The position numbers and the translations under genes were made by a program. Below, piece after piece: positions 1 through 64,000 of a DNA stretch of 64,000 bases. Within the stretch, counting starts at the first letter, position 1. Every line of letters starts with the position of its first letter. This DNA comes from Macrostomum lignano (taxonomy: Eukaryota): assembly GCA_002269645.1 (NCBI GenBank), contig NIVC01000127.1, positions 605,626 to 669,625 on the forward strand, written 5' to 3'. The notes beneath the pieces were generated by a model, which saw only the letters and a list, made by a program, of their open reading frames with translations, was not told the DNA's origin and made no database searches.

Positions 1-678
1 GGAATATAATGGATTGCTAATCTATCCAATGTATAGATGAAGGAATATAATGGATTGCTGATCTATTCAATGCATAGATAAAGGAATAGAATGGATTGCT
101 GATCTATTCAATGCATAGATGAAGGAATATAATGGATTGCTAATCTATCCAATGCATAGATGAAGGAATAGAATGGATTGCTAATCTATTCAATGCATAG
201 ATGAAGGAATAGAATGGATTGCTAATCTATTCAATGCATAGATGAAGGAATAGAATGGATTGCTAATCTATTCAATGCATAGATGAAGGAATAGAATGGA
301 TTGCTAATCTATCCAATGCATAGATGAAGGAATAGAATGGATTGCTAATCTATTCAATGCATAGATGAAGGAATAGAATGGATTGCTAATATATCAAATG
401 CATGGATGAAATAATAGAATGGATTGCTAATCTATTCAATGCATAGATGAAGGAATAGAATGGATTGCTAATCTATTCAATGCATAGATGAAGGAATAGA
501 ATGGATTGCTAATCTATCAAATGCATAGATGAAGGAATAGAATGGATTGCTAATCTATCCAATGCATAGATGAAATAATAGAATGGATTGCTAATCTATC
601 CAATGCATAGATGAAGGAATATAATGGATTGCTAATCTATCCAATGCATAGATGAAGGAATATAATAGATTGCTAATC
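1..678. repeat. 41-bp minisatellite (GGAATAGAATGGATTGCTAATCTATTCAATGCATAGATGAA), ~16 copies, probably intronic in the kinase gene
   Basis: Direct tandem periodicity (unit restarts at 42). Shares the core TAGAATGGATTGCTAATCTA with the array at 39970-41945. Confidence 0.95.
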
Positions 679-1282
679 GAGTCAACATGAAAAAAAATAA
701 AATAGATAGCTAACTTTGAAAGGCATAGAAATAAATCACTCAAATTTTGTCGCTCTAAAACCTTCTGTTTCTTTGCTTTGAGTTTCACAATTGTCATAAA
801 TCTTACAGTAGTCAATATCAGTAGACGGTTACTGCCAGGCCCAGATTTAGGGTTGGATTTTTGTGCAGTTTAATTCGCCTCCAATGTGGTTCTTCGCACA
901 GGCTTTTCTTATCTGCTACTGGGGGACGACTTTGTCTGGCTGCGAGACAAATTGTTGCAAATTGGAATGGGATGAAATATGACTATTGGCAGAGTTCAAA
1001 AAAAGGTTTCTCAGGCTACTGATGCCCCCAAGAGTGCAGACAGTGTACATGCCTTACGATTAAGGGGTCCGCTGTCGCCTTGAAAACTCTCCACTCTCTC
1101 CTCACCAGCCTTACACTAGGAGCCTGGTGCCGCAACTTGCATCACCCACACAGTTGAGACCAGAACCGCGGTTTAAATGGCGTCACTTGTGGCTGAGCTC
1201 TGACTAAAGCTGACCACTGGCTTCGGGGGTAAAAACGTGTTGCTGATTTCCCTATAAACAGTCGCTAATATTTTCCATACAG

Positions 1283-4200
1283 CGCGTCCGAAACCTCGGC
1301 CGGCAGCCTGCGGAGCCGCCTGCCGCTGGACTCCACCGGCACGTCAGTCAGCCGGCCTTCGTCCTCGTCGTACCAGTCGGAGCGATCGGCGGAGAGCCCC
1401 GTGCGACGGCCGCCGCCCCTTGGCGGGCAGCGCAAGCAGCTGACGGCTCTGGCACTGGCACCACAGCCGCAGCAGCAGCAGCAGCCTCAGCAACAGCAGC
1501 AGCATAGAGTGGCAGAGTTTCAGTTCGGTATGTTTTGGAACCATTTATGACTATATGGGTGCTCAGCTCGGGTCTTTAATTTCATTTTTATGCTCAAAAC
1601 GTGTCAAGAAGTCCATATAAAAATATCGAAATCTTATTCTAAATCGATCGCATCGAAACCGCCCACCCACAGATGAGTCCGAGTACGACATCGTGCATAG
1701 CAACGCGGTGGAGACCACCGAGATGACGCCCTTTTATCCGCAGCCCCGACTGCGTCTCTCCCGACGCAGTGCCGGCGGCGGCGGCGGCAGCAGCGGCGTC
1801 TGCGCTGACTGCGGAGACGACTGCGAGTGCGACAGCTGCTCGCTGATCTCCTCCACTGGAGCTGCCAGCTGCCGGTCGCGAAAGAGCCGCAAATCCTCCA
1901 TCGCGTCAACTTCGAGAGCTCGGCGCGAGATGCGCAAGTCAGCGGCCGCAGCGGCAGCGGCCGGATCAGAGGCTGCTCATTCAGGGGTCGTCGGCATGAC
2001 GGTCGCTTCGGCAGCGACGGCCTCTTCTGACGTTGCTTCACCACCAGCTGCGAACCTCTTCTCCAACATCCGCGGCCTCTTCACCAAGTGGCTCCGCGAG
2101 ACCAAAGCCTCCTCTGCCGCGGCTGCAACGACAGCCAGTTCCGCTGAAGGTCACAACGGTGTCGCAAACGGCGCCTGCGGCGGGGCCGGTAGGGGCGGAA
2201 AGGCGCAGTACTTGAACATCGCCTGCCCGCAGTTCCCGCAGGAGTGCAGCAACTCGGACCTGCAGCACGCGCACAATGTCATGAACATGAGCAGCAGCTT
2301 TGACAGCGACTATCTGCTGCACTGCTACACCAGCCCGTCGGCCTGCTCGTCCGCCGCCTCCGATCTGCCATCGACGCCGTGCCGCACCGAGGACGGCGAC
2401 GCTGCCGGGGCCTTCACCATCGGCGGTGGAAGCGGCTGCGCCAGTGGAAGCAGCAACGGCTTCGGCACCTTCGACAGCGGCCGCGACGGTGGAGCCTCCT
2501 CGTCCATTGTTGACGGATTCGTCAACTGGGGCGTCCAGCTCGACTACGACCTGCTGCAGCGGAGGAACCCGCGTCAGGCCGCCCGCCGGATGCTTGACGC
2601 CGCGACCACCGCGCGTAGCTGGAGTCTTCAGTCGCAGGCAGGCAGCGGCGGCGGGCAGGAGCGGAAGGGCCAGCTGCTGCTCTGCTCCACCTGGCCGCCA
2701 AGCGGTTGGCGACTGGCTGCGCTTAGCAGCGGTGAGAGTCGCCATTGGATGCAATTTTTGCACCCCTAGGCTGCAGGCAACTGGTTGTCCGACTGACTGA
2801 TGGAACGGACTGCTCTGAATTTTTTTTTGCCTTCCGGGGCTTCAGCCTTCACCGCTTTTTGCCCAATTATTGAACGGTGCTGCTTAGAGACAGGGATTTT
2901 GTGTTCCACTACAGCATTTGCATAGGCATCAAACGGAGTGTTTGAGCAGTCTTTTTAGTACCGTTGGAGCCTCGCAATCCGTGGTAAAGCCTACGATTAT
3001 AAAGACCCAGGGAAACAGAAACCTTTTCCTCCGCCTAACCTCCCTCTCCGAGAGCAAGCAGGTACACACTGGAGTAGTTGTATATTGTGCTTGTGCTTCT
3101 TCACGTAAGACCTGTTTACTTGTTTACTGGACCCTATTGTTTCCGAGGATATCTTAATAGCAAAGTTACCAAGTTTTCCTTGTTTTAGGCTATAGACAGG
3201 AGGGGGTTGCAGCCTAGTGGTTAGAGCGTCGGACTCACGACTGTAAGGTCGGGGGTTCGATTCTCGACCCTCGGAACAATTTGTGTCCTAAATCAAGACA
3301 CTTGACTCTGCACTGCTTCATTTCACCCAGCTGAAAAAATGGGTGCCAGCATTAGCTGGGGTAATTGAGGGTGTGTGTTGCCAGTGGCGACCCCCCCAGT
3401 CCTTGGACTGAACAGCCGTACGCAGCCTTCAGATGCGCCGCGCGATAGCTGCGGCTGAGCTGTCGGTTGCACATCTGGCCATTAGGGCAGGTGTACTTAA
3501 TAAATTATATTAATTATTATGCCATAGACAAAAAATTCAACCTTACCAGTGCATCAATCAGCTGATATCGGTCATCGGTCATCGGCCCTAGTTCTCAATC
3601 GTCTTCAAAGCTAAAGATCTTTAAGGGGTTGTGAACTTTTAATTCTGGGCAGACTATTATATTAAAGCAGAGCCAGGGACAGGTGCGATCCCCGATCCTG
3701 TCAATCTCAGGATCAAGTCTAGCGTGAGTGCCTGCAGCCAGGATTAGTCATGCAGCTCTCTACGAGTGCACTGCAGCTCAACTGTTGCCTGATCGGAAAT
3801 CCCCCAAAACCACCCCCACAATTACAGAAGAGGAGGACTGCTCAACGGGCGGCGGCGCTGCCTGCTTCCAAGTTGTTGATAGCGTGGTTCAAAACAGCCG
3901 AGGAAGGTAAAGTATAATGCCGGGATCAACAGGAATCCAAGTGTCCCATTGTTCTCCAACTGTGCGCCTACTATATTCAGCCGGTGTCCCGCTGTCAACA
4001 GAAAACAAATCTATTTACTCACAGCGACTACAGAGAAGGATAATAAAATTAGCTAAGCCTCTTTTTCCCAGCGACTCACGTCGACTGAAGACGTCATAGC
4101 AATTATTGAGTCTCATATTTTGTTGAAAATAAATCAATCTTTTGGAGTTTGTAAGTGCATGAGCTTTATTGTCTGTTGTCTCCGCGTCTCCCTTGTCCCG

Positions 4201-7200
4201 GACCGGCCCTTTCTGCTTTGGGGCAGGGGAATTGGGAATCGGTTTCTTGTCCAAGCCAGTTTTTATCGATTGATTTCCTTCTCTCTCTCCCATGCCACTC
4301 ACCCTTTTGGCTGGGCTGATTTGCACCTCCTACCGGCGCTGCCCTGGCGGCTCCCTGGAACTCCCCTATCTGTGGAGCCAAATTATCGCGCTTTCAATCC
4401 CTGGATCGGACTCTTGCTGGCTTGCCTGGATCCCGCAGCAGCAGCAGTGACCGGCCTGGGAGGCCTAGGTGCGGGGGAGTGGAAAGAAACCGAACAAAAC
4501 TTCTCGAATCATGTGACAGCGTGGGCGTTTTCTCTGCTCGACTTTTCAAAGTTTTAATGCTTTTTTATTTTCAAAAAGTACAAATCGCCTAAACCCGATT
4601 TCGATTCTCTTTCAGCTTCGAAATCAAGGAGTTCGAATTTAACATTCCCTATGACGGCATCGTGTTTCAAGACTGCTTAGCCAAGGGCAGGAGGCGCAAA
4701 GTGTTCAGGTTGGAGTGGGCACTTGACTTTGACTTTTACGTGTACACTTCACATATCAGCTTAACGATGGGGGTTGTAGCCTAGTGGTTAGAGCGTCGGG
4801 GGTTCGATTCTTAACCTACTTGGAACAATTTGTGTAACCGCTTAACTCTGCACTATTTCAGCTCACCTAGCTGTAAAATGGGTGCCAGCATTAGCTGGGG
4901 TAATTGAGGGTGTGTGTGGTGACCCCCCCCCCCCAGTCATTGGACTGAACAGCCGTACGCAGCCTTCAGATGCGCCGCGCGATAGCTGCGGCTGAGCTGT
5001 CAGTTGCACATCTGGCCCATACAATATGAATTTTATTGTTTAAAAAACGTGGAGGAGGAACAAAATAATAATCTAATTTATAGTCATTTTTAGACATTTT
5101 AAGGATTTTTGGTGAGGACATCTATAAAAACTTATAAAAAATTTTTAGTTAAAATATTTTTAAAGAAATAAGTTTTTCTACTTAGCTAAGTCAAAAATTG
5201 GCGTGAGTTATCTCTAGCGACTCAGAAGTGTAAGCTCCAAATCTCGTATGCTCAAATCTCATGAGCTCAAAACTTCATATCTGTTTAGTTTTTTTCAGTT
5301 CAAGCAGTGACCGACATTTCAGCTGTCAACCCTGATCCAAACTGACAAATCCCGCAACTCCACGCATTCGCAGGGGTCAGTGGCACGGTGACGTCACGAT
5401 TCACACCTACGAGAATCTTGACTGCAAGGAGCGCAGCAAGTTCTGGGAGGAGGTGGCCAAGCTCAGCCTCATCAGGCACGAGAACATCTTCCTGTTCATG
5501 GGCGCGTCGATGGACCCGCCGACGTCGCGTTTCGCCGTGGTCACCTGCCAGCGTAAGGGCCAGTCTCTCTACGACCGGGTGCACCTGCACCCCAGGGAGA
5601 AGCTGGGCTCAGCCGGCAAGCTGTCAATCATTCGCGACCTGGCGCAGGCGGCCGGCTACCTGCACGCTAAAGGCATTTTAATCAGGCGTTTCAATTCGCA
5701 CAACGTCTTTCTTGAGCCGCGAGCCAAACTGTCGCTGCAGGACTACTCTGTGATCGCAGAGGAAGAGGAGGACAGGTAAGAAGTCAATTAGATGGATACT
5801 CAATATGCGCTTGTATCAAGGACTAATCAAGTGGCAGAATGGTAAAACAACATTTCTTAGAAAATTTTAGAAGGAAGGTTTTACCGAAAAAAACATTATG
5901 GAGTTTTAATTTTTTCAGCACAAAAATTGTTATTGCTTTGAATAGGAGGCAGGCCCAGCTTCTTATAGCTCTATGGATATTCATAAAGCTTTTCGTTTAG
6001 AAAATTAGTGCTCTGTGTTAATTTTATATCCTACTTTCATTCGTACATGCATATTGTGCCTAAAAGAATCATAAAAATGGCACAGCTCGTCTCATTGACG
6101 TTATGAATCTTTTTATCATTCTTAGCTCAATGACTGAGTAACAAAATTTGAAACAGAATGAATGATCAAATAGTTTAATAAACTCAAAGAGTCAAGTTGT
6201 GCCAGTTTTTTATTATTTAGGCATGGGACATGTCGGAGGATATGAACTTATCATAGAATCCTAATTTTCTAAACGAAAAGCCTTAATTGTGAATATCAAT
6301 AGAGCTATAACAAAGGCAAGACATATCGAAAGATGAGCACTGGGTCTCTCTTTTATCAAGAGCCATAGCAGTTTTTGTGCTAAAAAAATGAAAACCTATC
6401 TCCGTAATGTTTTTTCGGTAAAACCAGCAACCCGCCTACTAAAATTTTCTAAGAAACGTAGTTTCCTATCCTACTTTAGTAGTCCTTGGCTCGTATAAGT
6501 AACAGTTGACGGTGACATTTTTAACCAAATATCTTGATAAAATTTTGAGTCAACCTCGGGGAAAAACTTCATAATTTCGCCAACAATTTATTCTGCAGTG
6601 CCCTATTTCTATTGTCATCTCCTGCAGAGAAGTTGCCACATTCAGAGTGAGTTGCCAAGGAACTTGAGCATAAGCCACGAAGTTAGCAAGAAACTCTTGG
6701 GAGACCATGTCGTTTAATGCTGTACGCAGCCACGCACTCATACACACGCTCACTCCGGGTGTACATCGGCCCTGACTTTCTAATCGTCAGACATGCACAC
6801 TCTTGTGTGCCTTGGGGGCTGGCGTTCATGGCTGCGAATCGCAGCACAACCTCTCTGGACCAATTTTCGTTCACAAGCCCGAAATGAATGGCCACGCGAG
6901 TGCGGAATCGAACCAGTGTCGTTGGAGTGTCGTTATTCAGATAATCCACTTGTCTCCTATGGCTCATGCTTGGATTTTTAGGTGCAGATAACTTAACGTG
7001 ACTTGATGACTTGCAGATAACTCGATAACTTGTATTGGATAACTAATCAAGCCTGAGTCACAGAAAAAAACGCCTGTAAATCTCGTCCATCATCATATTT
7101 TCTGCTTGCAAGCATCCAATGTCTCGTTTACTCGAGATTTTCGAACTAATCGTGACAAGCAAATAACGCAACAAAAAACGGTGAATAAAATTCTCTGGCA

Positions 7201-10200
7201 ATCGGGCTTTCCCGACCGAAGTGAGTGAGTGACAGAATGGCTGGCATCGCTAGGTATATAATTCATGCAAGTTATTCAAGTTAGCTACAGTTTCAAACAA
7301 GTTACCTGCTGGCATGACCGCGTTGATTTTAGCAGTAAAAATCGATCAAATTATCCCCCAATTTTCAGCCAATTTTCTAATACTGCGACGTCAAATTCTA
7401 AAATTAAGTTTTATAGTCGCTAGACTAGATTAATCGGCTAAATTAATTTGGTCTGGCTTGGCATCGCAGCATTCTAAACTGATTGAAGAAAGAGGCTTGC
7501 AGTGTACTGTCAGTGTCCCGGCTGTTATGAATCTGAAATTCACGCGGGCGGCGCCCTCAGCGGGTGGTGAAGCCGCGGAGCAGCCTCTCGCGGAAGCTGC
7601 CCAGCCGCCGGTAGGCTCTCTGGCAGCAGCCGTGCGGCCAGGGCAGCCGAAACTCGCACGGCAGCCGGCCCGGCACGCCGGCCTCGAAGAATTCGAATGC
7701 GCGATACCACCAGACCTGGGCGAGGTGGCTGCTCCGCCGTTCCGCAGCGGGGCACCTGGCCAAGGCGTGGTACACGAGGAACAGGCGGCTGGCCAGCCAG
7801 TAGCCGATGATCAGGTCCACCGTGTAGTGGGCGTGCGAGGACAGCAGCAGCATGAAGCTGATCAGACAGGTGATGAGGCTCGCCCAGCGAAGCGGACTGG
7901 CTGACGCAGGAGTATACTCCCTGATGGTCAGGTAGGACAGGGTGAGGCTGGCCGTGTGCCCCGAAAAGATGGAGTCGCCGCAGATGTTGTGCGTGTTGCT
8001 AACCGAGAAGCCGGCGCCCATGGCTATGCGGCTAACTCGGCCGTAGATCTCGGCGAAGTTCAGGCTGGAGTTGGAGCGCGGCCCGCAGTGCCGTCGGGCG
8101 TTCGGGTCGGGCATGGCGGTCACGGCGATGGTCACGGAGCGATAGAGGAACACAATGGCCAGTATGAAGCCGGTCCTGCGCAGCAGCACCCAACGGTGTC
8201 TGTGGGCCAAGCACAGGGCCAGCGCGGTGCTCATGTTCAATAGTAGCAGGGCCTCGCAGGCCATCAGGGCCCAGTCGCTGCGCGGCACAAGTCTGAGGCT
8301 GACGTCCGGCAGCGGCGGGTACTCGGGCACGTAGTCGTGCACGTACGCCAGGCTGATGGCGGTCAGCAGCATGCCGCCGCCCATGCATGCCAGGGCTAGC
8401 AGGGTTTTCCAGCATGCAGTCGGCACTGCAACGCTTCCTGCAACACTGCTGCCGCTGCCGCCGCCAGCGCTGCCGCCGACGCCGCTTCGTTCGTTGATTT
8501 CAATTTCAGCGTCACCAACGGCTGCCGTCTCCGGGATGCTGCAGTCGCCACCCTGTTGCGGCATCAGCTGATGCTGCTGGTGACTGTGCGGCGGACAATC
8601 CGGGTCAGCGAACTCCAGGCGGCGTCGCGGCATGTCCGCGCTGATCCGGTGATCCACTGAGGAATCCATGGTGTCGAGAAATTGATTACCCGTCTGTTGA
8701 TTCTGAGTTTCCGAGGTAGCGAAGAAAAACAGCCAACTCTCTTCAGTGGTCAGAATTTTCAAACGAAATTGAGAGGTTTTGCGAGTTGGAGCAACTTTAG
8801 CTAAAGATCCAAGTGAGAGAGTGGGTTTCAGCCATAGACAATTGATTGGTTCAACTATATCGATGTCGATCTTGTTGTTTACTAAAATATGTTTGATTCA
8901 TTGGACTTCACGAACTTCTGCATGCTGAATTTAACCTTCAAAATGCAACTTTGTTTTACTTGGATCATCGAGCCTAAAGCTAAAGTGAATACGCATTCTT
9001 CATACGCTGATTTTCAGGCCAGGCTATTTGGTGGTACCGGCGTCTCTGGTCTGGTACACGCCGCCAGAGATTCTCACTCAGCTGGCGGACAAAACGTCTT
9101 CTATTCCTGATTCGGCATTCACTACAGCGTCCGATGTGTTTGCATTTAGGTAGGCGGGTGAGGCTTTTGGATGGGCCAGGTGCGGGAGTGAGGTGGCTGC
9201 AAGAGTTCAAAGGGGAGAGAGAGGCGAGAGGCGGGGAGTGAGGTGGCTGCAAGAGTTTAAAGGGGGGAGGCGGGGAGTGAGGTGGCTGCAAAACTTGGAA
9301 AGTGACCTTAAAGGAAGGTATCTCAGGTTTCTCTTTAACTTTAATATGTATATGTATATAGCCAGCTATCGACTTGCTATTTGATTCGGGCCTGGCTATC
9401 TAACAAGTAGATAGGGGCTGTTATCCATGGAGACGCAAATGCAAGCCACTACCTCTCTTCTCGCCCCAGCGTGATCATGTACGAGGTGTGCGCCGGCCGC
9501 TATCCGTACGCCAAATGCGACAGGCGCCAGTACATGGAGAATGTCTGCCAAGGCAGGCGCGACACAGTGCAGGATATCCGGGTGTCGGACATCATTAAGG
9601 TGAGGCTGCTCAGTGTGCTTATAGTTAAAAACGACTAGTCGTTCTTAGTAATAGGTTAGTTGTTTGTAGTGACATTAAATACTTCGACCCTGAATCCACC
9701 AAAAAAAACTGCAAAACTCGCGCAGAACCTCATCACGGAATGCTGGAGCCATGACCCTCTGTACAGGCCGGAGTTCAGCCAAATCAATGCAGCGCTGCAT
9801 AATCGGGTAAGTGCGTGTGTTCTGGAAATTTCTGAAGTTTATTTTTACAAACCAAAAAATAGTCTATGGTAATGGGTGGGGGCCGTAGCCCAGTGGTCTA
9901 GCGGGGCGCTTTTTTGTGCCAGCGGCCCAGGCTCGATTCCAAGTGCAGTCACATTAATTTGGGGCTAAATTGGAATCTCGTCTTGGCTCTGCTCGTGCAA
10001 TTAACGCCCTTGAGGGCCAACCTCCCAGGCACAGTGAAGTGTACAAGACTAACGATAAATGGAGCTAGGGTCGCTGTACATTCCCGTGTGTGTGCCTGTG
10101 CGTTTGACTGCGTATGTATCCGCGCACTTGTGTGCCTGCTCAGGGGAGTCGGCGGAATGGGCAGTAATGCCTCTCGCCGGTTGTGTGACAATGTCGCTTA

Positions 10201-10730
10201 AAGAGCGCCAGGTGCACACAGCCACTGCCTCTAACTAAACTGTAAACCTATGGTAGTGGGTGGGTGCACCTCTCTGCGCCCCCGTCTTTCTCTTAGAGTG
10301 TAGCTTAGGCAAAATGTCTATAATACAATATCGGTGATATTTATGCTTTAAGGTGTTAATATGCTGCATATTACAGCGTATTGTTGTATTAAAATTGCAT
10401 ATTATTATAGATAGTATTGAGAGACGTTATCTTTAAAAGGACCTACTCACAACCTTATCAGCGATCAAGGCTATTACAATAACACCGATTAGGAGATCTA
10501 TTTAAATGATAAGGTGTGAATCTGCACGCACAACTTGTCCAAGATGAATGCGGGCTGTAGCTAAAATAGAATACTATATATTAGGTGCATACTGACCGTG
10601 TAGATCTTACAGCTCACTATTTGCAAGACAAAGTAAACCGGCATTGCAGGAGACCAGCCACTTGTGGCACAGCTCGTCCGAACCGGAGAATCTGCACAGA
10701 CTGCAGTTCGCCAGGAATGGATTCGTCTAA
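1283..10730 (+). CDS. KSR/RAF-family pseudokinase (KSR3-like), 5'-partial; exons 1283-1527, 1673-2731, 3828-3906, 4616-4708, 5374-5775, 9018-9149, 9470-9599, 9726-9806, 10650-10730
   Basis: All introns are GT-AG with compatible phases. The spliced kinase domain reads EFNIPYDGIVFQDCLAKGRRRKVFRGQWHGDVTIH...IRHENIFLFMGA...YLHAKGILIRRFNSHNVF...LQDYS...WYTPPEIL...SDVFAFSVIMYEV...CWSHDPLYRPEFSQI...HSSSEPENLHR*. This matches the KSR motifs WHG.V, RHEN..LFMGA, LHAKGI and SDVFA. Confidence 0.88.
3202..3505 (+). mobile_element. tRNA-derived SINE family A (CORE-like central domain), copy 1
   Basis: A-box-like TAGCCTAGTGGTTAGAGCG and B-box GGTTCGATTC. Near-identical body at 4769-5017 and 25309-25600. 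Confidence 0.8.
4769..5017 (+). mobile_element. SINE family A, copy 2 (deletion in the tRNA head)
   Basis: Shares GCCAGCATTAGCTGGGGTAATTGAGGGTGTGTG...GCACATCTGGCC with copies 1 and 3. Confidence 0.8.
5850..6460. mobile_element. Foldback/MITE-like element with long imperfect inverted arms (~5850-6090 and ~6190-6460)
   Basis: TTTCTTAGAAAATTTTAG...GGTTTTACCGAAAAAAACATT...AGCACAAAAA...TATAGCTCTAT...GCTTTTCGTTTAGAAAATTAG recurs as its reverse complement in the right arm. Confidence 0.7.
7557..8669 (-). CDS. Sphingomyelin synthase family protein (SMS / phosphatidylcholine:ceramide phosphocholine transferase-like), single exon, ~370 aa, nested antisense in a kinase intron
   Basis: Catalytic motifs CGDSIFSGHT and HYTVDLIIGYW, multiple hydrophobic segments, and PLPD and HRW..LRR motifs. 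The likely ATG is at 8669 (MDSSVDH); the ORF track extends it to a TTG at 8762. Confidence 0.93.
   Translation of the reverse strand: MDSSVDHRISADMPRRRLEFADPDCPPHSHQQHQLMPQQGGDCSIPETAAVGDAEIEINERSGVGGSAGGGSGSSVAGSVAVPTACWKTLLALACMGGGMLLTAISLAYVHDYVPEYPPLPDVSLRLVPRSDWALMACEALLLLNMSTALALCLAHRHRWVLLRRTGFILAIVFLYRSVTIAVTAMPDPNARRHCGPRSNSSLNFAEIYGRVSRIAMGAGFSVSNTHNICGDSIFSGHTASLTLSYLTIREYTPASASPLRWASLITCLISFMLLLSSHAHYTVDLIIGYWLASRLFLVYHALARCPAAERRSSHLAQVWWYRAFEFFEAGVPGRLPCEFRLPWPHGCCQRAYRRLGSFRERLLRGFTTR
9878..10240 (+). mobile_element. tRNA-derived SINE family B, copy 1
   Basis: Head GGGGCCGTAGCCCAGTGGTCTAGCG...GGCTCGATTCC. Full-length reverse-complement copy at 27872-28233; more diverged relatives near 6720-6920 and 37415-37530. 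Confidence 0.78.
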
Positions 10731-10892
10731 TAATTACGAGTAGCTGTCATATGCGCTACAAATTGATTAACTGTTTTTTATCCACTAGTTGTAGTATGCT
10801 ATGCACTTTACAAGCTTAATGTACACGATCATTCGCTTAATATAATCGCGCATTCATATGGAAAGAGTGATGTGATTTGAAGTGTGAAGAAG

Positions 10893-11325
10893 ACAGAGGG
10901 ACAGGGAGTGAGGTGGTTGGAAGTTGAAATGGGCAGAGGGACAGGGAGTGAGGTGATTGGAAGTTGAAATGGGCAGAGGGACAGGGAGTGAGGTGATTGG
11001 AAGTTGAAATGGGCAGAGGGACAGGGAGTGAGGTGGTTGGAAGTTGAAGTGGACAGAGGGACAGGGAGTGAGGTGGTTGGAAGTTAAAATGGGCAGAGGG
11101 ACAGGGAGTGAGGTGGTTGGAAGTTAAAATGGGCAGAGGGACAGGGAGTGAGGTGGTTGGAAGTTAAAATGGGCAGAGGGACAGGGAGTGAGGTGGTTGG
11201 AAGTTGTAGTGGGCAGAGGGACAGGGAGTGAGGTGGTTGGAAGTTGAAGTGGACAGAGGCGCAGGGAGTGAGGGGGTTGAAAGTTAAAATGGGCAGAGGG
11301 GCAGGGAGTGAGGTGGTTAGAAGCA
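10893..11325. repeat. 40-bp minisatellite (GGGCAGAGGGACAGGGAGTGAGGTGGTTGGAAGTTGAAAT), ~11 copies
   Basis: Direct periodicity (units at 10931, 10971 and so on). A related short array lies at ~9185-9290. Confidence 0.93.
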
Positions 11326-12271
11326 TAAAGAAGGGTTTGAGAGGTACCAGCTACCCGCAGCATAAAAGCTCTGGTTGTCCCAAAATTTTCACCTTTTGCT
11401 GAAAGACAACTCTTGGCTTCGAGGTCTTAAATAAGCGCATTTTCCACAAAAAGCTATAAAATATTTTCTTAGTCATTCAAGCGTTGCGCAATCTTTAATT
11501 GAGATGGTTGAAATGCGATTGTTTGCTTAACTACTATTTTTCATACACTTGGCTACTACTTGAATATTATAAAAATTTTTTCACACTAAATGCGAGCATA
11601 CTGTTCCACACTGCGAGCTCAGACTCCCAAAATGAGTTCTCTTGCACTGTACATCTCTTGTACAGATTGTGATTAACTACATTTTTTAGTAAATCTAATT
11701 TGGTTACAAGTGCCAGCTCAGCTCATTGACTTTGAGCTGTTGTGCTTCCAATATAGCGAGTCGCGAGAACGTGCTCCTGTCAGCTGCAACACGCTCGACA
11801 CGCTTGTCTATGCATCAGCAGTACAATAGCTTCCAGAACAGTTTCCACTATTGCCTTCCTATTCGTTTTGCTTTAATATACTGGATAGAAAACATATTTT
11901 AAGGCTGGTACAACAGTTCCATTTTAGATTGTAAGCAAATCAGCATTGATGGTCAACTGCCAGCAGGATGACCTTCCCCTTTGCACCTCGCAGCATCAGC
12001 TAACATCTTTCGTGAAAGCACCCCTGCACAACTGCTACAGAATGCTGAAGTTTAATATTTTTGCACCAAAATGTTAAATAAATTTTATTGATGCCGTTGC
12101 ACTGAAGTTTTTCCACTTTTTCTTTCACTGAAATTTGTTCTTTCCGCCACTGTCTACTTAAAAACGTAATTTCTTGTGTTGGTTTATGGAAGGTTGCACT
12201 TTTGACGCTGGTCTAATAAATATTCCATATCACGCCCTGTACGATCCTTGATTACCGCATGTTATAACTCC

Positions 12272-12700
12272 AATCAGAGTAATTATCGGGGATTACGCCC
12301 CAATTAAAGTAATTATCAGAGATTACACCCCGAATCAGAGTAATTATCCGAGATTACACCCCAATTAAAGTAATTATCAGAGATTACATCCCGAATCAGA
12401 GTAATTATCAGAGATTACATCCCGAATCAGAGTAATTATCCGAGATTACAACCCAATTAAAGTAATTATCAGAGATTACACCCCGAATCAGAGTAATTAT
12501 CCGAGATTACACCCCAATTAAAGTAATTATCAGAGATTACATCCCGAATCAGAGTAATTATCAGAGATTACATCCCGAATCAGAGTAATTATCAGAGATT
12601 ACATCCCGAATCAGAGTAATTATCCGAGATTACAACCCAAAACAGAGTAATTATCCGAGATTACAACCCAAAACAGAGTAATTATCCGAGATTACACCCT
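12272..12700. repeat. 31-bp minisatellite (ACATCCCGAATCAGAGTAATTATCAGAGATT), ~14 copies
   Basis: Direct tandem periodicity. Confidence 0.93.
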
Positions 12701-12940
12701 GAAACAGAATTATTTTTCGACATTACACCCTCCATGCTCGGCCGTATAACTGAAAGAATCGGCAGCACGAAACTGCATGCTATAAATAGCTCGAACTTGA
12801 TCGTCGAGGACACAAAGCTTCGCCTCCTAAGCGGTTCATTATTGAAACCATAGACTAAACTTGCGTCCATCTCTCAACCACCAAGCGTTCTCGCGCTGTG
12901 CCAGTCTGCGTTGCCTCAACTCTCTCCCAATGCGAGCGAG

Positions 12941-15900
12941 ATGCAGCACAGTTTGCACAGCTTCAATGCTCCCCAGCCGCCAGCATTTCTCGACCCGCTG
13001 TACTCGCTGGAGGACTGCTATTACTACTCTGTACCCAGGTTCCTGGACGCCCTGCATCCGACCAACCGCTGGCTTATTGGCCGCATCAAATGCGACGACT
13101 CTGACGCCATCCGCCGGAAGCTGGAGGTGTCGCCCGACTTTCTGCGCGGTAAATACTTCCAGGTGTTGGACAATCCGGCGCTCTATTTTCAAGATAAGAA
13201 GGCCGGCTCGCCGATGTACCACTGCAAGTGCGTTCTGTACCTGACAGCTCTCGGCGTGGCTCTCTACATGAAGGCTGTGAGTTCATGACGAACCATTGAG
13301 CGCTAAATTTGACAAGACATCCTCTGCTTTGCCTTCTCTTGCCTCGGTCCCAAATCACTAATCTAGCTAATAATGATTCGAATCCCAGATCTTTAATCCA
13401 AGCAATGAGGATTCTACCCCAGATCCCCAATCCAGGTAATAAGGATTTTAATCCCAGATCCCTAAATATAGGTAATTAGGATTCTAATCACAGATCCCTA
13501 ATCCAGATAGTAAGGATTCTAATCCTCGATCCCTTATCTAGGTAATCAATTTAATCCCAAATCCCTAGTCCAGGTGAGGGTTCTAATCCCAGATTCATAA
13601 TCCAGGTAGTAAGGATTCTAATCCTCGATCCCTTATCTAGGTAATCAATTTAATCCCAAATCCCTAGTCCAGGTGAGGGTTCTAATTCCAGATCCGTGAT
13701 CCTGGTAAGGATTCTAAAATCTCTAATTCAGGTAAGGATTCTAATTAAAAATCCCCAATCTACGTAATAAGGATTCTAATCCTAGATAGCTAATCCTGGT
13801 AGGGTTCTAATTCACTGTGTACTTTGCACCTGCGCCATCTGGGAGTTAACCCTCATGGCTTTAATCTCTTTTTACTACAATTCATCTGCAAGCCTATAAA
13901 ATACTATATAGCTAATGCATTTACACCTGAAGCGAGACGTCACAGAGACGCTGCTGATCCAGGAGGACCCGTACAAAGACCGCGTCACGGCGCCCACCGA
14001 AATCCAGTTCGCTTCGCACATTCAGAACGCCAACGAAGGCGACTTCCACGCCTTCCCGCTGTTCCTGGTGGCACTGCGGCGGGAGTTCTTTGCCGCTATG
14101 CTGCCGCTGCAGGCGGCCGGCTGGCAGCCGAACACCGAGTTGGCGCTACCGTTGCGGCGGCGCTACGAGCGTCGGGCTTTCTACTTCCGCGACTGGCTGG
14201 ACATTGCGCTGCACATGCTGGCTAGCAAGTCTTTCTACCCCGTCCACCTGTTGATTGAAAGCATCATCGGGGCGCCAAGCTACCGCAGCTCGCAGCTGCC
14301 GCTCCGCCTGTTCAAGCCGGGCCCGAAAGACCCCGCGCCGACGCCGACCGGCCTGGTGGACGCCGAGAGCCTCCCACCGGGGCTGCGGATGACCGGCGCG
14401 CCCAACCTGCTGGAGGTGGCCGAGCAGTACGATCGCTACCTGCAGCTCAAGCAGACTCTGCACGCCGTGCAACAGTTGAAACGGCAGGCGGAATGCGACG
14501 GCCTGAACCCGGAGCTGCTGATGCAGGCGGCGCAGGACCACCTGCCCGAGTCGCTGGACACTCAGCCGGCGCAGAACAGCAACCGGAACAACAACGCCAA
14601 GAGTCAGGCGGCGCAGCCGGTTAGAAAATCGAAATTGACTCGCGATCCGGACAGAATCTACTGCTCGGAGCCGCTGCGGATTCTGCTGTACTCGCTTGAG
14701 CGGGACCCGCAGCGCAAGAGCCTGCCGCAGTGCATCCAGGCATTCAATGTCTATTTGAGGAGAAAGTTCTTCTTCGACGCTGAACAGCTGGCTAGCGGCC
14801 ATCCCAGGTGAGTGAAGATTGGCCAAACTGATTCATTACAATTAAATATAACAACAGAAATCCGTGACTGTGAGTTCATAATTAACTGGGCAGGTGCAGT
14901 CAATTTTTTAGTATTCAGCGGAGTTTAGAAATTTGTTTAGCTGTATTATGATACACCTAATTTGAGACAGTTTTAGATAAGATACGAGTTGAAGAAAGAT
15001 TCACTCTGGTTATTAAATATTAAACCAATTAGATTACAGGTGCGGTCATGTAATTAAAGATTTAAGCAATTAGATAACCAGTGCGGTCAGGTAATTAAAA
15101 ATGTAAGCAATTAGATAGCAGGTGCCGTCAGGTAAATAAATATTGAAGCAATTAGATAATAGGTGCGGTCAGGTAATTCAAGATTGAAGAAATTATATTA
15201 CAGGTGCAGTCAGGTAATTAAATATTGAAACAATTAGATAGCAGGTGCCGTCCAAGGTAATCAAAGATTGAAACAATCAGATTACAGGTCCGGTCAGGTG
15301 CTTCACCATGTATGAGTAGTTAGACTAACGTGTGCATCCAGGTGGTTAAAGATTCTATAGTAATTACATGACAGTTGTCAGTCACTTGTTTTCACATTTA
15401 GGTAGCTACTTAGATCAGTAGTTGGATCGAGGTATGCTTCCCCATGCGATTGCAGAGCGCGCGACCTGCGCAACACGGCGACCTGCCTGCTGAACATGGC
15501 CAGGCGTGAGCAGGACATCATCGAAAACATCCTAGCCAGAGTGCGGTCTGGCCAGTGCCGGTTTGCCCACGTCAAGGAGCACAAGGTGCTGGACAGCAGG
15601 CGGTTGCAGCACGTCGCCACCATCGACAGGCTGGTGGACTACCTGGCGCACGTCCTGCTGCAGGGCAAGCAGCTGCTGACCTTCCTGCGGGTCAGCCAGC
15701 GCCGCCTGCCCTTCCCGCCCAGCAGCGTGGACTTCCAGCCGGCGCCGCGCACCAGCCTGATCTTGTCGGGCGTCCGGTACGGCCTCGTGCGCGCCTTCAA
15801 CGCTACGCGGACAGCCTGGCGCTACCTGACGGTGGACATGATGCGCAAGGCGGCCAAGGACCCGTCTCTGGTGCTGCACTGCCGGTTCGGCCAGCGGCCC

Positions 15901-15972
15901 AGCCGCGATGAGGTGCTGGCCTACGACGCCGAGATGAAGAAGCTGAAAAAGCAGAAGTCGAGCAAAAGTTAG
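12941..15972 (+). CDS. Hypothetical protein, ~582 aa; exons 12941-13276, 13912-14807, 15456-15972
   Basis: Three GC-rich open frames joined by GT-AG introns (GCT|gtgagt..ag|CTA; AG|gtgagt..cag|A). The total of 1749 nt is divisible by 3. No domain recognised; the start codon is tentative. Confidence 0.8.
13380..13815. repeat. Degenerate ~35-bp intronic tandem repeat (AAGGATTCTAATCCCAGATCCCTAATCCAGGT)
   Basis: Recurring GGATTCTAATCC / CCAGGT motifs. Confidence 0.8.
15025..15300. repeat. Degenerate ~42-bp intronic tandem repeat (CAATTAGATTACAGGTGCGGTCAGGTAATTAAAGATTGAAG)
   Basis: Recurring motif, ~6 copies. Confidence 0.8.
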
Positions 15973-17261
15973 CTAATAGTTGCGCCACAGTGAGCTTTTT
16001 GTGGTTTGTCTGCGATTTCAAATAGGGGTGTGTCTTCTTCTTTCAGCGTTTGTTTCTTTTGTACGGCAATTGTACGATTAGGTTGCGAAAGAGCGATGTG
16101 CCCTGTGTGATAAATTTAGAGCACTTCTAGCAGGTTTCGATTGGGTAACCAATACTGAACTGCAGATTAGTATGACTTAGCTAATTACACTACTTTGGAT
16201 AATCACTGGCTGTAAGTAATAACAATAATAGTAATTATTATTAAGTACTTATAATATAATCATTTTTATTTTATTAGATTCTTAATTTCCTTACATTACA
16301 ATTATAACAAAAATTTTAAAACTGCTTCAAAATTGGTATCATAAATTAAGTTTTATACAGTAATATAAGAATAATAAACTAATCAAAAGCCCAATAAAAT
16401 GTCCGCAGCTATAATCCTAACGTAATCGTTATGCTTTTTGATTTAAAAATATATAATCTTATTGAAATTTAAGCATCCAGGTGACGTTTTTAAATGCCAT
16501 CTTTGAAAGTATTAGCTAGTATTATATAAAACCCAGAATAGCAAGAAACATGTGCTTTAAATTTTCCGGGTTTTGGCGCCAATTCGAAAATAGATTGTTT
16601 AAGAATTAATTTATGGGTAGAATACGCGTCGCTCTTTCGACCCTTCCCGTAGAGTTTGCCTACAAGTTTTGTTATTTAAATAGGATTTGGTGTTGCTGCA
16701 ATTATCATGGCAGCGTGCGCGAGAAAGACTCTCTGCATTTCTGTTTCTAAGAGACGCGACGAGCTCTGTTAAGCGCTTGTCCCAGGGCCCTGCAGCTGAT
16801 TTATACATAAGCTGCAGTTTTCACATAGCTAATAGCTCTCAGTTAGGAGCACTTTATTGCCTGTTAGCCCAGTCTTGTATATTTTCTAAGCCAAAAATAA
16901 AAGTTTAATTGAAGAAAAACGCGATTTGATTTTTTGTTTCTACTCGAGAGAATGGTAATTATTATTATAGCGAGCAGCCACTGGTAGATAATCAGAGAGC
17001 GGTTTTCTTTCAAATGTTCCACGGCGAGTTATGAAGATTTCAAGGAAAAAAATAAAGAATTTTTACAGATGGCTGGCGTAAAAAACTGGTTGTGAATGTA
17101 GAAAATTAGATTTGGCAAATAAATAAATAGAATTTAAGTGGGGGTGCATAAACTCTGGAGTTACCGCTTTCATCTTTAATAAACAATATAACTTATGTTG
17201 AGCCGTGGCTCCAGTAGGGGGCCAAGTGCATACGAGAGGAGTCAGCCAAATTTAACTCGGT

Positions 17262-17450
17262 GTGGCCAGGAATCAGCCAATCAGGATTGAGGGAGGCCGG
17301 CAATCAGCCAATCAGGATTGAGGGGGGAGGCCAGGAATCAGCCAATCAGGATTGAGGAAGTCCCGGAATCAGCCAATCAGGATTGAGGAAGTCCCGGAAT
17401 CAGCCAATCAGGATTTTTCTGAAGTCCCGGAATCAGCCAATCAGGATTAG
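17262..17450. repeat. ~31-bp repeat containing AGCCAATCAGG (CCAAT-box consensus), ~6 copies
   Basis: GGAATCAGCCAATCAGGATT repeated. Confidence 0.85.
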
Positions 17451-17583
17451 TTGAGGCAGTGATTCCACAAACCACTGTGCTTATCATCGATGGGATTTGT
17501 ACGAGCAGCAAGTTTTGGTTAGTGAGGCATTGATAAGGCCCAAGACTATATGCATTGTTGGGCCGCATTCCTGGCACAGGCAG

Positions 17584-22064
<4,481 letters not shown>

Positions 22065-22066
22065 AT

Positions 22067-22990
<924 letters not shown>

Positions 22991-24042
22991 CTTTTTGTGA
23001 CCGAGAAGCAGTCCCAGGATTCCGTAATTATTAGAGATGGACAAACTTTTACAGTTCATGGAAATTTTCTATCACTCCAACATACAGACGGATTATGACC
23101 AAACAATTTTTTCTAAATTAAAATGAGACAGAATTATGTCTAACAATGCTGGTTTAAGAGGGGCAGTTGGCAGCTGTCCAGGTATTTTGCCTGGGTCTCC
23201 TTGAGCAGTTGCGCTCCGCCACGGTCCGCAGCCACCCAGCGCAGACGGCCTTTTTATTTTTTCTCTCTCCTGTCCTGCGCTCGCGCACAAGCCCGGCTAA
23301 TTTTAGCTCGGCCAAGTTCGCCTCTCGTTCGTTAGCCAGCCTCAGCCCCCGGCTCAGCGCACAGCGCCAAAGGCGAAGAGCATGTGTGTCAGAAAGAGTA
23401 ACCTCCCGTCCCCCAGGCCCCCCCCCCCCGGGTAGAGAAACTGAGACATGCGCATGCCCGGCCTCCCCAAGTTTCTAAAATTGCGGATGCGGGTGCCTTG
23501 CGGTGAAATGATTCCCAAATGGCAATAATGAAAGATTGCGCAAAATTAAACCAGCTTGAATTAGAATTGTTGCTATATTGATGAAGCACGCAATTGAAAG
23601 CGTGGTGAATATGAGTTCCCCAGTAGCAGAAGTTTGTTTTTAACCATTCAGCACTGCAGATGTTTCACGGCATGCTATTTGAGTACTCAAGTAACTTGAA
23701 GAACAGCTTTTAAGGGCCTATTGCTTTCTAAATAAGATGCAATTTGTGGCTGCGAGATTAAACAGCGAGGGATTATAAACATAAATAGTTGAGAAAAAAC
23801 TGGCTGTGTGAATGAATTATGCCAATCATTGATTAGTGTCTGCTGGTGACGGACTGGCGGGCTCCTATTTTGGCACCCCGACAACCCGAAATCTTTGTTC
23901 TGCTCCGACGTGCCGAGCTCGATTCCATTATTTGAAGTTTGAAAGTCGGAAAGTTGGTTGTAAAAAAAGCAAGAGCTCGTCTCTGATTGGCTACAGCTCT
24001 TGTCAATGCAAATCGCTCAGCCAATCAGCAGGGACCAGTCGG

Positions 24043-24410
24043 TCAGTCAGCCTCCCGCTGCTGGCAGTCACTCGGCTGAGCTCTGCAGCCCCGTCGGCAC
24101 TCCTTCTGGCACTCCTTCCTGCGTCGGCGCAGCCGCCGCCGCCTCTGCCGACGTCGCTGGCGCCTCTGCCTGGAGTTTCGGCCCTTCTTGCCACCGCGCC
24201 GGCGATCGCCCCGACGTCGCCGCTGCTGCCGCCTGTCGGACCTTCGACGACTTGGCGAACTGTTGGCTGCCCGCTGCCTCTTGCGGTGGTTGCGACGGCG
24301 GCGCTTCTTTTTGATCTGCTGCTTGCATTTCTTGCGGCAATAACACTTCTGCTGCAGCTTCAGCAGGTCCGCTGAGGGCGTCAGGCGGGTGAGGGTTTGC
24401 GATTGGGGCA

Positions 24411-24481
<71 letters not shown>

Positions 24482-24496
24482 TCCTGCCTGCCTGCC

Positions 24497-24528
<32 letters not shown>

Positions 24529-24556
24529 AGTCTGTCTGTCAGTCAGTCTGTCTGTG

Positions 24557-24588
<32 letters not shown>

Positions 24589-24641
24589 AGTCTGTCTGTC
24601 AGTCAGTCAGTCTGTCTGTCTGTCTGTCTGTCAGTCAGTCA

Positions 24642-24701
<60 letters not shown>

Positions 24702-24704
24702 TAG

Positions 24705-24773
<69 letters not shown>

Positions 24774-24802
24774 TAGTGTCTGTCTGTCTGTCTGTCTGTC
24801 TT

Positions 24803-24869
<67 letters not shown>

Positions 24870-27800
24870 GCCTGCCTGTCTGTCTGTCTGTCTGTCTGTC
24901 TGCCTGTCTGTCTGTCTGTCTGTCTGCCTGTCTGTCTGTCTGTCTGTCTGCCGCTCACCCGCGGACAGGCAGGCCTTCCTGAAGCGGTGCTGCATGGTGA
25001 GAGATCTCTTCTCGGGCCGGTCGGAAAACTGGAACACGGCGTGGATTTCAAACTCGGCCACCCCGCTGACCCTCTTGGTGCACTGCAGGTTGAGCTGAAA
25101 GCCTGCGTCAGGAAATAAAACTCTTGATTATGATTGCTATGCAATTCACATGCGCGTACACTATTGTTAAAGTACATTCTCAGTCTGCCCCTGGGTCAGT
25201 AAAGAATGCTGGCAGCGCCGGGACTGCAGCTCATAAAATTGAATCGAGATAAGGAAGACTGGAGAACACAGTTGACAGTTGCAAATCTGTCTATTTTCAG
25301 GTGCTATAGGGGTTGTAGCCTACTGGTTAGAGCGTCGGACTCACGACTGTAAGGTCGGGGGTTCGATTCCCGACTTTCTCGGAAAAAGTTGTGCCCTTGA
25401 GCAAGACACTTAACTCTCATGCATTGCTTCAGTTCACCCATCTGTACCAGCATTAGCTGGGGTAATTGAGGGTGTGTGTGGCGACCCCCCCCCCAGTCCT
25501 TGGACTGAACAGCCGTACGCAGCCTTCAGATGCGCCGCGCAATAGCTGCGGCTGAGCGGTCGGTTGCACATCTGGCCTAATTGGGGCAAGTGTAATAAGA
25601 AAAATCAAAGGCTTGTAGCTCCTGCGCCCAGTGCTTTAACCGATTGCCGTTTTGACAGGTAAACTTTAAACAATTAAATGTTTTCTTTTAGTTATGTAAA
25701 GCTAAAATTCTGCACCGCTACTTACAGTAGACGATAGGCATATTGTCACAATACTTGACTTACTGGACTCGGCGGCTGGAACAAAGCCGGTACTGGGCAC
25801 CGTCAGTCTGGGATGCAGCAGCACTGATTGATTGTGCGATTGCAGTCCCATGAACTTGTACTGCACCTGGTGGGTTCAAATTAGAATGTTTGATTTGAGA
25901 GCGATTTAACTCTCGATGTAGGCATGTACAGCCGAAGCAGGTCGCTAAACTCGAGTTTCTTAGAAATGTGAAATTTTGCTTTTTCTAGCGCCGGATTTTT
26001 CTCAACCGAATTCGTCTATGGTGAAACCCCATTTACGGGGACAACTAATACACTCGGGACGCGAAACGAGCCAAATCATGATAAAAAGTTGGGGCTCGTT
26101 TGAAAGCAGTGTTCTATGGCCATTCCAACTGCAACTCTTAAGTCGTTCGAGACAAACCCTACCAAATATTTTGGAGGTAAGAAAGAAAGAGAGCATAAAT
26201 GAAAGAGAAAGAGAAAGAGACCATAAATGGGAGTGCACTCAACTTTGATGTTTTGAAAGCTTACATGTTGGGGTGATTTCGTGACTAAGCTGACACGAAA
26301 ACGACAATACATCATTTTGCTACCTATTTTTAGATCGTTTGACGCATCCATGTTCGTTCACGCTACTAACCAAAGAGTAGTTGCAAAAATCTAAACAAGA
26401 GTGAACTATCTAGGGTTATAGTATCTGTGATTAATACCACAAAAAGTATGAATATCAGTAATGTTGTACCACAGACATTTTTGCCCAAGCTACACTTTCA
26501 TAGCAGGGGGCACAGATCCTATTTACCTAGATGTGTCACTCCAGCCGTCTCCGAGACCCTGAAACCCCTTGAGTTAAAGTCATAGACACCAGCTGCTGCT
26601 GCTAATGCTTCCCAGCAGAAGCTTTAGTCTATGGTCTTAACCCCGGGGTTTTCGCGCTGCGGCCAGGCGGCTGAAGTGGCGCATCTAGGGGTTTACAGAA
26701 TCTGTGAAGCCCACTTACTGCCATAGACAATTTTTTAATGTATAATTTTTGTCATTTTTATTCTTTGTTGTTCTTCCATGTGTATTTGTTAATTATAAAT
26801 AAACTATTGAAATTTCCAATCGGATACTCGTAATGTTAAGCGGGCGTTAATGGTGTCTGTGGTGTTTAAGGGTATCGTATAATAAAGCTTGAGATTTAGC
26901 TATGCAAGTTTGAATGACCAGCTCTAAACCCTAAGGCTTGCTTGTCTCTCGGTCGATAGATTATCGTGTTGTCTATGGCCCACAACCTGTGGTGTCCTCT
27001 ACAGGAATGAAAAAAGCTGAAGTTTGCTTGTCTCCCAGTCAATAGTTTATCGAGTTGTCTATGGCTCAACCTGTGGTGTCCTCTACAGGCATGACAAAAG
27101 TTAAAGTTTGCACGAACCCTTGTTGGCGGCAGGCCGTCCCTGGAGGCGGTGGCCCAGTGCACAGTAAAGCTGTTGATGCTGTTAGCCAGAACGATGCCAG
27201 ACCGGGACAGCGAGTTGAAGTAGATGCCAGACAGCAGGTGCCCGTCAGCAACGATGGGGAACCTGTCCGCTGTCAGGCGGTGCAGCAGCTGCTCCGCGCC
27301 GCCTGCGGATGAGTTGGGGAAGGAAATGGCCGCTGGGTGGCAGAGTTGGAGCTGTGACGTGAGAAGAGAAGTCAAGGAAGGGTCCATATGGGGGCTAAGG
27401 GGAGCTAATATGGGGGCTAAGGGAAGCTAATATGGGGCTAAGGGGAGCTAATATGGGGGCTAAGGGAAGCTAATATGGGGGCTAAGGGGAGCTAATATGG
27501 GGGCTAAGGGTGAGCTAATATGGGGGCTAAGGGGAGCTAATATGGGGGCTATGTCTATGTTAGCTCCCCTTAGCCACCATATTAGGGGAGCTAATATGGT
27601 GGCTAAGGGGAGCTAATATGGGGGCTAAGGGGAGCTAATATGGGGGCTAAGGGGAGCTAATATGGGGGCTAAGGGGAGCTAATATGGTGGCTAAGGGGAG
27701 TTAATATAGGGGCTAAGGGGAGCTAAAATGAAGGCTAAGGGTGGAATAATATGAGGGCTAAGGGTGAGCTAATATGGGGGCTAAGGGGAGCTAATATGGG

Positions 27801-28865
27801 GGCTAAGGGGAGCTAATATGGGGGCTAAGGGTGAGCTAATATGGGGGCTAAGGGGAGCTAATATGAAGGCTATTTTTTATTAGAGGCAGGGGGGTTGTGT
27901 GCACCCTGGCGCACTTTAAGCGACATAGGCACACAACCGGCGAGAGGCATTACTGCCCATTCCGCCGACTCCCCTGAGCAGGCATACAAGCGCGCGGATA
28001 CGTACGCAGGCACACACTCACACAGGAGTGTACAGCGGCCCTAACTTTATTTTATCGTTAGGCATGTACACTTCACTGCGCCTTGGGGGGTTGGCTCTCA
28101 AGGCCGTTAATTGCACGAGCAGAGCCAAGCCGAGATTCCAATTCAGCCCCAAATTAATGTGACTGCACTTGGAATCGAGCCTGGGTCGCTGGCGCATCAG
28201 AGCCTGCGCTAGACCGCTGGGCTACGGCCCCCCTAATATATAATGAGGGCTAAGGGGAGCTAATATGGGGGCTAAGGGAAGCTAATATGAAGGCTAAGGG
28301 GCGCTAATATAAAGGCTAAGGGGAGCTAATATGAAGGCTAAGGGTGGACTAATATGAGGGCTCGGGTGAGCTAATATGGGGCTAAGGGAAGCTAATATGG
28401 GGGCTAAGGAGATCGATCTAATATGGGGCTAAGGGAAGCTAATATGGGGGCTAAGGAGATCGATCTAATATGGGGACTAAGGGAAGCTAATATGGGGGCT
28501 AAAGGGAGCTAGTATGGGGGCTAAAGGGAGCTAATATGGGGGCTAAAGGGAAGCTAATATGGGGGCTAAGGATTAGCTAATATAAGAGCTAAGGGAAGCT
28601 AATATGGGGGCTAAGTATTAGTTAATGTAAGGGCTAAGGGAAGCTAATACGGGGGTTTGAGAGACGGGTGCTGCAGAGGGTGTCACGTGAGCGCCAACTC
28701 ACCTCTCGGCTTGCAGCGGGGCCGCAGCGGGTTTTTAGCGCTGAGCAGCATCATCTGTGAGATCACTGACTCAAGCATTTGCCGTTCAAACCAGACGTTC
28801 AACTCGCCGCTGCAAGCTACGGCCGCCAGCAGCAGGAGGAGGCTGAGGCGCAGCGGACCCGACAT
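24043..28865 (-). CDS. Secreted WIF-domain protein (WIF1/Shifted-related) lacking EGF repeats, with an Arg/Lys-rich tail, 296 aa; exons 28865-28703, 27269-27118, 25866-25764, 25102-24959, 24371-24043
   Basis: Signal peptide [20 protein letters not shown], then LNVWFERQ...FPIVADG...INSFTVHW...[28 protein letters not shown]...[19 protein letters not shown]...FRKAC, paralleling the WIF1 WIF domain. All phases are consistent (891 nt). Confidence 0.85.
24412..24950. repeat. Compound (GCCT)n/(GTCT)n microsatellite filling almost all of WIF intron 4
   Basis: Direct observation. Confidence 0.97.
25309..25600 (+). mobile_element. SINE family A, copy 3 (in a WIF intron)
   Basis: tRNA-like head plus CCCTTGAGCAAGACACTTAACTCTC...CAGTTCACCCATCTGTA and the same 3' body as copies 1-2. 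Confidence 0.8.
27388..28655. repeat. 22-23 bp minisatellite (GGGGGCTAAGGGGAGCTAATAT), interrupted by a SINE
   Basis: Direct periodicity on both sides of 27872-28233. Confidence 0.93.
27872..28233 (-). mobile_element. SINE family B, copy 2, inserted into the minisatellite
   Basis: Reverse complement of 9878-10240, including the tRNA head and the TGCCTCTAATAAAAAA tail. Confidence 0.8.
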
Positions 28866-29564
28866 CTCTAACTGTTTGATGGACAACACAGTTTTTCCAG
28901 CCAGGTGCCTCAGCTGCTGCAGTCTCGCTGTCCATCTGACTTATGCGTTTGTGCGCAACACTGCCATGGTTTGGGGTGGCCTCGGGCAGGGGCGGAGGCC
29001 GCCCCCTTTCTCTCCAGCTTCTGTCCCTCATCGCGGTCGCGTCCCGTTTTGGCGTAATGTGTGTCACGGCCTCTGCCCCCCCTTCTGTGCAGCAGCAGAG
29101 GCAGCCAGTTTTTCCGCAGAGCCTTTCACCTGCAGGCGTTCAGGGGGTGGGGAGTGGGCGGCATTTCCTACATTTTCCCAGTCGGCTTTTAGTCAATTTT
29201 ATGCGCCGCCATTGCACTTCTTTCCGCCTGTCAGCTCAGCAGACAGACATGGATGCAGATTGGTGGCGATAGAACTTTGTGTCTCTGAATAAGCGCAGCT
29301 TCATCTAATCGAGCCGGCGGCAAAACGTTTTGCCAATTGCGTACCCTGCCTAAGACTAAACTGGCGAAAGCTTTCCGTTAGTCAGCTGAATGCGTCAGCG
29401 CTGCTTTTTCGCCGCGTTAATGCAGCTACTGTTGGTGATCCGCTGCTGTTTATTAAGGTTTGCACTACTTATTATTTAGTAGCGTGCAGTCCGGCTGCTG
29501 TCCAGATGCTACCTGCCTGTTTTCCTCTCTAAATTTTCTAAGCGATTTTATTTTAAGCGGGTTG

Positions 29565-29900
29565 TCAGGATTGCGGATTGGGGTGTCAAGATTGCGGTTT
29601 GGGGTGTCAGGATTGCGGATTGGGGTGTCAGGATTGCGGATTGGGGTGTCAGGATTGCGGATTGGGGTGTCAGGATTGCGGTTTGGGGTGTCAGGATTGC
29701 GGATTGGAGTGTCAGGATTGCGGATTGGAGTGTCAGGATTGCGGATTGGAGTGTCAGGATTGCGGATTGGGGTGTCAGGATTGCGGATTGGAGTGTCAGG
29801 ATTGCGGATTGGGGTGTCAGGATTGCGGATTGGGGTGTCAGGATTGCGGTTTGGAGTGTCAGGATTGCGAATTGGAGTGTCAGGATTGCGGATTGGAGCT
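29565..29900. repeat. 21-bp minisatellite (GGGGTGTCAGGATTGCGGATT), ~16 copies
   Basis: Direct periodicity. Confidence 0.95.
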
Positions 29901-30604
29901 CAGAGGAGACTCACAGAAACAAGGGAACCCCAGCGCTATCAATCAAAAGCTCGGTGGGTCACTCGGGCCGGAGCAGAGAAAGAAATGAAAGCAATAACTG
30001 CGCCCCCAGCTCATTTTTTGTTCGAGTCGAATGGCCCGAAATTCCCAAGACCCGAGAGTCATTTGTCAGTCCCCGAGGCCCCGCTATACTCTGTGATTTG
30101 AAATTGGGCTCCACTGGACCGGTTTATTAAGTCGCAGCCCGGCCATGGCATCCCCAAGCCCAGTCATGCGGCATGAAACTGAGCTGCCAGTCGCTTCTCG
30201 CTCAGTGAGAAATCTCTATGAATAAACAGAAAGCAAATACACAATTGAGAACGCCTGGTTAGTTGACATGTTTATGGGGGCCCCGCGCTCCAACACAAGG
30301 TGGAAATTTCCAGCAATGGAAAGCGATCCACTGGGCGAAAAATTGATGAAGTTTAAACAGAGCGCTCGAGTTTCATAACGCGCCTTTTTCTCTGCTAAGC
30401 TGGAACGTGACTAGACAACAATTGGTGAGGCGGAATTTCTGACGCAGTTCGGATTTCCGCTGGCTGAATTTTATTTATCATTTATCTCCCCAAGGGTTGG
30501 GAGTCGGGTTCTTGGCCGGGACAGATTTGGAGCCAATTCAGCAGATTGCTGAGAATCTTCAAGCAGGCATTGCAGTTGTGCGATACTTAACACATATAGA
30601 GGGT

Positions 30605-31640
30605 CAGGGAGAGGGAGATGAGAGAGATTGAGATGAGAAAGGGAGATGAAAGAGATTGAGATGAGAGAGGGAGATGACAGAGGGGAAATGAGAGAGAGGG
30701 AAGGTGAGAGAAGGGGTCTGGAGATGAGAGAAGGGGGGAGATGAGAGAAGGGGGAGATGAGAGAAGGGCGGAGATGAGAAAAGGGGGAGATGAGAGAAGG
30801 GTGGAGATGAGAAAAGGGGGAGATGAGAGAAGGGCGGAGATGAGAGAAGGGCGGAGATGAGAGAAGGGGGAGATGAGAGAAGGGGGAGATGAGAGAAGGG
30901 GGAGATGAGGGAAAGGGGAGATGAGAGAAGGGGGGAAACGAGAGAAGGGGGAAACGAGAGAAGGGGGAGATGAGAGAAGGGGGATGAGAGAAGGGTGGAG
31001 ATGAGGGAAAGGGGAGATGAGAGAAGGGGGGAAACGAGAGAAGGGGGAAACGAGAGAAGGGGGAGATGAGAGAAGGGGGGATGAGAGAAGGGTGGAGATG
31101 AGGGAAAGGGGAGATGAGAGAAGGGGGGAAACGAGAGAAGGGGGAAACGAGAGAAGGGGGAGATGAGAGAAGGGGGGATGAGAGAAGGGTGGAGATGAGA
31201 GAAGGGCGGAGATGAGAGAAGGGGGAGATGAGAGAAGGGCGGAGATGAGAGAAGGGCGGAGATGAGAAAAGGGGGAGATGAGAGAAGGGTGGAGATGAGA
31301 AAAGGGGGAGATGAGAGAAGGGCGGAGATGAGAGAAGGGCGGAGATGAGAGAAGGGGGAGATGAGAGAAGGGGGAGATGAGAGAAGGGGGGAGATGAGAG
31401 AAGGGTGGAGATGAGAGAAGGGGGAGATGAGAGAAGGGGGAGATGAGAGAAGGGCGGAGATGAGAGAAGGGCGGAGATGAGAGAAGGGCGGAGATGGGAG
31501 AAGAGCGGAGATGAGAGAAGGGGGAGATGAGAGAAGGGCGGAGATGGGAGAAGAGCGGAGATGAGAGAAGGGCGGAGATGAGAGAAGAGCGGAGATGAGA
31601 GAAGGGGATATCAGAGAGAGGGAGATGAACGAGAGAGGAA
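30605..31640. repeat. Purine-rich ~19-20 bp minisatellite (GGAGATGAGAGAAGGG(C/G)G)
   Basis: Direct observation; almost purely G/A on the + strand. Confidence 0.93.
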
Positions 31641-32280
31641 GACGAGAAACAATGAGATGCAAGTAGCAGATGAAGATGAAGGGAAGACGGGGATCAGAAG
31701 GAGTTGGAGGCGGGTAGCTGGCAGGCAAAAAGCCAGAAGAAATTCTGTCAAATCCCAACTGCTTCGAGCATCTCAAAGCTGTCCACAGCAGTTGCTAAAT
31801 TTTCAGCGCAAGTCGGCAGTTTTGTCACTTTTAAAAAATTCAATTATTTTTTCCTAGTGCCGTTGAAAAAGGGAAATTGAATTTAACAAAAAAACTGATA
31901 CTCTGTCACCTGCAGGAGGCGGATGGCCCACTCGAGTTGGAAACTCAAGTTTTTTTAAGCGTCTTGTAATTAAGCCGAAAATGTCAGAGCCAGCCCTGCG
32001 AAAGCAGCCGTCTCTAGCCGAGCTCGACTCCCATTGGCTGGCCGAAATCCCCATATTAAGCCGACCAGGCTCGACAGGCCGGAGCCGCCTTCGCCGAGCG
32101 AGATCCGGGACATTCAGACGCGACTGAACTCGAAATCTGCTTTCGCTCGCCCACTGACACGCTGCTCAGGTGAGTAAACTATTTGTCTACCGATATGTTG
32201 AGTGAGCCTATTTGCAAGAGCAACACTATGTCGGTATGTAAATATGTCAGGTATGCAATGATTCAGCCATAAAAATATGG

Positions 32281-32598
32281 TGAGAGTGAGAGACAGTGAG
32301 AGTGAGAGACAGTGAGGGTGAGAGACAGTGAGAGTGAGAGACAGTGAGAGTGAGAGACAGTGAGAGTGAGAGACAGTGAGAGTGAGAGACAGTGAGAGTG
32401 AGAGACAGTGAGAGTGAGAGACAGTGAGAGTGAGAGACAGTGAGGGTGAGAGACAGTGAGAGTGAGAGACAGTGAGAGTGAGAGACAGTGAGAGTGAGAG
32501 ACAGTGAGAGTGAGAGACAGTGAGAGTGAGAGACAGTGAGAGTGAGAGACAGTGAGAGTGAGAGACAGTGAGAGTGAGAGACAGTGAGAGTGAGAGTC
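32281..32598. repeat. 16-bp repeat (ACAGTGAGAGTGAGAG)
   Basis: Direct periodicity. Confidence 0.95.
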
Positions 32599-32899
32599 AG
32601 CGAGAGCAGCACAATGAGACAGAGACAATCAAGGCTGAGATTATTGACCCAAAACCGAGGCTGACACGGACACAGAAAGTCGATACGAGCTGAAAAAACG
32701 AAAACCAGTGTTCAACCAGTTTGTGTTCGCGCAAAGAAGATGGAGGAGTCAGGTGCAGATGAGATCAAATAACAGAATGCATGATACAGAAACACAGACA
32801 CGCACACACAGACAGGTGTGCACAAATCAATGGGCTGCTGAGAACACGGTGCGCAAAGGCGCCCTACTATCAGATACGGCCTTTGCAGCAGCAGGCGCC

Positions 32900-33355
32900 T
32901 TGTAATGTGTTCAGAGCAGAATCCAGTGAACCGGTGATGGGGTATTTAGCAGGAGCTTGTAGTGTGCTCAGAGCAGAATCCAGTGAACCGGTGATGGGGT
33001 ATTTAGCAGGAGCCTTGCTATGTGCTCAGAGCAGAATCTAGTGAACCGGTGATGGGGTATTTAGCAGGAGCTTGTAATGTGCTCAGAGCAGAATCCAGTG
33101 AACCGGTGATGGGGTATTTAGCAGGAGCCTTGCAATGTGCTCAGAGCAGAATCCAGTGAACCGGTGATGGGGTATTTAGCAGGCGCCTTGTAATGTGCTC
33201 AGAGCAGAATCCAGTGAACCGGTGATGGGGTATTTAGCAGGCGCCTTGTAATGTGCTCAGAGCAGAATCCAGTGAACCGGTGATGGAGTATTTAGCAGGA
33301 GCCTTGCAATGTGCTCAGAGCAGAATCCAGTGAACCGGTGATGGGGTATTTAGAT
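32900..33355. repeat. 58-bp minisatellite (TGTGCTCAGAGCAGAATCCAGTGAACCGGTGATGGGGTATTTAGCAGG...), ~8 copies
   Basis: Direct periodicity, no unique spacers. Confidence 0.93.
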
Positions 33356-34106
33356 ACGTGAGTTAATTAGGCTGCCTTAATTGCCCGGGAAACTAAGGAT
33401 GAAGCTTCGTTGAAATTCTGTTTATAAAAAAATAAACAAGACTAACTTTCTCGCCACCCTAAATTGAGTGGGTAGGAGGAGGGGGCTTCGCGTTGCCCGA
33501 GTTGATGAGGCTGTCAATCGCAGGAAACTGGCCCAGTTAAGGTGTGCTGAGAAGCAACTCGAGAGCTGTTTAATTAGCCCAGCTGTCAAAGCTAGCAGAT
33601 CCGGGATTCCTCAGGATGCGAACGCCAGGACGGGTCGTTCTGTCGCATCCATCTGTTAGGGATGCTCCGCAGAGTGGAGGGGAGATGGAGGGAGATGGAG
33701 ATGGAGGGATGGGGTGGAGGAGGCTCAGCGGCAGAACAAAACCGAGACAGTGCAAGCAGAAGCAGCAACAAATACTCAGGGCTGGATTTGGAGACCAGGC
33801 AAGCGGATGTAGACAAAAGAGTATACAAGTGCGGCCCGAGAGCGGGCTAAGATGGTGAGATTGAGTTCAGCATCAGATCCGAGCTTGTTGACTCACAGCA
33901 CTGCCGCTTGCTGGTCATTTCCTTTGGGCTTCTGACGACTTCCTCTTTTGGTAGCAGATGAAGCAGCTGAAGCTGCAGGAAATTCCCGGCGCGAGAAGGA
34001 GGGCGACGGGGCAGGGGGGGCGCTCAGGTTTCATGGGGGAGCTTTGGACGGCAGGTTTCTCCTAGATAGCTGGGAATGCATTGCTGACTCTGGAATACAT
34101 CACCAT

Positions 34107-34896
<790 letters not shown>

Positions 34897-35530
34897 TGCT
34901 AGCTTACGAGACCGTCAGATGTGCCCCAATTCCAAAGTCAAATAGACTCTCCGCTCACTAAGCGGTTTCCAGCAGCGGTACTCGAAAGACAAACTGGGCG
35001 ACCGACTGACCGCTGCTCACCTGGCAAAAGGAATCCCGTTGAGTCATTTTTAGGCTGGCCAGTCCCGGGTTGCTGGGCAAGTTTGGGACCAACTCAGATC
35101 GGAGCCCAAAAAAATTGAGAGTTTGAGTTTACATTTAGAAGTAGCTCGCCCCGTGCTCCACTGCGCGCTCAGGCGTGAATGAAACACCCGAAATTGACGG
35201 GGGCTGCGGTGTCTCCAAAGCATGCTGCTTAAAACACGACCCCGGCAACTAATGAAAGTTTTGGTGCAGAGCTGTCAGTCGGCCATGAGAGCTCCGGGCA
35301 CAGGCAGAGATGGCTCGCGGCATCCGAGCAGTCTTGTCGCTTTGCCGCTGCATCTCAATCAGCACCCAAAACTGGGGCAGCCGCGGAAAGCCTTCTAAGC
35401 TGGGATTAAAGCATTGGAAATCAAATTTTTTACTTATCTTTGGCCTTGAAAAATAATAGGATGCCGAGCCGGTCCGAAATGGCTGCTTAGCTTGGGAGCG
35501 GGAGCGACTTTTCTGGCACTTCTAGGCTAT

Positions 35531-35850
<320 letters not shown>

Positions 35851-37717
35851 TCCACCCAGTGACTCCACAGCCAACCTGAATATGCAAAGCATATGCAATG
35901 ATTAGCATGGCAGCTCACTCTGAGGCCCCACTCAGATCAGCCTGAGCAGCAATCGGCAATCTGAGGCGTGACTCCGCATTCGCGGGCGGGCAGTGCGAGA
36001 CGCCCAGCCTCACTGCAAATGCGCCTCTCGGTCGCTTCACAATCATCGCTTGTATTGAACGCACGCAGCGGAGCAATCTCGGAAGTGGGGCTACACGGAT
36101 AACCTTTGTCTCGCTCGAATTTATTTGAATTCGTTTCCGCCAGGCTGGAACAATCGCTGTCGCGTAGCTGAGGCCGGAATAGGAGAACTCATTCAAAGTC
36201 GGATAAAATAAACATAAAAACTTGCCCTCCCCGAACTCAACGAGTGCGAGAGCGGCAGGAAGCTGCATCTGCTCCGGCGGATTCTGCCAACAATGCCGCG
36301 CGGCAGACGACAATGAGATGATTCCCCGTCTTGGTTGAACATTTCTGTAGCTCTGCTTTCTGTTAGCTTTTGTGTTTGTCCTGCCAGTCTCCGCGGCGGC
36401 CTCATCAAGGGTGTTCCGAGGGAAGAATGAGGAAGAAATCAAACATATGGGATTTTTGACAGAGGGGGGGCAGTATCAGTCTTGTCTGTCCCAATCTCCT
36501 CTCCTCACAATCCGGTCGGTGTCCTTAGAAAGTTTGGAAAGAAGAAGTTTTGTGGCCGGAAGTGGGGTGCATTGAGAAAATGATAAAACTGGCTGAGAAT
36601 TAGCGGGCCAGAGGGGGTCCTTCTGGTCAGGCGCATTCACCGGCCCCGGATGCGGCGTGGCCCTGAGTGCGGGGTGGGGACGGCGGGCACAGGAGAGACT
36701 GGTTGGGCTGTGTGGCTTTTGCAGAAACTTCATCAACAGCGAGGAGGACATCCGAGCTCCGCCATGCATGACCCGCTCTCGGCGCGCCCCGACCCAATTT
36801 TGCTATAACTCCCAGCTGAAGAAAACCTAGATCGGCTATGAGAAAGGTTAAGCTGAACAGATAGAGAATGGCCCGGCAGTAATGAGCTGTTATCTCGGGT
36901 TCGCTCGCAGCCCCTTCCTTCCCAGATCCCACAGCACCAACAGCCTCGGCAGCTGCGATCAGCCGCGCGGAAACATTATCTGCACCGATATGAGAGTAAA
37001 GGAGCCCCTCCTCCTCATCCCTCTTTTTTATAGAATCCCGCAAGCCAGTCAAACTGATTGAATTCGCTTAATTCCCCATTCGGCACTCGGCGAGTCCCGG
37101 CCGCACAGACTTCAGCCTATAGCTAGGCGGCAAGACTCGAGCTCCAGAATTTTAACTTGATCAATTTCTCGAATATGAAAGAAATGCGGGTCCAGAAGAG
37201 AATCTCGCGGCTGAACCAACCGACTTTTTTCGATTGCAATCTATTGATTTTTTTATTATACCAAAGCCGCAACTAATTTTGTGTATAAGTCAGCCCTTCA
37301 GATAAGAGGGCAGAGCCACGACCCATGATTCCCTGAGCGGGCACATTCATTTGGGGCTTGCATGCGTGAAAGTTGGCCAGGAGGTTATTGATGGCCTACC
37401 CCCCCCCCCCCCGGCATAGACAGTGTACACGTTTAACAATGTGACCGCAGGGCCGCTGTGTGCGATCGCGTGTGTATGAGTGCGTGCCTTCGTACAGCGT
37501 ATTCAGGAGTCAGCGAAATGGGCAGAATTGGCTTAACCTTGGTTTTAGGACGTGACGCCGAAGGCGTTGTGTCAGTATGCCCTCAGGGCTCCTCTAATAC
37601 TATATTATACTAAGCCAGATTAAAAATGATACTCTGACTGCCCAACTTACTGAAAATCCCGCAGGCGCTCTTACATCTCTACGACGCCAAAAAGGAAAGC
37701 TTTAAATCGCTCCGATA

Positions 37718-40700
37718 ATGAGTCATCAACGCCTGATCCAAGCGCTGGTATTCGCAGCTCTGGTCGCGCTGCTAGTCTGCCAGACCGAGGCTGATCCGGC
37801 CAAGAAGTGAGCAGGGAATTGGGGCAGAGGGCGGCTGCGGGGTGAGTGATTGGCATGGGGAAGGGAGGGGGTGGCTGGGGTGAGTGTTTGGCATGGGGAA
37901 GGGAGGGGTGGCTGGGGTGAGTGTTTGGCATGGGGAAGGGAGGGGGTGGCTGGGGTGAGTGTTTGGCATGGGGAAGGGAGGGGTGGCTGGGGTGAGTGTT
38001 TGGCATGGGGAAGGGAGGGGTGGCTGGGGTGAGTATTTGGCATGGGGAAGGGAGGGGTGGCTGGGGTGAGTGTTTGGCATGGGGAAGGGAGGGGTGGCTG
38101 GGGTGAGTGTTTGGCATTGGGAAGGGAGGGGTCGCTGGGGTGAGTGTTTGGCATGGGGAAGGGAGGGGTGGCTGGGTGAGTGTTTGGCACGGGGAAGGGA
38201 GGGGTGGCTGGGGTGAGTGTTTGGCATGGGGAAGGGAGGGGTGGCTGGGTGAGTGTTTGGCATGGGGAAGGGAGGGGTGGCTGGCCAGGCTGGGGTGAGT
38301 GTTTGGCATGGGGAAGGGAGGGGTGGCTGGGGTGAGTGTTTGGCATGGGGAAGGGAGGGGGTGGCTGGGTGAGTGTTTGGCATGGGGAAGGGAGGGGTGG
38401 CTGGGGTGAGTGTTTGGCATGGGGAAGGGAGGGGTGGCTGGGTGAGTGTTTGGCATGGGGAAGGGAGGGGTGGCTGGCCAGGCTGGGGTGAGTGTTTGGC
38501 ATGGGGAAGGGAGGGGTGGCTGGGGTGAGTGTTTGGCATGGGGAAGGGAGGGGGTGGCTGGGGTGAGTGTTTGGCAAAGGAAGGGAGGGGGTGATTTGCA
38601 TTCGTGTTGATTCTCAGAAATTATAGATTATAACTACTCGTATGTGCTTTCAATAAGTTCACAATGTTCGTTCGCGAGTGAATCATTCTAAATAAAGGCT
38701 TTCAGTGACCAAAAAAGTTTTTAGTGCTTTCGCCGGTTCAGAAATTTCTCTTTATCACTGGCTGTTTGCGGAGCATCCGGGCTTTCAAGTCATAGAGTCG
38801 GATTCCCCAGCTGAAGTGGAATAGCTGGCTGGGCGCACGCAAGGCCCCGGTAAAAGTTCACGCTGGCATCAGGTCCTGAGCTTCTTGGAGAAAAATTCCT
38901 TAAAGTTTTCAAAAAAATCCCTGCTATTTAATCAAACCAGTTTTGCTCCATTGTTACTAATTCCTATTTCTTATGCATTTGTTGTATATTTTTTTCGATT
39001 TGATTGCTAGCAAGTTAAGCATAGTTGGCAGCGGTTAGCAGCCCTGACTAGATAAAGCTGAGAGCTCAAGCTCATCCCCTGCTGGCAGCACTGCACAAGA
39101 AGCACAACCATCGGATCTGCTGGCTTTGCTAGTATACTCTGCAATATTGCATGTATTTATCAATAATTCAATTCAAGCATATTGCACATCCGCCCCCATT
39201 TTCAGAAGCGCCTCGCAACACGCCGCGCAGAGGGCCAAGTAAGCGGAGCAGTTCTGTTGCAAGAAACCCAATTAGCAAAAATTTAGGCTTTAAGATTTTC
39301 AAATGTTAAAAAATTGAGCATAGCGAATTTGATATTGTTGGATTGGAAAGCATTTTAGCTAAGATAGGGGGCGGGAAGGCAGATTCATTTCAACGGCTTG
39401 ATTGAGAATTTGATAGTCCTGAAACAGCTTGGAATTGCCTCCCCCAAAGCAAGAAGGAAATGGATGTGAAAACTGTTTACAGTCCGCTGTAAGGTGTAAA
39501 AATGTATATAAAATCCCTATATTAAAAAACATTCCACAGGCGATTCTCGGCTCCACGGGCGTTCGACTGGAAAAAGTGAGCGCTTTCAGTGCCTCGAAGT
39601 TCGTTTATTGAGAACTCAAAAAAGGAGGAACTGAGCTTTGAAATCGGGCGGATGTTGGGGGACTGGGGAAAGACAGGGTGAAAACAGCAACTCATCCGCC
39701 CGGGAGCTTAGTTGAAGAGGGGCGTGACGCCAGCCACACAATGCAACTCCTGCCCCATTGCTTTTGTAGGAAGCGCTTCTCCGCTCCCCAGGCCTTTGAC
39801 TGGCGGTAAGGCAACGGTGACTTCAGCCTGTTCCAGTTGCTCAGTTTCAATTGAGTCCCGTGCTCAACTGCTCAGTCGCTAACTGGCGCGACCAATTATC
39901 GATTTTGTTTTGTCTTAAAGATTAGCAGTGTAAAAGTGCAAGTTGATAGATTAATAAAGTGAATTACTATTCTAGCCTACACGGATAAAGGATAGAATGG
40001 ATTGCTAATCTAGCCTACACGGATAAAGGATAGAATGGATTGCTAATCTAGCCTACATGGATAAAGGATAAAATGGATTGCTAATCTAGCCTACACAGAT
40101 AAAGGATAAAATGGATTGCTAATCTAGCCTACACAGATAAAGGATAAAATGGATTGCTAATCTAGCCTACACAGATAAAGGAGTAGAATGGATTGCTAAT
40201 CTAGCCTACATGGATAAAGGAGTAGAATGGATTGCTAATCTAGCCTACATGGATAAAGGAGTAGAATGGATTGCTAATCTAGCCTACACGGATAAAGGAG
40301 TAGAATGGATTGCTAATCTAGCCAACACGGATAAAGTATAGAATGGATTGCTAATCTAAACTAGACGGATAAAGGAGTAGAATGGATTGCTAATCTAGCC
40401 TACACAGATAAAGGAGTAGAATGGATTGCTAATCTAGCCTACACAGATAAAGGATAGAATGGATTGCTAATCTAGCCTACACAGATAAAGGATAGAATGG
40501 ATTGCTAATCTAGCCTACACAGATAAAGGATAGAATGGATTGCTAATCTAGCCTACACAGATAAAGGATAGAATGGATTGCTAATCTAGCCTACACGGAT
40601 AAAGGAGTAGAATGGATTGCTAATCTAGCCTACACGGATAAAGGAGTAGAATGGATTGCTAATCTAGCCTACACGGATAAAGGAGTAAAATGGATTGCTA

Positions 40701-43700
40701 ATCTAGCCTACACGGATAAAGGAGTAGAATGGATTGCTAATCTAGCCTACACAGATAAAGGATAGAATGGATTGCTAATCTAGCCTACACGGATAAAGAA
40801 TTGAATGGATTGCTAATCTAGCCTACATGGATAAAGGAATAGAATGGATTGCTAATCTAGCCTACACGGATAAAGGATAGAATGGATTGCTAATCGAGCT
40901 TACATGGATAAAGGAGTAGAATGGATTGCTAATCTAGCCTACACAGATAAAGGAGTAGAATGGATTGCTAATCTAGCCTACACGGATAAAGGATAGAATG
41001 GATTGCTAATCGAGCTTACATGGATAAAGGAGTAGAATGGATTGCTAATCTAGCCTACACGGATAAAGGAGTAGAATGGATTGCTAATCTAGCCTACACG
41101 GATAAAGAATTGAATGGATTGCTAATCTAGCCTACATGGATAAAGGAATAGAATGGATTGCTAATCTAGCCTACATGGATAAAGGAGTAGAATGGATTGC
41201 TAATCTAGCCTACACGGATAAAGGATAGAATGGATTGCTAATCTAGCCTACATGGATAAAGGAGTAGAATGGATTGCTAATCTAGCCTACACGGATAAAG
41301 GATAGAATGGATTGCTAATCGAGCTTACATGGATAAAGGATAGACTGGATTGCTAATCTAGCCTACACAGATAAAGGATAGACTGGATTGCTAATCTAGC
41401 CTACACGGATAAAGGATAGAATGGATTGCTAATCTAGCCTACATGGATAAAGGATAGAATGGATTGCTAATCTAGCCTACACGGATAAAGAATTGAATGG
41501 ATTGCTAATATAGCCTATATGGATAAAGGAGTAGAATGGATTGCTAATCTAGCCTACATGGATAAAGGATAGAATGGATTGCTAATCTAGCCTACATGGA
41601 TAAAGGATAGAATGGATTGCTAATCTAGCCTACACGGATAAAGAATTGAATGGATTGCTAATATAGCCTATATGGATAAAGGAGTAGAATGGATTGCTAA
41701 TCTAGCCTACATGGATAAAGGAGTAGAATGAATTGCTAATCTAGCCTACATGGATAAAGGAGTAGAATGAATTGCTAATCTACCCTACATGGATAAAGGA
41801 GTAGAATGAATAGCTAATCTACCCTACATGGATAAAGGAGTAGAATGGATTGCTAATCTAGCCTACATGGATAAAGGAGTAGAATGAATAGCTAATCTAC
41901 CCTACATGGATAAAGGAGTAGAATGGATTGCTAATCTAGCCTACAAAGGCCGTGAGTGGGGTTTTGCCGAAAGGAATTTAGAATAGACAGTAGTTCAAAA
42001 GCAGACCTAAAGAAGAATTCAGCCTCCCAGCACCTCACACTGGCACTGCCTCTCTGCACCCTGCAGCAAGCGGTTCTCCGCTCCCCAGGCGTTCGACTGG
42101 AAGTTAGTCCCTTCACACTGCTCTGGGGCTTCGCCCTGATGCTTGGCAACTAAACAGCAATGCCAATTTAACTTTCTTCTCTTTTTCTCTTTTTGTCATC
42201 TAGGAAGCGATTCTCGGCCCCTCAGGCGTTCGACTGGAGGTGAGTAACACGCTTTCCAGATGCGGTGAAAATCTGCTTGATTGCTTGCAGAACTCAATGC
42301 TGCCTTTGTTATTGCCTCGGTTTTGTCGCATTTTCAGGAAGCGGTTCTCCGCTCCACAGGCATTCGACTGGAGGTGAGTTGGCTCGCTAATTAATGAATA
42401 GGTGCAAATATAATTATAGAATCAGTAGTAAGCCATGCCTTGAATAAAACACTCTGATATACTTTTTTTTAATATTTTAGAAAGCGATTCTCCGCTCCGC
42501 AGGCTTTTGACTGGAGGTGAGTTTGGCCAGTTCATGGACTACTGAACTGCTGCCGCTTGTTGAACTCTTTGGCTAGAATAGAAATAGCACCCGGGATAGT
42601 ACCAGGGACAGCACCAGGGACAACACCGGGGGCAGCACCAGGGACAATACCGGGGACAGCAACCGGAATAGTACCAGGGACAGCACCAGGGACAACACCG
42701 GGGGCAGCACCAGGGACAACACCAGGGACAGCACCAGGGACAATACCGAGGACAGCAGAGGGAGCAACACGGGGGGCAACACCGGGGACAACATCAGGGA
42801 CAACACCGGGGACAACACCAGGGACAACACCGGGGACAACACCGGGAATAACACCGGGGACAGCACCGGGGATAACACCGGGGACAACACTAGGGACAAA
42901 ACCAGTGACAACACCGGGGACAACACCAGGACAACACCGGGGACAACACCGGGACAACACCAGGAGAACACCAGGGACAACACCGGGGATAACACCGGGG
43001 AAAGCATGGGAGCAACAACGGGGACAGCATGGGGAAAACACCGGGGACAGCATGGGGATTACACTGGGGACAGCACCAGGGACAACACCAGGGACAGCAC
43101 CAGGGACAGCATCGAGGCTAGAAGTAGGAATAGCACCGGGGACAGCAGTGGAAGATATTTCTGCAGCAATGCAGAAAGAAAAAAGCAGATAGGTCATAAC
43201 TTCTTGAGAGTTCATGACCCCAGGGTCCATCACTTAATAAGCGTCACAGCGGCCATTACGAGTAATCTGCATCCATCATCTCATATCAATAAATTTCCCC
43301 ACTTAATTTCAGGAAGCGGTTCTCCGCTCCTCAAGCATTCGACTGGAAGTGAGTCCCAGCTTATAACTGCAATTGTGATGCGCATTTTTAATAAATTATG
43401 CATTGCAATTAAGCAATTATAATTCCCTATACAAATTCTAATTATAGGAAGCGGTTCTCTGCTCCCCAGGCCTACGATTGGAAGTGAGTAGTTTAAAAAA
43501 TATTTTTATCTTACTTTTATGTTGCTAATTACCAGAAACAAGACAGAATAATGGGTAAAAGGCGAGAGTAATTATCCGTATCTGTTACTAGTTAAATGCT
43601 TCGCCGCCTGATTAGTCTTTCTAATTTGAAATTTTTAGAAAGCGCTTCAGTGCCCCGATGGCGTACGACTGGAAGAAGTGAGTTTGATAATTTGTAAGAC

Positions 43701-44792
43701 AGATTCTGCAACACAGGGGCCAAAAAATATGGGGTGAATTCATTCTCTGCGATTTTTTTCACAATATGTGAATTCTAAAGCTTGGTAAATTCTGATACAT
43801 TACAGTAACTGGTTTTGAAGTTATGAGGGAAACAGCAAGGGGCCATGAAGTCATAAAGTAAAAGCATGAGGTCATGAGATACGAGCAGGAGGTCATGAGG
43901 TAGGAGTATGAGGTCATGAGGTTGGAGTATGACTTCATGATGTAGGAGTATGAAGTCATGAGGTAGGAGTATGACTTCATGATGTAGGAGTATGACTTCA
44001 TGATGTAGGAGTATGACTTCATGATGTAGGAGTATGAGGTCATGAGGTAGGAGTATGACTTCATGATGTAGGAGTATGACTTCATGATGTAGGAGTATGA
44101 CTTCATGATGTAGGAGTATGAGGTCATGAGGTCATGAGGTAGAATTATGATTTCATTATGTAGGAGTATGAGGTCATGAGCTAAGAGCATGAGGTCATAA
44201 AGCTAGGAACATGAGGTCAGAATGGGAGACGTCATGCTGATGTGTATTACACTCATCTATAAGCCAGAGCGCGACTCATCAATTGCGTCTTTTTTCAATT
44301 CTGTGGCAACGAGTGCACCATATTTGGCTAATGCGCGCACTGCATTAGAAAGTTAAGCGCTGCAAATGCGGAGTCCCAGTCAGCTCAAGGAAGACTTTTT
44401 ATCGTTTTCTTTTTCATTCAGATCGCTGAATGAATTTTAGTCACGCCCCAGTCACAGAGCGGCCCTGCTGTCGGGATTAATTCAATTGCTTTCGGCTTCA
44501 TCGAGTTTATCTGGCTTCATTTAGCCAGATCGAGTTTATTTGGTCTATTTTAGAATATTAAAGACTGAATAGACAGATAATTTTAGTCTGCAATTAATCT
44601 TGCGTTGAGAATTAACTTCTATGATTTGCTGCCGGCACGGCAAGGTTAAGCAAATTCGGCAGCGGTTAGCAACAAGCTGCTGTACAGGCAACGCGTCCGG
44701 GTACCCCGGGTTCGATTCCTATCCGAAGCATCAAATATCCCACTAAATTCCCGCCCCTCTCCAGGCGCAGGGCTGACGCTGATGAAGAGTGA
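37718..44792 (+). CDS. Neuropeptide-type prohormone, 158 aa, with nine FSAPxA(F/Y)DW copies; exons 37718-37806, 39206-39238, 39540-39575, 39770-39805, 42067-42102, 42204-42239, 42338-42373, 42481-42516, 43313-43348, 43448-43483, 43639-43677, 44765-44792
   Basis: Signal peptide MSHQRLIQALVFAALVALLVCQTEA. Every micro-exon is flanked by a pyrimidine tract plus AG and by GT(G/A/T)AG, and all are phase 2. Spliced product: ...DPAKKSASQHAAQRA-KR-FSAPRAFDW-KKKR-(FSAPQAFDW-[K/R]KR)x6-FSAPQAYDW-KKR-FSAPMAYDW-KKRR-ADADEE*. The first and last small exons are the least certain. Confidence 0.88.
37840..38595. repeat. 37-38 bp G-rich minisatellite (GGGGTGAGTGTTTGGCATGGGGAAGGGAGGGGTGGCT), ~20 copies, in the intron after the signal-peptide exon
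   Basis: Direct periodicity. Confidence 0.95.
39970..41945. repeat. 38-39 bp minisatellite (GATAGAATGGATTGCTAATCTAGCCTACACGGATAAAG), ~50 copies, intronic
   Basis: Units at 39971, 40009 and so on; lies between micro-exons 39770-39805 and 42067-42102. Confidence 0.96.
42560..43150. repeat. Degenerate 12-bp repeat (ACC(A/G)GGGACA(A/G)C), intronic
   Basis: Direct observation within intron 42517-43312; the source of the spurious PGTT/PGVV ORFs. Confidence 0.9.
43850..44215. repeat. 21-bp repeat (GTAGGAGTATGACTTCATGAT)
   Basis: Direct periodicity. Confidence 0.9.
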
Positions 44793-45204
44793 GCAGCCAG
44801 GAGCTGAAAGCCGAGGACAAACGGATGGCCTGGATGACGCCAGCAACATTAACATTGGACCGGACCATCAGACGCATGTCAGAGATGATAAAAAATATTT
44901 TAAGAATCAGCCCACTTATATTAATCTCACTTTTGTTCCAAGCGCTTTGAATGTCCTTCGCGAACTAAGTGTAAACCCCCAGCAGTAACCACAGTTACAC
45001 CTGCCATCAAGTGTCCGCAACAATTCCACAGAGAAATAAAGCTTAACAACTCATTGACAAGCAGCGGAAAGCCGTCACTGCCGCAAAAATACGGAGTCTT
45101 ATTAAATATAAAACAATATCTATATAATTATTGTTCAATGTTGACTTTTCTGCCAAAGCAGTACTAAAGGTTTGAGTGAGGAGTCTGAAGAGTCATCTCG
45201 GGGA

Positions 45205-45755
45205 TGCTCCACATTGAGGATTCCCCTCTCCGAGGATTTCCCACACCGAGGATTCCCACACTGAGGATTTCCCACACTGAGGATTCTCCACAATGAGGAT
45301 TCCCCTTACTGAGGATTCCTCACACTGAGGATTCCCTTCACTGAGGATTCTTTCACTGAGGATTCCCCCACCCAGAGGATTACCCTCACTAACTATTCCC
45401 TTACGCCGAGGATTCCCCACGCCGAGGATTCTTCACACTGAGGATTCCCCACACTGAGGATTCTCCCACCCAGAGGATTATCCTCACTAACTATTCCCCC
45501 ACGCCGAGGATTCCCCACGCCGAGGATTCTTCACACTGAGGATTCCCCACACTGAGGATTCTCCCACCCAGAGGATTATCCTCACTAACTATTCCCCCAC
45601 GCCGAGGATTCCCCACACTGAGGATTCCCCCACCCAGAGGATTACCCTCACTAACTATTCCCCCACACCGAGGATTCTCCACATCGAGGATTCCCTACAT
45701 TGAGAATTCCCCACATTGAGGATTCCCCACTGACTATTCCCGAACACTGAGGATA
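45205..45755. repeat. Degenerate ~19-bp repeat (ACTGAGGATTCCCCAC) with higher-order blocks
   Basis: Recurring GAGGATT motif. Confidence 0.88.
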
Positions 45756-46309
45756 AGATTGACAGCTACTCCTAAAAGGGTCCCTACTATTTAGCCAGAA
45801 ACAGAGCAAGATCGGCAGTGCCCACATAGACCATTTTTACCAATGTCATTTGGCTCTCACAGCTCCGGCAGTCCATCAATCAATCAATCAATCAATTCGC
45901 GAGTTATCAATAGATCCGGTGCCCAGTCGAACCGCAGCAGCCCCCCCCCCTCCCAGACTGTCTCATGTAATATTAACTAGCGGGCAGCTCTGAAGAGCTA
46001 GGCTAGGTGGAGGTCCAAAGTGCACAGCCCAGTTACAAGCTGGCCCGCACGAAGTGGAGAAATCTGTTCCTTTTCTCTAGACACTATTTGCTAGCCGCTG
46101 TCGCGTCCTGCATAATTTATGCTAATTAAACGAAACGCTTTTTACGAAGAATTTTGTTCAAGCGCGCGACTGCAATTAAGTAGCCGTGCTCATGGAACCA
46201 CTGCGTGTGTGCTCACACTGTGAGCTGCTGTCGTCGCTAAATTTAACACCGCTTTTCCCCGTCACTCTTAGGTAACCGTTTGTTAAATTAGGTAATGAGT
46301 TGGTGAGTT

Positions 46310-46965
46310 CTGTATTCAGATAGGTGAATTTCTATATTCAGATAGGTGAATTTCTGTATTCAGATTGGGGAATTCTGTATTCAGATTGGGGAATTCTGTA
46401 TTCAGATTGGGGAATTCTGTATTCAGATTGGTGAATTCTGTATTCAGATTGGGGAATTCTGTATTCAGATTGGGGAATTCTGTATTCAGATTGGGGAATT
46501 CTGTATTCAGATTGGGGAATTCTGTATTCAGATTGGTGAATTCTGTATTCAGATTGGGGAATTCTGTATTCAGATTGGGGAATTCTGTATTCAGATTGGT
46601 GAATTCTGTATTCAGATTGGGGAATTCTGTATTCAGATTGGGGAATTCTGTATTCAGATTGGGGAATTCTGTATTCAGATTGGGGAATTCTGTATTCAGA
46701 TTGGGGAATTCTGTATTCAGATTGGTGAATTCTGTATTCAGATTGGGGAATTCTGTATTCAGATTGGGGAATTCTGTATTCAGATTGGGGAATTCTGTGT
46801 ATTCGCATTGGTGAATTCTGTATTCAGATTGGGGAATTCTGTATTCAGATTGGTGAATTCTGTATTCAGATTGGGGAATTCTGTATTCAGATTGGGGAAT
46901 TCTGTATTCAGATTGGGGAATTCTGTATTCACATTGGTGAATTCTGTATTCAGATTGGTGAATTT
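46310..46965. repeat. 21-bp minisatellite (ATTGGGGAATTCTGTATTCAG), ~31 copies
   Basis: Near-perfect periodicity. Confidence 0.97.
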
Positions 46966-47430
46966 AGGGTGGATATTCGAATTTATATCTACGCAAATAA
47001 AAATAAATCAAAACCCTGATCATTATAACAGCGAATCAATTGTTTACAATGATCAATTAGACTAGAAAATTATTGAATAAAAATCAGTTAACTTGGGGTA
47101 CAAGTATATTGTCCCGTATCGTTTGCTAGTTAGATCAAAATTCAACTACTTACGACAAAGAATATCAGTTTAAAAAATCGATACAGACTACTTCGTTCGT
47201 AAGTAGCACACTGTTACAGAAACAAATAAATCAACTAGAACATTTTTGTCAATTTGTTCCAGTCGGTAAATCAATGAAACCAAGGTAAATAGGAATTTCC
47301 GTATTCTATTTGGGAATTGGGGACGGGGTGGCAGCCCACTAGAGGATCTTAGGACGGGTGGCAGCCCTTGAGAGGGGGTGGCAACCCTGGGGAGGGGTGG
47401 CATCCCACCAGAGCATTTAGGGAGGGGTGG

Positions 47431-47768
47431 CACAAGGACCACTGTAGTATAACAGGATGTAAAACCCAAAAAATCGCGGAGAGGAAAAACTCATTTTCAT
47501 AAAAAAGCAATGATTGCAAATATTTTGGGGCAGTGAATATTACCATTCTTTTGATTTAACGTGCAAAATTTGATTTATTTTGTTGTTGACCGACCTAGTC
47601 TTTAGCAACTTATCAATTTTAAAGCCAAGGCCTTAGTACAAACGCACTTAATTCAACAAGGAACAATATGAAATTGAAACTTCAACGGTGTAATCTTTTT
47701 AGGAAATCGGCCTCCAAAAATGACACGACCTTCAAGTCTTGCGTCCTGTTATACTACAGAGGTTTTTG
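47431..47768. mobile_element. MITE with terminal inverted repeats (CTGTAGTATAACAGGA / TCCTGTTATACTACAG)
   Basis: Perfect 16-bp inverted repeat at 47442 and ending at 47759; internal sequence shared with 53494-53949. Confidence 0.72.
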
Positions 47769-47847
47769 GGGGGGGGCGGCAGGCAAGGCACGACTTTGGA
47801 TAACCACAAAAGCAGCACGCGGATAGAAGTTATTGAGCGGCGCCAGC

Positions 47848-49216
47848 TCAGCGCGCAGTCGTGCACTCGCGCGCCCAGCCGGCGCACAGATCGGCCATTT
47901 CAACTGAATGCTCCAGCACGAAGGCGTGGGCAACGTCGCCTTCGTCTAGTCTGGCGTCGACCTCCGGGCAGCTTCGACGCATGTCAGCGAAGTATTCGGT
48001 GGGACACCAGTGATCGTCAGTGCCGTAGTACAGCAGGATCCGCTGGCTGTGCTGCCTGATGGTGGCCAAGTCCGGCTGGCGGACGTCCTGCATCTCCGTG
48101 TGCGCCATGTACAGCACGTTGCCAAGGACGCTAGGCGATAGCAACAGGCGCTCAGTGGCCGCCACGGCGCCCGGGTTGGCGTTAGAATGGCCAACTGCGC
48201 TGAGACAGCGCGCGGCGAAGCCCCGGCGCCAGGCCAGAGGAATCAGCAGAGACAGCAGGGCGACCAGCGCCATGGCCAGCCAGCGGAGCGGCGCCAGCGA
48301 CAGCAGCGGAGCGACGATGCGGCCCTGCGGCGATTCGCGCATCCGCTCGATGGTGGGGAACAGCAGCAGGCAGCGGGCCACCCTGTCGGTGCCGCGGGCT
48401 TGGCGACGAAGCAGCTCCAGGATCATCTGGCACCCGATTGAGTGCCCGATCAGTACCATGTTGGCCTGCAATGCCGTGCATCAGACACTGGGGCTCCTGA
48501 AGTATGGAGATCTGGGATACTGGGGCTCCTGAAGTATGGGGATCTGGGACACTGGGGCTCCTGAAGTATGGGGATCTGGGACACTGGGGCTCCTGAAGTA
48601 TGGGGAGCTGGGAGACTGGGGCTCCTGAAGTATGGGGATCTGGGAGACTGGGGCTCCTGAAGTATGGGGATCTGGGAGACTGGGGCTCCTGAAGTATGGG
48701 GATCTGGGAGACCAGGGCTCCTGAAGTATGGAGATCTGGGAGACCAGGGCTCCTGAAGTATGGGGATCTGGGATACTGAGCTTCCTGTAACATGGGGATT
48801 TGGGAGTCTGTGGAGATTTTCAAAGCCAGTCATTTGGGGTTGAGAAAGTCCACTGAGAAAACCGAGTGATTACATACAAAATAACTTGGATAGCAGATCA
48901 AAGTGAGGCTAAAACGTCTTACATCTTCAGGCAGAGCAGTTTCCAGGAATTTTACTTTGTGTTCAACTTGCTCAGCAAGAGAAAACTTCTTGCTAGAATT
49001 GAAGGAGTTTCCATGGCCACGATGGCTCAGAGCCCAGACATGGACTTGGCCATCTAGTTTTGTCCAGAGAGAGTGCATGAATTCTTCATAGTAACCCACT
49101 ATTCCTGGATTTCCTGGAATCACAATGGCATACCAGTTGCTATCTAGAGCATCCAACTTATATAAAGAGGCCTCTGACTCAAGATGCCTCATTTTAGGTG
49201 AAACTTCAGGTGGCAT
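47848..49216 (-). CDS. LDAH: Lipid droplet-associated hydrolase (alpha/beta hydrolase), ~303 aa; exons 49216-48923, 48465-47848
   Basis: IPGNPG..YY.EF motif, SHRGH, FSLAEQVEHKV.F, nucleophile GHSIG and LLFPTIERMRESPQG; phase-0 GT-AG intron. Confidence 0.92.
48485..48800. repeat. 32-bp intronic minisatellite (GGGGCTCCTGAAGTATGGGGATCTGGGAGACT), ~10 copies
   Basis: Direct periodicity in the LDAH intron. Confidence 0.94.
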
Positions 49217-51650
49217 TGACAGAAGTTTTGGCTGAATTGAGCATGAAATTATAGGAAAAACCTTTTTTGAACAAAGACAAATAAAATTTATTATTTTTTT
49301 ATTATAATATTAATTAAATCATATTTAACCAGTAAATTGTCATTTTAAAGAGCATTCTATAAGAATTTTCTCTAAAAAATAACAATAGTGATTGAATATA
49401 TAAAACTTTCTACCTATTTATATACATTAATTATAAAAGTTTTTTCTCATTACCCAATAGGGGCATAGATTTCCAGTATATAAATTTTTACCTATTAATA
49501 CTAACTATACTAGCTGTCCATACTATAAGAATAAAAATACAATTTATTTAAGCCTATACAAACATAAACATAAAAAATCACTACTTTTAAGTCTAAGGAG
49601 CTGATGTCATTAATTATTTTAAGAAGTAAAAAATATAGGAAAATTTTAGACCTTGATGCCTTAAGGTCTAAAGCCTACTAAACAAGGATTTAATCTTCTA
49701 GTAATCCCCTAGTATGGTGTTGAAAGTGTTACTAAGAAACAAGATGCATTGCTATCAGATTTGATTTTTTGTTGTGTGGATTATGTTTAGCTACCATCTT
49801 TCGTGATCCTTGGCATATGTAAAAAAGACATAATATATAAATCTGATTCATATTCGACGGTATTCCATTTTAAAAAAAGCAACAATGTCACAAAGACGCA
49901 TATGATTTATGAATCTAAGAAGGTATAACTCAACTGTAAGTTAGATAAAAATAAAGAAGCTAAAATTGCAAGAGTTAAGCTTAGGTTAATTCAACGCTCA
50001 TAATTTTTTTATTTTTTTTACAGAAAATTTCTGGTACAATCTTACAATCTTCAACATCAATGCTCATTTTTACCTTTACACAAACTTGTGTGACAGCAGT
50101 GTGCTTCGTTTCGTCTTATTCATCACAACATGGCACGATTCTTGTAAAATGCTGCTTTTAAAGTTTTATTAAAAAGTACGTAGCATAACAAAGTTATTAC
50201 ATTTAAGTCTCAAACTAAGATTAAAATTTGTACTTAACTGCAAACAGATTTGCTTTGTGTATATATATTGAGTAAAGTTTTTTTTAGCAGAAAGTATTGC
50301 TTCAAAAATGTTACCCTTTGACAATTTAAGTTTCAAAATTCTTTCGGATTTGTATCTAAACTAAAGGTTTACAACATCGATCATAGTTTTATTTCCTTCT
50401 CGTTTTAATAGCTTATTGGCTTTAGCTTTAAATGCTTTATTAGGAGAAGTGCATTGCATAACATTCTCTCATTTTTTATGTTTAACTTATGGATAGAGTA
50501 GTTTTGTAGCGGAACTTCAAAATTAGCTGGGGTAGTACATTAGATAACTTTTGCTGTTTGTTAGCTCACGCTCATATTGAAAAAACTTTTTCTTTGATTT
50601 CTGACTTCTTGACAGCTCTTTTAACTAATGGAGAAGGGCCGGACGGATGAAGAATGTTAGCATTAGCTAGAATCGCTTGAGTTCCGCAATTAAAAATGGC
50701 ACTTAAAATGTGATTAGGACAGTTTCGCAGACAAATTAATGCACACAGCTTATGTTCCCATTTGTTTACAGTTTGTTCGTACAGCAGAAAAATCATTTTT
50801 TTTGTACTTATGATTATAGTTTATGGCTGTAAGCAATACAATATTATATGCACGAGTATATTATATGCAGTTTGTTGCTCGCTCATCAATTTTCAACGAG
50901 GTTTATTTTTATAACTGATAGTGATTTTTAAAATATTAAATCTGCCTTTTTAATCCAAAAAGTAAGAATACAGTTTATACTTCTTTCTTTTTCTTTCTTT
51001 TATTCGCAATCGCAATTTTCTTTATTCTAAATAGCTAACTGTACTAGAATCCTTTCTTAAAATAACTTTATATCTATTAAGTAGTTTTTAGCGATTAGAT
51101 TAGATTTATATAGTATATACATATTTAAATAGTACTTCCTCGTTTTTAGTCGACTGCTCAAGCAAATTGTCGATTTCATTCGGTCTCAGACTCCATTCCG
51201 CTGCTTCGGTTGCCGTTGACATGATACTTACTAAATCAATTAAACTGAGTCGCTCCGCCGCTTGATTATTTAATTTAAGCAGTGTGAAAGTAAAAACTTT
51301 AAAACTCCAGGAGAAAGAAATACTAATTTAGGAGTCTATGACTACCTAAGAATTTTGGTACACAGAAGGGCCGGTATATAGCAGATGGTCTCGCACCAGA
51401 GTATTTTAATATAAACTATATGAAATTCCCAAAAGAAATAGTAGAATATCATGACCGTCTTGGATGCTGACGACTTGCCATATCTTGCTCAGTTCAGATG
51501 AAGAAAAAGTAAATAAGACTTCTGGTAAATTATCTGAAATACATTTCATTTCATTGCTTTGACTTTCCACTTACTGCATGCACAGCCAAAATAGCCGCAC
51601 CCATTACTGACAGTAGTAGCAGAAACAGAAGCTAACCCCCGACAGCTGTC

Positions 51651-54600
51651 ATGACGTCGCCCAGGTCTCAGTCTCGCGGCGGCATTCTGCCGCATCTGCG
51701 CACAACTTACGACGACTCTTACCAGCCAACGGTGCGCTACGCTGGCGGCGGCGGCGGCGGCGGCGGCAACCGCCTGGAGGATCTGGAGGCCCGCCTGGTG
51801 CAGGCTGAGAGTTCGCTGCGTAGCCTGCTGGAGAAGTCTGTGAAAATGAAGTCGGAAATCATGGAGAACATGACGTACACGCACGGCTCTTGGCAGGAGG
51901 AGAAGGACGCTCGAGAGTTGCTGCAGGATCACATAAAAACTGTCACTGCGGTTGTCAAACAGATGGGCAAGGATATCAAGGTAAAGGTTTGCCTTAGTTG
52001 GCACTAACAAGGTTTTATATGGAAAATCAATAATTTTTTATAACCCAACAATATACTAACTTCATTACTAACATGGAAAGCTTTTCAAATTTCTAATGCC
52101 TATGCTAAAAACAATCCTTTCAGACCAGAACCGCGATTACAAGGTAATTCTCGAGCTGATACGCTCGCAGTTCAATAGCACAGCAAAGTTGATGTTGTAG
52201 AAAGTCAGGCTTCAGTGGAAAAATTTGTATGGGTTAACGGGCTTTGTGTCCAGTTTATTTTTCTGTCAGTTTTCTTGTCCTTTGTCGCTTAATCGGTTAA
52301 TTTAGCTCGTAAGATACTATCGAGCACTGTTTTCTGTTAAAGTTCTTTCCAAAAATAGAAACAGGTGCTATGAGTCGCTTTTGTGCAATCTAAAAATAGA
52401 AACAGGTGCTATGAGTCACTTTTGTGCAATCTAAAAATAGAAACAGGTGCTATGAGTCACTTTTGTGCAATCTAAAAATAGAAATTTCGCTTTTGAAAGT
52501 CACAACTGCTCGCTTATAAATGATCTAAAACCAGTTCTCGAGCAAATTTTCAAACTTGAATAGTGATTCCCTCCATATCGCATGTGCATCATTCTTTAAT
52601 ATTTTAAGAAACTATGAAGCACGACAGCATTGTTGTGAAACGAAATAATTTTGCATGAAACAAAAGGAATATTTTTTTCTCTTTTCTCCGCACACTACGA
52701 GTATGTGTTTTTGAATAGAGTATAAAGTCTGATTTCTGTTGTTATCTTGTCTTTCTGATAACTGAACTCGCAGGAACTTAACGTGTTGATAGTATATCTG
52801 CTTAATCTGCTTACTTTTTCATTCTTGGGCGCGGTGCTCTACTTTAAACTTTCAAATTATTACTCTCATTGTTTCAACACAAAAGTTTACTGTTGTCCAC
52901 TATGGTCACGTGGTTCTGGGTCAAAACTATAAGTTTGCGTTTGGCAGTCGTAAAAAGACGCCCGCTCCACCAATGACAATTTAGCACCTGGAAGACGAGA
53001 TCAAGCAACGCGACCAGGGCATCACGGGCCAAAGCACGGCGCTTAAAACCCTGGAGACGCACCACGTGGCCGGCATCACGGATCTGCGCGGCCGAGTCGC
53101 CCGCTGCGACGCCTCAATCGGCAAGCTGGCGGCCGACCTGAAGCAGAACGGCGAGACCGTCAGGATGCTGTCGCAGAGCGAAAACGAGGAGCATCAGCGG
53201 CTGAAGGACCGGCTGGCGCAGATGGAGCGCAGCATGGCTGAGCTGCACAGCTTCATGGAGCGAGTCGGCATGGAGAACACCATGCAGGTCAAAGCCTCCG
53301 AAGAGACCAGCAGCAAGAATATCAGCCAGCTGGACGTGAAGACTCGCCAGGTGATCGCCGAACTGACTCACCAGCTGGAGAACCTCAGCAAGCACGTGAA
53401 TGCCGAAGTTGAGAAGCTGGAGACCCGCGTGTACGCCTACCTGGACAAGCACATCGCTGCCCGAGATGCTCGGATGGTCAGTGCTGGGCATGTCACAAGG
53501 ACCTCTGTAGTATATCAGGACGTTAAAACTCAAAGATTGTGTACTTCATTGGTGGCCGATTTCCTGGAAATGTAGTATATCAGGACCTGAAACTCAAAGA
53601 TTGTGTACTTCATTGGTGGCCGATTTCCTGGAAATGTAGTATAGCAGGACGTGAAACTCAAAGATTGTGTACTTTATTGGAGGCCGATTTCCTGGAAATG
53701 TAGTATAGCAGGACGTGAAACTCAAAGATTGTGTACTTTATTGGAGGCCGATTTCCTGGAAATGTAGTATAGCAGGACGTTACCTTTAAAGTAAAGGTAA
53801 TATTCACTGCCCCAGATCAATTGCAATCATTGATTTTGTGATGAAAAACAATTTTTTTCGTATATCCGCAGTGTATTTTTTCAGAAAATCGGCCTCCTAA
53901 AAATGACAAGATCTTTGAGTTTAGCGTCCTGCTATACTACAGTCCTTGACCTGAGCCCATGCCATTCACAGATATTAATTTATTGCTGACTCATTCGAGC
54001 TGATTTTGTTTGACTTTGCTGCATTAAATTCAAATTTTGCAGGATAAGATCGAGGCCGATCACCTGGACTTTGAGAAGAGCATGTTTGCCCGACTGGCAG
54101 CGCTGGAGGAGGACCATCAGAAGCACAAGAGCACCACCGCCAGGGCACATCAGGTGATGCACGGGACTGCTGTCTTCACTGTGCACTGGGTGGACTTCCC
54201 CATTCACAAGTCGCGATTCCCCCATAAACCTTCAGTCATTCACCATAAGCTAGTTGTGATTCCCTATCAACTCCATGTAATTCTCTCATGGACTACTCGT
54301 CATCTCCCTTGAGCTACTTTTTATTCTCCTTTAACCCATCATTCCGCAATAAACTAGTCGTGATTCACAAATAAACTACCCGTCATTCTCCAATAAACTG
54401 CCCGTCATTCCTGAATAAACTACCCGTCATTCTCCAATAAACTACCCGTCATTCTCTAATAAACTGCCCGTCATTCCTGAATAAACTACCCGTCATTCTC
54501 CAATAAACTACCCGTCATTCTCTAATAAACTAACGGTCATTCTCTTATAAACTACCTGTTATTCAACAATAAACTACCCGTCATTTAACAATAAACTACC

Positions 54601-55027
54601 CGTCATTTCCCAATAAACTACCCGTCATTTCCCAATAAACTACTGGTCACTTTCTAATAAACTACCTGTCATTCTCTAATAAACTTCCTATGATTCCCCG
54701 ATAAACTAGCTCACTATTCTCCAGATTCAGTTTACAACTGAAGAATTTTATTCAACAATTGACAAGTTAAAAAGCAGATCCCAGCAGCAATTCCGAACCG
54801 CCCACCCGCAGGAGCTGGAGTCCAAAGTGCAGCAGTTCTACGACAGCTTCTACCGAGCTCAGAACTCCGAGCTGGTGAAGCTCAAGCGGGAGCTGCGCGA
54901 AGGCTTCTCAACAGTGCACGAGACTGTGAGCAGCATGCGCTCAGTGACGGAGGGCAAGATCAAACTGCTGGAAGAGTCGCTCCGCAAAGACATCGCCCAG
55001 ATACGCAAGATGGTTGTCCTCATCTGA
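51651..55027 (+). CDS. FAM81A: FAM81-family coiled-coil protein, ~382 aa; exons 51651-51980, 52985-53476, 54043-54153, 54812-55027 (alternative in-frame acceptor 54725)
   Basis: HIKTVTAVVKQMGKDIK...ALKTLE...ITDLRGRVARCDASI matches the FAM81 signature DLRGRVARCDASI, and the C-terminal LREGFSTVHET is FAM81-like. The A versus B paralog assignment is not resolvable. Confidence 0.88.
52354..52485. repeat. 41-bp repeat, ~3 copies
   Basis: AAAATAGAAACAGGTGCTATGAGTCACTTTTGTGCAATCTA tandem. Confidence 0.9.
53494..53949. mobile_element. MITE of the same family as 47431-47768; its left end is amplified as ~4 tandem 64-bp units (53505-53780)
   Basis: The units begin TGTAGTAT(A/G)(T/G)CAGGACG and are the reverse complement of the right end (...GCGTCCTGCTATACTACAG, ending at 53942). 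Confidence 0.72.
54345..54705. repeat. 22-bp intronic repeat (AATAAACTACCCGTCATTCTCC)
   Basis: Direct periodicity. Confidence 0.9.
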
Positions 55028-55461
55028 GATGCTGGGATGTTGATTTTACAATACAACACAGAGCGCATATTAAATATAGGATTTTTGACACATTGAAATC
55101 CTGTTGTGCAAATCACGATTTTCCAGGATATACTCAAATATGACTGCTACTATTTTATGGTACTAACAGTAGTATGTAAGCGCTCTTGTTTAAGAAAAGT
55201 TATTTTGATATTTGTATCAACTTTCTCTACATTTGCAGTTTTCTAAATTTATCGAAATGGCTAACTGCTCACCCAGATTACAAGTTGACTCAAGTTTGAG
55301 TCCAATCAGAGATAAAGTCCGTGTTTATTATATGCGTGTTATCTGTGATAAAATATCATTTTTTAATAACTGCGATTTCCAATTCTCTGACGGACTTACG
55401 AGCTGCTCAAGTTGAAGGTCGCCTGCACACCCAAATATTGTGAGTTGCATTGCAGGTCTCA

Positions 55462-55645
55462 GTTTCCCTAGCCAATCGCATTGTCGGGATGCGTCACGTG
55501 ACGAAGTTTCCGTAGCCAATCGCATTGTCGGGATGCGTCACGTGACGAAGTTTCCTTAGCCAATAGCATGTCAGAATGCGTCACGTGACGAAGTTTCCTT
55601 AGCCAATAGCATTGTCGGAATGCGTCACGTGACGAAGTTTCCGTC
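55462..55645. promoter_or_regulatory. Four 44-bp tandem units, each with a CCAAT box and the palindrome CGTCACGTGACG, upstream of CCDC34
   Basis: Palindromes at 55492, 55536, 55579 and 55623; GCCAAT lies ~20 bp before each. A regulatory function is inferred only. Confidence 0.45.
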
Positions 55646-56109
55646 CATTTTTAATGAAAGTACTTTTTGTAAGCGTTGCAAATGAATTGAAAGATTTTCA
55701 AACTTCAGAGATGCAACGTCGCCCTTCTTCTTGAGCAGTTTAAAACATTTTTAACCGTTCAAACAGAATTAAGTGAATTTTGTTAAAATATTTCGAAGTA
55801 CTGCTTGCTCCTCCTTAACTTTGTGTTTATATTTTTTGCTCGAATTCCGAAATGTTTATTTATTAATAGTACATTCTTCCCATATTGGTAGTTTTGTTTT
55901 TACTTTAATAATTTTTAAATACTTCGTTATTTCGTCAAGCTTAGTTAATTTATTCACAAGAGTAGTCGATGCTAAAGAGTAGTTAGAAGCGAGTTTTGCT
56001 AGTAAAATGGTTTTCCAAAAGTCTATTTACAGGACATATTATTAGGCGCTTTAATGAAGTTCCATGCCAAAAAAACTTGCATCTCGACCGCTCCGCAGCC
56101 CCTGGCAAG

Positions 56110-57390
56110 ATGGCCACCACCCGGCCCAAGCCCATCACTGGCACCTTCTACCCGGACGCGTACACCTTCGGCTGGGGCGACATCCTCGGGCCCAGCGCCA
56201 CCCTGGAGGACCTCATGGCTCAGCTGGACGCTGGCGCTGGCGGAGGAGGAGGCGGCCGCGGGCGGGACGCCCGCCGCGAAGGCAGCCGGACATCTACGGA
56301 GTCGCTGACCTCCATTCTGTATCACGACAGCTTCGATGAGGACGAGTTGTCTACAGACTCCGAAGAACCGGCGGCAGTGGCGGCTGCTGCTGCGGCAAGT
56401 GACGGCGAAGGCGACAGACCGGCAGCGGCGACGGCGATGGCAAGGATGTCCGGACGGCCGCGGCTGAAGCCGGCGCTGCCCGACGAGGCTGTCCGGCCGC
56501 AGGAGGTGGCGCAGCGGCTCAACGGGGGAAGCACTGACGAAATCGCCACCGCCTCCACCAGACGGAAGGTGGCGCGCCGGAACTTGTCGCCTCCAGCCTC
56601 CAACCGGTCCGTCACTACGACGGCATCGGCGGCATCGGCGGCCTCGTCGCGAAAGCAGCCGCCTCGACAGCGGCGTCGAGTCGCGTCGGCTTCGACGGCG
56701 GACTCCGAGGATCGGCGCAGCTCCGCCTCGGGCGCGGCTGCGTCATCGACTGTCTCAGCCGCCGCCTCCGCCTCGGCTGCGGCTTCCGTCAATGCAGGCG
56801 GCACTCGCGAACGCACCTGGGAGGCCTGGTTCCTGGCAAAGGAGCGCCGGCTTCGAGAGCAGCGCCGTCGAGAGGCAGAGCAGCAGGAGAAGGCCAAGGC
56901 GGAGAAGGCGTCCAAGAAGGCCGCCGTTGATGCGGCCATCAAGCGCTGGCTGGCCAAGAAGCGGCAGCAGCAGCAGCAGCAGCACGAGGAGGAACAGCGG
57001 AAAAAGGCGGAAGAGGAGGCGAAGGCGGAAGAGAAGGAGAAGGAGAAGGAGGCGATCAAGGCCAAGGCCAAGGTGGAGTTCGCCAAGTGGCGCAGCGCCT
57101 ACGAAGAGAAGCGCCGAGCCGAGCTGCAGAAGGCCAAGCAGGAGGCGGAGGCGGCGGAGGCGCACAAGCTGGAGGTGAAGCGGAAGTCGGAGGCGGCATT
57201 CGCCAAGTGGGTGGAGGCGCACAAAAATGTGCGGCCGCACGCGCCCTACAGCTACGGGTACACGGACGGCCGGCTCATGAGCTACTACGACAAGAACAGC
57301 AACCCGCCGCCGAGCTTTGTCGTTGCCGAGCCCTGGCTGCCGCCGACAGAGACTGTCAAGCGAGAGCGATCGCCCGCTTCTAAGAACTAA
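56110..57390 (+). CDS. CCDC34: Coiled-coil domain-containing protein 34-like, single exon, 426 aa
   Basis: WEAWFLAKERR, repeated xxWxx helices in a K/E-rich coil, and the C-terminal YGYTDGRLMSYY...PPPSF...PW match CCDC34/DUF4207. ATG in good context at 56110. Confidence 0.85.
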   Translation: MATTRPKPITGTFYPDAYTFGWGDILGPSATLEDLMAQLDAGAGGGGGGRGRDARREGSRTSTESLTSILYHDSFDEDELSTDSEEPAAVAAAAAASDGEGDRPAAATAMARMSGRPRLKPALPDEAVRPQEVAQRLNGGSTDEIATASTRRKVARRNLSPPASNRSVTTTASAASAASSRKQPPRQRRRVASASTADSEDRRSSASGAAASSTVSAAASASAAASVNAGGTRERTWEAWFLAKERRLREQRRREAEQQEKAKAEKASKKAAVDAAIKRWLAKKRQQQQQQHEEEQRKKAEEEAKAEEKEKEKEAIKAKAKVEFAKWRSAYEEKRRAELQKAKQEAEAAEAHKLEVKRKSEAAFAKWVEAHKNVRPHAPYSYGYTDGRLMSYYDKNSNPPPSFVVAEPWLPPTETVKRERSPASKN

Positions 57391-57544
57391 TTTTAGTTTT
57401 TTACCGAGTAGCCATAAATGTCTTGCACGCGTGCTAGTTCTCTGTCCTGTTTGCGATGTTTACCTAAATTTGCATCATAAAAGGGCAGCTCCTGCTGTTT
57501 ATAGCTGGCGACATTTCCTCATGTCTGAATTGTAGGGGTATCGT

Positions 57545-58940
57545 CTTTGATGTCTGCACATCATTGGGGGCTGTGTCTTTGATGTCTGCACATCATTGGC
57601 GGCTGTGTCTTTGATGTCTGCACATCATTGGGGGCTGTGTCTTTGATGTCTGCACATCATTGGGGGCTGTGTCTTTGATGTCTGCACATCATTGGCGGCT
57701 GTGTCTTTGATGTCTGCACATCATTGGCGGCTGTGTCTTTGATGTCTGCACATCATTGGCGGCTGTGTCTTTGATGTCTGCACATCATTGGCGGCTGTGT
57801 CTTTGATGTCTGCACATCATTGGCGGCTGTGTCTTTGATGTCTGCACATCATTGGCGGCTGTGTCTTTGATGTCTGCACATCATTGGCGGCTGTGTCTTT
57901 GATGTCTGCACATCATTGGCGGCTGTGTCTTTGATGTCTGCACATCATTGGCGGCTGTGTCTTTGATGTCTGCACATCATTGGCGGCTGTGTCTTTGATG
58001 TCTGCACATCATTGGCGGCTGTGTCTTTGATGTCTGCACATCATTGGCGGCTGTGTCTTTGATGTCTGCACATCATTGGCGGCTGTGTCTTTGATGTCTG
58101 CACATCATTGGGGGCTGTGTCTTTGATGTCTGCACATCATTGGCGGCTGTGTCTTTGATGTCTGCACATCATTGGGGCTGTGTCTTTGATGTCTGCACAT
58201 CATTGGGGGCTGTGTCTTTGATGTCTGCACATCATTGGCGGCTGTGTCTTTGATGTCTGCACATCATTGGCGGCTGTGTCTTTGATGTCTGCACATCATT
58301 GGCGGCTGTGTCTTTGATGTCTGCACATCATTGGCGGCTGTGTCTTTGATGTCTGCACATCATTGGCGGCTGTGTCTTTGATGTCTGCACATCATTGGCG
58401 GCTGTGTCTTTGATGTCTGCACATCATTGGCGGCTGTGTCTTTGATGTCTGCACATCATTGGCGGCTGTGTCTTTGATGTCTGCACATCATTGGCGGCTG
58501 TGTCTTTGATGTCTGCACATCATTGGCGGCTGTGTCTTTGATGTCTGCACATCATTGGCGGCTGTGTCTTTGATGTCTGCACATCATTGGCGGCTGTGTC
58601 TTTGATGTCTGCACATCATTGGCGGCTGTGTCTTTGATGTCTGCACATCATTGGCGGCTGTGTCTTTGATGTCTGCACATCATTGGCGGCTGTGTCTTTG
58701 ATGTCTGCACATCATTGGCGGCTGTGTCTTTGATGTCTGCACATCATTGGCGGCTGTGTCTTTGATGTCTGCACATCATTGGCGGCTGTGTCTTTGATGT
58801 CTGCACATCATTGGGGGCTGTGTCTTTGATGTCTGCACATCATTGGCGGCTGTGTCTTTGATGTCTGCACATCATTGGCGGCTGTGTCTTTGATGTCTGC
58901 ACATCATTGGCGGCTGTGTCTTTGATGTCTGCACATCATT
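57545..58940. repeat. 32-bp highly homogeneous minisatellite (TGTCTTTGATGTCTGCACATCATTGGCGGCTG), ~43 copies
   Basis: Almost identical contiguous units with no spacers. Confidence 0.98.
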
Positions 58941-59354
58941 GGCAGCTGTGTCTTTGATGTCTTTGTGATGTCTTTGGTGTTTTAAAAAAAGAAAATTCGT
59001 GTAAAAAGTTTACTTCACCTACTACTCACATTCGTGGAGCAGTAGTATTGCCTGTATCTAGCGTATATCGAATTATTTTGCTTATAGTACATAGTGCCTC
59101 AACCTTACGTTTTTGTTTATTAAAATGGTCGAGAATTAGTATGAAGTATAAAAATGAACTAATTAGAAATTAATAGGTACGCAAAATATAATGTATCCCA
59201 ATGAATGTATTTCATTTTAAATCGTTAAACTTTGTAAGTATTGACAAATCGTTACTAAACTGTCGTCAAGCAATAGTTTACAGCTCGATATTGATTTTTT
59301 ATGCAGCAAGGTAACCCAAGAGCATTAGAAATAGTAGTCAAAGTGTAATCGCAG

Positions 59355-59525
59355 TGTGTTACAGTGGAATTAGGGAGTGTTACAGTGGAATTACATGTAG
59401 TGTGTGTGTTACTGTGGAATTAGGGAGTGTTACAGTGGAATTACATGTAGTGTGTGTGTTACTGTGGAATTAGGGAGTGTTACAGTGGAATTACATGTAG
59501 TGTGTGTTACAGTGGAATTAGTGTG
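59355..59525. repeat. Short composite repeat (GTGTTACAGTGGAATTA + GGGA / CATGTAGTGT)
   Basis: Direct observation. Confidence 0.85.
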
Positions 59526-61829
59526 TTACCCCCTTTTGATTTTTTTTAATTTTGGTGAATTTTGGCCTTTATAATGTGTTTTGGCTCAACATTAAGCATC
59601 GGGTAAACGAGAAGGCCTTGATGCGCTCATATTAAATAGGATTGCTATTTGCCTTTTAGAATCCGCATTTTCCATTATCAGCCTCACAAATTCTTTTTGA
59701 GACAGAGCTTCTTTTGGCTGTCTGCTTGTGGCTTCTTCTGTTGAAATAATTAATTAGGATGTTAAAGAGAATTCGCTACTGACTTATCTTCAAACATCCA
59801 AGTAAACCCTTAATTGGAATTTCTAACCTTTGAAATTATTAAAACTGGTAGGCAGTGAATTTTGATTAATGCCCGGGTTCCGTCTATTCCCATCCCCCTG
59901 TCAGTCTTAATGGGAAAGTCTGGTTACTCTTATCATTGCCGTATCGGCGGCCGACTATATTGCTGTGGCTATTCATTAATGCTGCAGCTGCTGCAGCTAC
60001 TCGGAACGGGCCGGGGGCTCAAGAGATTTTCGGCTGGGGTAGGGGGAGCTGGCGGCTGAAAGCTCCCCCGCTCCCGAGCTGCCTGATCCGTAGCTGGCTT
60101 ATCGATTCGAGCGTGTCACTGATTGATTGAGTGAGAGAGATGTGGATGGGGGGAAGCTGAGCGCTGCAGTGCTGGGCCAGCAGCTCGTCCCAGATCGAAC
60201 TGGGGGAATTGTGTGGGAATTGCTACGGCGATAGCAGTTGCCAAGCCTGCTGCACCTGGGCTGGGAATCTCGAGGCGGGCACCACAGTCGCAGAGGACCA
60301 GATTTCCCTGGTCAATATTCGCAGTCATGTACGCGGTGCTTATCCAAGGTAATGTGAATGGACCGCTGTCATGGACCGCTACATGTACAGCAGAAGCACG
60401 CAGCTCTCGCAAATTTGGCTGGAGGCGGCTGCAGCTCAGATTTCAGGATTATGCCATCGAAAATTCCTTTGATTTTAGAATACCAATCGAATTCACTCCA
60501 CTGTAAACGAATTCAAAAGCAGCTGATCGACAGTTCAATGACAAGGTCGCCTATACTCAAGCTGATGGGGGAGGAAACTGCTATAGAAGTATGCTTGCAA
60601 AGGTTTTTATTAGTCCATGGAGACTGGCGATACTGAAGGCAGTTAACAGCCAAGTGAGTGTTAATTAGTTCGCCACAGGCTCTCAAAAAAGCCTTAGCCA
60701 TGCAATTGGCACGGATTCAACTTGATTTGACTGAGCCGACAGCCAGACAGACGGACCGTGGGAGTTCGAGCGGTTAATTAGCAGGCAGAGTGAGTGAGGC
60801 TGGGGCCCGTTAGCCTGGACTATATTCCCAACAGCAGTGCGGTGCGGGCCTGAGGATGAAGCTCTATAAAGTACACCTGTTACCTGCCTGCCGTGTATGT
60901 CCATGTCAGTCTTAATTGACTCGACAAGCCGTTTATAATTGGCTAAGATTAAGTGCAGTTATGCGCATGTAAATAAACAAAAATATTTTTATTGCCCAAG
61001 GGATCAGCGGAATGGGGCCTGACTGTCCGGTTCTATCAGAAGCGGCGGCCAAGATGGCCGGGGCCGGCATTAATTTCCTGGACGGCCAAAGGAGTTGGAT
61101 GGGTGCAGCAGGCACTGATCAAAGTGGCTCAGGCTCCCCCAGTCTAGCACGCTCCTCCCCTTAGTTACTAGGAGAAAAATTCGCTCCCTTTGAAATTTCT
61201 GCCGCAAGCGGACCTGAGCGTGAGCAGTCACATTAGGGATAAAAGCGGATGAGCAGGATGGGAAGCGGCTGCGGTTGGGAGGCCTGATGGAACTGGAGAC
61301 GCGGTAGGACATAGAATCCGGATGACTGGCTTTTGCCCCACCGAATCTCTGAAATTGGATTAAAGGCAGATGCGAAAAGTGTAGGCCGGGAGACACTGAG
61401 GCGACGGTAGCGAATTCATCAGTGCTGGTCCCTCAGCTTTCATAATTCTGCTCCCGACCTCGGTGAGTATTCCATTTCGCCCCGGTCCTCTCTCGCTCTT
61501 TGTCAGAGCTGTGTCTCAATCTTTCAGCTTCCCTGAGCAGTCTTGGCTTAGCCCGAGTCTGCCTTGATGGGTTCGCATGATCCATGTCTGCCTCCCTTCC
61601 TCTCTCACTGCAGCGATGCAGTCACGAACTTCGCCTCTGTAAGTTCTGTGACCTCTTTTTTAAAAATAGTATTGCTGCTGTCTCGCGAACAGCACTGGCG
61701 TAATATCGGAATGCTGATAATAAAATTCAGTTAATATCAGGTGGCCTAATATCTTTTTGTTTTTTGCAATTTTACTGAAGAATTATCATTTAATCCAGTT
61801 GTTGAATATTCGTGTACAATTAATTTAGG

Positions 61830-62390
61830 GTATTGGGGTATTGGATGTTGGGGCTGAAGTGTTGGGTTGCTGGGTACTGGAGTGTTAGGGTGTTGGGGTG
61901 TTGGGTGTTTGGTTGTTGGTGTTTGAGGTGTTGGGGTGTTGGGTGTTGGGGTGTGGGTGGTGGGTGTTGGGTGTTGAGTGTTGGGGTGTTGGGTGTTGGG
62001 TGTTGGAGTGTTGGGGTGTTGGGTGTTGGGTGTTGGGTGTTGGGTGTTGGGGTGTTGGGGTGTTGGTGTTGGGTGTGTTGGTGTTGGGGTGTTGGGGTGT
62101 TGGGGTGGGGTGTTGGGTGGGGGTGGGGTGTGGGTGTGAGTGTTGGGTGTTGGGGTGTTGGGGTGTTGGGGTGGTTGGGGTGTTGGGGTGTTGGGGTGGG
62201 GTGTTGGTGTTGGGGTGTTGGGTGTTGGGGTGTTGGGTGTTGGGGTGTTGGTGTTGGGGTGTGGGTGTTGGGTGTTGGGGTGTTGGGTGTTGGGTGTTGG
62301 GGTGTTAGGTGTTGGGTGTTGGGGTGTTAGTGTTGGGTGGGTGTTGGAGTGTTGTGGTGCTAGATTACAGAGGTGTTGGGGCGTTGGCGC
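61830..62390. repeat. G/T-rich simple repeat ((G)GGGTGTT)n
   Basis: Direct observation. Confidence 0.95.
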
Positions 62391-63209
62391 TTAGGTTCTA
62401 TAAGGGCAAAAATTCAACAAGCAAGACTCAATATGCACTTAAATAGCTTAGTGAATAGTAATCCAATAAAATGTATATTCTAACGGGCGCCACAGACAGA
62501 CTGTGCTTGTCCAGTCGAGGGTGCAAGTTCAGAAACTGGACAATATGGTTTGGGGGCTATGGGCGCAGGTAGAAAGTTTTTATTGCTAAAGGTGCGGGAA
62601 TAACTCAGTTCATCAAGCAGCTTTTGACTCCAGACCAAAAACGCATCAATTTTTGGTGATACAGAGAGCAGTTGATGAGACAAAATTGCATTCAAAAGCG
62701 ATTGGAAAACAAATTTTCGATGCCAAGATTATTTCCAAATTGTGAATAGTGAAGGATTTATCTGAAAATAAATTTAGCAAATTTGCTGCGATTAAGTGTG
62801 CGATTCTCATGGCGAGAATTGAGCTGGGAATGCGAATTCTGAATCCAGTAGACAGAAGGCAGGATTGACTGACTGGCTTGGGGTCGCCTGGCCCGGGCCT
62901 CAGTCTAATAGCGGTGATGATGCTTCCAGCCTCTCCGATGCTTAAAAGTGGCATAGGGGGGGGGTGGGGGCACTTCTCCGTTCTCACTCACCCATCCTCT
63001 CTTCAGCCATCGCTCTGAGATTTTTGGCCTCCAAAATTTCACGTCATGCGAGAGGGCGAGGCAGTGAGAGGGCGAGGCAGTGAGAGGGCGAGGCAGTGAA
63101 GAGAAAGGCGGTGGAGTTGCCACCCGTGATTGAAATGCTGAGCAGGCCTACCGCCCCAAACCCCCTGCTCGGCCCTTGAGATCCCTCTTGAACGCCGGGG
63201 TTGGAAGCC

Positions 63210-64000
63210 TCATCGTCTCCGCAGGTCCAGCCTTATGATCCGCAGGAAGGCCTTCTTGAACTGCGCATTGGCTAGCGCGTAGCAGAACGGATTGATGGGG
63301 CTGTTGAGGTAGCACAGCCAGTAGCCCAGGTTGAACAGGTGCTTATTGAGGCACTGAGCCTGGCAGATGCTGCGGATCAGGATGAAGATGTGATAGGGCG
63401 TCCAGCAGACCACGAAGGCGCCAAGGATCAGCGTGATGGTCTTCAGCGCCTTCCGGGCCCGATTCTCCGTGCGCGACTGCTTCTTCTTCTGCCGGTCCTG
63501 CCGTTTCGTCCGCACCCGACTGCGCAGCCGCCTCGTAGCGTCCCGGAACGACTGGGCGAGCGTCGGCAGGTGCAGCTGCTTCCGCCGCTCCTCGGCGCCA
63601 CACTGGATCACTTCGATCTCGTCGTCGCCGACTGTCTGCGTCGACTGCTGCGCCGTTCGTCGCACCGGCTGCGGCAGCGGCAGCTCCACCACTGAGGTGA
63701 CCACGCGGTCCCGTTCGCCGGAGTTCAAGTCAACGCGGGTCTGCACGGCGGCCGCTTCGGCCGCGGCGGCCAGCTCGTCCTCATAAGATGGCCGCCGCTT
63801 CCAAATCGGAGAGCCGGGCCTGGCCGAGCGGTCATTGACGAGGATCTGGCTGTGCTTGGGCAGCAGTTCGATGAGCAGCCGCATGGAGTCGATGGATGGA
63901 TTCGACCGGATGCTCTCCTCGTCGATATAACGGAGGCCTTCAAACTCGTCCGACGGAGCGCACAAGGAGAACTGCAGAGTCTTCAGCTGCTGCTGCTGCT
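63210..64000 (-). CDS. Muscarinic acetylcholine receptor (invertebrate B-type/GAR-like), 3' part only (ICL3, TM6, TM7, C-terminus)
   Basis: ENRARKALKTITLILGAFVVCWTPYHI...YWLCYLNSPINPFCYALANAQFKKAFLRI; the frame is open to the window edge. Confidence 0.9.
   Translation of the reverse strand, partial: QQQQLKTLQFSLCAPSDEFEGLRYIDEESIRSNPSIDSMRLLIELLPKHSQILVNDRSARPGSPIWKRRPSYEDELAAAAEAAAVQTRVDLNSGERDRVVTSVVELPLPQPVRRTAQQSTQTVGDDEIEVIQCGAEERRKQLHLPTLAQSFRDATRRLRSRVRTKRQDRQKKKQSRTENRARKALKTITLILGAFVVCWTPYHIFILIRSICQAQCLNKHLFNLGYWLCYLNSPINPFCYALANAQFKKAFLRIIRLDLRRR

What the first reader, a model, noticed from the sequence alone, without database searches (positions are those of the whole stretch)
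39540..43677. Symmetric phase-2 cassette design: splice junctions build the basic cleavage residue, and synonymous sites are scrambled
All peptide exons are multiples of 3 and phase 2-2, so any subset can be skipped or duplicated in frame. Each junction codon in the chain is Lys or Arg (AA|G, CG|C, AG|G, AG|A, AA|A), making the first residue of a tribasic site. Codons vary freely between copies (TCC/TCG/TCT/AGT, GCT/GCC, CAG/CAA, TTC/TTT) and the ~100-nt introns are unrelated, yet the peptide is nearly invariant. This points to old exon duplications held under purifying selection rather than a DNA satellite. Exons cluster at ~135-145 bp spacing (42067, 42204, 42338, 42481; 43313, 43448), with variant peptides at the ends of the array. 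Inference: alternative splicing could tune peptide dose or the mix of variants.
Basis: partly seen in the sequence, partly recalled or inferred. Interest (0 to 1): 0.72.

Follow-up and report, generated by a model that had tools for sequence, protein, structure and literature searches.

The report
Micro-exon peptide precursor gene in flatworm
This is a real gene of the flatworm Macrostomum lignano that makes nine copies of a short secreted peptide, each on its own tiny exon with introns splitting the cleavage-site codons; the layout is unusual, but it is a variant of known gene designs.

Summary
The window is Macrostomum lignano DNA (contig NIVC01000127.1). It holds a 12-exon gene on the + strand with a 477-nt coding sequence of 158 aa, spanning 37718-44792. 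The exons are a signal-peptide exon, a 33-nt exon, nine peptide exons (eight of 36 nt, one of 39 nt) and a short acidic tail exon. All 11 introns are phase 2, and every split codon reads Lys or Arg. The protein is therefore a chain of FSAPQAFDW-type nonapeptides separated by KKR/RKR sites.

The exon copies are near saturation at synonymous sites (pS 0.64) but almost invariant in protein (pN 0.064, ratio about 0.05). The short introns share no similarity. Three genomic copies of the locus keep the same exon order. They differ by 0.8% in exons and 4.8% in introns, so the exon duplications long predate the recent genome doubling.

Two paralogous genes in the same genome are intronless, with nearly identical 36-nt DNA repeats.

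Regulated exon skipping is untested. The only hint is that the RNA-based annotation gives 158 aa at two copies and 146 aa at the window copy, which equals one 36-nt exon fewer. That annotation also miscounts repeats elsewhere.

This is a new variant of known kinds: multi-copy prohormones, schistosome micro-exon genes and beetle Capa genes.

The parts
37718..37806 (+). Exon 1: ATG plus signal peptide (MSHQRLIQALVFAALVALLVCQTEA|DPAK), ending AA|gtgagc in phase 2
   Evidence: Sequence read. The spliced translation gives a 158-aa ORF. There is a hydrophobic core at residues 6-17, with mean Kyte-Doolittle values of 2.3-3.1. The same N-terminus appears in the public model P0004.
39206..39238 (+). 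33-nt phase 2-2 exon encoding SASQHAAQRA. It carries no peptide copy, and both of its junction codons are Lys.
   Evidence: Good acceptor (ccccattttcag) and donor (gtaagc). Including it gives exactly the 158 residues annotated at the two other copies of the locus. It shows no detectable similarity to the peptide exons (below 22 of 36).
39540..39575 (+). Peptide exon A (RFSAPRAFDWK). Both of its splice sites lie 3 nt downstream of their positions in the other copies, so its length stays 36 nt.
39770..39805 (+). Peptide exon B (KRFSAPQAFDW), ending CG|gtaagg
39963..41945 (.). 39-bp satellite (about 51 copies) that fills most of the 2261-nt intron between exons B and C
   Evidence: The intron is longer in copy L005, where exon B does not appear within 3.2 kb of exon C.
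42067..42102 (+). Peptide exon C (KRFSAPQAFDW). It is the only exon starting with C. Its donor is GTTAGT in this copy and GTAAGT in the two other copies.
42204..42239 (+). Peptide exon D (KRFSAPQAFDW)
42338..42373 (+). Peptide exon E (KRFSAPQAFDW). Copy L003 has CAG>CAT (Gln>His) here, and L005 has a synonymous GAC>GAT.
42481..42516 (+). Peptide exon F (KRFSAPQAFDW)
42586..43111 (.). 12-bp minisatellite inside the 796-nt intron between exons F and G. Its length varies between the genomic copies.
   Evidence: The F-G exon spacing is 832 nt in the window, 658 in L003 and 872 in L005.
43313..43348 (+). Peptide exon G (KRFSAPQAFDW, with CAA for Gln)
43448..43483 (+). Peptide exon H (KRFSAPQAYDW)
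43639..43677 (+). Peptide exon I, 39 nt (KRFSAPMAYDWK, with Ser coded by AGT)
44765..44792 (+). Coding part of the terminal exon. Its first base G completes the split Lys codon; the exon then reads CGC AGG GCT GAC GCT GAT GAA GAG TGA (RRADADEE, stop).
   Evidence: The annotated CDS end in L004 (14443) maps to window 44792. The public model P0001 reads this exon in the wrong frame.
45035..45040 (+). AATAAA, the probable polyadenylation signal, 243 nt after the stop codon
   Evidence: its function is inferred.

Best explanation
This is a lineage-restricted secreted-peptide precursor gene of Macrostomum lignano, most likely a neuropeptide or peptide-hormone gene, built as a micro-exon gene.

How the product is made (inferred): the 158-aa product has a signal peptide. 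It would be cut by a prohormone convertase after each KKR/RKR site and trimmed by a carboxypeptidase. That yields nine unamidated nonapeptides: six FSAPQAFDW and one each of FSAPRAFDW, FSAPQAYDW and FSAPMAYDW.

What is shown: each peptide with its cleavage site is one 36-nt (or 39-nt) exon. The introns sit after the second base of the first basic codon. The only bases used around that junction are AA, AG or CG before it and G, A or C after it.

Origin (inferred): Lys and Arg codons such as AG|G and AA|G also fit the exon side of the splice-site consensus, so one short sequence serves both splicing and cleavage. The array most likely arose by ancient tandem duplication of an exon-plus-intron unit. 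Since then the introns and synonymous sites have drifted to saturation while selection held the peptide. Because every intron is phase 2, loss or gain of an exon stays in frame and nearly always rebuilds a basic residue. I regard that as a tolerated by-product of the duplication history, not a demonstrated regulatory device. The main transcript includes all the exons.
For: Organism and locus:
- The only protein relatives are M. lignano entries.
- The window is identical to NIVC01000127.1 across the two aligned stretches, 531 and 451 nt.

Gene model:
- The spliced ORF is 477 nt, or 158 aa, with all 11 introns in phase 2 and bounded by GT-AG.
- The RNA-seq-based annotation (method in PMC5730564) gives 158-aa products at the two other copies of the locus. 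Its CDS end coincides with my predicted stop codon.

Precursor features:
- A hydrophobic N-terminus.
- Tribasic sites between all copies, with no spacer sequence.
- Two paralogues (P0002, P0003) keep the same plan: a signal peptide, then [KR]KR-F..P..YDW repeats, then a short acidic tail.

Selection:
- Between the exon copies pS is 0.64 and pN 0.064 (ratio about 0.05). There are 4 amino-acid changes against 23 expected.
- Between the genomic copies of the locus, divergence is 0.8% in exons and 4.8% in introns (Fisher p = 0.002).

Age:
- The introns are unalignable with each other, yet each is 95% conserved between the genomic copies.

Cassette property:
- 63 of 66 forward exon joins give Lys or Arg.
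Against: - No expression pattern, peptide detection or receptor is known.
- The peptides lack a C-terminal Gly for amidation and match no described neuropeptide family, so 'neuropeptide' is an inference from precursor design alone.
- The annotated proteins of this gene are not in the searchable databases. The match to the annotation therefore rests on product length and CDS end, not on sequence.
- I did not run a formal signal-peptide predictor.
- The direction of change, whether introns were gained here or lost in the paralogues, is unresolved.
Confidence: 0.78

Rival explanations
1. One reading: the symmetric phase-2 cassettes exist so that regulated exon skipping can tune the number or mix of peptides per precursor.
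For: All introns are phase 2, and 63 of 66 exon joins keep a basic residue. The RNA-based annotation gives 146 aa at the window copy against 158 aa at the two other copies. Under the cassette model, 146 has only one solution: the 33-nt exon is kept and one 36-nt exon is lost. Exon C has a weak GTTAGT donor only in the window copy. Schistosome micro-exon genes and beetle Capa genes use exactly this property for exon skipping (PMC4015677; PMC6585902).
Against: No isoform has been seen directly. The same annotation reports 4 repeats where the genome has 8 in both intronless paralogues, so repeat-related mapping artefacts are common. Six of the nine peptides are identical, which limits what skipping could achieve. 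The paralogues deliver eight copies from a single exon without any such device. Splice sites are generally strong (7 of 9 peptide-exon donors are GTGAGT), as expected for constitutive exons.
Confidence: 0.2
2. Origin by intron gain: the ancestral gene was an intronless tandem-repeat gene like the two paralogues. An intron entered one repeat at the AG|G site and the unit was then duplicated, or introns entered several repeats independently.
For: Both paralogues are single-exon genes, and they carry TGG AGG AAG or TGG AAG AAG (an AG|G or AA|G site) at the homologous position. No poly(A) remnant follows either paralogue, as a retrocopy might leave.
Against: Eleven same-phase introns, including the one after the signal peptide and those around the non-repeat 33-nt exon, are more simply explained by an old intron-rich gene. 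In that case the paralogues, which lack every intron including the signal-peptide one, would be processed retrocopies that later homogenised their repeats. No intron shows residual similarity to the repeat unit.
Confidence: 0.3
3. The product is not processed into peptides but acts as an intact, secreted, basic repetitive protein, for example a structural or adhesive one.
For: No peptide has been detected. M. lignano secretes many repetitive proteins (my own knowledge, not tested here).
Against: The conserved unit is exactly the stretch between tribasic sites, with no spacer, in three paralogous genes that have otherwise unrelated signal peptides and tails. That is the signature of a processed polyprotein.
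Confidence: 0.05
4. The array is a non-coding DNA repeat or a chance pattern.
For: The window is full of minisatellites.
Against: Variation is concentrated at synonymous sites. Canonical splice sites flank every copy. Tandem Repeats Finder reports none of the exon clusters as a tandem array. RNA-based gene models cover the locus.
Confidence: 0.01

Closest known systems
Schistosome micro-exon genes (MEGs; e.g. MEG-4 / 10-3 antigen with tandemly repeated 27-bp exons)
   Same: Both occur in flatworms. Both have a first exon that carries the signal peptide and internal exons of about 36 bp or less that are symmetric and make up about 75% of the coding sequence (75.5% here). In both, exons can be dropped in frame, and the products are small secreted proteins (PMC4015677; PMC4671649).
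   Different: There is no sequence relationship. MEG products are not chains of identical peptides flanked by convertase sites. MEGs are tied to parasitism and host exposure, whereas this gene is in a free-living macrostomorph. Exon skipping is not demonstrated here. One exon is 39 nt.
Beetle periviscerokinin (Capa) genes with amplified peptide exons
   Same: Both are neuropeptide precursors in which internal exons each encode one peptide and all introns share one phase. Exons can therefore be duplicated or alternatively spliced without a frameshift. Both have a signal peptide in the first exon and an acidic tail in the last (PMC6585902).
   Different: The beetle genes use phase 1 rather than phase 2, and have one to four such exons rather than nine. 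Their exons are larger, and their introns do not split the cleavage-site codon. The peptides are unrelated (PRXamide type).
Ordinary multi-copy neuropeptide precursors encoded in one exon, including this gene's own paralogues P0002 (8 x FSAPGTYDW) and P0003 (FAQAGTYDW + 7 x FVQPGTYDW)
   Same: All share the plan of a signal peptide, tandem identical peptides separated by basic sites, and a short tail. The paralogues share the F..P..(F/Y)DW motif, the KKR/RKR spacers and the 36-nt period.
   Different: The paralogues have no introns, and their DNA repeats are nearly identical (four identical 36-mers in L001). They therefore evolve as a DNA tandem repeat. The window gene's copies are separated by introns and are saturated at synonymous sites.
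NPY/NPF genes with a conserved phase-2 intron in an Arg codon next to the processing site
   Same: Both have a phase-2 intron splitting an Arg codon at the end of the peptide-coding stretch. This feature is conserved in flatworms and other bilaterians (PMC2953531; PMC6585902).
   Different: NPY/NPF genes have a single intron and a single peptide, and the split Arg belongs to the mature RF/RY-amide rather than to the cleavage site. There is no sequence similarity.
Xenopus caerulein precursor genes (small peptide exons, variable copy number in mRNAs)
   Same: One short exon per peptide copy, and mRNAs that differ in the number of copies. This comes from my own memory of the 1980s literature and was not checked here.
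   Different: These are vertebrate skin-secretion peptides, and their exon size and phase differ. I could not verify the details with the library available.

Membership tests
Multi-copy secreted peptide (prohormone-type) precursor | N-terminal signal peptide | tested here: met
   Residues 6-17 form a hydrophobic core with mean Kyte-Doolittle values of 2.3-3.1. Small residues sit at -3 and -1 (T..A) before DPAKK. This was judged by inspection; no dedicated predictor was run.
Multi-copy secreted peptide (prohormone-type) precursor | Repeated conserved peptides bounded by di- or tribasic convertase sites | tested here: met
   Nine copies are each bounded by a basic site: KKR or RKR at most boundaries, KKKR after the first copy and KKRR after the last. 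The peptide is conserved with a dN/dS ratio of about 0.05.
Multi-copy secreted peptide (prohormone-type) precursor | Mature peptides detected, or expression in neurons or secretory cells | not testable with these tools
   No expression or peptidomic data were available. No paper in the library mentions the peptide.
Described neuropeptide families (flatworm npp/spp genes, bilaterian families) | Sequence similarity of the mature peptide or precursor to a named family | tested here: not met
   Word-indexed searches and an exhaustive HMMER search find only M. lignano entries, all without a functional name. The remaining hits are unrelated repeats. Koziol et al. 2016 on flatworm neuropeptides is not in the library.
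Micro-exon gene (schistosome MEG-type architecture) | Most of the coding sequence (about 75%) lies in micro-exons of 36 bp or less | tested here: met
   360 of 477 coding nt (75.5%) lie in ten internal exons of 33, 36 (eight exons) and 39 nt. One exon exceeds 36 nt by 3 nt.
Micro-exon gene (schistosome MEG-type architecture) | Micro-exons are symmetric (length a multiple of 3, same phase at both ends), with the signal peptide in the flanking first exon | tested here: met
   All ten internal exons are phase 2-2, and exon 1 carries the signal peptide.
Micro-exon gene (schistosome MEG-type architecture) | Exon-skipping isoforms observed | tested here: inconclusive
   Annotated products are 158, 158 and 146 aa at the three copies of the locus. 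The annotation is known to miscount repeats.
Micro-exon gene (schistosome MEG-type architecture) | Homology to a schistosome MEG family | tested here: not met
   No hit outside M. lignano. The resemblance is architectural only.
Same-phase peptide-exon amplification (beetle Capa-type) | Each internal exon encodes one peptide plus its cleavage site, and all flanking introns share one phase | tested here: met
   the phase is 2 here, against 1 in beetles.
Same-phase peptide-exon amplification (beetle Capa-type) | PRXamide-type peptide / orthology to Capa | tested here: not met
   The peptides are FSAPQAFDW-type, with no Gly for amidation and no PRX motif.

The most novel reading that the evidence does not exclude
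Placing every repeat on its own micro-exon may have 'frozen' the array. On this reading, introns insulate the copies from the slippage and unequal crossing-over that homogenise the intronless paralogues. Each copy could then drift and be tuned separately, and exon skipping (such as the 146-aa form at the copy with the GTTAGT donor) could be used to set peptide dose. It would also mean that MEG-type architecture for secreted products existed in free-living flatworms before parasitism.
Probability: 0.2. Interest if true: 0.7.

Novelty: new variant of a known kind. Interest (0 to 1): 0.5.

Why it matters
One genome holds the same peptide family in two architectures. In one, nine intron-separated micro-exons have scrambled synonymous sites. 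In the other, single-exon genes have near-identical DNA repeats. That makes a natural comparison for two questions: how introns affect concerted evolution of tandem repeats, and whether intron-per-repeat arrays arise by unit duplication, intron gain or retrocopying.

The gene also extends the micro-exon layout, so far discussed mainly for parasite-host interaction genes of schistosomes, to a prohormone-like gene in a free-living model flatworm that can be manipulated with transgenesis and RNAi.

On the practical side, it gives a candidate new flatworm signalling peptide with predicted masses for peptidomics. It also shows that the public UniProt models of this gene (A0A1I8HD77 'Coat protein' and A0A1I8IJ07) are wrong.

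Tried and rejected
- Literature search for the peptide string found no papers.
- Two word-indexed protein searches with the spliced product returned only P0001 and P0002. The NCBI 158-aa and 146-aa proteins of this gene are not in the searchable database, so I could not see which exon the 146-aa model lacks.
- No contig is on record for P0001 or P0004.
- I tested whether the 33-nt exon or any intron holds a decayed peptide exon. Nothing reaches 22 of 36 matches apart from the nine exons and two background hits elsewhere in the window.
- I tested for residual intron-intron similarity and found none.
- Rfam and tRNA scans of the locus found nothing.
- I looked for retrocopy hallmarks (poly(A) tracts) after the intronless paralogues and saw none, which is uninformative for old copies.
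- DeMarco 2010 and Berriman 2009 on MEGs, and Koziol 2016 on flatworm neuropeptides, are not held in the library. I took the MEG definitions from secondary sources.
- I first placed exon 1 and the 33-nt exon 2 nt too far right. This was corrected.

Full report
**What is there.** A six-frame motif search finds nine copies of [KR]RFSAPxAxDW, all on the + strand. Each copy sits in a 36-nt block (the last is 39 nt). Each block follows a pyrimidine tract plus AG and is followed by GTGAGT (7 of 9), GTAAGG or GTTAGT. A scan with the 36-nt consensus finds no other copy on either strand: background matches reach at most 22 of 36, while real copies score 25-34 of 36. Tandem Repeats Finder does not report the exon clusters as a tandem array, although the window is full of minisatellites.

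**Whole gene.** Upstream, an ATG at 37718 opens a typical signal peptide (MSHQRLIQALVFAALVALLVCQTEA|DPAK). This exon also ends in phase 2 (AA|gtgagc, ending at 37806). A 33-nt exon at 39206-39238 (SASQHAAQRA) is phase 2-2 as well. Downstream, the exon starting at 44765 completes the last split Lys codon and then reads RRADADEE-stop, ending at 44792. An AATAAA lies at 45035. Spliced together, the 12 exons give a 477-nt ORF of 158 aa:

MSHQRLIQALVFAALVALLVCQTEADPAKKSASQHAAQRAKRFSAPRAFDWKKKRFSAPQAFDWRKRFSAPQAFDWKKRFSAPQAFDWRKRFSAPQAFDWRKRFSAPQAFDWRKRFSAPQAFDWKKRFSAPQAYDWKKRFSAPMAYDWKKRRADADEE

All 11 introns are phase 2. Ten internal exons of 33-39 nt hold 75.5% of the coding sequence.

**Organism and independent support for the model.**
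- The only protein relatives are Macrostomum lignano entries.
- Using the neighbouring LDAH gene as a handle, I fetched three M. lignano loci from assembly GCA_002269645.1.
- L004 (NIVC01000127.1) is identical to the window across the two aligned stretches (531 and 451 nt). L003 and L005 are 97-98% identical copies with the same order of exons C to I. Multiple copies are expected, because M. lignano is a hidden tetraploid with a redundant assembly (PMC5704211 abstract; PMC5730564).
- The NCBI annotation is built from RNA-seq (StringTie/TACO/TransDecoder). It calls a minus-strand gene next to LDAH in each locus, with products of 158 aa (L003), 158 aa (L005) and 146 aa (L004).
- The CDS end in L004 maps exactly to my predicted stop at 44792. 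The value of 158 aa equals my model including the 33-nt exon. So the gene is expressed, and the full-length splice pattern is supported, though only through product length and CDS end.
- The UniProt models are faulty. A0A1I8HD77 ('Coat protein') shifts frame in exon H and reads the terminal exon in the wrong frame. A0A1I8IJ07 fuses upstream genes and retains intron C.

**Selection and age.**
- Aligned on the ten codons RFSAPxAxDW, the nine copies have pS 0.64 (Jukes-Cantor dS about 1.4) and pN 0.064, a ratio of about 0.05.
- The six exons encoding the identical peptide have pS 0.58 and pN 0.
- The 33 nucleotide differences from consensus cause 4 amino-acid changes, against 23.2 expected and a minimum of 15 in 20,000 random placements.
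- One Ser is coded by AGT against TCN elsewhere.
- The six short introns (98-194 nt) show no pairwise similarity above shuffles.
- Between the three genomic copies of the locus, the same introns are 95% identical. Exons differ by 0.8% and introns by 4.8% (Fisher p = 0.002).
- The exon duplications are therefore far older than the genome doubling, and the peptide is constrained on both timescales. The claim of 'old duplicates under purifying selection, not a satellite' stands.

**Cassette property.** Of the 66 possible forward exon-exon joins, 63 give Lys or Arg. The three exceptions join an AA-ending exon to exon C, which starts with C and gives AAC (Asn). The bases that encode the split residue (AA, AG or CG before the intron and G, A or C after it) also fit the exon side of the splice consensus. 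So the cleavage residue and the splice-site context share the same bases. The sequence shows this coincidence directly; that it explains the intron position is my inference.

**Paralogues.** M. lignano has at least two further genes of this peptide family:
- P0002, at L001 10001-10402, encodes 8 x FSAPGTYDW.
- P0003, at L002 8001-8423, encodes FAQAGTYDW plus 7 x FVQPGTYDW.

Both have a signal peptide, KKR/RKR spacers, a 36-nt period and a short acidic tail. Both are single-exon genes whose repeats are nearly identical at the DNA level. The same peptide family therefore exists in one genome as a homogenised DNA tandem repeat and as an intron-separated, synonymously scrambled exon array. Which state is ancestral is open. 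The paralogues lack every intron, which fits processed retrocopies, but no retrocopy hallmarks remain.

**Alternative splicing.** This is not demonstrated. The 146-aa product at the window copy equals the 158-aa model minus exactly one 36-nt exon. That is the only solution under the cassette model. Exon C carries a weak GTTAGT donor only in this copy, against GTAAGT in both other copies, which makes it the obvious candidate. There are two cautions. First, the same annotation gives 4 repeats where the genome has 8 in both intronless paralogues, so repeat-induced artefacts occur. Second, the other two copies have their own weakened donor (GTGCGT after exon H) yet are annotated as full length.

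**Comparison with known systems.**
- The gene works like an ordinary multi-copy prohormone.
- Its architecture matches the structural definition of schistosome micro-exon genes: a signal-peptide exon followed by symmetric micro-exons making up about 75% of the coding sequence. There is no homology to them.
- It parallels beetle Capa genes, where same-phase peptide exons are amplified and alternatively spliced.
- It recalls the phase-2 intron in an Arg codon of NPY/NPF genes.
- No paper in the library links micro-exon genes with Macrostomum.
- I rate it a new variant of known kinds: real, tidy and useful as a natural experiment, but not a new principle.

**Context.** The neighbouring genes are LDAH (47.8-48.5 kb, - strand), CCDC34 (56.0-57.4 kb, + strand), a PAP2-family gene (7.6-8.8 kb, - strand) and a rhodopsin-type GPCR fragment at the window end.

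Noticed in passing
window 39963-41945; 42586-43111; 43863-44219; also 1-678: Three introns of the peptide gene are inflated by minisatellites with periods of 39 bp, 12 bp and 21/42 bp. The 12-bp array changes the F-G exon spacing between the genomic copies (832, 658 and 872 nt). The 39-bp satellite shares a core (AGAATGGATTGCTAATCTA) with a 41-bp satellite at the window start.
   Followed up: partly
window 39015-39060 and 44640-44720: Two related fragments share GGCAGCGGTTAGCA, and the second also has a GGTTCGATTCC box. They look like tRNA-derived SINE remnants, in the second and the last intron of the gene. ARAGORN and Rfam call nothing there.
   Followed up: partly
window 63210-63965 (- strand): An ORF with a rhodopsin-family GPCR C-terminal half (Pfam 7tm_1, E = 4e-20) lies about 18 kb downstream of the peptide gene. 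I did not test any link to the peptide.
   Followed up: no
L001 10001-10402 and L002 8001-8423: The NCBI protein models of the two intronless paralogues (85 and 92 aa) contain 4 peptide repeats, whereas the genomic ORFs contain 8. The RNA-based annotation has removed 144 nt of tandem repeat as a spurious intron or collapsed transcript.
   Followed up: partly
window 42067-42108 vs L003/L005; window 43484-43489 vs L003/L005: The genomic copies differ in their splice donors. After exon C the donor is GTTAGT in the window and GTAAGT in the other two copies. After exon H it is GTGAGT in the window and GTGCGT in the other two.
   Followed up: partly
window 13900-44900 (as seen through P0004): UniProt A0A1I8IJ07 (1378 aa, 'ANK_REP_REGION domain-containing protein') is a chimeric model. 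It strings together ORFs from roughly 14 kb to 32 kb of this locus and then the peptide gene, so public models of the region are unreliable.
   Followed up: partly
window 7557-8762 (-), 47848-48471 (-), 55996-57390 (+): The neighbouring genes are a PAP2-family (sphingomyelin-synthase-like) ORF, a lipid-droplet-associated hydrolase and a CCDC34 homologue. The order LDAH then peptide gene is conserved at all three copies of the locus.
   Followed up: partly

Follow-up and report, generated by a model that had tools for sequence, protein, structure and literature searches.

A Macrostomum lignano gene with nine peptide-coding micro-exons predicted to encode a precursor of non-amidated FSAPxA(F/Y)DW peptides

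The window (the whole 64,000-nt stretch of Macrostomum lignano DNA analyzed here) is 100.000% identical to NIVC01000127.1 over 21,387 nt and contains a gene of 12 exons on the plus strand, 37718-44792 (Table 1). When spliced, the exons form an in-frame coding sequence of 477 nt ending in TGA, and the 158-aa product (MSHQRLIQALVFAALVALLVCQTEADPAKKSASQHAAQRAKRFSAPRAFDWKKKRFSAPQAFDW...KKRFSAPMAYDWKKRRADADEE) begins with a signal peptide and a linker, continues with nine copies of FSAPxA(F/Y)DW flanked by KR, and ends in an acidic tail. All junctions have AG before and GT after the exon; the acceptors are YAG in 11 of 11 cases and the donors GTRAG in 10 of 11, the sole exception being GTTAGT at exon 5. 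Each of the ten internal exons is 33, 36, or 39 nt long and of phase 2-2, exon 1 ends in phase 2 (AA before gtgagc), and exon 2 lies between the acceptor ttttcag and the donor gtaagc. Re-derivation returned, to the base, the 12 coordinates of the original prediction together with its canonical splice sites and its 158-aa product, and the gene is indeed missing from the ORF list, as its description as invisible to the ORF track had implied.

Table 1. Exons, untranslated region, and minisatellites of the peptide gene, in window coordinates
Feature	Position	Strand	Description
Exon 1	37718..37806	+	Start codon and predicted signal peptide (MSHQRLIQALVFAALVALLVCQTEA, then DPAKK)
Intron 1 minisatellite	37839..38590		37-nt unit, about 20 copies
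Exon 2	39206..39238	+	33-nt linker, (K)SASQHAAQRA(K), phase 2-2
Exon 3	39540..39575	+	36 nt, (K)R-FSAPRAFDW-K(K)
Exon 4	39770..39805	+	36 nt, KR-FSAPQAFDW-(R)
Intron 4 minisatellite	39963..41945		39-nt unit, about 51 copies
Exon 5	42067..42102	+	36 nt, KR-FSAPQAFDW-(K); weak donor GTTAGT
Exon 6	42204..42239	+	36 nt, KR-FSAPQAFDW-(R)
Exon 7	42338..42373	+	36 nt, KR-FSAPQAFDW-(R)
Exon 8	42481..42516	+	36 nt, KR-FSAPQAFDW-(R)
Intron 8 minisatellite	42586..43111		12/24/36-nt periodicity
Exon 9	43313..43348	+	36 nt, KR-FSAPQAFDW-(K)
Exon 10	43448..43483	+	36 nt, KR-FSAPQAYDW-(K)
Exon 11	43639..43677	+	39 nt, KR-FSAPMAYDW-K(K)
Intron 11 minisatellite	43863..44219		21/42-nt units
Terminal exon, coding part	44765..44792	+	(K)RRADADEE, stop TGA 44790-44792
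Probable 3'UTR	44793..45060	+	AATAAA at about 45036

A six-frame scan of the 64 kb located nine instances of F-S-A-P-x-A-[FY]-D-W, every one on the plus strand between 39544 and 43646 and spread over all three reading frames, and nowhere else. Each of the nine copies is preceded by an AG at exactly 4 or 7 nt from its Phe codon and followed by a GT at exactly 2 or 5 nt from its Trp codon. The array is not a product of chance: identity among the nine 33-nt cores is 81%, whereas that of flanking intron stays at the random level (0.27-0.29), and the cores vary mainly at third codon positions (8 of 11 columns vs. 2 of 11 at first positions). No other KR-flanked multi-copy peptide gene was found in the window by a generic scan, and ARAGORN and Rfam reported no RNA genes at the locus. 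The window was also empty in a bacterial promoter and terminator scan, which is irrelevant to flatworm DNA. Intron 4 (2261 nt) is mostly minisatellite, each unit of the intron 1 minisatellite bears a donor-like GGTGAGT, and the lengths of introns 8 (796, 622, and 836 nt) and 11 (1087, 1376, and 1446 nt) vary across gene copies.

Purifying selection on the peptide is strong. Codon differences among the nine cores comprise 147 synonymous versus 37 non-synonymous changes, 8 of the latter being an artifact, as the first core was taken with two intron bases, and dN/dS among the paracopies is about 0.06, with dS saturated at about 1.2; the introns of the gene have no detectable similarity to one another (z <= 2.6). 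Between gene copies, exons have diverged at 2 of 283 positions versus 27 of 557 in short introns (0.7% vs. 4.9%, a 7-fold difference; Fisher p = 0.001), and the probable 3'UTR is about 98% kept (252-254 matches vs. 3 mismatches over 260 nt). The constraint falls on the peptide and its cleavage sites: KR-F..P..(F/Y)DW is kept in three paralogous families, and signal peptides and spacers vary among them.

GenBank annotation of the contig derives from transcripts only, namely RNA-seq (StringTie/TACO), a mapped de novo transcriptome, and TransDecoder (PMC5730564). The CDS annotated at the window locus (L004; gene range 14443..21387, equivalent to 37848..44792 of the window) stops exactly at 44792, and the annotated products are 146 aa here and 158 aa at both paralogous loci (L003 and L005), the latter being exactly the length predicted by the 12-exon chain. 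Because a transcript-only annotation carries this CDS end and products of 146, 158, and 158 aa, spliced transcripts of the gene exist; this agreement is judged from CDS ends and product lengths. With the 33-nt exon 2 the coding sequence is 477 or 441 nt and without it 444 nt (147 aa), so that the annotated lengths of 158 and 146 aa fit only if exon 2 is included. The chain proposed in the original prediction is thereby supported at the transcript level, but its claim of a hidden gene goes too far, since GenBank already calls a CDS at the locus. We conclude that the gene is real, transcribed, and annotated but uncharacterized.

The annotated window-locus product is shorter than those of the paralogs by one 36-nt exon, and at least one annotated transcript of the locus thus lacks a peptide exon. 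Exon 5 is the candidate for the absent exon, its donor being the weak GTTAGT in the window copy versus GTAAGT in both paralogs. Skipping of an exon with such a donor could account for the 146-aa product, as could repeat collapse during transcript assembly, which occurred in the transcript models of two further paralogous loci, L001 and L002. Older UniProt entries hold the gene in broken pieces (A0A1I8HD77 and A0A1I8IJ07), in the forms of one frameshifted fragment and one 1378-aa chimera. The UniProt model P0001 independently joins five of the exons at identical junctions, its tail being an out-of-frame translation of the probable 3'UTR stretch. The 158-aa sequence was not found as an exact string in the protein collection.

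Exon 5 and the terminal-exon coding sequence of the window gene recur unchanged in L003 and L005, and exon 7 of L003 encodes the variant peptide FSAPHAFDW. The M. lignano peptide family as a whole falls into three or more subfamilies, with at least seven loci among them. Locus L001 (P0003; PAA48327.1, BOX15_Mlig001773g8) encodes eight copies of FSAPGTYDW, and L002 (P0005; PAA83548.1, PAA73271.1, PAA59548.1) seven copies of FVQPGTYDW after a first copy, FAQAGTYDW. These paralogs follow the plan of the window gene: a short spacer comes after the signal peptide, the 9-mers are flanked by KR and built on a 36-nt (12-codon) unit, and the tail is short and acidic. In contrast to the window gene, which has an intron between every unit, they carry eight head-to-tail units in a single uninterrupted ORF, and their units are about 95% identical at the nucleotide level versus 81% with saturated synonymous change in the window gene, indicating recent expansion or concerted evolution of the paralogous arrays. 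Across all aligned repeats KR, F1, D8, and W9 are invariant and position 7 is always aromatic; P4 is invariant in all except the first.

True relatives outside M. lignano were found neither by phmmer against 1.84 billion representatives nor by two word-indexed searches, the first of which matched only P0001, and a profile of the three paralogous families likewise found nothing outside the species. Further HMMER hits beyond P0001, P0002, P0003, and P0005 were, among those inspected, unrelated repeats that lacked a signal peptide or basic sites or had a different motif. No Pfam family reached threshold, with sub-threshold noise only, and literature searches with the peptide strings and paralog gene IDs found no papers. 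To our knowledge, the window-gene peptides carry no family motif of the achatins, MIP/Wamides, or pedal peptide/orcokinins. Neither FDW nor YDW occurs as a string in the planarian text or supplements (PMC2953531), nor does FDW[KR] or YDW[KR] in the xenacoelomorph supplements (PMC6188537). Peptides of the form F-x-x-P-x-x-(F/Y)-D-W belong to no paper, Pfam family, or planarian or xenacoelomorph catalog searched. The relatives found are from M. lignano only, and the gene does not stand alone as a novelty: it is one branch of a small family in this species, the other members of which are laid out conventionally in one exon.

Six copies of FSAPQAFDW (predicted [M+H]+ 1068.4785, computed) and one each of FSAPRAFDW, FSAPQAYDW, and FSAPMAYDW are predicted from the spliced product, each 9-mer standing after KR and before K/R-K-R, KKKR, or KKRR. 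No Gly precedes any basic site of the 158-aa product. These counts and the lack of an amidation signal are as originally proposed, and the prohormone-type layout put forward with them fits all the sequence evidence, with no named family matching. Most flatworm neuropeptides have a C-terminal amide, for which the window-gene peptides lack the signal. By rule-based inspection, exon 1 encodes a signal peptide with a basic n-region (R5), a 16-residue hydrophobic core (LVFAALVALLVC; mean Kyte–Doolittle 3.21), and a predicted cleavage site between TEA and D that obeys the -3/-1 rule; the same N-terminus is found in the paralog model P0002.

Taken together, this is probably an expressed gene for a small secreted multi-copy preproprotein of the peptide-hormone or neuropeptide kind, and a lineage-specific prohormone for non-amidated peptides is the best reading of the sequence. 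Points against this reading are the lack of relatives beyond M. lignano in the searches made, the missing amidation signal, and the 146-aa annotated product of the window copy. The "neuro" part of the label is suggested by the precursor layout only; we also infer cleavage, the identity of the mature peptides, neuronal or endocrine secretion, and action at a receptor. The signal peptide would be removed first, after which a subtilisin-like prohormone convertase would cut after each KR, KKR, RKR, or KKKR and a carboxypeptidase would trim the basic residues, releasing nine nonapeptides that lack a C-terminal amide and share the core F-x-x-P-x-x-(F/Y)-D-W. The M. lignano homolog of the convertase PC2 is expressed in the nervous system and essential (PMC4490696).

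An annotation or assembly artifact, or a decaying pseudogene array with splice-like dinucleotides, might be suspected given the abundance of minisatellites at the locus, the chimeric or frameshifted older models P0001 and P0002, and the collapse of repeats in paralog transcript models. Such an origin is already contradicted by 22 of 22 splice sites in one register with the frame intact over 12 exons, by transcript-derived CDS at three loci, and by the dN/dS of 0.06 and 7-fold lower divergence of exons than introns between copies, and we give it next to no credence. It is also very improbable that the protein stays uncleaved and functions intact as a small, repetitive secretory product with abundant Lys/Arg and aromatic residues, for example an adhesive or coacervate-type matrix component. 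The repeat KKRFSAPQAFDW does join cationic and aromatic residues, as such a protein might, but at each repeat boundary Phe follows a di-, tri-, or tetrabasic site that ends in Arg, conservation in three paralogous families covers exactly the 9 residues lying between such sites, and the product is short (158 aa), its N- and C-terminal spacers resembling those of a prohormone.

Harder to separate from a neuropeptide gene is a convertase-processed multi-copy precursor of non-neuronal origin, that is, an exocrine product of gland, epidermal, gut, or reproductive (e.g., prostate) cells acting as a pheromone, seminal-fluid peptide, or antimicrobial, comparable with yeast alpha-factor or amphibian skin peptides. 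Precursor layout alone specifies no cell type, the peptides are non-amidated, and confinement to one species in every search, with at least seven loci, is what fast-evolving secreted or reproductive genes typically show. The strong purifying selection and saturated synonymous divergence are, however, unlike typical fast-evolving reproductive or defense peptides, and short identical 9-mers flanked by tribasic sites are the commonest neuropeptide signature in flatworm catalogs (PMC2953531). We consider the exocrine alternative rather unlikely and retain the prohormone reading.

Among known systems, the multi-copy preprohormones encoded by the npp and spp genes of Schmidtea mediterranea and parasitic flatworms (Collins et al. 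2010, PMC2953531) resemble the window gene in having a signal peptide, short spacers, several identical or near-identical peptides at di- or tribasic sites, and lineage-restricted sequences, and PC2-dependent processing is documented in flatworms. The window gene differs in its F-x-x-P-x-x-(F/Y)-D-W core, the lack of an amidation signal, and one paracopy per exon. Beetle periviscerokinin (Capa) genes also encode one peptide plus its cleavage sites per internal exon (Veenstra 2019, PMC6585902), with flanking introns of shared phase, so that exon duplication preserves the reading frame and leaves room for alternative splicing. They have one to four such exons of ordinary size, whereas nine consecutive exons of 36-39 nt make up the whole peptide-bearing part of the window-gene precursor. 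Acoelomorph AWDF/LWDY peptides are non-amidated, multi-copy, and evenly spaced, and mass spectrometry has confirmed them in acoels (Thiel et al. 2018, PMC6188537). They share an aromatic-Asp-aromatic C-terminal triplet with the window-gene peptides, in reversed order (W-D-F/Y vs. F/Y-D-W) and in a different phylum; no xDW[KR] strings occur in the supplements of that study, and we regard the resemblance as a lead only.

The closest structural parallel lies in the micro-exon genes (MEGs) of Schistosoma, in which a 5' exon encoding a signal peptide precedes very small symmetrical exons of 3n length that carry most of the coding region between conventional terminal exons (DeMarco et al. 2010; PMC4350168, PMC10526429). 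In the window gene, exon 1 encodes the predicted signal peptide and the ten internal exons of 33-39 nt, all of phase 2-2, supply 75.5% of the coding sequence (360 of 477 nt). Further likenesses are introns ranging from 0.1 to several kb, exons whose skipping would not disturb the frame, and membership of the same phylum, and PMC10526429 cites Davis et al. (1988) for a schistosome gene in which 81-nt exons are repeated in tandem. MEGs also vary their proteins through alternative splicing of the micro-exons; for the window gene, the 146-aa product could reflect such skipping or a repeat collapsed in transcript assembly. MEG proteins are, however, not arrays of cleavable identical peptides, and neither phmmer nor the two word-indexed searches detected similarity to any MEG family or a match annotated as MEG. 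MEGs evolve fast and diversify at a host interface; because purifying selection on the window gene, which belongs to a free-living worm, is strong, it does not share this mode. The gene thus fits the structural definition of a MEG but not MEG sequences or evolutionary mode.

The gene is built as a cassette array in which each internal peptide exon is one 36-39 nt module. A module opens with the final base of one basic codon, continues with K-R and the nine codons of the peptide, and closes with the two leading bases of the basic codon that comes next. All introns therefore lie at the same phase-2 point in the cleavage linker, and gain, loss, or skipping of an exon would leave frame and cleavage sites intact. 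Most likely the array arose as a unit of about 135-140 nt, made up of an exon and its intron, was duplicated in tandem, and this spacing is still visible for exons 5-8 and 9-11; intron-to-intron homology is not detectable as a trace of such duplication, and only the spacing of about 135-143 nt remains. The introns would then have diverged fully, four of them swollen by minisatellites, while selection kept the peptide constant. A retrocopy test found no poly-A remnant at L001.

Possibly, and we propose this only tentatively, the gene is a micro-exon gene in the structural sense that arose when a 36-nt exon and its intron were amplified in an ordinary peptide gene of the tandem-repeat kind, with exon skipping tuning the dose of a new family of non-amidated signaling peptides. 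If so, it would represent a living intermediate for the origin of flatworm MEG architecture in an early-branching free-living flatworm, and regulated or mutational exon skipping (e.g., of exon 5) would set peptide dose and mixture per transcript. As the structural definition of MEGs applies here outside the parasitic lineages, the origin of that architecture becomes testable. The occurrence in one genome of the same 36-nt unit as an intron-free tandem repeat and as intron-separated micro-exons provides a natural comparison bearing on the influence of introns on concerted evolution, on changes in copy number, and on dosage set by splicing. The gene also adds an uncharacterized non-amidated family to the signaling-peptide candidates of a transgenic, regenerating flatworm model. 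On the practical side, ab initio models mangle genes of this kind and transcript assemblers collapse their repeats.

When all 64 kb of the window were searched in six frames for F-S-A-P-x-A-[FY]-D-W, nine matches came up, all on the plus strand between 39544 and 43646 and distributed over its three frames, and none elsewhere. All nine are preceded by an AG acceptor, 4 or 7 nt ahead of the Phe codon, and followed by a GT donor, 2 or 5 nt past the Trp codon; a reading of 37500-45000 also made the peptide-coding pieces visible behind a start codon at 37718. The exon chain of the original prediction (a signal-peptide exon, a 33-nt linker, nine exons of 36-39 nt and a terminal exon) assembles into an in-frame CDS of 477 nt that ends in TGA and encodes 158 aa. 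The ten internal exons, each 33, 36 or 39 nt in length, share phase 2-2. The canonical splice sites claimed for the gene are present at every junction, with YAG acceptors throughout and GT donors that conform to GTRAG with the sole exception of exon 5 (GTTAGT).

Coordinates of the window gene, its intron-free paralogues and neighboring features (window positions unless a locus is named)
Feature	Position	Strand	Remark
Window gene exon 1	37718-37806	+	joined chain
Window gene exon 2, 33-nt linker	39206-39238	+	joined chain
Window gene exon 3	39540-39575	+	joined chain
Window gene exon 4	39770-39805	+	joined chain
Window gene exon 5	42067-42102	+	joined chain
Window gene exon 6	42204-42239	+	joined chain
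Window gene exon 7	42338-42373	+	joined chain
Window gene exon 8	42481-42516	+	joined chain
Window gene exon 9	43313-43348	+	joined chain
Window gene exon 10	43448-43483	+	joined chain
Window gene exon 11	43639-43677	+	joined chain
Window gene exon 12, coding part	44765-44792	+	joined chain, terminal TGA
PAA48327.1 gene	L001:10001-10402 (NIVC01004175.1)		single uninterrupted ORF, 133 aa
PAA83548.1 gene	L002:10001-10423 (NIVC01000415.1)		single uninterrupted ORF, 140 aa
PAP2_C (sphingomyelin-synthase-like) ORF	7557-8762	-	
LDAH	47848-48471	-	
CCDC34	55996-57390	+	
Rhodopsin-type GPCR C-terminal exon	63210-63965	-	7tm_1, E = 4e-20

At its N-terminus the product resembles a signal peptide (hydrophobic core LVFAALVALLVC, TEA/D site); the spacer DPAKK-SASQHAAQRA, nine KR-flanked nonapeptides and the C-terminal tail KKRR-ADADEE come next. 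The predicted peptide inventory was recovered exactly (six copies of FSAPQAFDW plus FSAPRAFDW, FSAPQAYDW and FSAPMAYDW), as was the predicted lack of Gly directly before the basic sites. Calculated [M+H]+ values are 1068.4785 for FSAPQAFDW, 1096.5210, 1084.4734 and 1087.4553 for the other three window-gene peptides, and 1043.4469 and 1112.5047 for those of the paralogues. By analogy with established preprohormone biology, we infer that signal peptidase would cleave after TEA, a PC2-type convertase after the basic clusters, and a carboxypeptidase would trim the trailing Lys/Arg; because no Gly precedes the basic sites, the peptides would end in free Trp. A PC2 homologue of Macrostomum lignano is essential and expressed in the nervous system (PMC4490696), and prohormone processing in planarians has been shown to depend on PC2 (PMC2953531). 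With such a cassette design, the gain, loss or skipping of an exon would alter just the number and mixture of peptides.

The gene had been described as hidden and invisible to the ORF track. No useful-length ORF in the ORF listing of the window covers any of its coding pieces, but the gene is already annotated as a GenBank CDS. Using LDAH, 3 kb downstream, as an anchor for three loci of GCA_002269645.1 (L003, L004 and L005), we compared the annotated products by length and CDS end. Over 21,387 nt, L004 (NIVC01000127.1) and window 37848-59234 match at 100.000% identity, and the window is therefore that contig. The GenBank gene on the plus strand ends at position 6945 of reverse-complemented L004, which corresponds to the predicted stop codon at window 44792. 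This gene encodes 146 residues, and the products of the same gene at the paralogous L003 and L005 have 158 each; besides NIVC01000127.1, the contigs that carry the gene are NIVC01000461.1 and NIVC01000128.1. As the annotation was built from transcript data alone (STAR-mapped RNA-seq, StringTie/TACO, a mapped de novo transcriptome and TransDecoder ORFs only; Wudarski et al. 2017, PMC5730564), the called CDSs constitute transcript evidence. A product of 158 aa matches the 12-exon chain exactly, and one of 146 aa is exactly what remains when a single 36-nt exon is dropped; both demand the 33-nt linker exon because a chain without it would give 147 aa. The original observation is confirmed, and its interpretation is supported to the extent that sequence data and public annotation allow.

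The first database search with the product returned a sole relative, UniProt A0A1I8HD77 from M. lignano, a 108-aa fragment named 'Coat protein' in which five FSAPxAFDW exons are joined at the window-gene junctions before the frame is lost; its last 43 residues are identical to what the window's terminal exon and 3' flank encode when read out of frame. A phmmer search without a word index, with the repeat part of this protein as query against 1.84 billion representatives, recovered four true relatives, none of them outside M. lignano: A0A1I8HD77 itself, A0A1I8IJ07, PAA48327.1 and PAA83548.1 (cluster mates PAA73271.1 and PAA59548.1). No further relatives were found with a profile of the three peptide families. 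A0A1I8IJ07, named 'ANK_REP_REGION domain-containing protein', is a 1378-aa chimera in which ORFs that match window 13.9-29 kb are fused to a paralogous copy of the peptide gene that partly retains its introns; both UniProt entries are older ML2-based models and are wrong. The PAA48327.1 and PAA83548.1 genes (loci L001 and L002) each encode a signal peptide and a short acidic tail and, between them, eight 36-nt units arranged head to tail with a nucleotide identity of about 95%. The peptide is FSAPGTYDW in all eight units of L001 and FVQPGTYDW in seven units of L002, in which the first unit encodes FAQAGTYDW instead. When the three precursors are aligned, K-R, F1, D8 and W9 are invariant in all repeats, position 7 is always aromatic and P4 is invariant except in the first repeat, with signal peptides and spacers unlike one another. 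The window gene is a member of a small, species-restricted family.

The window copy has GTTAGT as its exon 5 donor (window 42103-42108), where reverse-complemented L003 and L005, both 158-aa loci, have GTAAGT; this is the one splice-site defect specific to the window copy among exons comparable across copies. Because only this copy has the GTTAGT donor, we infer that exon 5 is the exon missing from its 146-aa product, and the donor may be a copy-specific exon-skipping mutation. Alternatively, the shorter product would reflect repeat collapse by the transcript assembler. The GenBank proteins of the intron-free genes (85 aa for PAA48327.1, 92 aa for PAA83548.1) contain four peptide copies versus eight in the genomic ORFs, the annotated 144-nt 'intron' consisting of four in-frame repeat units; this 'intron' is either a transcript-assembly repeat collapse or a copy-number polymorphism.

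The window-gene introns split the first of the basic codons that follow Trp (TGG AG/G AAG CGN, the slash marking the intron), and at the matching place the intron-free paralogues read AG/G (TGG AGG AAG AGG), which would represent a proto-splice-site-like context. Introns may have been gained in the window-gene branch or lost in the paralogue branches; a retrocopy test on L001 found no poly-A remnant. For the peptide array we favor growth by amplification of an exon-plus-intron module, since the peptide-exon introns share position and phase and the exons are spaced at 134-143 nt (exons 5-8) and 135-191 nt (exons 9-11). The exon cores are 81% identical, the adjoining intron sequence is at random identity (0.27-0.29), and no pairwise similarity among the introns exceeds shuffled controls; with peptide cores conserved and introns unrelated, the copies are therefore old and only the 36 peptide-coding nt have been held constant. 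Codon differences among the nine 33-nt cores are 147 synonymous versus 37 non-synonymous, eight of the latter being an artefact of two intron bases taken into the first core; 8 of the 11 third codon positions are variable compared with 2 of the 11 first positions, and dN/dS is 0.06 at a dS of about 1.2. Between gene copies, exons 5-12 of the window show 2 differences in 283 positions against L003 and likewise 2 in 283 against L005 (three of the four synonymous, one a Q to H change in L003), whereas five short introns differ at 27 of 557 aligned positions (exons versus introns, Fisher p = 0.001). The minisatellite-bearing introns 8 and 11 vary in length between copies.

The peptides had not been recognized as members of a known family, and our comparisons agree. 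The peptide strings are absent from the literature searched. FDW and YDW do not occur in the planarian prohormone study or its supplements (PMC2953531), nor FDW[KR]/YDW[KR] in the supplements of the xenacoelomorph paper (PMC6188537), in which the nearest motif, found in the AWDF and LWDY peptides of acoelomorphs, runs in the opposite residue order. Pfam gave only sub-threshold noise. Architectural precedents are the beetle periviscerokinin genes, with one to four duplicated same-phase exons of one peptide each (PMC6585902), and the schistosome micro-exon genes (MEGs), in which a signal-peptide exon precedes many tiny symmetrical exons and which are described as platyhelminth-restricted (PMC4350168, PMC10526429). 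Structurally the window gene qualifies as a MEG, 75.5% of its CDS lying in ten symmetrical 33-39 nt exons, but it departs from MEGs in sequence membership and evolutionary mode. None of the best literature matches listed links micro-exon organization with neuropeptide precursors, and both the peptides and the one-exon-one-peptide layout appear to be undescribed so far. The gene is a multi-copy peptide precursor with micro-exon architecture and a putative signaling role.

The locus is repeat rich, four introns with distinct minisatellites occupying most of the 7-kb span. The intron 1 minisatellite (37-nt unit, 37839-38590) starts about 30 nt past the exon 1 donor and contains GGTGAGT in every unit, giving about 20 decoy donor-like sites behind the real one. 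Introns 1 (38995-39095) and 11 (44630-44740) also carry a repeat element with the common core GCAAG(G)TTAAGCA..GGCAGCGGTTAGCA, an exact 14-mer of which occurs at just these two sites in the window; the intron 11 copy continues with a tRNA B-box-like GGTTCGATTCC and stops about 25 nt short of the terminal exon. The element may be a tRNA-derived SINE; it received no ARAGORN or Rfam call, and the locus contains no RNA genes. Upstream of the ATG (stretch 37545-37612) are a CRE-half-site-like ACGTGACGCC at about 37550 and a TATA-like CTATATTATA at about 37601, some 115 nt from the start codon, and the similar CGTGACGCC is found in intron 3 at about 39724.

The window has no second KR-flanked multi-copy peptide gene. 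The GPCR exon, 18 kb away from the peptide gene, contains an NPxxY-type motif preceded by a long loop. A 453-aa ORF with PQ-rich repeats (18737-20098, minus strand) has no Pfam match. Very large short-tandem-repeat tracts, together with P/Q-rich and other minisatellites, occupy both strands of window 18-35 kb, where (CAGA/GTCT)n-like arrays produce 'TDRQ' and 'CLSV' pseudo-ORFs; these tracts agree with the reported tandem-repeat content of the M. lignano genome, ~15%.
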